Positions 1-32,000 of a DNA stretch of 32,000 bases are shown here, piece by piece (the stretch's first letter is position 1; every line of letters begins with the position of its first letter). Origin of the DNA: Okeania sp. (lineage in GTDB: Bacteria > Cyanobacteriota > Cyanobacteriia > Cyanobacteriales > Microcoleaceae); the NCBI RefSeq assembly GCF_035285525.1, contig NZ_JAYKGW010000165.1:29692-61691 (forward strand), in the 5' to 3' direction. Under the pieces are notes generated by a model, which ran no database searches, had not been told where the DNA came from, and worked only from the letters and a program-made list of their open reading frames with translations. A program made the translations under genes and the position numbers.

Positions 1-1317
1 TTAGCTCAAATTGTCAAATTAGTCGAAACTGCCCAAACTAGAAAAGCTCCTATTCAAAATTTAGCAGATACGGTGGCAGGATATTTTACTTATGGCGTAA
101 TGACTATTGCTACTTTGACATTTTTATTCTGGTATTTTGTCGGTACTAATATTTGGTCTCAGGTTTTACAAACATCTAGTCACACAGAAATGATGATGAG
201 TCATTTTACTTCTCCTCTACTTTTGAGTTTGAAATTAGCGATCGCTGTTTTGGTTATTGCTTGTCCTTGTGCTTTAGGTTTGGCAACACCTACTGCTATA
301 TTGGTAGGTTCGAGTATAGGAGCGCAAAGGGGTTTATTGATTAAAGGTGGGGATATTTTAGAAAAAGTACATCAGTTAGATACTATCGTTTTCGACAAAA
401 CTGGAACTTTAACTACCGGACATCCGACTGTCACCGATATTATTGGAGATAACCCCAAATGGTTATTAGAGGTTGCTGCTACTGTGGAAAGTGGTGCGAG
501 TCATCCTTTAGCAGAAGCAATTTTACAAAAAGCAGAGCAAGAAAATGTTACCTTATTGCCAGCAACAGATTTTTATACTGAACCTGGTTTAGGAATATCT
601 GCGGTTGTCGATGGTAAAACAGCTTTGGTTGGAAACTGGGAATGGTTGCATCAACATCAAATTATAGTTCAGCACGAAAATATTCCTACTTTAGTAGGTA
701 AAACCGCAGTTTATGTAGCTGTCAATGGAATGTTCTTGGGAGTTATCGGAGTTAGTGATGTTTTGCGGAATGATGCTCAAACAACAGTTAAACTTCTGCA
801 AAATATGGGTTTAAAAGTAATATTATTAACAGGCGATCGCTCTTCTGTTGCCATAGCTATTGGCAAACAGTTAGGTTTAGCTGCTGACAATATTTTGGCA
901 GAAGTACCACCCGAAGGTAAAGCAGAAGCGATCGCTACTTTACAAGCAAAAGGCGAGAAAGTGGGAATGGTAGGAGATGGTATTAATGATGCTCCTGCTC
1001 TAGCTCAAGGGAATGTGGGTATTGGGATGCAAGCAGGTACAGATGTAGCGGTAGAAACTGCTGATATTGTTTTGATGCAGGATAAATTGATGGATGTGGT
1101 GGAGTCTATTAAACTGAGTCGCACCACTTTTAACAAAATTCGTCAAAATCTATTTTGGGCGTTTGCCTATAATATTGTTGGTATTCCTGTAGCTGCGGGG
1201 GTATTGTTACCGAGTTTAGGAATAATGCTTAGTCCGGGTGCAGCAGGTGCTTTGATGGCATTTAGTTCAGTCAGTGTAGTGATGAACTCCTTATTATTGC
1301 GTAGCACATTTCGTTAA
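1..1317 (+). CDS. Heavy-metal (Cu+-type) P1B-type ATPase, C-terminal 438 aa; the 5-prime end lies outside the window
   Basis: Frame 1 is open from nt 1 (LAQIVKLVETAQTRKAPIQNLADTV...), upstream of the tracked GTG at 73. Motifs: CPC metal motif in a TM helix (IACPCALGLATP), DKTGT phosphorylation site, SGASHPLAEAI (HP motif), LTGD, GDGINDAP hinge. Confidence 0.9.
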   Translation, partial: LAQIVKLVETAQTRKAPIQNLADTVAGYFTYGVMTIATLTFLFWYFVGTNIWSQVLQTSSHTEMMMSHFTSPLLLSLKLAIAVLVIACPCALGLATPTAILVGSSIGAQRGLLIKGGDILEKVHQLDTIVFDKTGTLTTGHPTVTDIIGDNPKWLLEVAATVESGASHPLAEAILQKAEQENVTLLPATDFYTEPGLGISAVVDGKTALVGNWEWLHQHQIIVQHENIPTLVGKTAVYVAVNGMFLGVIGVSDVLRNDAQTTVKLLQNMGLKVILLTGDRSSVAIAIGKQLGLAADNILAEVPPEGKAEAIATLQAKGEKVGMVGDGINDAPALAQGNVGIGMQAGTDVAVETADIVLMQDKLMDVVESIKLSRTTFNKIRQNLFWAFAYNIVGIPVAAGVLLPSLGIMLSPGAAGALMAFSSVSVVMNSLLLRSTFR

Positions 1318-1330
1318 GAATAGAAGAAAA

Positions 1331-1364
1331 ACAGAAGGGAGCATCTTGCTCCCACTGTTTTTTT
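1331..1364 (+). terminator. Likely intrinsic terminator of the ATPase gene; the hairpin is itself a member of a repeat family
   Basis: ACAG-aa-GGGAGCA-tct-TGCTCCC-a-CTGT followed by a T7 run, 14 nt after the stop codon. Near-identical copies lie at about 1818-1850 and a half copy at about 1645-1665. Confidence 0.5.
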
Positions 1365-1414
1365 GAGGAAAATTTAGGTGGTGGACTGATAAATCTAAAA
1401 TGCTGCATTAGTCG

Positions 1415-2405
1415 TAGGTTGGGTTGAGGTACGAAACCCAACACAATTAACGAAGTCAGAACTCAGAAGTCTGAAGACTCTATATATAGAGCCTTTCGTA
1501 AGTCCTGTGTGAAAAAGATTCAGCACTCCCCCCTCAAGAAGCATTGATTAGGGTTAGTTTTAGGAGCTAGTAGTTGATAGTGGTGTGGTGCGTTACGTTT
1601 CACTAACGCACCCTACTAGATTAACACTAATAACTGATAACTGAAGATGCTCCCACTGTTATTTTGAGGAAAATTTTTGAGGTTTTTCGGCTCAAAACTG
1701 ATAACTGAAACCGGAATTACGCAAAGACTCTACATATAGATATAGTGTTGAAAAACTATTGTACAATAGTTTTAGACTCTACATTTAGTATATATGTGTA
1801 AGTTCTGTGAAATAAACACAGAAGGGAGCAAGATGCTCCCACTGTTTTTTTTGAGCAAGAATCGACTTGAGCAGTTGTCCCTATCGACGAAGCGGAAGCA
1901 ATCTCGTGAAACCTCTGAGATTCCTATCCTTCCACTCCGTTCCAGTCGCAATGACTTAGACATATTAATCAAGATCAGGACTTACACGGGATGTACTATA
2001 TATAGATCAAAAAAACTATTGTACAATAGTTTTGAACGCTATATGTAGCGTCTATGCGTAAGTCCTAAAGATTTGACAGCGGTTTTAAAATCAATAAACC
2101 ACATCGCCATCAAAGAAATGTGCTAAATTATATGACAAGTGCTATAAATTGAATCATCTTCCATAGTAAAATATTCTCAAGGTAACATAATAAACATTAC
2201 AGGACTTACGCATTGGTAAGGAGTTTGGGTCATTTGAAATTGCTTCACTCCTCGCGAGCAATGACAGAAACGCGTTGTTCTGCATAAGTCCTATATTAGA
2301 TAGTAATATAATCAGGACTTACACAAGTGCAACGTATTTTCGTCTCATACGACCGAAGGGAAGCAATCTCAAAGCCCTGTTTTTCGTACCTCATGGGTAA
2401 GTCCT
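1415..2405. repeat. Dense cluster of short MITE-like / hairpin repeats with no credible coding capacity
   Basis: Three ~90-nt units are bounded by inverted CAGGACTTAC(G/A)C ... G(C/T)(G/A)TAAGTCCT termini (1977-2066, 2200-2292, 2313-2405). A ~55-nt direct repeat carries a perfect 22-nt palindrome AAAACTATTGTACAATAGTTTT (1752-1773 and 2012-2033). There is a GTAGGTTGGGTTGAGG..CGAAACCCAAC hairpin (1415-1445; the same family occurs inverted at 17413-17500) and a GGTGCGTTACGTTTCACTAACGCACC hairpin (~1587-1612). Confidence 0.65.
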
Positions 2406-2435
2406 CATAATAATTAATCCTAGAAAGAAAATAAA

Positions 2436-3515
2436 ATGAGAAGAACAATTAATTTTCAAAATATTTCCTGGTTTTGGGACTTATATCAAAGACAACTTCT
2501 TGATTTAGAGCCATCATACCAAAGACGTAGTGTTTGGAATCAAAACTATAAAGATGACTTTATTGATACAGTATTACATCAATATCCAGCACCTGCAATT
2601 TTTATATATCAAGAAATTACTCCTGAAGGATTTTCCAAAGTGAGTGTAGTTGATGGAAAACAAAGATTATCTACCCTATTTCAATTTGTTAATAATGAAT
2701 TTCCTGTATATGAAAAAACTAAAATTCAACGCTTTATCGGTAAATATTTTAAAGATTTAGAAACTGAAGATAAACAAGAATTTTGGAGGTATCAATTTGC
2801 CATTGAATATTTACCATCATCTAACGAAAACATTATTGGTGATATCTTTAATCGTATTAATCGTAATGTAATTAAATTAACTCCTCAAGAGCTTCGTCAT
2901 GCAAGATTTAGTGGTGATTTTATTACTCTTGCAGAGGAATTATCTACTTGGATGTTTAAGCATTTTGGAAAAAACAGTAAAAACTTTCCTAACCTTAATT
3001 CAACTTCCAGAAAACAGATGAAAGATGTTGAAATTGTAGCACAACTACTATTATTTTTAGAAGAGGGAGCAAAGTCTTATAGTGCTGATTATCTTGATAA
3101 AGCTTTTACTGAACGAGATAGTGAATGGGAAGAAAAAGATGAAATAGAAGATGAATTTCGGGAAACTATTAAATCTATAAGCAAAATATTAAATTTATCA
3201 AGAGATATTAATCTAACTAAAACTCGGTTAAAAAATCAGGCTGATTTTTACTCTCTATTTGGTGCTATTGCTGAGTTAAATCGCGAGAATATGCTAGAAA
3301 TAAATGAAGATGTTGGCTCAAAAATATCTGACTTTCTAAAAATTGTAGAAGATCAAGAATTACAAAATAAATCCAAACAAGAGTTAAAGGATTTTCAACA
3401 GAAAGCATTAGATTATTATAAAGCAGTAAAATCTTCTTTTACAGATGCTGGTCCTAGAAAAACTAGAATTGAAATTATTAAATCTTTATTGAAAGGGGAT
3501 ATTCATTTAGAATAA
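2436..3515 (+). CDS. DUF262 (ParB/Srx-like NTPase, GmrSD N-terminal type) domain protein lacking any fused DUF1524/HNH nuclease
   Basis: 359-aa ORF. Motifs: SYQRRSVWNQ, VVDGKQRLSTLFQF (DGxQR motif), IFNRINRNVIKLTPQELRHA. The C-terminal ~180 aa is acidic/helical with no His-Me finger motif. The downstream ORF starts 11 nt after the stop. Confidence 0.75.
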   Translation: MRRTINFQNISWFWDLYQRQLLDLEPSYQRRSVWNQNYKDDFIDTVLHQYPAPAIFIYQEITPEGFSKVSVVDGKQRLSTLFQFVNNEFPVYEKTKIQRFIGKYFKDLETEDKQEFWRYQFAIEYLPSSNENIIGDIFNRINRNVIKLTPQELRHARFSGDFITLAEELSTWMFKHFGKNSKNFPNLNSTSRKQMKDVEIVAQLLLFLEEGAKSYSADYLDKAFTERDSEWEEKDEIEDEFRETIKSISKILNLSRDINLTKTRLKNQADFYSLFGAIAELNRENMLEINEDVGSKISDFLKIVEDQELQNKSKQELKDFQQKALDYYKAVKSSFTDAGPRKTRIEIIKSLLKGDIHLE

Positions 3516-3526
3516 TTTTAAATATT

Positions 3527-4519
3527 ATGAGATATCCTGCTATTCTAGACCGTAAATATAATCAATATCAACCCTTTGTTGAAAAAGTAGCTAAACAAGT
3601 CAAAGAAACATTATTAAACTTTTGCGATACCAAAGGATATCCTTTTACCTCTCGAATTAAAACTATTGAATCTCTAGCTGAAAAAATTGAAACGGGAAGA
3701 TTTCAAAAATGGTCAGATTTAGATGACTTGTTTGCTTGTACAATTATTATCCCAACTCTATCTCACGAAAAAGAGGTGACAGAATTTTGTAAAAGTATAT
3801 TTAAAACTATCAAAACAACCAAAAGAGGACAGAATAAAAAATCTCCAGATACATTTAAGTTTGATTCAACTAGAATTTGTGCTCAACTTCAAAGTAATAA
3901 TGACATAATTCCAGAGAATAAATTAAGTATTTATCAAATTAAATTTGAAATTCAAATCAAAAGTGCTTTTGAACACGCTTGGTCTGTTGCAACTCACAAT
4001 CTTATCTATAAAAGTTCAGAAATTGATTGGAGAAAATTACGTTTAGCTGCACAAATAAAAGCAACGGTTGAACAATTAGATATGTTAATACTTGCTTTTG
4101 AAAAAACTTCCGAATTTATTGAAAATAATGATTACCTAGAAATCAAAAATAAACAATTTTTAGTCGCAGAAATAAATAAATTATTTCAAACTAAAAAAAT
4201 ACCTGATGAGCTTAAGCCAAAAGATATGAGTCGTTTTTGTGATAACTTATATCGTCTGTTAATTAATGTAGTTGAAGAACAACAAATTCAAGAAAAAGTT
4301 AAAGCAGTAATCCAGAAAATTCAATCAACAAAAACAAATCAAATTCCACTCAGTATTTCATTATTTCAATATTTTATTAGCATTTTGATATCTGAGAAAA
4401 TAATGATTGATTCTTCTATAAATAGATATTATTGGCATATTACCCAAGAAGTTATAACTTTGTATCCAGAACTAAATAATATTAATTCTACTTTTGATTA
4501 TGAAGAAAATAAGTTTTAG
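3527..4519 (+). CDS. RelA/SpoT-fold nucleotidyltransferase (small-alarmone-synthetase / toxSAS-like) with an uncharacterised ~150-aa C-terminal domain
   Basis: 330-aa ORF. Motifs: SRIKTIESLAEKIETGR (ATP-binding R/K helix), DLDDLFACTIIIP (Asp strand), FEIQIKSAFEHAWSVATHNLIYK (equivalent to ExQxRT...H...YK). The acceptor motif GYxSxH is replaced by KFDSTRICAQL. Confidence 0.7.
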   Translation: MRYPAILDRKYNQYQPFVEKVAKQVKETLLNFCDTKGYPFTSRIKTIESLAEKIETGRFQKWSDLDDLFACTIIIPTLSHEKEVTEFCKSIFKTIKTTKRGQNKKSPDTFKFDSTRICAQLQSNNDIIPENKLSIYQIKFEIQIKSAFEHAWSVATHNLIYKSSEIDWRKLRLAAQIKATVEQLDMLILAFEKTSEFIENNDYLEIKNKQFLVAEINKLFQTKKIPDELKPKDMSRFCDNLYRLLINVVEEQQIQEKVKAVIQKIQSTKTNQIPLSISLFQYFISILISEKIMIDSSINRYYWHITQEVITLYPELNNINSTFDYEENKF

Positions 4520-4557
4520 TGTTTGGTTATAGTAATTTAATTTATTAGCTTATACTG

Positions 4558-4896
4558 TTAGTCTCCACTAATTTCAACCAATGATTCACCAGACTCTAGA
4601 ATTTCTAATGCTTCTAGTAAAGTAGCACTTAAAATTTTTCGGAACCGAGAATTTGAGGTATTACCACAGGTTAACCAGATAATTTGAGGTGGTGAGTCAA
4701 GGGGATTGACTAGATCGACAAAATCACTATCTTTAGTTATCAAGATAACGTTTTGAGCTTTTTCTGCTTCAAAAATCTCAAAGTCTTCAGCATCTCTCAA
4801 ACCAATATCCCGTACAGCTAATGCTGTTATTCCAAAAGTTTCCCTAATCCAAGTCGCGATCGCAGGCGACAGTTGTGCATGTATCCAAATTATCAT
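4558..4896 (-). CDS. DUF5615 (Mut7-C/PIN-like) protein, putative toxin partner of DUF433
   Basis: 112-aa ORF with RDIGLRDAEDFEIFEAEKAQNVILITKDSDFVDLV, typical of DUF5615. It overlaps the upstream DUF433 ORF by 4 nt (ATGA) and contains a HIP1 site at 4856-4863. Confidence 0.7.
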   Translation of the reverse strand: MIIWIHAQLSPAIATWIRETFGITALAVRDIGLRDAEDFEIFEAEKAQNVILITKDSDFVDLVNPLDSPPQIIWLTCGNTSNSRFRKILSATLLEALEILESGESLVEISGD

Positions 4897-5117
4897 ACAA
4901 CTAGCACAGGATGATTAAGTTTACGGGAAGCATATAAAAGCGCTGCTTGCAAATCATTGGCCTCTAGATCTGGCATTTCTTCCCAGATTTGTTCGGCACT
5001 CAGTCCAGCAGCAAATAAATCTAGTACATCTGATACCCTAATTCTCAAACCTCGGATACAAAGGCAGCCACTACATTGTTTAGGGTTAATCGTAATTCTT
5101 TTGAGTAATTCTGACAT
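4893..5117 (-). CDS. DUF433 family protein (antitoxin-like, HTH)
   Basis: 74-aa ORF: ITINPKQCSGCLCIRGLRIRVSDVLDLFAAGLSAEQIWEEMPDLEANDLQAALLYA matches the DUF433 pattern (DP..C.G.P.IRGTRI.V..VL......G.S.EEI...YP.L...DI.AAL.YA). Confidence 0.75.
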   Translation of the reverse strand: MSELLKRITINPKQCSGCLCIRGLRIRVSDVLDLFAAGLSAEQIWEEMPDLEANDLQAALLYASRKLNHPVLVV

Positions 5118-5235
5118 ATAGTTTTACTCCAGAACGAATTTTTATGTCGCTACAGTTGTCAAGGATTTCTATTTTATGAAAATTCTAACACTTTTTTGTT
5201 GATTACCTATTCCCTGTTCCCTCTCTTTAGAAAAA

Positions 5236-6006
5236 TTAATTATACATCTTGTTAAATACCTCTTCCCTGTTCCCTTTCTCAACAAAGAAACCAACCTTAC
5301 CTCCATAAGCACGATACAAATTTTCTTCCTGCAATACAACTTGCCGATCGCCAACAGCAAGTAACTCCTTATTTAACAGAATTAAATCATCAAAATTAGT
5401 AATAGATTCCCCCAAATCATGGTTAACAACAACCACAATTTTTCCAACTTCAGCTAACTCGTGAAAAATGTCAAAAAGAATATTTTCAGTCTTCTGATCT
5501 ACCCCAACAAACGGCTCATCAAAACAAAAAATATCTGCTTCCTGAGCTAAAGCTCGCGCTAAAAAAACTCGTTGCTGTTGACCGCCAGAAAGTTGACCGA
5601 TAGAGCGATCGCGATAACCATCCATTCCTACCCTGATTAACGCCTCAAATGCTATCCGGCGACTCATACTAGAAAAACGACGAAACCAACCAGTTTTGCG
5701 CACTCGCCCCATCATTACCACATCCCAGACAGTCGCAGGATATGTCCAATCAATTTGCGATCGCTGAGGTACATAAGCAACTTTTTCTAACTGTTCCGGA
5801 AGTGGTTTCTCATTATAGGTTACAGAACCGTTACTCAGAGCAATTAATCCTAGCATTCCTTTTAATAAGGTACTTTTTCCTGCGCCATTAGGGCCAATAA
5901 TACCTGTTAACCTTCCTGCCTGTATCTGTAGAGTAATATTTCGCAATGCCTCAACCGTGCGATAATAAACTCCTAAATGACTAACTGTAATTTTGGCTTG
6001 ATTCAT
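5236..6006 (-). CDS. Metal (Mn/Zn-class, MntA/ZnuC-like) ABC transporter ATP-binding protein
   Basis: Walker A GPNGAGKSTLLKG, signature LSGGQQQRVFLARAL, Walker B IFCFDEPF, H-loop VVNHD. Its size and its divergent pairing with a TroA-family SBP fit this class. The last ~12 codons run through heptamer-repeat remnants (5261-5274). Confidence 0.85.
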   Translation of the reverse strand: MNQAKITVSHLGVYYRTVEALRNITLQIQAGRLTGIIGPNGAGKSTLLKGMLGLIALSNGSVTYNEKPLPEQLEKVAYVPQRSQIDWTYPATVWDVVMMGRVRKTGWFRRFSSMSRRIAFEALIRVGMDGYRDRSIGQLSGGQQQRVFLARALAQEADIFCFDEPFVGVDQKTENILFDIFHELAEVGKIVVVVNHDLGESITNFDDLILLNKELLAVGDRQVVLQEENLYRAYGGKVGFFVEKGNREEVFNKMYN

Positions 6007-6085
6007 TAATAATAACTCCTATGTAGCACAGGTATCTTGCCTGTAAAAGGCATACCTCGCTTAAACAAAATTTGCTGTATATTTA

Positions 6086-6100
6086 TGATATAAATTATCG
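6086..6100. promoter_or_regulatory. Candidate Fur-family (Zur/Mur/Fur) operator in the divergent ATPase/SBP promoter region
   Basis: TGATATA-A-ATTATCG is a 7-1-7 dyad close to the TGATAAT-N-ATTATCA type box used by Fur-family metalloregulators. It lies 48 nt upstream of the SBP ATG. Confidence 0.3.
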
Positions 6101-6147
6101 AAAAAAAGTGAAATATTGTCAATTAAATCAAAATCAAATCAATTCTT

Positions 6148-7170
6148 ATGAAAAAATTACCAATTACTTCTTCCGATTCCCTGTTCCCGATTCCCTGTTC
6201 CCGATTCCCGATTCCCTGTTCCCTATTCCCTATTTTATTAGGATTATTAATTAGTAGTTGTACGGCTCCATCTGCAAATATTTCTCCTGAAAATGAGGAT
6301 AAACTTTTAGTAGTTTCCACAAGTACCATCATTGCCGATATGACAGAAAAAATAGGTGGGGATGAAATTGAGCATCAGGGAATTTTGGAACCGGGAGCAG
6401 ATCCTCATATTTATGAACCTGTACCTGCTGATAGTGTGGCTTTTGAGAAAGCAAATTTAATTTTTTATAATGGGTATCATTTAGAACCTGGTTTAATTAA
6501 ACTTATTAATTCTGCGGGTATGAAAGCGCAAAAGTTAGCAGTAGCAGAAAAAGTGACACCGTTACAAAGTCCGAAGGAGGGAGAGTTGGTGCCAGATCCC
6601 CACGTTTGGGGTGATGCAGAAAATGGAATTGTGATGGTGAATGCTATTCGGGATGCTTTGATTGAGTTATCACCGGAAGATAAAGAGGTGTTTATGGAGA
6701 ATGCTGCCAAATTAGTTGAGGAGTTACGACAGGTTGATATTTGGATTAGCAAACAAATTGCAACTATTCCAGAAAATCAGCGCCGACTGGTGACTACCCA
6801 TGATGCTTTTAAATATTATGTGAAAGCTTATGGTTTAGAAATGATGGGAACTTTGATTGGGATGAGTACGGAGGAACAACCTAGTGCGCAAACGGTGAAA
6901 AATTTAGCAGAGGAGATTAAGAAAACTAGGGTTCCTGCTATTTTTGCGGAGACTACTATTAATCCTCAGTTAATTACTACTGTTGCGGATGAAGCAGGGG
7001 TAAAGTTGGCAGCTAGGGAGTTGTATTCTGATTCTATTGGCGCTTCTGGGAGTGAAGGGGATAGTTATGTAAAAATGTTGATCTCTAATACTCAGGCAAT
7101 AGTGGAAGCTTTGGGTGGAGAGTATTCTGCTTTTGAGTTACAAACAAAATCGACTGCGGAGGGTAATTAA
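6148..7170 (+). CDS. Metal ABC transporter substrate-binding lipoprotein (TroA/PsaA/MntC/ZnuA family)
   Basis: 340-aa ORF with lipobox LLISS-C, and DPHIYEP, DPHVWGD and TTHDAFKYY motifs typical of cluster A-I metal SBPs. There is no long His-rich ZnuA loop. The N-terminal signal region contains the heptamer array. Confidence 0.85.
   Translation: MKKLPITSSDSLFPIPCSRFPIPCSLFPILLGLLISSCTAPSANISPENEDKLLVVSTSTIIADMTEKIGGDEIEHQGILEPGADPHIYEPVPADSVAFEKANLIFYNGYHLEPGLIKLINSAGMKAQKLAVAEKVTPLQSPKEGELVPDPHVWGDAENGIVMVNAIRDALIELSPEDKEVFMENAAKLVEELRQVDIWISKQIATIPENQRRLVTTHDAFKYYVKAYGLEMMGTLIGMSTEEQPSAQTVKNLAEEIKKTRVPAIFAETTINPQLITTVADEAGVKLAARELYSDSIGASGSEGDSYVKMLISNTQAIVEALGGEYSAFELQTKSTAEGN
6175..6230. 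repeat. STRR-type heptanucleotide tandem repeat, 8 units (GATTCCC/TGTTCCC/TATTCCC)
   Basis: Direct reading gives gattccc tgttccc gattccc tgttccc gattccc gattccc tgttccc tattccc, with degenerate flanks. Two-unit remnants of the same heptamers lie at 5208-5221 and 5261-5274. Confidence 0.9.
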
Positions 7171-7215
7171 CGGAAAAGTTACAGCAGATTTCTGGCAAAT
7201 AGGAAATCAGACTTT

Positions 7216-7312
7216 GTAGGGGCGGGTTTCATTATTAAGTTAAGGAGTCTTCACCGATAAGTTAGCTAAACCCGCCCCATGAGATCGCGCACCCTCTAAC
7301 GGGGCGGGGTTT
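7216..7312. repeat. GTAGGGGCGGGTTT / AAACCCGCCCC hairpin repeat family copy, in a convergent terminator region
   Basis: GTAGGGGCGGGTTT (7216-7229) pairs with AAACCCGCCCC (7268-7278), and a third GGGGCGGGGTTT lies at 7301-7312. The same family occurs at 20548-20710 and 20840-20892. Confidence 0.55.
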
Positions 7313-7456
7313 ATAAAATCCCTAAACAGGTTTCTAAAATTATTTGGGGGGATGGGGAGTTGGGGCTATCAACAGCAGATCATAAAGATCGCCAAGGATT
7401 GAAATCCTGGGCTGATAGCTTAAGTTATCTAAAGATGACTAGATGATCTAAAGTCA

Positions 7457-10400
7457 CTAAGCAATTGGTATTTTAATAATAAATTCTGTTCCTTCATCCA
7501 CATTACTAACACAAATTAGCTCTCCAGAATGATGCTCAACGACAATTTCATAGCTAGTATACAATCCCAAACCAGTACCTGAACCTACTGGTTTAGTGGT
7601 AAAAAATGGGTCGAATATTTTATTAACAATTTCTGGTAAAATTCCCGGGCCGTTATCAGCAATTTTAATTTCAATGAATTGATTTTCAGTTATTGCTGTA
7701 GTAATTGTCATAATAGGAAGAAAATCAGATTTTTTTCTCTTAATACTAACTTCATTTAAAGCATCAATACCATTACTTATAATATTAAAAAATACTTGGT
7801 TTAACTGATTAGGATAACAAGTAACTAATGGTAATTTTCCATAATTTTTCATCACTTTGATTTCGGGATATTTGACTGCACAATCTCTCTCTGGAAAATT
7901 TTTCAACCGATGTTGTAAAATTAGCAAAGTAGATTCAATCCCTTCGTGGATATCTGCTTTTTTAATTTCCGATTCGTCTAAACGAGAAAAATTTCGCAAC
8001 GAAGTTACTATATCCCTAATCCGTTTTGAACCTGCTTCCATCGAATCTAATAACTTTTGCAAATCTTCTGCCAAAAAATCTAAATCTATATCTTCAATTA
8101 TTTCTTCAATTTCAGCCGTCGGTTTCGGATAGGTATCTTGATAAGCAGTAACTAAATCTAACAAGTCACCAACGTATAAACTTGCTGGTTGAAGATTGGC
8201 ATAAATAAAATTAATTGGGTTGTTAATTTCATGGGCAACACCTGCTACCATTTGACCTAAAGAAGACATTTTTTCACTGTGAATTAATTGGGCTTGGGTT
8301 TTTTGTAAATTTGTCAATGCTTGCTCTAAATCAAAAGCTTTTTGACTCAGAGCTTGAGTTTTTTTCTCCACTTCTGCTTCTAAGGTTTGAGAATAGTTTT
8401 CTACTTGTTGATACAAGCGGGCATTTTCAATTGAAATGGCAGCTTGTGAAGTTAAAATTTGTAATGTTTCAATCCGAGCGCTGGTAAATGCTCCCACTGT
8501 GAGATTATTTTCTAAATACAAAATAGCAATTAATTTTCCTTGCTTGGTAATAGGAGTGCATAAAACTGATTTTGGTTGCTTGCTAATGATGTAGCGATCG
8601 CCTGCAAATTCAGGTATTGCACTCAAGTTATCAAAAACTGTGATTCTTTTATTTCTAGCAACGGAATAAATTAAGCTTTGAGGTAATTCTTGACATTGAG
8701 AAAGAGGGGTTTGCAAGTTTTCTATATGGTTTTGACTAGCCTTGGCCACAACTAACCATCCTGCTTCTTGATGAATCACTAAAAATCCTGTTTCTGCGCC
8801 TCCATTAGCGATCGCAACTTCCATGAGAGTGGCTAAAAGTTTCTCTAATTCTATTTCCTCGGAAATAGCTTGAGCTGCTGTCATCACTGCTGGAAAATCT
8901 AATAGATTGGAGTTTTGGCTGTTTGTAGTGTTCTTAATGCTTCTCCTGGCACTGGTAGAAATCGTTTCCTCAGAGCTACTTGCTAGCTTAGTTGCTTGCA
9001 GAATAACTTCTAGCAGTTGTGGATATTTTTCTTCTAAATAGACAATTTTTCCCTTCGCTCCCCACCTTGCATAACAGTAGTAGGCTTCTTGCATATATCC
9101 AGCAGCAACTTTTTCTTTTCCCCAATGCAGATAAAATTTAGCTGCTAGTTCATTTGCTAAGGCTTCTTCATGAATATATTCATTTTCTTTGGCTCCAACG
9201 ATTGCGCAATCATACCAATCTGCTGCTTCATAATTTTTGCCTAAAAGCCGACATTTTTCTGCTTCTAATAAATCAACTCTATGTTGATGATTCATGGGAG
9301 CATAATGCGCCCATTCCATCAGAGTAGTTTGATAAATTTGCACTTTTTCTAGAGTTTCAGTTTGCTCAATTTCACATTCTGTAGAGCAGATTGCCAAGTG
9401 AGTTAAGCCAGCATAAAAATTGAAAACTGCCATGTAAGTTGCTCCGGCAATGGTGGCTAAAAAACAATTAGCTTCGGCAATGTAATTTAGAGCATTAATA
9501 TAGTTGCTGAAAAAATAGGCAACCATCAGTTTACCGATATAAACAGCAGCTAATGCACTTAATTCACTATTCTGATGATGTTGAGGAATCATTACTGTTT
9601 CATCATAAGCACTTCCATTTAGGACATCCGGTTCCTCCATCGCGGTTCGTAAATTCTGCACCATCTGCTGTTTCATTTTGACAAAAACCAGAGAAGAATC
9701 TTGCTTCATTTGAGATAAAACCACACAGTAATGTTCGACTTCTGACTCCCAGTCATCCAGACAGACTCCAGCAAATAAACTACTATCTAAATAGTTATCA
9801 GCATTGTGTCCAGCACTGAAAAAATCACCTGTTTCCATTCCCACTAGATAACCCTCTTTCATCATAGGAATAGTGTTTCTCAAAGCTTCTCGACGATGGT
9901 TAATCAAAAAGCTACACAACAGTAAACTTAGAGACTTAAATTCCCTGCCATTGAGGCGATCGAGTAGACTCAATGTTAAACGACTAAAAGCATAACCTCT
10001 TTCTACCTCGCCAAAAGAAGCACACAGTAGCATCCCATAACTAGCATACCCAATAATTGATGCTGGTGTATTGCCAAATTCTAGGGATAAACTAACCATA
10101 ATGGAAGTCAGCACTGGCAGCAAAGCAAAATTCCCGATAAAAATCGGCAAAAATAACATTGCCAATAATTCCATCGTGGCGATTTTTTGTTTGTCACTCA
10201 TTAAAGGGAGGTTCGTTAGTTCTGAAACCTGACTATTTGAGATGCGCTCCGCCAGAATTTGTAGAGATTTATCGCCTAAGTCTTTGTCAGCTCCTGTAGG
10301 CAGTTCAACTCCTAATTGTAATAGAGCAATTCTACCGACAGCGATCGCTTCTAACATCTGACTTTGAGCTGCTAAAGCACTAATTTTAATCTCATAAATT

Positions 10401-13081
10401 TTGATTTTTTCTAGTATGGTTTGGGCAGATTCCAAAACTAAGGTAGCCATTTTTTCCATACCCTCAAAATCAGCATTTAAGTAGGCAGTTTCCGTCGCAG
10501 CTATATACAGATTTAGAGTTAATTCATATTGAGTTTGCCAACAATTTTCAGTCAGTAAATCCAGCCCTATTTGCACAAAATTTCTGGCTGCTGCATAAGC
10601 AGTTGAATTTCTAGCTTTTTGTGCAGTAGTTAAGTTAAGTTTCGCCAAATTTTCCCGTTCTATTGGTTCAGTAATTAACTCAATTGCTATATTAAAATGC
10701 CCGACAATATCAAATATTTTTTCTTCTTTTTCTGTCTCAGATAAATTTTGTTGTAGTAATTTTCCAATTTGCCAATGAGTTAACTGTTTTTGGTTTTCGG
10801 GAATTAGAAAATAACCAGCCTGTTGAACCCGATCATGTAAAAATCTATATCTAGCATTTTGTTGATGATAACTTTCTTTTTTAGAGCTAAAATTCTCATT
10901 TTCTTCAAGCTGATAAAACTTATAAACATCACTAACAGGTAAAATCAAACCCTCCTGCAATGCCTTCCACAATAAAATTGCTGTATCTGTTTCTGACTGT
11001 TGTGAAACTATTGCCAAAGTTTGTAAATCAAACCCAGAACCAATACAAGCTGCTAGTTTAATAATTTCCTGAGTTCCTGTTGGTAATTTCTGCAATTGTA
11101 ATGCCATAAATTCTACCACATCATCTGTAATTGCTAATACTTTAACTTGAGCAATATCACATTCCCAATGTTGAATATCCCAATTAAAGCGAATTAATTT
11201 ATCATCATATAATGCTTTGATAAACTGAGTCGCAAAGAAAGGATTTCCCTTAGTTTTTTGATAAACTAATTTTGTTAAAGGTTCAGCCAGAGACGATTCA
11301 CAATTTAGAGTATCTGCTACTAACTGATTCAGCTCGGACTCAATTAAAGGTAATAAAGTAATTGTATTTACTATTGACTCTATTTTTCTCAATTCATCTA
11401 AAGTTAAGATCAAGGGATGAACCGGGGAAACTTCATTATCTCGATAAGCACCTAATAATAATAAATATTTTGTCTCTGACACTAATAATTTCAGCAGATT
11501 TAATGAAGCAGAATCTGCCCATTGCAAGTCATCTAAAAATATGACTAAAGGATGTTCTTTTTGAGTGAAGACTTTCACAAATTTTTGAAATAATAAATTA
11601 AAGCGATTTTGGGAGGCTGTTCCTGATAATTCTATAGCTGGTGGTTGTTTACCAATAATATTTTCTAACTCAGGAATTACATCTATTAAAACTTGTCCGT
11701 TTTCACCCAATGCTGCCAGAATATTAGTTTTCCAAATTTCTATTTTTGCTTCTGATTCTGATAATAATTGCCCCATTAAATCTCGAAAAGCTTGCACAAA
11801 ACCAGAAAAAGGAACATTACGATTAAATTGGTCATATTTGCCTTTGATAAAAAAACCTTGCTGCCGAACAATAGGTTTATGAACTTCATTAATAACGGCA
11901 GTTTTTCCTATCCCTGAAAAACCTGCAACTAACATCAATTCTCCTCTTCCTCCCCCCTTACTAAGGGGGGTTTGGGGGGGATTACTAAGGGGGGTTTGGG
12001 GGGGATTACTAACGCGGGTTTGGGGGGGATTACTAAGGGGGGTTTGGGAAGGATTACTAACGCGGGTTTGGGGAGGATTACTAAGAGGGGTTTGGGAAGA
12101 ATTACTAACTCGTTCAAAAGCATCTAATAATTGATTAACTTCTATTTCCCGACCGTAGAGTTTTTCAGGAATCATAAATCTGTCACTAATATCTCGTTTC
12201 CCTATTTCAAAATCTGATATATTTCCTGTTTGTTGAAGTTGATTTAGACAGTTTTCTAAATCATGCTTAATTCCCAATGCACTCTGATAACGATTTTCGG
12301 CATTTTTTGCCATCAACTTATTAACTATATTTGACAAAATTGGAGGAATTTGTGAATTTATTTTATGGGTTTCTATAGGTTGTTTTGCTAAATGAAAATG
12401 CAATAATTCCATGGCGTTGTCGGAAACAAATGGTAATTTTCCTGTCAATAATTCATAGAAAGTGACACCCAAGGAATAAAAGTCGCTCCGATAGTCTATA
12501 CCTCGATTCATTCGACCTGTTTGTTCCGGAGAAATATAGGCTAATGTACCTTCTAAAATATTAGGATTCTGAATTTCTTGAGTTTCTCGTGGCAAGAGAG
12601 AGGCAATACTAAAGTCAATTAATTGAATTTGTTTAGTGTCAGGATTAATGAGAATATTAGCAGGTTTTATATCTTTATGAATGACTCGGTTTTGGTAGAG
12701 ATAGTGTAGAACTTCTGTGAGGGGGATAGCTATTTCCAGAAATTCTGTTAAAGATAAATATTTATATTGAGGATTTTTATCTGTGGTTATTTGGAGGTAA
12801 TTAGATAGAGAAATTCCACCTATGTCTTCCATAATTAAAGCATAGCCATTGTCATAAACTTCTAGACTTAAGAGTTTGCTAATATTAGGAAAGTCCAGAT
12901 TTTGAGCAATAGTATATTGGTTGCGAAATTGGACAATTTCGTTAAAGTTTGGGTATTTGTTTCTGAGTAGTTTAATCACAACAGGTTGTTCGTCGCTGTT
13001 ACGAATACCCCGATAAACTAGAGTGCGAGTACCTGCGTACAGTTGCTCTGTGATTTGATAATTAGGTAAGTTAGGAATCAT
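7457..13081 (-). CDS. Multidomain sensor: Ser/Thr protein kinase - AAA/STAND ATPase - TPR-like helical region - GAF - histidine kinase (cyanobacterial dual-kinase type)
   Basis: 1874-aa ORF. N-terminal STK motifs: VIHKDIKPANILI, DFSIA, GTLAYISPEQ. P-loop LMLVAGFSGIGKTAV and Walker B VIFLDDLQWAD. GAF: CTPITKQGKLIAILYLEN. H-box VAHEINNPINFI. N/G boxes: NIISNGIDAL, DNGPGI, GSGTGLGL. Confidence 0.9.
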   Translation of the reverse strand: MIPNLPNYQITEQLYAGTRTLVYRGIRNSDEQPVVIKLLRNKYPNFNEIVQFRNQYTIAQNLDFPNISKLLSLEVYDNGYALIMEDIGGISLSNYLQITTDKNPQYKYLSLTEFLEIAIPLTEVLHYLYQNRVIHKDIKPANILINPDTKQIQLIDFSIASLLPRETQEIQNPNILEGTLAYISPEQTGRMNRGIDYRSDFYSLGVTFYELLTGKLPFVSDNAMELLHFHLAKQPIETHKINSQIPPILSNIVNKLMAKNAENRYQSALGIKHDLENCLNQLQQTGNISDFEIGKRDISDRFMIPEKLYGREIEVNQLLDAFERVSNSSQTPLSNPPQTRVSNPSQTPLSNPPQTRVSNPPQTPLSNPPQTPLSKGGGRGELMLVAGFSGIGKTAVINEVHKPIVRQQGFFIKGKYDQFNRNVPFSGFVQAFRDLMGQLLSESEAKIEIWKTNILAALGENGQVLIDVIPELENIIGKQPPAIELSGTASQNRFNLLFQKFVKVFTQKEHPLVIFLDDLQWADSASLNLLKLLVSETKYLLLLGAYRDNEVSPVHPLILTLDELRKIESIVNTITLLPLIESELNQLVADTLNCESSLAEPLTKLVYQKTKGNPFFATQFIKALYDDKLIRFNWDIQHWECDIAQVKVLAITDDVVEFMALQLQKLPTGTQEIIKLAACIGSGFDLQTLAIVSQQSETDTAILLWKALQEGLILPVSDVYKFYQLEENENFSSKKESYHQQNARYRFLHDRVQQAGYFLIPENQKQLTHWQIGKLLQQNLSETEKEEKIFDIVGHFNIAIELITEPIERENLAKLNLTTAQKARNSTAYAAARNFVQIGLDLLTENCWQTQYELTLNLYIAATETAYLNADFEGMEKMATLVLESAQTILEKIKIYEIKISALAAQSQMLEAIAVGRIALLQLGVELPTGADKDLGDKSLQILAERISNSQVSELTNLPLMSDKQKIATMELLAMLFLPIFIGNFALLPVLTSIMVSLSLEFGNTPASIIGYASYGMLLCASFGEVERGYAFSRLTLSLLDRLNGREFKSLSLLLCSFLINHRREALRNTIPMMKEGYLVGMETGDFFSAGHNADNYLDSSLFAGVCLDDWESEVEHYCVVLSQMKQDSSLVFVKMKQQMVQNLRTAMEEPDVLNGSAYDETVMIPQHHQNSELSALAAVYIGKLMVAYFFSNYINALNYIAEANCFLATIAGATYMAVFNFYAGLTHLAICSTECEIEQTETLEKVQIYQTTLMEWAHYAPMNHQHRVDLLEAEKCRLLGKNYEAADWYDCAIVGAKENEYIHEEALANELAAKFYLHWGKEKVAAGYMQEAYYCYARWGAKGKIVYLEEKYPQLLEVILQATKLASSSEETISTSARRSIKNTTNSQNSNLLDFPAVMTAAQAISEEIELEKLLATLMEVAIANGGAETGFLVIHQEAGWLVVAKASQNHIENLQTPLSQCQELPQSLIYSVARNKRITVFDNLSAIPEFAGDRYIISKQPKSVLCTPITKQGKLIAILYLENNLTVGAFTSARIETLQILTSQAAISIENARLYQQVENYSQTLEAEVEKKTQALSQKAFDLEQALTNLQKTQAQLIHSEKMSSLGQMVAGVAHEINNPINFIYANLQPASLYVGDLLDLVTAYQDTYPKPTAEIEEIIEDIDLDFLAEDLQKLLDSMEAGSKRIRDIVTSLRNFSRLDESEIKKADIHEGIESTLLILQHRLKNFPERDCAVKYPEIKVMKNYGKLPLVTCYPNQLNQVFFNIISNGIDALNEVSIKRKKSDFLPIMTITTAITENQFIEIKIADNGPGILPEIVNKIFDPFFTTKPVGSGTGLGLYTSYEIVVEHHSGELICVSNVDEGTEFIIKIPIA
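11958..12109. repeat. In-frame 24-nt tandem repeat, 6 full units plus a partial one, encoding SNP(P/S)QT(PL/RV) octapeptides inside the kinase gene
   Basis: Plus-strand units TTACTAA(G/C)G(G/C)GGGTTTGGG(G/A)(G/A)GGA lie at 11958, 11982, 12006, 12030, 12054 and 12078. The protein reads VSNSSQTPLSNPPQTRVSNPSQTPLSNPPQTRVSNPPQTPLSNPPQTPL. Confidence 0.9.
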
Positions 13082-13245
13082 TTTGAGAATTTTTTCTATC
13101 TTTGATTAATTATAATCATTTTTATTCTATTTCCTCTTTGTTGTACCCTTTTCCCTAAAATCCAGAATTTTTTACCTCACCAGTATGGAAATTGACATAT
13201 CTAATACCAAATCAGATTTTCTAAACTTGATTACAGATAAACTAT

Positions 13246-13347
13246 CAGGACTTACGCAGATAAACCCAGAAACCCGGTACGAGGGTAGATTATTACTGCT
13301 TAAAACAACGATTTCTGCTAGAAACCGGGTTTCTTTGCGTAAATCCT
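13246..13347. repeat. MITE-like element with CAGGACTTACGCA / TGCGTAAATCCT termini and internal AGAAACC(C/G)GGTTTCT palindromes
   Basis: caggacttacgcagataaacccagaaacccggt ... agaaaccgggtttctttgcgtaaatcct. Related copies lie at 18704-18992 and 20709-20768. Confidence 0.55.
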
Positions 13348-13554
13348 AACTATATTAAAATTATGCGTCACTTCTCTACAAAACTTACATTTTGCACTTC
13401 ATATAAAATTCGGTTATTTGATTAAGTATAATTACTTGTTAGTTAAACACAGTAGGGACTTTGCATGCAAGGTCTCTACAAGGTTTTAGTTATGAGAACT
13501 GAAATGATGATGTAGTTGGTTCATTAAATTGAAAAGCAATGTAATAATTGTCAC

Positions 13555-13589
13555 AAAAAATTTAGGATTGCTATAGTTATAGCAATCCT
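13555..13589 (-). terminator. Probable intrinsic terminator of the GGDEF gene
   Basis: 12-bp perfect stem AGGATTGCTATA/TATAGCAATCCT (13564-13589). On the minus strand it is followed by AAATTTTTT, ~95 nt downstream of the stop at 13685. Confidence 0.5.
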
Positions 13590-13684
13590 ATTTAATGTCA
13601 TGTCCGGATAAGAGCGCCATCAAAAAAACTTTTTCCCTAAACCTTTCTTTCCCTTCTACCTTCCTTCTAAATCCTGATTCAAAA

Positions 13685-14980
13685 CTATAATTGATACAAA
13701 ACAACTTGATTACGTCCATTTTTTTTCGCCTGATACAACGCTCGATCTGCTTTTTGAAGAATCTCTTCTCCTGTGGTTCCATGTACAGGAAAACTCGCAA
13801 CTCCCAAAGAAACAGTTATAGATGGCAAAACTTCATCCTTATTTTTTAAGGATAATTCCCTGATTCCCACACAAATATCTTCTGCTCTTTCTTTGGCAAC
13901 ACTTATTGGAGTATTAATTAAAATTAGAGTCATTTCCTCTCCACCGTAACGACAGGCAATATCATATCCTCTAATTTTTTGTTGCAAAAATTTTCCTAGT
14001 TCTCGAAGTACAATATCTCCAACATCGTGACCATAAGTATCGTTAAGTCGTTTAAAGCGATCGACGTCTATCATAATCACACTTAAATGTTGTTGACTTT
14101 CTTGAGCTTTGATAATTTCTTGCTTCAAAGATTCATCTAAGTAACGGCGATTATATAAACCTGTTAAAACATCGCGAATACTATCGTTTGTTAATTTTTC
14201 TCTGAGTTTGAGATTGTAAAGTCCTAGAGATATTTGTTTTGCAACGGTATGAGCTAAATTTTTTTGACGATCGCTAATTTTGTCTGAATCTTCTGTTCGT
14301 AGATAAAATAACCCCCAAATTTTGTCTTGATTTAATAAAGGAATACAAATAGTTTCAGTAGGTTGGAACTCGCGAGCAACATGATGACAAAATAATCCTG
14401 GGTGAGCATTGCTAGTAATATGAGTTTTCCCTCGTCGTAATGCCCAACAATCATTAAATTCTGCAGATATTTCACGATCTGCTAGACTGCCATAGGCACT
14501 AACACTTTGAAATTTACAATTACATTCATCTGTTAATAAGATATTACAAGAAAACCCTGGAAATAGTTTTTTGAGAAATTCTACTAGAAATTTCTGAGCG
14601 TCTGCAACTTTTTCACACATTTGTAAAGATTCCATCATCTGGTTCATAGTTGTTATTTCATAGTTGCGTTGCTCTAGTCTATGTACTGATTCTTGCAAAC
14701 GTTTTACCTGTTTTCTCAGATGATTATTATTACGATATAATAGCTCAATTTTTTTAGCTTGTAGCTCTTTTATTTCCTCATTTTGCAATATAGAACTTTG
14801 ATTGATCAAAACTTCCTCAAGTTTTCTAAGGGCATTGGGAAGAGTTTTGGGGCTAATTGAATCTACTAGCTCTTTCGTTCGTGAAATATCTGCCTCAATT
14901 ATTACGTTTGACAACATATTTGGATTAATAGACATGGCATAAAGTACATATAACAATAAACTTACAAGTATATAATACAA
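13685..14980 (-). CDS. Coiled-coil - GAF - GGDEF diguanylate cyclase; start uncertain (alternative ATG at 14935)
   Basis: GGDEF domain: LTGLYNRRYL, IMIDVDRFKRLNDTYGH, I-site RGYD five residues before RYGGEEM (GGEEF variant), LYQAKKNGRNQV. A GAF-like region lies upstream (CIPLLNQDKIWGLFYL). Confidence 0.85.
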   Translation of the reverse strand: MYYILVSLLLYVLYAMSINPNMLSNVIIEADISRTKELVDSISPKTLPNALRKLEEVLINQSSILQNEEIKELQAKKIELLYRNNNHLRKQVKRLQESVHRLEQRNYEITTMNQMMESLQMCEKVADAQKFLVEFLKKLFPGFSCNILLTDECNCKFQSVSAYGSLADREISAEFNDCWALRRGKTHITSNAHPGLFCHHVAREFQPTETICIPLLNQDKIWGLFYLRTEDSDKISDRQKNLAHTVAKQISLGLYNLKLREKLTNDSIRDVLTGLYNRRYLDESLKQEIIKAQESQQHLSVIMIDVDRFKRLNDTYGHDVGDIVLRELGKFLQQKIRGYDIACRYGGEEMTLILINTPISVAKERAEDICVGIRELSLKNKDEVLPSITVSLGVASFPVHGTTGEEILQKADRALYQAKKNGRNQVVLYQL

Positions 14981-15578
14981 TAAATTGTCTTAATAGACAT
15001 CTATAAAAATGCTTATTATTCAGAGACTCATAACATTTTATAGAGGTTTTGAAAGGATGTTTGGATGGTATATCCGGTTCTAAAAAACCTTTATTCTGAA
15101 GCTAAAATAAAATAAAAATTCCATAAATTATAACGGTTATAGATGAATTTTAACAAGGTACTTTTAATAACCGGATTTTATATTAATTGTAATTAAATAT
15201 TGCTAATTAATATTTTTTATTACAATTGTTAACTTGTCAGTATAACGTAATCAAACACACAATTTATATTTTACAAATCTGATAAACATAAGAGACTTTT
15301 AATATTCAGCATTTCCGGCAAAATGCTGCCCAAAGAGCTATTCACTGTCAAGTATCAAAAATAATACCTCATTCTTAATAAAAATAAAGCCAACTTTTTA
15401 ACTTTTGTAGTAATATAGAATTTTACCTTAATAATATCTCTTAAACAAAAAGTTTAAATAAAGCTTTTATTCCATACCAAAATCAATAGCTAATCCCTGT
15501 TAACGCAGTTCCGATCCAGGAGACTTGCTGGTAGCTGTTTGCGCAGCATTCCCCAGGAAATGCTTACTTTTAATAATA

Positions 15579-17249
15579 TTAATATTGGCGGGATTTGGCA
15601 ATTCTTAAACTGAGTATAATTACTGGAATTATTCCTACTAATACAATTGCTAAAGCTGGACCTGCGGCTTCGGTTAATCTCTCATCAGAAGCTAAATTAT
15701 AAACCCTAACTGCTAAGGTATCAAAATTAAATGGACGGATTACCATTGTTGCTGGTAACTCTTTCATTACATCTACAAAAGTTAACATGGCTCCAGTTAA
15801 TAAACCGCCCCACATCATCGGTACATGAACTTTAATTAGAGTTTTACTAGAGTTGTAACCTAAAATCCGGGAAGCATCATCTAAATTTGGTTTAATTTTT
15901 AATAAGCTTGATTCCACAGCGCCAAATGCTACGGCCATAAATCTAACTAAATAGGCAAAAATTAATGCTGTAATAGTTCCACTTAATAATAAACCAGTGG
16001 AAATACCAAACATGGAACGCATAAAACTATCAATGGCATTATCAACTGTACCAATGGGAATTAAAATTCCGACGGCAATAACTGAACCGGGTATGGCATA
16101 ACCCATAGCAGCAATACGAGTAGATAAACGCATTCCCATGTTGGGATTTAACCGCACGCCATAAGCTATGATGAGAGCGATCGCTACTGCTAAAATAGCG
16201 GTAATTCCTGCTAAAGTCAAACTATGGGAAGCATAATCCCAAAACCGACCCCGAAAACTTGCTCCCCCTTCAGCAATAGTCATTTGTAGCAATAATCCTG
16301 CTGGCAAAAGAAAACCTAAGAAAACTGGCAGTAAACAACCAAAAAAAGCACCAATTTTCCGTATACCACTTAATTGAAACTGCTGTAAGTTTTGCTGACT
16401 GATGGTTTGATAATATTTGGCTTGGCGACGAGACCAAAGTTCGAGCAAAATCAACCATAATATAAATAATAACAATACTGCTGCTAACTGTGCTGCTGCT
16501 ATTCTCTCTCCCATACCAAACCAAGTACGGTAAATACCAGTGGTAAATGTATCGACTCCAAAGTATTGCACTGTACCGAAATCATTCAGGGTTTCCATGA
16601 GTGCTAGAGCTAAACCTGCTATTATTGCTGGTCTTGCTAGGGGAAGAGCTACTTTGAAAAAACACTTCCAAGGGTTAGCTCCGAGGGAACGACTTGCTTC
16701 TAATGTACAAGTTGATTGTTCTAAAAAGGCGACTCGCGTTAGCAGATAAACGTAGGGGTATAAGGTTAGGGTTAAGAGAGCGATCGCTCCTCCAATGGAA
16801 CGGATGTCTGGAAACCAATAATCGCTTACACTCTCCCAACCAAATATTTCTCGTAACCATGTTTGTACAGGGCCGTAATATTCTAGGAGTTCTGTGTAGG
16901 TGTAGGCGAGAATATAAGCAGGAGTTGCTAATGGTAATAACATTGCCCATTCAAATAGACGACTTCCGGGAAAACGGCACATTGTAATTAACCATGCTGT
17001 TCCTACTCCGATGATTGAAACTCCACAACCTACTCCCACCATTAAGATGAAGGAGTTTAGGAGATAACGGGGTAAAACTGTCGATGCTAAGTGACTCCAG
17101 ATTTCTCCTGTATTAGTAAAAATACTGCTGAGAATGAATATGACGGGAGCTGAGATCACGGAGGCGATCGCTACCACAAATATTGTCCAAGCATCCCACT
17201 TGAGAGGGTTAATTTTTTTCATATTATCATAATTTTTTATTTTAAACAT
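15579..17249 (-). CDS. futB: Fe(III) ABC transporter permease, fused two-domain FutB/FbpB/HitB type; alternative start at 17222
   Basis: 556-aa polytopic ORF with two BPD-transporter EAA-type loops (EASRSLGANPWKCFFKVALPLARP and DASRILGYNSSKTLIKVHVPMM). It neighbours iron-type ATPase and SBP genes. Confidence 0.8.
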   Translation of the reverse strand: MFKIKNYDNMKKINPLKWDAWTIFVVAIASVISAPVIFILSSIFTNTGEIWSHLASTVLPRYLLNSFILMVGVGCGVSIIGVGTAWLITMCRFPGSRLFEWAMLLPLATPAYILAYTYTELLEYYGPVQTWLREIFGWESVSDYWFPDIRSIGGAIALLTLTLYPYVYLLTRVAFLEQSTCTLEASRSLGANPWKCFFKVALPLARPAIIAGLALALMETLNDFGTVQYFGVDTFTTGIYRTWFGMGERIAAAQLAAVLLLFILWLILLELWSRRQAKYYQTISQQNLQQFQLSGIRKIGAFFGCLLPVFLGFLLPAGLLLQMTIAEGGASFRGRFWDYASHSLTLAGITAILAVAIALIIAYGVRLNPNMGMRLSTRIAAMGYAIPGSVIAVGILIPIGTVDNAIDSFMRSMFGISTGLLLSGTITALIFAYLVRFMAVAFGAVESSLLKIKPNLDDASRILGYNSSKTLIKVHVPMMWGGLLTGAMLTFVDVMKELPATMVIRPFNFDTLAVRVYNLASDERLTEAAGPALAIVLVGIIPVIILSLRIAKSRQY

Positions 17250-17412
17250 TATAAATTTTTATATAAACTTAATGAGAAGATTTCTTAAAAATAGGATAAT
17301 TTAAAAAGAGTCTGAAAAAACATTAAGTTACATTATTGGGGGTCGAGTTGATCTGAGCAAATGTGAAAACTCATTAAATGTAGTTGGGTAGAAGAAGTGA
17401 AACCCAACAAAG

Positions 17413-17500
17413 CTTTATGGTTGTTGGGTTTCGAGTTCCTCAACCCAACCTACTGGACTTTATGGTTGTTGGGTTTCGTTCCTCAACCCAACCTACTGGA
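17413..17500. repeat. Tandem duplication (45 + 43 nt) of a GTTGGGTTTCG..CCTCAACCCAACCTAC hairpin repeat
   Basis: ctttatggttgttgggtttcg(ag)ttcctcaacccaacctactgga occurs twice, head to tail. An inverted copy lies at 1415-1445. Confidence 0.7.
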
Positions 17501-17533
17501 CTGATAACTGAAATAACGGAGGTTAAACAATAA

Positions 17534-18679
17534 ATGGCCCAATCGGTAATTCTCCAAATGGAGAATGTCAGCAAGCAATTTTCTCAAACCACTACCCCTG
17601 CTCTGCAAAACGTCAATTTAACACTATACCAAGGAGATATATTAGGATTACTAGGACCTTCAGGTTGCGGAAAGACGACTTTATTGAGAATAATTGCTGG
17701 ATTTGAGCAGCCACAATCAGGTATTGTTACAATTAATGGGCGAGTAGTTGCTGGTAAACATGATTGGGTTGTACCGGAAAAACGCAATGTTGGTATGGTA
17801 TTTCAGGATTATGCCCTATTTCCCCATTTGACTGTAGCCAAAAATATTGCTTTTGGATTACACAATTCTGGCAAAAAGTCAAGTAGAAAAATTAATCATC
17901 AGGTAAAAGATGTCCTGGAATTAGTAGGTTTATCTGGACTGGAAAATCGTTATCCCCACGAATTATCTGGAGGTCAACAACAGCGGGTAGCTTTAGCGCG
18001 GGCGTTGGCACCAAGTCCAGCTTTGGTATTATTGGATGAACCTTTGAGTAATTTAGATGTACAAGTGAGGATGAGATTACGTCAAGAATTACGGGATATT
18101 CTCAAAAATGCTGGTGCTTCGGGAATTATTGTTACTCACGATCAGGAGGAAGCGATGGCTATTTCTGATCGGGTAGCAGTGATGCGAACTGGACGTGTGG
18201 AACAATGTGGTACGCCAGAGGATATTTATATTGAACCCGCTTCTAAGTTTGTGGCGGAGTTTGTGACTCAGGCTAATTTTTTGCCTGCACGTCGTCGCGC
18301 TCAGGTTTGGGAAACGGACTTGGGTGTTTTTGAGTTAACAAATAATAATGTCTTTCGTGGGGAAGTTAGTAGTTTAGATGAATTTGATCGTCTTGAGTTG
18401 ATGCTCCGTCAGGAAGATTTAATGTTGAAAGCTGACGATGAGGGATCGATAGTGATTCGCGATCGCCAGTTTTTAGGTAGAGAATTTCGTTATTGTTTAC
18501 AAACTGAGTCTGGAAAAGAGTTAATTGCCCGTACTACTCCAGCAGTGGCGTTACCAATTGGAATTTCTGTAAAAGTATCTGTGGCTAAAGATAATTTACG
18601 AGTTTTTCCGGTAATAACAGAAGAGAAGTATGGAGCATATTCTGAGTTAGTCGGTAGGGGTTTGGTCTCCAAACCCTAA
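17534..18679 (+). CDS. futC: Fe(III)/polyamine-type ABC transporter ATP-binding protein (FutC/FbpC-like) with a C-terminal TOBE-like domain
   Basis: Walker A GPSGCGKTTLLR, Q-loop MVFQDYALFPHL, signature LSGGQQQRVALARAL, Walker B LLDEPLSNLD, H-loop VTHDQEEA. Confidence 0.8.
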   Translation: MAQSVILQMENVSKQFSQTTTPALQNVNLTLYQGDILGLLGPSGCGKTTLLRIIAGFEQPQSGIVTINGRVVAGKHDWVVPEKRNVGMVFQDYALFPHLTVAKNIAFGLHNSGKKSSRKINHQVKDVLELVGLSGLENRYPHELSGGQQQRVALARALAPSPALVLLDEPLSNLDVQVRMRLRQELRDILKNAGASGIIVTHDQEEAMAISDRVAVMRTGRVEQCGTPEDIYIEPASKFVAEFVTQANFLPARRRAQVWETDLGVFELTNNNVFRGEVSSLDEFDRLELMLRQEDLMLKADDEGSIVIRDRQFLGREFRYCLQTESGKELIARTTPAVALPIGISVKVSVAKDNLRVFPVITEEKYGAYSELVGRGLVSKP

Positions 18680-18710
18680 GATGGAAATTTTTGATATTGG
18701 TAGGGAACCC

Positions 18711-18756
18711 AGAAACCCGGTTTATCGCAGAAACCGGGTTTCTTTTGCAATTTTTG
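18711..18756 (+). terminator. Probable intrinsic terminator of futC, built from a repeat-family hairpin
   Basis: 13-bp stem AGAAACCCGGTTT / AAACCGGGTTTCT with a 7-nt loop, followed by TTTGCAATTTTT, 32 nt after the stop. Confidence 0.45.
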
Positions 18757-18775
18757 ATATCCTAGAACTTACACA

Positions 18776-18992
18776 GGAGAACCCAGAAACCCGGTTTCTT
18801 TGTGCAATTATAGATAATTTACAGGACAGAAATCTTCCTTACTCTTCATTCCTTATTCAGGAAGCGAGTTAAGATGCTCGCACTAACTTTTCTCTTCAGA
18901 GGAACCTAGAAACCCGGTTTCTTTGTGCAGTATAGATAATTTACAGGACAGACCCCACTCCTGAATGAGGAAGCGAGCGTCTTGCTCGCACT
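18776..18992. repeat. Two tandem ~100-120-nt repeat units
   Basis: Each unit carries GA(G)AACC(C/T)AGAAACCCGGTTTCTTTGTGCA..TATAGATAATTTACAGGACAGA and then a GAAGCGAG...CTCGC hairpin. Unit 1 is ~18776-18895 and unit 2 ~18898-18992, aligned by eye. Confidence 0.6.
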
Positions 18993-19009
18993 AACTCTCC
19001 CCTACTTTC

Positions 19010-20059
19010 TTACTTCCAACCTACACGATCCATTAATTTAATCGCCTCAGCATTCAACTTGCCATAAACAGCAACATTAGTAGAATCAGCCTTGAAATCA
19101 CCAAAACTTGCCAAAACACTAGAAGCAGGTACACCTGGAACTACAGGATATTCGTTATTACCCTCAGAGAAGATTTTTTGAGCTTCTGGACTGGTTAAAT
19201 ATTCCAGAAACTTGATTGCACCTTCTTTATTAGGAGCAGTTTTAACGACCCCGCCACCACTAATATTAACGTGAGTACCGCGTCCGTTTTGGTTCGGAAA
19301 AAACATACCCACTTTTTCTGCAACCGCTTTATCCCCTGCTTTGGTAGATTTTTTTAAACGCGCTAAGTAGTAGCTATTGACAATACCAATATCACCAATA
19401 CCAGCAGCAACAGCTTTTATTTGAGCAGTATCATTTCCTTCTGGAGGTCTGGCAAAATTGCTGACAAAGCCTTTTGCCCAGCTTTCTGTCTTTGGCATTC
19501 CCAGAATTTCGATTAAAGATGCGACTAAAGATTGGTTGTAAATGTTGTTGGAAGAGCGAATGAGAATTTTTCCTTTCCATTTATCTGTAGCTAAATCTTC
19601 ATAAGTTGATAACTGAGAGGGTTTAACTTTATTTTTGTTATAGATAATTACTCGCGCTCTTTTAGAGAAACCAAACCATAGATTTTGAGGACTACGGAAG
19701 TTAGCGGGAATTTGACTGTTGAGAATAGAGGAAGAAACTGGTTGCAAGATTCCCTCTTGTTGGGCACGCCACAAATTACCTGCATCGACTGTGAGGAAGA
19801 CATCTGCGGGACTGTTAGCTCCTTCACTTTTGATTCGTTCCATTAACTCTCCTCCTTCGCCTTCAATTAAATTAACTTTGATACCAGTTTTTTTGGTGAA
19901 ACTGTTGTACAGAAGTGGGTCTGTGTCATAGTGGCGTGATGAATAGAGGTTAAGCACTTTACTTTGGGCTAATCCTCGGTTACTTTTTCCTAGTTCAGCG
20001 ATCGCCACAGTTGCCATTGCTGTGCCTGTTCCTAGAAATAATCGTCTAGTGATTTTCAT
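19010..20059 (-). CDS. futA: Fe(III) ABC transporter periplasmic substrate-binding protein (FutA/IdiA/FbpA family)
   Basis: 349-aa ORF with a twin-arginine-like signal MKITRRLFLGTGTAMATVAIA. The mature part has the LNLYSSRHYDTD start and SYYLARL motif typical of ferric-binding proteins. Confidence 0.8.
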   Translation of the reverse strand: MKITRRLFLGTGTAMATVAIAELGKSNRGLAQSKVLNLYSSRHYDTDPLLYNSFTKKTGIKVNLIEGEGGELMERIKSEGANSPADVFLTVDAGNLWRAQQEGILQPVSSSILNSQIPANFRSPQNLWFGFSKRARVIIYNKNKVKPSQLSTYEDLATDKWKGKILIRSSNNIYNQSLVASLIEILGMPKTESWAKGFVSNFARPPEGNDTAQIKAVAAGIGDIGIVNSYYLARLKKSTKAGDKAVAEKVGMFFPNQNGRGTHVNISGGGVVKTAPNKEGAIKFLEYLTSPEAQKIFSEGNNEYPVVPGVPASSVLASFGDFKADSTNVAVYGKLNAEAIKLMDRVGWK

Positions 20060-20547
20060 TTTTAATTTTCTCCTTATTTGCTTTTAGTCAGCAGGTATAA
20101 GTCATTGCTCTATACTTGCTAATAAGTCTCAATATTATTGCAAGTAATTTTTAATAAAGTCAATACTTTATGAAGATAAATTTACAAAAGCTTGATTTTG
20201 AGAGTAGGGCAAAGGCTATCTATCCTAATCTTGGAAAAGCTGGAAATTATAAGGGTTGTAGAGAAATTTGAAAAGGGTACTTTAGACAAGTAGATTTTGT
20301 ATAATTATTGTTATGACTTTTAATATTAACTGAGAAATCTTGAAATTATGTAGGTGGGAAATATGAAAGTTGCTGTATGTGTAAAATTTGACAATTATCA
20401 TACTAAATTATCATTTATATTAATAATATTTTTAGTTATTAGTTTTTTTTAGAGTGATAAATTCTCAACTTTTTGGTAATAATGTATGAATAGTGGATTG
20501 ACATACCTAAAATAGTGCAATAGTAGCGGCGGCGATGAAAAATACTG

Positions 20548-20892
20548 TAGGGGCGGGTTTGACCAGAGATTCCCCTGTTTCATCTCAGATTTATCTAAAC
20601 CCGCCCTCTTCTCTACAACATCAAAAATGTGGGGGGCGGGTTTAGCTGACAATGTGTCAAAACTCCTTAGCTTTCGTTGTGATTTTTCGGGAACCGTAAC
20701 CCGCCCCTACTTACGCAAACTAACCAAGAAACCGGGTATGATCGTAGAAACCGGGTTTCTTTGCGTAATATAGAATCCGAATAATTAGTTAACGAAAAAC
20801 TTTGTACCTTCTCAGAGATTTCCCTGTTTAATCTCAGATTTACCTAAACCCGCCCTCTTCTCTACAACATCAAAAATGTGGGGGGCGGGTTT
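20548..20892. repeat. Nested repeats upstream of the RND gene
   Basis: A GTAGGGGCGGGTT...AACCCGCCCCTAC bounded element spans 20548-20710. An ~80-nt direct repeat occurs at 20564-20643 and 20813-20892. Between the two copies lies an AGAAACCGGGT-type MITE (20709-20768). Copies 1 and 2 both read cagagatt.ccctgttt.atctcagattta.ctaaacccgccctcttctctacaacatcaaaaatgtggggggcgggttt. Confidence 0.7.
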
Positions 20893-21036
20893 GGAGACCA
20901 AACATCGTAAAATCTGACAAACTATTTAGGATTGCTATACAAAGTTTTTCATCAACTAATTATCCGGATTCCATATTAAACTAATAATTATTCTCTAACA
21001 TTACTTTTGACTTTTGAATTTTGACTTAAAAATACA

Positions 21037-24000
21037 ATGTTTACCAATTTTTTTATTAAAAAACCAGTATTTGCATCAGTATGTTCCCTAATGATTATCT
21101 TGATTGGATTAGTAGGTTATACTCGCTTACCAATACAAGAATTTCCTACCATCGAACCACCAGTTGTCAGCGTGCAAACTACCTACCCAGGAGCTAACCC
21201 CGAAGTAGTAGAAACAGAAGTCACAGAAATTCTTGAAGCCGAAATTAACGGTGTAGAAGGGGTAAAAACTTTGACTTCTAGCACCAGAGAAGGTTCCAGT
21301 TCCATAAATGTTGAATTTATACTTGGTCGCGACTTAGAAGCAGCAGCTCAAGATGTGCGCAGTCGCGTTGCCCGCGCTACCAGAAATCTTCCCGATGAGG
21401 TAGATACACCAGTAGTTTCTAAACAAAATAGTGACAACGAACGGATAATGTGGATAGCTTTAACTGGGGAAAAATATTCGCCATTAGAGTTAAGCAACTA
21501 CGCAGATAAATTTGTCAAAAATGCTTTGGAAACTGTCAATGGAGTCGGTAGTATTTTCATTGGTGGGGAACGTCGCTACGCTATGCGACTGTGGTTAAAC
21601 CCCAAAAAAATGGCTGCTCGAAATATTACCGCTCTAGACGTTGAGCAAGCTCTCAGACAACAAAATGTAGAAATTCCTAGTGGCAGAATAGAAGCAGAAT
21701 CTACAGAATTTCCGATTCGGACTTTTGGTCGTTTGCGAACCCCAGAAGAATATCAAGAACTGGTTATCAGAAAAAATAATGACGGTTCCTTCAGTAGGCT
21801 CAGGGATATTGGGAGGGCAGAAATCGGAGCCGAAAATGATCGCACTACTGCCCGCTTCAACGGCAAACCAGCAGTAGCTATCGGTATCAGCAAACTTTCT
21901 GGGGCAAATATTCTGGAAGTAGCTCAAGGTGTGAAAGAAAGAATGAAAGAATTATCCCAAGACTTTCCAGACGGAATGGAATATAGCATCGCCGTTGACT
22001 ACTCAAAATTTGTGGAAGTAGCTATCAAAGAAGTTTGGAAAAGTTTGCTCTTAGCAATAGTGTTAGTTGTCTTAGTTATCTATGGGTTTCTGCGAGACTG
22101 GCGAGCAACTATTATTCCTACTGTCACTATTCCCGTTTGCTTGATCGGTGCTTTTGGGGTAATGTTTTTTATGAATTTTTCCATCAATACCCTCACTCTA
22201 TTTGCACTCACTCTGTCAACAGGTTTGGTGGTTGACGATACCATTGTCGTCCTAGAAAATATAGTCCGATATATTCAAGAAGAAAGAAAAACTCCTATGC
22301 AAGCAGCAATGTTAGGAGTGGGAGAAGTAGTATTTGCCGTCATTGCTACAACCGTCGTCTTGATTGCAGTATTCTTACCCGTAGGATTTTCCGGTGGTTC
22401 CGCAGGAAAAATATTTAATGAATTTGCTCTCACTATTGCCGTATCTGTTGTATTTTCCACCTTTGTTGCTTTAACCTTAGCTCCCTCATTATCAGGTCTA
22501 ATCTTAAAAAAATACGAACCAGAAAAACGAAAAAATATAATCTCCCGACTGTTTTCTCTGCCTCTAGATTTATTTGACTGGGCGATCGCTCGCATCTCAG
22601 CTATCTATAATTGGTCATTGCGCCTGTTGATGGCAATGAAACCATTAGTAATATTAGGATTTATCCTATCTTTTTGGGCGATCGCTTGGTTATTCCAACA
22701 ATTACCCCAAGGGTTTTTGCCCACAGAAGACAGAGGTAGAATATTTGTTTCGGTGTCAACACCAGAAGGGGTGAGTATTCAATACACTCACAAAGTGATC
22801 GGTGAAGTCGAAGAGAAACTATCTCAAGTACCAGAAATGAACAGTTATTTTACCATCAGCGGATTTGGTAGCACAGCGCAAGCAAACCGAGGTTTTGCTT
22901 TCACTAACCTCAAACCCTGGTCTGAACGCCAGAAGCCGGAACAAGCACAGCAAGAGATTGTGAAACGTTTATTTGGAGTGTTTGCACCGATAACAGATGG
23001 GCGAGTATTTCCGATAAATCCGGGTTCTTTGCCTGGTAATGGTCGCAGTCAACCCCTACAATTTGTTTTGCAAGGAACGGATTTAGACGAGTTGGCGCAA
23101 GTATCAGAAGAGTTTGCTAATGAAGCGCAAAAGTTACCTCAATTGCAGAATATTGATACAGATTTAAAAATTAATAAACCAGAGGTGAGAGTAGAAATTG
23201 ACCGCGCTCAAGCAGCGAATTTAGGGATATCGGTGCAGGATATTGCCCGGACTTTGCAAATTATGATGGGAGGACAAGATATTACCAATTTTACCGATGG
23301 CAACCAGCGCTATGATGTGATTGTGCGAGCTGACGAACAGTTCCGCGAGAGTTTACAAGATATTGATGAGATGTATGTACGCACCAGTAGTGGAGATATG
23401 ATTCCATTGAGCAATGTGGTGACAGTGAAGACAAGTACAACTCCTCCGGAAATTAACCATTTCAACCGATTTCGTTCAGCAACGATTGAAGGAAGTCCTG
23501 CTTCTGGAGTTAGTCTGGGTGAGGCGTTGCAGGTATTGAATGATTTGGCAGATCAAGTTTTGCCTGCTGATATGCGTACAGATTTAAAAGGTGAATCGTC
23601 TCAGTTTCGAGATGCGGGTCAAGCGACGGTGTTTATTTTTGGGTTGTCGCTAATTTTTATTTTTTTGACGTTGGCGGCTCAGTTTGAGAGTTATATTGAC
23701 CCGGTGGTGATTTTGTTGGCAGTTCCGCTATCGTTATTGGGAGCGTTTGGAGCGTTATGGTTAGCACAGTTGGAAATTAATGTTTATAGTCGAATAGGGT
23801 TAATTATGTTAATTGGTTTGGCAACTAAAAATTCTATTTTGATTGTGGAGTTTGCTAATCAGTTGTTAGCAGAGGGAATGTCTGTTACTAAGGCAGCAGT
23901 TGAAGCATCGCGGTTGCGGTTTCGCCCAATTTTGATGACAGCGTTTTCAACGATTTTCGGGGTGATGCCATTGGCGTTTGCTTCCGGTGCGGGTGCTGTT

Positions 24001-24297
24001 AGTCGGGTTTCTATTGGGATGTCGGTTATGGGTGGAATGTTGGTATCTACAGTTTTGAGTTTATATGTGGTTCCTGTGTTTTATGTGATGGCGAAAGGTT
24101 TACAGTTGAGTTTATTTCCTAAGTATACTGAAGATTTGGCAGAAGTTAATGAAAAGAGAGCAGCTTTTCAGGGGAATGGTTATTATGTTAACGGTAATGG
24201 TAATGGCAATAACTATGTTAATGGTAACGGGAATGGGAAAGGTAGTTATAGTGATACCAAGCATGAGAATGGTGTAGAAAAAATTAGACGAGGATAG
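21037..24297 (+). CDS. RND-family (AcrB/HAE1-like) efflux permease with an Asn/Gly-rich C-terminal tail
   Basis: 1086-aa ORF. The N-terminus FFIKKPVFASVCSLMIILIGLVGYTRLPIQEFPTIEPPVVSVQTTYPGANPEVVE is classic AcrB-like. It has 12-TM architecture with two large loops. The tail reads NGYYVNGNGNGNNYVNGNGNGKG. Confidence 0.9.
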   Translation: MFTNFFIKKPVFASVCSLMIILIGLVGYTRLPIQEFPTIEPPVVSVQTTYPGANPEVVETEVTEILEAEINGVEGVKTLTSSTREGSSSINVEFILGRDLEAAAQDVRSRVARATRNLPDEVDTPVVSKQNSDNERIMWIALTGEKYSPLELSNYADKFVKNALETVNGVGSIFIGGERRYAMRLWLNPKKMAARNITALDVEQALRQQNVEIPSGRIEAESTEFPIRTFGRLRTPEEYQELVIRKNNDGSFSRLRDIGRAEIGAENDRTTARFNGKPAVAIGISKLSGANILEVAQGVKERMKELSQDFPDGMEYSIAVDYSKFVEVAIKEVWKSLLLAIVLVVLVIYGFLRDWRATIIPTVTIPVCLIGAFGVMFFMNFSINTLTLFALTLSTGLVVDDTIVVLENIVRYIQEERKTPMQAAMLGVGEVVFAVIATTVVLIAVFLPVGFSGGSAGKIFNEFALTIAVSVVFSTFVALTLAPSLSGLILKKYEPEKRKNIISRLFSLPLDLFDWAIARISAIYNWSLRLLMAMKPLVILGFILSFWAIAWLFQQLPQGFLPTEDRGRIFVSVSTPEGVSIQYTHKVIGEVEEKLSQVPEMNSYFTISGFGSTAQANRGFAFTNLKPWSERQKPEQAQQEIVKRLFGVFAPITDGRVFPINPGSLPGNGRSQPLQFVLQGTDLDELAQVSEEFANEAQKLPQLQNIDTDLKINKPEVRVEIDRAQAANLGISVQDIARTLQIMMGGQDITNFTDGNQRYDVIVRADEQFRESLQDIDEMYVRTSSGDMIPLSNVVTVKTSTTPPEINHFNRFRSATIEGSPASGVSLGEALQVLNDLADQVLPADMRTDLKGESSQFRDAGQATVFIFGLSLIFIFLTLAAQFESYIDPVVILLAVPLSLLGAFGALWLAQLEINVYSRIGLIMLIGLATKNSILIVEFANQLLAEGMSVTKAAVEASRLRFRPILMTAFSTIFGVMPLAFASGAGAVSRVSIGMSVMGGMLVSTVLSLYVVPVFYVMAKGLQLSLFPKYTEDLAEVNEKRAAFQGNGYYVNGNGNGNNYVNGNGNGKGSYSDTKHENGVEKIRRG

Positions 24298-24317
24298 TTA
24301 TTTTGAGGATTTCTATC

Positions 24318-24491
24318 ATGTCGGTTTGAATAGTGATAAATAACGAGGGAAGAGTAAGGATTCAAGAGGGAAAAGGAAGAAGTTTTTAAGTATAAAAAAA
24401 CTTTCTTATTCTTCTTTCTTCCCTCCTGACTACTGACTACTGACTCCTCAGTTCGACCTAGTTATTTATCGATCGCTGTTCAACCGGACAT
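24318..24491. repeat. Long imperfect inverted repeat (~170 nt hairpin) immediately downstream of the RND gene
   Basis: Outer arms: atgtcggtttgaatagtgataaataac versus gttatttatcgatcgctgttcaaccggacat. Inner purine-rich arm GAGGGAAGAG..GGAAGAAGTTTTT versus AAAAACTTTCTTATTCTTCTTTCTTCCCTC. It also contains CTGACTA(C) x3. Confidence 0.5.
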
Positions 24492-24791
24492 CATAGAAAA
24501 ATGCCCATAGCTTATAAAGAAGCTTTAGAAACAAAGTATTATTTATCTATTCTCAAAGATGCTAACTATATTGAAAAAAACCTTATTTTCAGTTATCACT
24601 TATCAGTTATTATATTTGATCGATTGGTTTTTAGCTTTTTCAGAAGTTGATGGATATAAATAACAGTATTGTTTATAAAAAAGCCTATCAATCTTTCATT
24701 TTAAAGTATCAATTAGGATGGAAATAGATTGCTAAAATATTATTTTCTATCATCAAAAAAACTGAAAAAAACTAATAACTGAAAAAGGGGG

Positions 24792-24819
24792 TTGACAAAA
24801 AAATTTGACATGGTATTAT
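24792..24819 (+). promoter_or_regulatory. Sigma70-type promoter-like element in an ORF-free 1-kb region
   Basis: TTGACA (24792-97), a 16-nt spacer, then TATTAT (24814-19). The nearest downstream gene on this strand is xisH, 500 nt away. Confidence 0.3.
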
Positions 24820-25329
24820 ATTCATAATGGAAAAGTTGCGCTCATATATACTCAGGTTAAGTTAAGCCCAAAAAACCATACTTGCTTGTTGAGGAGCATC
24901 CCAGAAATTATGACAACTGTTAACTGATTTTTCGGGCACTGTAAAAGCTGATAACTGATAATTGAAAAAAAGCGACGGCAGCGGAAATGAACTTTAGTTC
25001 GAGGACTTTATGAACGAGGTGACAAGAAACAAGATATTTTAGAACTTTTCCGGGGGAGAAACATTTTTGTAACCTACAGCTATTGCAGCATTTTAAGTGT
25101 GTCGGTCTAGTAGGAACATTTTGCTGACGCAAAGCTCGGCTTTATATGTCGCGCAGCGAAACGCTGGGCGACATGAAACGCATTTTTGCCGATGCAACGT
25201 CCCTACAGGATTTTGATTATAGCAATGTAGTTCATTACTGCAAAAAAATCCTTAACTGAACCGTATTAAGTTACAATGTAATCTACTTCTATTGTATATA
25301 ATTTGAACTATTAAATTCTTAAATAACTA

Positions 25330-25749
25330 ATGTCAGCTAGAGATATTTATCATAATACAGTTGTTGAAGCCTTAAAAACAGATGGTTGGAAAATTACTAA
25401 CGATCCTCTATATTTAGGTTATGGAGGTAAACATCTTTATGTTGATTTGGGTGCAGAAAAAACAGCGATCGCTGCGGAAAAAAACGGACAAAAAATTGCT
25501 GTAGAAATCAAAAGTTTTATTAGTCTTTCTCCCATAAATGATTTACAAATAGCAGTAGGGCAATATGAAATTTATCGAAGTGTATTATCGGAACTGGAAT
25601 CAGAACGTTTACTTGATCTTGCTGTTAATCTAAAAGCTTATGAAAATATTTTCCAAGAGAAACTAGGTCAGTTAATTATTAATAAAATACAACTGCATCT
25701 GATAATTTTTGATGAAAAAATTAGGAGAATAATTAAATGGATAAGTTAG
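25330..25749 (+). CDS. xisH: XisH family protein (fdxN-element excision controlling factor-like; endonuclease-like fold)
   Basis: 139-aa ORF: MSARDIYHNTVVEALKTDGWKITNDPLYLGYGGKHLYVDLGAEKTAIAAEKNGQKIAVEIKSF matches the XisH family closely. Confidence 0.85.
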   Translation: MSARDIYHNTVVEALKTDGWKITNDPLYLGYGGKHLYVDLGAEKTAIAAEKNGQKIAVEIKSFISLSPINDLQIAVGQYEIYRSVLSELESERLLDLAVNLKAYENIFQEKLGQLIINKIQLHLIIFDEKIRRIIKWIS

Positions 25750-26072
25750 ATAACTATCGTGAAATTATTAAGAAAATAATATACGAATATGGCACTCATA
25801 AACCTGCTAATGGTCAAATAGATGTGGAAATTGTAATTGACACTGAACGAGACCATTATGAAGTAATTCATGTGGGTTGGGATGGTGTACGTCGAGTTTG
25901 TGGTTCAGTGGTTCATATTGATATTATTAATGATAAAATCTGGATTCAATATGATGGTTGTTCTCAACCTGTTGCTGAAGAACTTTTGGAAGCAGGCATA
26001 ACCAAAGATATGATAGTTTTGGCTTTTCATCCAGAAGAAGTGCGTGAGTATACAGGTTTTGCAGTTTCTTAA
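25737..26072 (+). CDS. xisI: XisI family protein
   Basis: 111-aa ORF overlapping xisH by 13 nt. YREIIKKIIYEYG...DTERDHYEVIHVGWDGVRRVCGSVVHIDIINDKIWIQYDG...ELLEAGI.KDMIVLAFHP is the typical XisI signature. Confidence 0.85.
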   Translation: MDKLDNYREIIKKIIYEYGTHKPANGQIDVEIVIDTERDHYEVIHVGWDGVRRVCGSVVHIDIINDKIWIQYDGCSQPVAEELLEAGITKDMIVLAFHPEEVREYTGFAVS

Positions 26073-26280
26073 TGTAAAGCATTCAGCATTTAGCAGTCAA
26101 CTATCAGCTTCTATTTTTTGTTGTAAATTAATGGAAATTTTAGTAGTTTATGTTTACTTTATAGGAGTTTTCAGGTCAGTAAACCAGATTAAAAAATAAT
26201 GATAACCTAGTAGGGAAGTTGTATACAATGTCCCTAATTTAGTCTACCAAAATGACAACTGCTTTTGCGTAAGTCCTGTT

Positions 26281-26450
26281 GTAAGCATTCAGCCGTCAGC
26301 TATAGCTTTTAGCTGGTGATAAAAGCTTTACTATTCAGAATGAAATATTACTATAAAAACCAATTTTCAAGTCTATATTCGTTTAAATTTATTCCTTAAG
26401 GTTAAAATTTATATTGCTAATAACTGACAGCTAATAGCTGAATGCTTACC
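26281..26450. repeat. MITE-like element bounded by GTAAGCATTCAGC / GCTGAATGCTTAC inverted termini
   Basis: gtaagcattcagccgtcagctatagc (26281-26306) versus ctgacagctaatagctgaatgcttacc (26424-26450). A related half-site lies at 26074-26108, and a GCGTAAGTCCT motif directly abuts at 26267-26277. Confidence 0.45.
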
Positions 26451-26547
26451 TCCTGTTTTACTTAATCATCTTAAATATTTTCAACTTTCCACTTAGTTAT
26501 TTTGCTATAAAATCAGAATAATCAAACAGATAAAAAAAAAGGAAAAA

Positions 26548-27450
26548 TTGACACTAATGTTAGAAACATTACTAGAACCATTACAATATAATTTTATGCA
26601 GCGCTCGCTCCTAATAGCAATAATAATTGGAATTATTTGTGCAGTAGTTGGCAGTTACTTAATTGTACAAAGATTAGCTTTATTAGGAGATGCTATTAGT
26701 CACTCAGTCTTACCAGGATTAGCTGTGGCTTTTTGGATAGGAATAAATATATTTATCGGAGCATTTATTGCCGGAATAATTAGCACTATTTTAATCAATC
26801 TAATTAGGACGCGATCGCCAATCAAAGAAGATGCAGCAATGGGGATAGTTTTTTCTGCTTTCTTTGCTTTAGGAATCACATTAATTACAATTATTCAAAA
26901 AGACAATAAAATTGACCTCAATCATTTTTTATTCGGCAATATTCTAGGGGTAACTATTGGAGACGTCAGAGATACATTAATTATTGGTACAATAGTTTTA
27001 TTCGTAGTATTTCTACTCTATAAAGAATTATTATTTTACACATTTGACCCCCTTGGCGCTCAAGCAGTAGGATTACCTGTAAATTTATTAAATTTGGGTT
27101 TAATGGTGTTAATTGGTTTAACAATTGTAGCGAGTCTCAAAGCAGTAGGAGTAGTCTTAGTTTTATCCTTATTAATTACACCAGCATCTACAGCTTATCT
27201 ATTAGTTCAAAGACTCCACCAAGTAATGATATTAGGAGTAGGAATAGGAATTTTATCTAGTATTAGTGGAATGTATATTAGCTACTTTTATAATTTGCCT
27301 TCTGGTCCTGCCATTGTATTAGTATCATTCGGCTTATTTATATTAGCTTTTTTGTTCAGTCCTACTCAGGGGATTTTGACTCATCCTGCATCAATTTCTA
27401 GTCAACCTTTTATTTGGCGGGAGTTAAAAAATTTAATCAAATTAAATTGA
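26548..27450 (+). CDS. Metal ABC transporter permease (ABC-3 family, MntB/ZnuB-like); start is TTG 26548 or ATG 26557
   Basis: 300-aa polytopic ORF: LLEPLQYNFMQRSLLIAIIIGIICAVVGSYLIVQRLALLGDAISHSVLPG and NHFLFGNILGV are hallmarks of ABC-3 permeases. No SBP or ATPase gene lies next to it. Confidence 0.85.
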   Translation: MTLMLETLLEPLQYNFMQRSLLIAIIIGIICAVVGSYLIVQRLALLGDAISHSVLPGLAVAFWIGINIFIGAFIAGIISTILINLIRTRSPIKEDAAMGIVFSAFFALGITLITIIQKDNKIDLNHFLFGNILGVTIGDVRDTLIIGTIVLFVVFLLYKELLFYTFDPLGAQAVGLPVNLLNLGLMVLIGLTIVASLKAVGVVLVLSLLITPASTAYLLVQRLHQVMILGVGIGILSSISGMYISYFYNLPSGPAIVLVSFGLFILAFLFSPTQGILTHPASISSQPFIWRELKNLIKLN

Positions 27451-27467
27451 TAATCTCAGGTTTTTGA

Positions 27468-27623
27468 TTAGCAAAAAGTGCAATAATAATGTTTATATTT
27501 AGGGAGGAGAGAATAGTTAAGAATCAAGAATAATAAAGTTATAATCTCCTGGAAAACTCTACCTTCAGGATGTCTTACTAAATCTGATAGAGTGTTAGTA
27601 TTAAGAAGGTATTGATAATTCAT
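27468..27623 (-). pseudogene. Truncated PIN-domain (VapC-like) toxin remnant
   Basis: 51-codon ORF MNYQYLLNTNTLSDLVRHPEGRVFQEI... resembles the VapC/FitB N-terminus (LLDTNVLSELxRxxPxxxV) with the first catalytic Asp changed to Asn. The sequence then degenerates and stops. The start overlaps the extended vapB frame. Confidence 0.35.
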
Positions 27624-27675
27624 TTATATCAGGAAAATCATCTGTTATGTCTGACAATGTAGTTAGTAAGGAAAC

Positions 27676-27834
27676 TCAGGAATTAGAAGGAATAGGTTCA
27701 ATTATTAAGCGATCGCCTTCTTTGCCTAATAAAACTTCAGTACCTGGCAAAGCAAATTCATGGGGAATGGTTATGACTTGATTTTTACCAATTATTTGTA
27801 GAGAAACATAATGTGAGTTTTGCATGAGTATCAT
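27676..27834 (-). CDS. AbrB/SpoVT (MazE/VapB-type) antitoxin-like protein, probably truncated by an in-frame TGA
   Basis: From ATG 27834 the protein reads MILMQNSHYVSLQIIGKNQVITIPHEFALPGTEVLLGKEGDRLIIEPIPSNS, a swapped-hairpin AbrB-type DNA-binding pattern. The frame past the TGA continues VSLLTTLSDITDDFPDINELSIPS to a TAA at 27601-27603, which resembles VapB C-terminal tails. Confidence 0.5.
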   Translation of the reverse strand: MILMQNSHYVSLQIIGKNQVITIPHEFALPGTEVLLGKEGDRLIIEPIPSNS

Positions 27835-28650
27835 TCCTATTCTTTGAAGTTTCAGAACAGTGTTATAATACACTATTTTTAGATATAAATACCAAAAATT
27901 TGACACTTTTCTCAAATCATCCTTACTTCTTATTATGTGAATATCCTCATATTTAAAATACAATAAATATTAAAAATATTCCCTAAATTATAATTTACTA
28001 ATGGTGTTATTCTTTATTGGATAATCTGACAAATCTTTTCTTTTTCATAGTTCATTTCAAGAAGTAGAAATAAGTTTATATTAGTTATAGCTCAGTTATG
28101 GAAAGTTTGCCATTTTTGCTAAATAAAACCAATAAAAATTTTACTTTTTAAAGAGCAGATGGAGAACTCCCAGTTTCAATTCTACGAGCAAACTTCCAAA
28201 TATCTGCCACCTTTTGTATGTATTCATCAACTTGTTGTTTTAGGATTTGAAGATTTGATAGACAGAATTATCACTCCAATTTCCCATATATTCATAAACG
28301 AAAGAGGTGAAACAAATTTACTCATCACACAATAAATTTTAACTATATTAATCATATTATTAGCTACTCGAAAGCTGCTTAATTATTGATTTTATATCAG
28401 TTGTGGTAAATATTCTGAAAGTCTTCTTGATGCCTAGATTTTGAATGCTTATAGTCTATTAATAATTCAGATAGTTCTTTTTCTATAAATTTTCCATTTC
28501 TATAAATTTTCCATTGCAGCAAAAGATATTCAAAAAAGACTTTCAGTCAAACTAAAGCAGCAAAAATTAACCTTCTTCTTTCTTCCTTCTTTCCTCTTAC
28601 TTTTTGCTTCTGTACGCGATAAAACTACGTTTCGCTTTGCGATCACACTC

Positions 28651-29201
28651 CTACTTACTAATTCTCTTTTTCATTTTATCAAGCACCTGCGCAGAGCTAA
28701 AAACTTACTTCCAAAATACACGAAAATCTATTTCTTTGCAACCACCCTACATTTCTTACATATCAAGACTTTTAACCAATAGCTAATGAAAACGGGATTT
28801 CACCAAAACTCCCCCATTGTTCACCCTAAATATCTCATTTCAACTTTTTTGACGAAATACTGTTTAAATTCCTAATCTATTTATAAAAAAAATATAATAT
28901 TAACTTATACTCTACGAGGATAAACCCTACTTACTAATTCTCTTTTTCATTTTATAAAGCACCTGCGCAGAGCGAATAACTTACCTCCAAAATACACGAA
29001 AATTTCTTTCTTTGCAACCACCCTGTATTTCTTACATATCAATACTTTTAACCAATGAGTAATGAAAACGGGATTTCACCAAAACTACCCCATTTTTGCC
29101 TCAAAATATCTCATTTCAACTTTTTTTGCGAAATTAAGTTTAAATTCATAATCTATTTGGTAAAATTAATAATATTAACTTATACTCTACGAGGATAAAC
29201 C
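28651..29201. repeat. Tandem direct repeat, 2 units of ~276 nt (28651-28926 and 28927-29201), ~90 percent identical by eye
   Basis: Both units start ctacttactaattctctttttcatttta and end ttaacttatactctacgaggataaacc. Shared internal blocks are gcacctgcgcagagc, ctttgcaaccaccct and aatgaaaacgggatttcaccaaaact. A second ~62-nt repeat (28535-28600 and 29219-29280) flanks the pair. Confidence 0.85.
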
Positions 29202-29330
29202 CTAAAAACTCTACAGGTAAAGACTTTTAGTGAAACTAAGAGCAGCAAAAATCAATCTTCTTCCCTCTTCGCTTCTTATCTGGCTAAAATATAAGACTAC
29301 ATAAAATATCTATTCTAAAATCAAAAAAAA

Positions 29331-32000
29331 ATGTCATTTGTTGGCCTACATATTCATAGTGACTATAGTCTATTGGACGGAGCATCCCAATTACCACAAT
29401 TAATAGATAGAGTGGTAGAACTAGGAATGCCAGCCATTGCTCTGACAGACCACGGAGTAATGTATGGGGCAATTCAATTAATTAAATTGTGTCGAAATAA
29501 AGGAATTAAACCCATAATTGGGAATGAAATGTATGTGATAAATGGAGATATTACCAAACAGCAACGAGGGAAAAAATTTCACCAAGTCGTATTAGCAAAA
29601 AATACTCAAGGCTATAAAAACTTAGTCAAATTAACAACCGTTTCTCATCTACAAGGTTTTCAAGGAAAAGGCATATTTGCTCGACCTTGTATTAATAAAG
29701 AATTGTTAGAAAAATATCACGAAGGTCTGATAGTAACTAGCGGGTGTTTAGCAGGAGAAGTACCGCAAAATATTATGCAGGGAAAATTAGATGAAGCGAA
29801 AAAAGTAGCTAAGTGGTACAAAGATTTATTTGGAGAAGATTACTATTTAGAAATACAAGACCACGGCTTCCCAGAAGATAGGGTAGTAAATACTAGAATT
29901 GTGAAAATTGCCGATAAATTAAAGATAAAAATAGTAGCCACAAACGACTCTCATTTTATTTCTTGTCGAGACGTAGAAGCACACGACGCTTTGTTGTGTA
30001 TTAACACTCAAAAATTAATCGCCGAAGAAAAGCGGATGCGATATAGCGGAACCGAATATTTAAAGTCTGCTGAAGAGATGAAACTATTGTTTAGAGACCA
30101 CTTAGAAAATGAAGTAATAGAAGAAGCGATCACTAATACATTAGAAGTGGCAAATAAGGTTGAAAAATATGAAGGAATATTAGGAGAGCCAAGGATTCCT
30201 GATTATCCGATTCCGCCAGAACATAATGCCGATACTTATCTAGAAAAACTTGCTTGGGAAGGATTATTAGAAAGGTTAAAACTTAAACAAAGAAGTGAAA
30301 TTTCCCCAGTTTACAAAGAGCGGATGGAAACTGAATTAAAAGTTCTTCAGGATAAAGGTTTTTCTACATATTTTTTGGTAGTTTGGGATTACATAAAATA
30401 TGCCAGAGATGAAAATATTCCTGTAGGTCCTGGTAGGGGAAGTGCTGCTGGTTCATTAGTTGCTTATTCTTTGCGAATTACTAATATCGATCCCGTGCAT
30501 CATGGTTTATTATTTGAAAGATTTTTAAATCCAGAAAGAAAATCAATGCCAGATGTTGATACAGATTTTTGTATAGAAAATAGAGATGCAATGATTGAAT
30601 ATGTGACTAAAAGGTATGGGGAAGAGAGAGTTGCTCAAATTATTACTTTTAATAGAATGACTTCTAAGGCAGTATTAAAAGATGTGGGGAGAGTGTTAGG
30701 AGTTTCCTTTAGTGAAGCTAATAAAATGGCAAAGTTAATTCCTGTTGCTAGGGGTAAACCAGCAAAGTTAAAAGTGATGATTTCTAATGAAACTCCTTCC
30801 CCAGAATTTAAGGAAGCTTTTGAGAATCAAGAAACAGAAATTAAAAATAATGAAGGGGTAGAAGTTGGTAAAATTCCGATCCGACAATGGATAGATATGG
30901 CAATTAGAATTGAGGGAACTAATAAAACTTTTGGAGTACACGCAGCAGGGGTAGTAATTTCTAAAGAACCTTTGGATGAAATTGTGCCTTTGCAAAGAAA
31001 TAATGATGGCTCAACTATCACTCAATATCACATGGAAGATATAGAATCTTTGGGTTTGTTGAAGATGGATTTTTTGGGATTGAAAAATTTAACTATTATC
31101 CAGAATACTGCCAATTTGATTGAGAAAAATCATCATCTTCCTTTGATTCCAGATGAGTTGCCTGCTAATGAAAGAAGGACAATGGAAATTTTGGAAAGAG
31201 GCAATATTAAGAAAATGCCAGAAGATGTGAAAAAGACTTATGAATTACTTAAATCTGGAGATTTAGAAGGAGTATTTCAGTTGGAATCTTCTGGGATGGT
31301 TGATGTTGTGAAAAAATTGAAACCTTCTTCTATTGAAGATATTTCTTCTATCTTAGCTTTGTATCGCCCCGGACCTTTGGATGCTGGTTTAATTCCGAAG
31401 TTTATTGACAGGAAACATGGGCGAGAAGAAATTAAATATCAACATCCAAAGTTAAAGCCAATTTTGCAAGAAACTTATGGAGTTTTATGTTTGCCTAAAG
31501 GAACTTTAATTGATAAACCAGATGGTTCAAGGAGGGCAATTGAAAATATTAAGAGTGGAGAGATAATTTTAACTTCGGATGGTAGAAAAGTTTGGGAGGC
31601 AAAAGTTGCTAAACAGTGGCAGAGTGGTGTGAGGGAAATATTAAAGATTACTTTGTCTAGCGGTACGGTAATTTATGCGGGGAAAAATCATCGTTTTTTA
31701 ACGCCGGAAGGAGATAAGTTTGCCTGGGAGTTAAAACCGGGAGTTAATAACGGCAATATTTATGGTTCTGCGGTTTATGAAAAATGGCAAGTTTCTAGTA
31801 ATAAGAAAAGACTAGCTAAAAATGAAGCTTATTTCTCAGATAGAAAGAAACTAGAAAATCGGGAAAATTTGATAGAAAACTATCTACAGACTTCCTATTT
31901 ATCTTTGGCAACTCCTTCAGAAAATTCCATTTTTCAGATAGAGACTTCAAGTGGGAAAAATCAGGAGCTTTCCCTATTAAAACCAACTGGGAATTTTCCA
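29331..32000 (+). CDS. dnaE: DNA polymerase III alpha subunit DnaE, N-terminal part (runs off the window; missing from the ORF track because no stop lies in the window)
   Basis: The frame is open from ATG 29331 to 32000. PHP domain: [28 protein letters not shown]. Also [68 protein letters not shown]. Confidence 0.92.
31488..32000 (+). mobile_element. Intein (N-terminal splicing region, blocks A and B) inserted in dnaE; its 3-prime end lies outside the window
   Basis: Host ...ILQETYGVL is followed by [32 protein letters not shown] (block A) and [32 protein letters not shown] (block B) instead of the conserved YQEQ continuation of DnaE. This is 171 codons without a stop. Confidence 0.7.

Follow-up and report, generated by a model that had tools for sequence, protein, structure and literature searches.

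A low-GC islet and its two proteins

The window, that is the whole stretch of DNA analysed here, comprises 32,000 nt of Okeania sp. (assembly GCF_035285525.1, contig NZ_JAYKGW010000165.1, positions 29,692–61,691, forward strand). Two co-directional genes, ORF A and ORF B, form an islet with a GC content of 0.25–0.29 as against 0.36–0.43 in the flanks. The coordinates of the two ORFs and their 11-nt spacing (3516–3526), given in an earlier note on this DNA, were reproduced exactly. All peptides that it had quoted are found in the translations: SYQRRSVW, VVDGKQRLSTLF and IFNRINRNVIKLTPQELRHA in A, and SRIKTIESLAEKI, DLDDLFACTIII, FEIQIKSAFEHAWSVATHNLIYK and KFDSTRICAQL in B. In RefSeq, B (WP_324237592.1) is a 'hypothetical protein' with no RelA/SpoT annotation. 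Flanking ORFs of the window encode a P-type ATPase, the two proteins of a DUF5615/DUF433 pair and a Mn/Zn ABC transporter; the DUF5615/DUF433 pair, which adjoins the islet, is toxin–antitoxin-like by its Pfam matches. The features are listed below by position in the window.

2420–4520, + strand: low-GC two-gene islet, a conserved and horizontally moving unit (GC and blastn borders)
2436–3515, + strand: ORF A, 359 aa, ATG start, DUF262/ParB-like NTPase with helical C-terminal domain, WP_324237591.1 (ORF list)
2481–2909, + strand: DUF262 (ParB/Srx-like) NTPase domain of A, residues 16–158 (Pfam envelope)
2652–2666, + strand: DGKQR motif of A, D73–R77, counterpart of DGQQR in GmrSD/BrxU/SspE (sequence)
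2931–3512, + strand: acidic, all-helical C-terminal domain of A, residues 166–359 (model and charge)
3516–3526, + strand: 11-nt spacer between the stop of A and the start of B, the operon junction (sequence)
3527–4519, + strand: ORF B, 330 aa, ATG start, predicted divergent RelA/SpoT-fold pyrophosphotransferase with family-specific C-terminal domain (ORF list and Pfam)
3527–4021, + strand: synthetase (toxSYNTH-like) domain of B, residues 1–165 (AlphaFold and Foldseek)
3653–3685, + strand: ATP-donor motif of B, R43-x-K45-xxx-S49-xxx-K53 (invariant in 51/51)
3725–3742, + strand: D67-L-F-A-C-T72 of B, with the Mg2+ Asp kept and Gly and Arg of D-x-x-G-x-R changed to Ala and Thr (alignment)
3854–3874, + strand: remodelled acceptor G-loop of B, F110-K-F112-D-S-T-R116, compared with F-G-Y-x-S-x-H (alignment)
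3947–4012, + strand: catalytic Glu motif of B, E141-I-Q-I-K...H157...Y161-K162 (invariant in 51/51)
4022–4516, + strand: helical C-terminal domain of B, residues 166–330, a candidate docking or regulatory domain (model)

ORF A is a DUF262 protein, as had been proposed. Its sole significant Pfam match is GmrSD_N/DUF262 (PF03235; residues 16–158, E = 1.7e-20, 74.4 bits with a gathering cut-off of 33.2), and a DUF1524/HNH domain is absent from it in Pfam at E ≤ 1. Residue invariance was counted over 51 intact homologues or pairs. The motifs QRRSxW (residues 29–34), DGKQR (73–77) and QELRHA (151–156) are present in all 51 homologues of A. The NTP-pocket motif (I/V)-D-G-Q-Q-R appears as V-D-G-K-Q-R at residues 72–77, its middle Gln being replaced by Lys. 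DGQQR is the NTP-hydrolysis motif of GmrSD, BrxU and SspE (PMC10952713; bioRxiv 10.1101/2024.01.29.577857). The C-terminal half had been described as acidic and helical without a DUF1524/HNH motif, and model, charge and Pfam agree on this. Its net charge is −6 (family median −7), and its helices reach a pLDDT of about 80 within a structure model that is poor overall. The best PADLOC match of A is NsnA (2.2e-40, residues 16–353, nearly full length). A also matches PD-T4-2_A in PADLOC (1.4e-19) and phrog_2598 in PHROG (8e-42).

The assignment of B to the RelA/SpoT family is borne out by Pfam (PF04607, residues 42–164, E = 4.3e-10, 40.3 bits with a cut-off of 27) and by the SAS fold found with Foldseek. 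Residues 1–165 resemble small alarmone synthetases, with RelQ/SAS1 (5dec) as the best match (E = 5e-6) and CapRel (7ztb), RelP and Tas1 as further ones; the Foldseek probability is 1.00 for RelQ, RelP, CapRel and Tas1. The AlphaFold model has a pLDDT of 80–93 over most of this domain. No solved SAS protein is retrieved with B by sequence or profile search. The only PADLOC match of B is the candidate PDC-S33, a partial one at 2e-7 (residues 14–155 on model positions 40–177 of 349), a model on which SAS-like proteins that stand alone reach 6e-18 and 2e-15. Homologues of B at E < 1e-30 form 277 clusters at 50% identity, and nearly all have 320–340 aa.

The remainder of B, residues 166–330, gives no Pfam match, which agrees with its earlier description as unassigned, and no PHROG match either. 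Profile search confines this domain to the A–B family. It is modelled by AlphaFold with helices within residues 168–312 and is roughly neutral (median net charge −2, pI 6.0). CapRel, aligned with B over the full length in Foldseek, reaches a TM score of only 0.32. Identity across phyla is lowest in the C-terminal domain of B (32%), intermediate in the synthetase domain (44%) and highest in the DUF262 domain of A (59%), the best-conserved part of the module.

The catalytic Asp and Glu of B, D67 and E141, are kept in 51/51 intact homologues. So are R43, K45, S49, K53 and Q143, and also F148, A151, W152, H157, Y161 and K162. The spacing of the donor residues is that of R64/K66/S70/K74 in FaRel2, which hold the ATP triphosphate (PMC11782079), and D67 corresponds to FaRel2 D90. 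The divergence of the acceptor motif, first remarked on in this one protein, extends to every family member. In pairwise alignment with canonical SAS-like proteins, F-K-F-D-S-T-R stands for F-G-Y-x-S-x-H; F110, F112 and R116 are invariant (51/51), and F112 lies opposite the G-loop Tyr. D-L-F-A-C-T likewise stands for D-I-x-G-x-R, read as DIVGIR or DILGLR in the canonical proteins. A70 is found in 43 of the 51 and T72 in 45, the latter being Ser or Ala otherwise. The Rhizobium plasmid branch has the same ACT and a G-loop F-Q-F-D-D-L-R.

In FaRel2 the acceptor base is contacted by Tyr128 and Arg95, where B has Phe and Thr, and FaRel2 Y128F serves as a catalytically impaired mutant (PMC11782079). 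All B proteins have this Phe, and by analogy with the mutant their enzymatic activity might be weak. The acceptor loop has also gained invariant basic residues (R100, K105, R/K111 and R116), which suggest a re-specified rather than a lost pocket. As judged by alignment, the donor and catalytic site of B is intact and the acceptor site is remodelled. With their motif residues invariant, both A and B look enzymatically competent.

Pairing, mobility and genomic setting

Of the 70 genome loci retrieved with B, 69 have A as the immediate upstream gene; of the 65 informative metagenome loci retrieved with A, 64 have B immediately downstream. This reciprocal synteny over at least 10 phyla bears out the expected co-occurrence of the homologues as neighbours. 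The pairing is far beyond chance, and A and B are obligate partners. In the 51 intact pairs the two genes overlap by up to 4 nt or are separated by up to about 30 nt. The divergence of A and that of B are correlated (r = 0.946, 1,275 pairwise distances). A conserved third gene is lacking: the next neighbour cluster occurs in at most 10 of the 70 loci.

Across nearly all 70 loci, blastn homology with the window starts at about 2420–2442 and stops at about 4470–4517. The GC content of the A–B core is below that of its flanks in 54/55 loci, with a median difference of −12 points. Deletions, frameshifts or IS insertions have led to decay in about 14 of the 70 copies (about 20%), and profile search finds many orphan C-terminal fragments of B. 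At locus L042 two IS elements have destroyed A while B is intact, and A is also disrupted beside an intact B at L015 and L054; loss of the catalytic half of B with A kept is seen in more copies than the reverse case. The pair is also found on conjugative Rhizobium plasmids, next to a methylase or restriction enzyme. Patchiness, foreign GC, decay and plasmids together point to an accessory mobile module and not to a core regulator. By these genome comparisons, A–B is a horizontally mobile accessory module with a patchy distribution over at least 10 phyla.

Enrichment next to defence genes was among the tests that the earlier note had suggested, and such a location is seen for part of the family. 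Type I and II R-M, Dnd/Ssp, DrmMII, DruM, AbiEi, reverse transcriptase and CAST V-K genes recur beside some copies, and locus L001 has a complete Menshen system beside a separate A–B pair. The association is patchy, however: the pair is common in filamentous cyanobacteria at 58–88% identity, and most of these copies stand amid housekeeping genes. No viral copy is found in 2.9 million viral contigs and 50,697 phage records. Housekeeping flanks and the lack of viral copies count against a defence reading. Bloom-forming and filamentous cyanobacteria, including Okeania, Trichodesmium, Dolichospermum, Microcoleus and Nostoc, have many members of the family, and the anti-phage systems of these hosts have seen hardly any experimental work.

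Relation to named systems

The A–B pairing is absent from PADLOC-DB v2, NCBIfam and the searchable literature, in keeping with the initial impression that it matches no named system. None of the computational tests by which the earlier note could have been refuted went against it. The combination of a DUF262 protein with a RelA/SpoT-type enzyme has the look of an anti-phage or toxin-type module that is still unnamed. The earlier note had taken DUF262 to be fused to a nuclease effector. This is correct for GmrSD, BrxU and SspE but not for Menshen, Dazbog and PD-T4-2, which use separate partners (PMC10952713, PMC12065111). GmrSD, BrxU and SspE have, like A, a DUF262 NTPase with a D-G-x-Q-R motif, and there it is a nucleotide-dependent switch sensing the DNA modification state. 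In these systems it is fused to a DUF1524 nuclease, whereas in A–B the effector would be a separate predicted pyrophosphotransferase. Membership of A–B in this group was rejected because the DUF1524 His-Me/HNH nuclease is absent from A.

The NsnA protein of Menshen, of the ParB-DUF262 plus ParBDB type, is built like A, with a helical domain C-terminal to ParB-DUF262, and is a proposed DNA sensor acting via separate partner proteins (PMC12065111). These partners are the ABC-ATPase (DUF3696) transducer NsnB and the inPIN-nuclease effector NsnC (PMC12065111), whereas A–B has two genes and a RelA/SpoT-fold partner. A genuine NsnA scores 8e-111 on the NsnA model, on which A gives only the moderate match above. 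By BLASTP it is 29% identical to A in the DUF262 domain only, and the C-terminal half is unalignable. The net charge of that half is +1 in the genuine NsnA while it is acidic in A. The low identity and this difference in charge suggest that A is a distinct subfamily. The homologous domain of NsnA has been proposed to bind DNA, a role to which the acidic domain of A would be ill-suited. B has no match to NsnB or NsnC in PADLOC, and neither of them is found in the window or conserved over the 70 loci.

PD-T4-2 and Dazbog are, like A–B, two-gene systems with a stand-alone DUF262 protein, and both are defence systems. PD-T4-2 has a HEPN protein (PF18735; PMC10952713) as the partner, whereas B is RelA_SpoT. 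PD-T4-2 was rejected, as B has no PD-T4-2_B match and hits only PDC-S33 (PADLOC) and RelA_SpoT (Pfam). Dazbog was rejected as well, since neither A nor B matches the DzbA/DzbB models in PADLOC at E ≤ 1.

The toxSAS enzymes (FaRel, FaRel2, PhRel, CapRel; Tas1) have the synthetase fold and the donor and catalytic residues in common with B. Their operons are tightly coupled and bicistronic like A–B, and B is CapRel-like in size with a C-terminal extension. Both of their acceptor-base contacts, Tyr and Arg, are replaced in B. Their antitoxins are small (pZFD, Tis1-like, SAH) or a fused pZFD, whereas the sole conserved neighbour of B is the 359-aa DUF262 protein.

By analogy of organization, the closest working counterpart of A–B appears to be PANGU type I (Pag1A/Pag1B, 2026 preprint). 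There a two-domain toxSAS, inert on its own, is switched on by a sensor that binds DNA, in a system of the abortive-infection type that is widely distributed and modular (bioRxiv 10.64898/2026.04.06.716658). Both are bicistronic, with the sensor gene (A as the predicted sensor) first and the two-domain SAS second. Pag1B consists of an N-terminal toxSYNTH, a helical linker and a C-terminal partner-binding domain, and B shares this two-domain layout, the two proteins being compared by their described organization. As sensor PANGU has a YejK-like nucleoid-associated protein, a type to which A, a DUF262/ParB-like NTPase, has no Pfam match. Pag1B belongs to the GRel subfamily, with a G-loop Tyr (Y129) and an acidic DNA-mimic C-terminal domain, in place of which B has Phe and a near-neutral domain. 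Since the C-terminal domain of B is not acidic, the DNA-mimic docking of PANGU is not directly transferable.

Proposed function and its alternatives

Our preferred reading, with a probability of roughly 45%, is that A and B make up a self-contained conflict module of two genes that moves horizontally, its likeliest role being defence of the abortive-infection type, directed at phages or other mobile elements. The best reading of its parts is an NTP-dependent sensor that would control a growth-arresting pyrophosphotransferase with an unusual acceptor site. The PANGU type I precedent was counted for a sensor-licensed B. The R-M, Dnd, Menshen and other such neighbours, together with the DUF5615/DUF433 pair, were counted for a conflict module.

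In the proposed mechanism, A would be the sensor and switch, its ParB-like DUF262 domain binding and hydrolysing NTP. Like its GmrSD, BrxU, SspE and Menshen relatives, it may respond to nucleic acid, for instance to DNA that is foreign, modified or damaged. The triggered A would then engage B, probably via both fast-evolving C-terminal domains, and license the synthetase domain; we infer activation of a toxic B rather than its neutralization. B would take pyrophosphate from ATP at the canonical donor site and pass it to the 3'-OH of an acceptor in the remodelled pocket. A toxic alarmone, the draining of ATP or a modification of nucleic-acid 3' ends could then arrest growth.

A classical toxin–antitoxin pair is unlikely but survives best among the alternatives. 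Here B would be constitutively toxic and A a large antitoxin acting by binding (type II) or by product hydrolysis (type IV-like), with phage defence arising through loss of A. Every earlier validated bicistronic SAS operon is a toxin–antitoxin pair (PMC7229694). In A–B the putative antitoxin gene comes first, with tight coupling and overlapping stop and start codons, and conjugative plasmids carry the pair. The excess of copies that lost the catalytic half of B and kept A is also in favour, and alarmone hydrolysis by the DUF262 pocket is chemically plausible, as this pocket hydrolyses NTPs in relatives (PMC10952713). However, antitoxins usually evolve faster than their toxins, whereas A, with its invariant NTPase motifs, is better conserved than B, so a sensor enzyme fits better than a disposable antitoxin. 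A also far exceeds the known toxSAS antitoxins in size, and PANGU, a bicistronic toxSAS, proved to be no toxin–antitoxin pair. The copies with A lost and B intact argue against a constitutively toxic B, though as weak evidence, being from metagenome-assembled genomes or having B severed from its promoter.

Housekeeping or regulatory signalling is quite improbable. B would then make an alarmone-like messenger on a DNA- or nucleotide-status signal received via A, for example under stress, on replication problems or when filamentous cyanobacteria differentiate. Such a role would suit the wide occurrence and mostly housekeeping neighbours in filamentous cyanobacteria, the lack of viral copies and the strong purifying selection on both A and B, and Phe for Tyr could mean a low, non-toxic activity (PMC11782079). 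It is at odds with the patchy distribution, the host-foreign GC, the decayed or IS-interrupted copies, those that are plasmid-borne or beside R-M systems, and a homology that stops exactly at the gene borders.

It is very improbable that B is an attenuated or dead RelA/SpoT fold, serving as adaptor or nucleotide-binding regulator for an effector A that acts by NTP depletion or DNA clamping. The family-wide loss of both FaRel2 base contacts (PMC11782079) and the position of A as the most conserved component would agree with it. But a pseudoenzyme would not need the donor and catalytic residues that B keeps invariant across phyla, new invariant basic residues have appeared at the acceptor loop, and A has no recognizable nuclease or other effector domain in Pfam. 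A degenerate or minimal Menshen, with A as NsnA and B as an unrelated neighbour, is suggested by the top PADLOC match of A and is refuted by the missing NsnB and NsnC, the scores of the genuine NsnA, the separate Menshen system at L001 and the obligate pairing of A and B.

If A–B is indeed a defence or toxin module, it would add a new effector class for DUF262 sensors, hitherto known with HNH nucleases, ABC-ATPase plus nuclease, and HEPN. It would equally add a new sensor class for toxic alarmone synthetases, hitherto small antitoxins, fused pZFD and YejK-like nucleoid proteins. Free recombination of sensors and effectors in bacterial immunity would be supported, and the pair would provide a two-gene handle on the cue and signalling of stand-alone DUF262 sensors as in Menshen, Dazbog and PD-T4-2. 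The remodelled acceptor site next to an untouched donor site amounts to a natural experiment on RSH specificity, which could reveal a new alarmone or a macromolecular target. As a long shot, the RelA/SpoT enzymes linked to DUF262 may constitute a functional class of their own that uses a substrate not accepted by any known RSH, for example the 3'-OH of a DNA end or nick presented by A as a putative DNA- and NTP-binding partner; the evidence gives no positive preference for DNA over other non-canonical acceptors. Pyrophosphorylated 3' DNA ends would block phage replication or repair, and B would then be a DNA-directed RSH, not a nucleotide- or tRNA-directed one. The output predicted for A–B, ATP-dependent pyrophosphoryl transfer, is easy to assay.

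Pairing and mobility of ORF A and ORF B

The host of the window is an Okeania species, a filamentous marine cyanobacterium. Two genes on its forward strand are separated by a spacer of 11 nt:

2436-3515, +: ORF A (A), identical (100%) to RefSeq WP_324237591.1 of Okeania sp., 'DUF262 domain-containing protein'
3527-4519, +: ORF B (B), identical (100%) to RefSeq WP_324237592.1 of Okeania sp., 'hypothetical protein'

The coordinates, the spacing and every peptide string quoted in the earlier note were recovered in the window. Both domain identities proposed there are matched by Pfam, with GmrSD_N/DUF262 at residues 16-158 of A (1.7e-20) and RelA_SpoT at residues 42-164 of B (4.3e-10). A carries no DUF1524/HNH in this Pfam search, as had been stated. 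No Pfam domain is assigned to residues 166-330 of B, and NCBIfam holds no family for A or for B. Sequence and profile searches of PDB chains with both proteins gave no relevant match, the families being too divergent. Two domains make up the AlphaFold model of B (mean pLDDT 76), alpha/beta at the N-terminus and all-helical at the C-terminus. Its N-terminal domain groups in Foldseek with small alarmone synthetases (SAS), first RelQ/SAS1 (5dec, E 5e-6), then CapRel (7ztb), RelP and Tas1. The model of A is poor (mean pLDDT 59.8, below 50 in the DUF262 domain), and Foldseek returned only noise with it. A scan for promoters and terminators near the operon found nothing above shuffled expectation.

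A-B is a real, robustly conserved two-gene module. A survey with the B-family alignment against one genome per GTDB species yielded 70 loci, located in many cyanobacteria and in Alpha- and Gammaproteobacteria, Planctomycetota, Acidobacteriota, Nitrospira, Verrucomicrobiota, Bacillota/Selenomonadales and Bipolaricaulota. In 69 of these 70 loci the gene immediately before B, on the same strand, is an A homologue. In the reciprocal test the A-family alignment was searched against metagenome contigs, where 64 of the 65 loci with enough downstream sequence have B directly downstream of A. The partner is kept there even where A is only ~37% identical to A of the window. The sole exception, metagenome locus L103, has B deleted and no alternative partner. 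Synteny of the two families, a check named in the earlier note, is thus borne out from both sides, which rules out a chance ORF pair. Clustering of all neighbouring ORFs leaves A and B alone as conserved neighbours; the next cluster covers at most 10 loci, from closely related genomes only. Among the 51 intact pairs the two genes overlap by up to 4 nt or lie up to ~30 nt apart. The pairwise divergences of A and B are correlated with r = 0.946 (1,275 comparisons); B has the higher rate of evolution, ~1.2 times that of A. More than 115 syntenic pairs were gathered in all, and orthologous pairs of higher GC occur in Belnapia rosea and Bradyrhizobium. The B family comprises 277 clusters at 50% identity (E below 1e-30), nearly all of 320-340 aa.

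The module behaves like an accessory, horizontally moving one. Its GC content in the window is 25-29%, compared with 36-43% in the flanks, and it lies below that of the flanks in 54 of 55 loci with a median difference of 12 points (0.34 vs 0.61 in a Selenomonadales genome, 0.45 vs 0.71 in Belnapia). At the DNA level, other loci match the window from ~2420-2440 to ~4470-4517, so the shared DNA is just the two coding sequences. No hit came from scanning the window for Rfam families and tRNAs, and the islet has no tRNA or integrase anchor. Decay through internal deletions, frameshifts or IS insertions affects about 14 of the 70 copies, and the search with the B C-terminal domain detected many orphan C-terminal fragments that have lost the catalytic half. 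Remoter relatives (27-34% identity) form the same pair on conjugative Rhizobium plasmids. One plasmid copy adjoins an N-6 DNA methylase; the other adjoins a BsuBI/PstI restriction enzyme and has its B interrupted by IS5. The neighbour scans are mixed, many cyanobacterial loci being in housekeeping surroundings. Recurrent neighbours are type I and II restriction-modification, Dnd/Ssp, DISARM- and Druantia-type methylases and AbiEi, and also reverse transcriptase, the CAST V-K transposon and transposases. Searches of 50,697 phage records and of 2.9 million viral contigs recovered no copy.

Substrate sites of ORF B and the family of ORF A

R43, K45, S49, K53, D67, E141, Q143, H157, Y161 and K162 of B are invariant in the 51 intact pairs. 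This set takes in every ATP-donor-binding and catalytic residue of characterised enzymes, and the donor/catalytic residues correspond to R64, K66, S70, K74 and D90 of FaRel2 (PMC11782079). FaRel2 holds its acceptor adenine with Tyr128 and Arg95, and its Y128F variant is in use as a catalytically impaired mutant (PMC11782079). Pairwise alignments with two canonical SAS-like proteins place F-K-F-D-S-T-R of B opposite F-G-Y-x-S-x-H, and D-L-F-A-C-T opposite D-I-x-G-x-R. B therefore carries Phe and Thr at the positions of FaRel2 Tyr128 and Arg95. The Phe is invariant in 51/51 intact pairs; the Thr is found in 45 of them, with Ser or Ala in the rest, and both recur in the 30%-identical plasmid branch. 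In addition, new invariant basic residues, R100, K105, K/R111 and R116, line the acceptor loop. As read from these alignments, the donor site of B is canonical and the acceptor site is re-specified, since the donor residues are invariant, the Tyr and Arg are replaced and new basic residues lie along the loop. The earlier note had taken the divergent acceptor motif to suggest a non-canonical substrate. The divergence of the motif holds, and the substrate reading is a reasonable one from the residues, with attenuated activity as the alternative.

Two stand-alone SAS-like genes were noted elsewhere:

2483-3556: SAS-like gene of L073 (Bacteroides finegoldii 'plasmid 44')
436-1572: SAS-like gene of L074 (Klebsiella pZZW20-3.5K)

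Their proteins of 357-378 aa carry canonical G-Y-x-S-x-H motifs and both match the single-gene PADLOC candidate PDC-S33. One of the two genes is on a phage-like element, flanked by a terminase and an HNH endonuclease, and the other is the sole cargo of a 3.5-kb ColE1-type plasmid.

The C-terminal domain of B has no match in Pfam or PHROGs. The search with this domain found only B-family proteins and fragments among the matches listed and no other architecture that would make it a portable adaptor; this is a soft negative, few of the matches listed being full-length members.

Against the PADLOC models of defence systems, A scores best with the Menshen DUF262 sensor NsnA (2.2e-40, nearly full length) and second best with PD-T4-2_A (1.4e-19). 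The NsnA model gives 8e-111 with a genuine NsnA of a neighbouring Okeania genome; this protein is 29% identical to A, alignable over the DUF262 domain only. Judged by these scores, A is a subfamily separate from NsnA. Its NTPase motifs QRRSxW, DGKQR and QELRHA are invariant in 51/51 intact homologues, and no part of the module is better conserved than the DUF262 domain, with 59% identity across phyla. The C-terminal half of A is consistently acidic (median net charge -7) while that of true NsnA is +1. Thus, the DNA-binding role proposed for this domain in Menshen may not carry over to A.

Known systems and the proposed mechanism

DUF262 is fused to a DUF1524 nuclease in GmrSD, BrxU and SspE; a DUF262 protein works with an ABC-ATPase and an inPIN-nuclease in Menshen and with a HEPN protein in PD-T4-2, and Dazbog is a further two-gene system (PMC10952713, PMC12065111). 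In PADLOC, B matches none of the partner models of the named DUF262 systems and A matches none of the Dazbog models. Membership of PD-T4-2 or Dazbog was dropped because their partner models are without a match, and a degenerate Menshen system was also rejected. For known toxic alarmone synthetases, the controlling element is a small antitoxin, a fused pseudo-zinc-finger domain (CapRel) or a secretion-system immunity protein (PMC7229694, PMC11782079). A DUF262 protein is not known in this role. The searchable literature on DUF262 with RelA/SpoT, toxSAS, alarmone or ParB contains no description of this pairing. A-B falls under none of the named systems tested (PADLOC v2.0.0, NCBIfam), in agreement with the earlier note. 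It is a combination, not described in the literature searched, of two known domain families, and it is akin to known kinds since systems of both types, sensor-plus-toxSAS and DUF262-plus-effector, are on record.

The closest working analogue is PANGU type I, reported in an April 2026 preprint (bioRxiv 10.64898/2026.04.06.716658). Its sensor, a YejK-like nucleoid protein, comes off the degraded chromosome and docks on the acidic C-terminal domain of a GRel-type synthetase, turning an inert tetramer into an active pppGpp-producing complex; neither gene is toxic by itself. PANGU type I shares with A-B the gene layout and the sensor-synthetase logic, putative for A-B, but differs in the sensor family, the synthetase acceptor site and the synthetase C-terminal domain. 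A PANGU-style DNA-mimic C-terminal domain in B was dropped, as the charge of this domain is near neutral.

We favour a licensing model, with a probability of roughly 0.45. A would be a switch that depends on NTP, answers to a nucleic-acid cue and then activates B, and B would use ATP to pyrophosphorylate an acceptor, leading to growth arrest. Four points argue for it. Of the two proteins, A shows the higher conservation, with its enzyme motifs retained. The two C-terminal domains are the least conserved parts, as expected of a co-evolving interface. Copies with A destroyed and B intact exist, which a constitutive toxin should not allow. PANGU is a precedent. To be noted, at L042 (Alphaproteobacteria MAG, 3200-6987) an ISXO2/IS1595-like transposase truncates the DUF262 domain of A and an inserted IS3-family element (orfA + orfB, 4779-5932) separates the A remnant from B, which is a full-length 330-aa ORF with all catalytic residues kept. 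For A-B, we infer defence function, toxicity, trigger and substrate alike.

The main rival, which we consider rather unlikely, is a classical toxin-antitoxin module in which A would be an unusually large antitoxin, possibly hydrolysing the product of B. A non-conflict signalling role is less probable again, given a GC content foreign to the host, a patchy distribution over phyla, the rate at which copies decay and the plasmid and restriction-modification contexts. That B is a pseudoenzyme is very improbable with its donor and catalytic residues invariant. The pairing, the remodelled acceptor pocket and an easy biochemical read-out make the module a good experimental target.

In one Okeania genome, a second and different DUF262-based system stands side by side with A-B. 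At L001 4911-10664 (Okeania sp. SIO3I5), a complete Menshen system comes immediately downstream of the pair, and B of this pair is split into two ORFs:

7463-8584: NsnA (8e-111)
9378-10664: NsnB (6e-122)

An NsnC model match among the neighbour ORFs (7e-106) is probably part of the same Menshen locus.

Surroundings of the module in the window

Upstream of A, 1.1 kb of intergenic DNA (1317-2436) is dense in short dispersed repeats, which look like MITE-type elements:

1337, inverted copy at 1824: hairpin GGGAGCATCTTGCTCCC
1737 and 1997: 70-nt repeat
1752 and 2012: perfect palindrome AAAACTATTGTACAATAGTTTT
1317-2436, many copies: motif CAGGACTTAC

Directly downstream of B, convergent and 38 nt from its stop, lies a toxin-antitoxin-like module. 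Beyond it, a Mn/Zn ABC transporter is split between 5236-7170 and 25330-27450:

4558-5117, -: DUF5615 (PIN-like, 112 aa) and DUF433 (74 aa) pair (Pfam), overlapping stop/start codons
5236-6006, -: Mn/Zn ABC transporter ATPase, beside the A-B module
6148-7170, +: ZnuA-like binding protein, beside the A-B module
25330-25749: XisH
25737-26072: small ORF adjacent to XisH
26548-27450: ABC-3 permease, 20 kb away, next to XisH

In L001 and L005, which are from other Okeania genomes, the A-B pair adjoins the XisH/permease block. This, together with the split transporter, puts the module at a breakpoint of a roughly 20-kb rearrangement.

Further features are a very large ORF, whose translation resembles by eye a Ser/Thr protein kinase at its start and a histidine kinase at its end, and several tandem repeats:

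6176-6234: 7/21-nt tandem repeat (ATTCCCT) at the 5' end of the ZnuA-like gene, encoding 'SLFPIP'-type peptide repeats; related copies at 5196-5286
7457-13081, -: ORF of 1874 aa
11958-12109: 24/48-nt tandem repeat inside this ORF, encoding SNPPQTPL/SNPSQTRV peptide repeats

The last ~4.5 kb (27500-32000) hold no ORF longer than 95 aa and no Rfam family or tRNA. A 276-bp tandem duplication is located there at 28650-29204, its copies being 89% identical.
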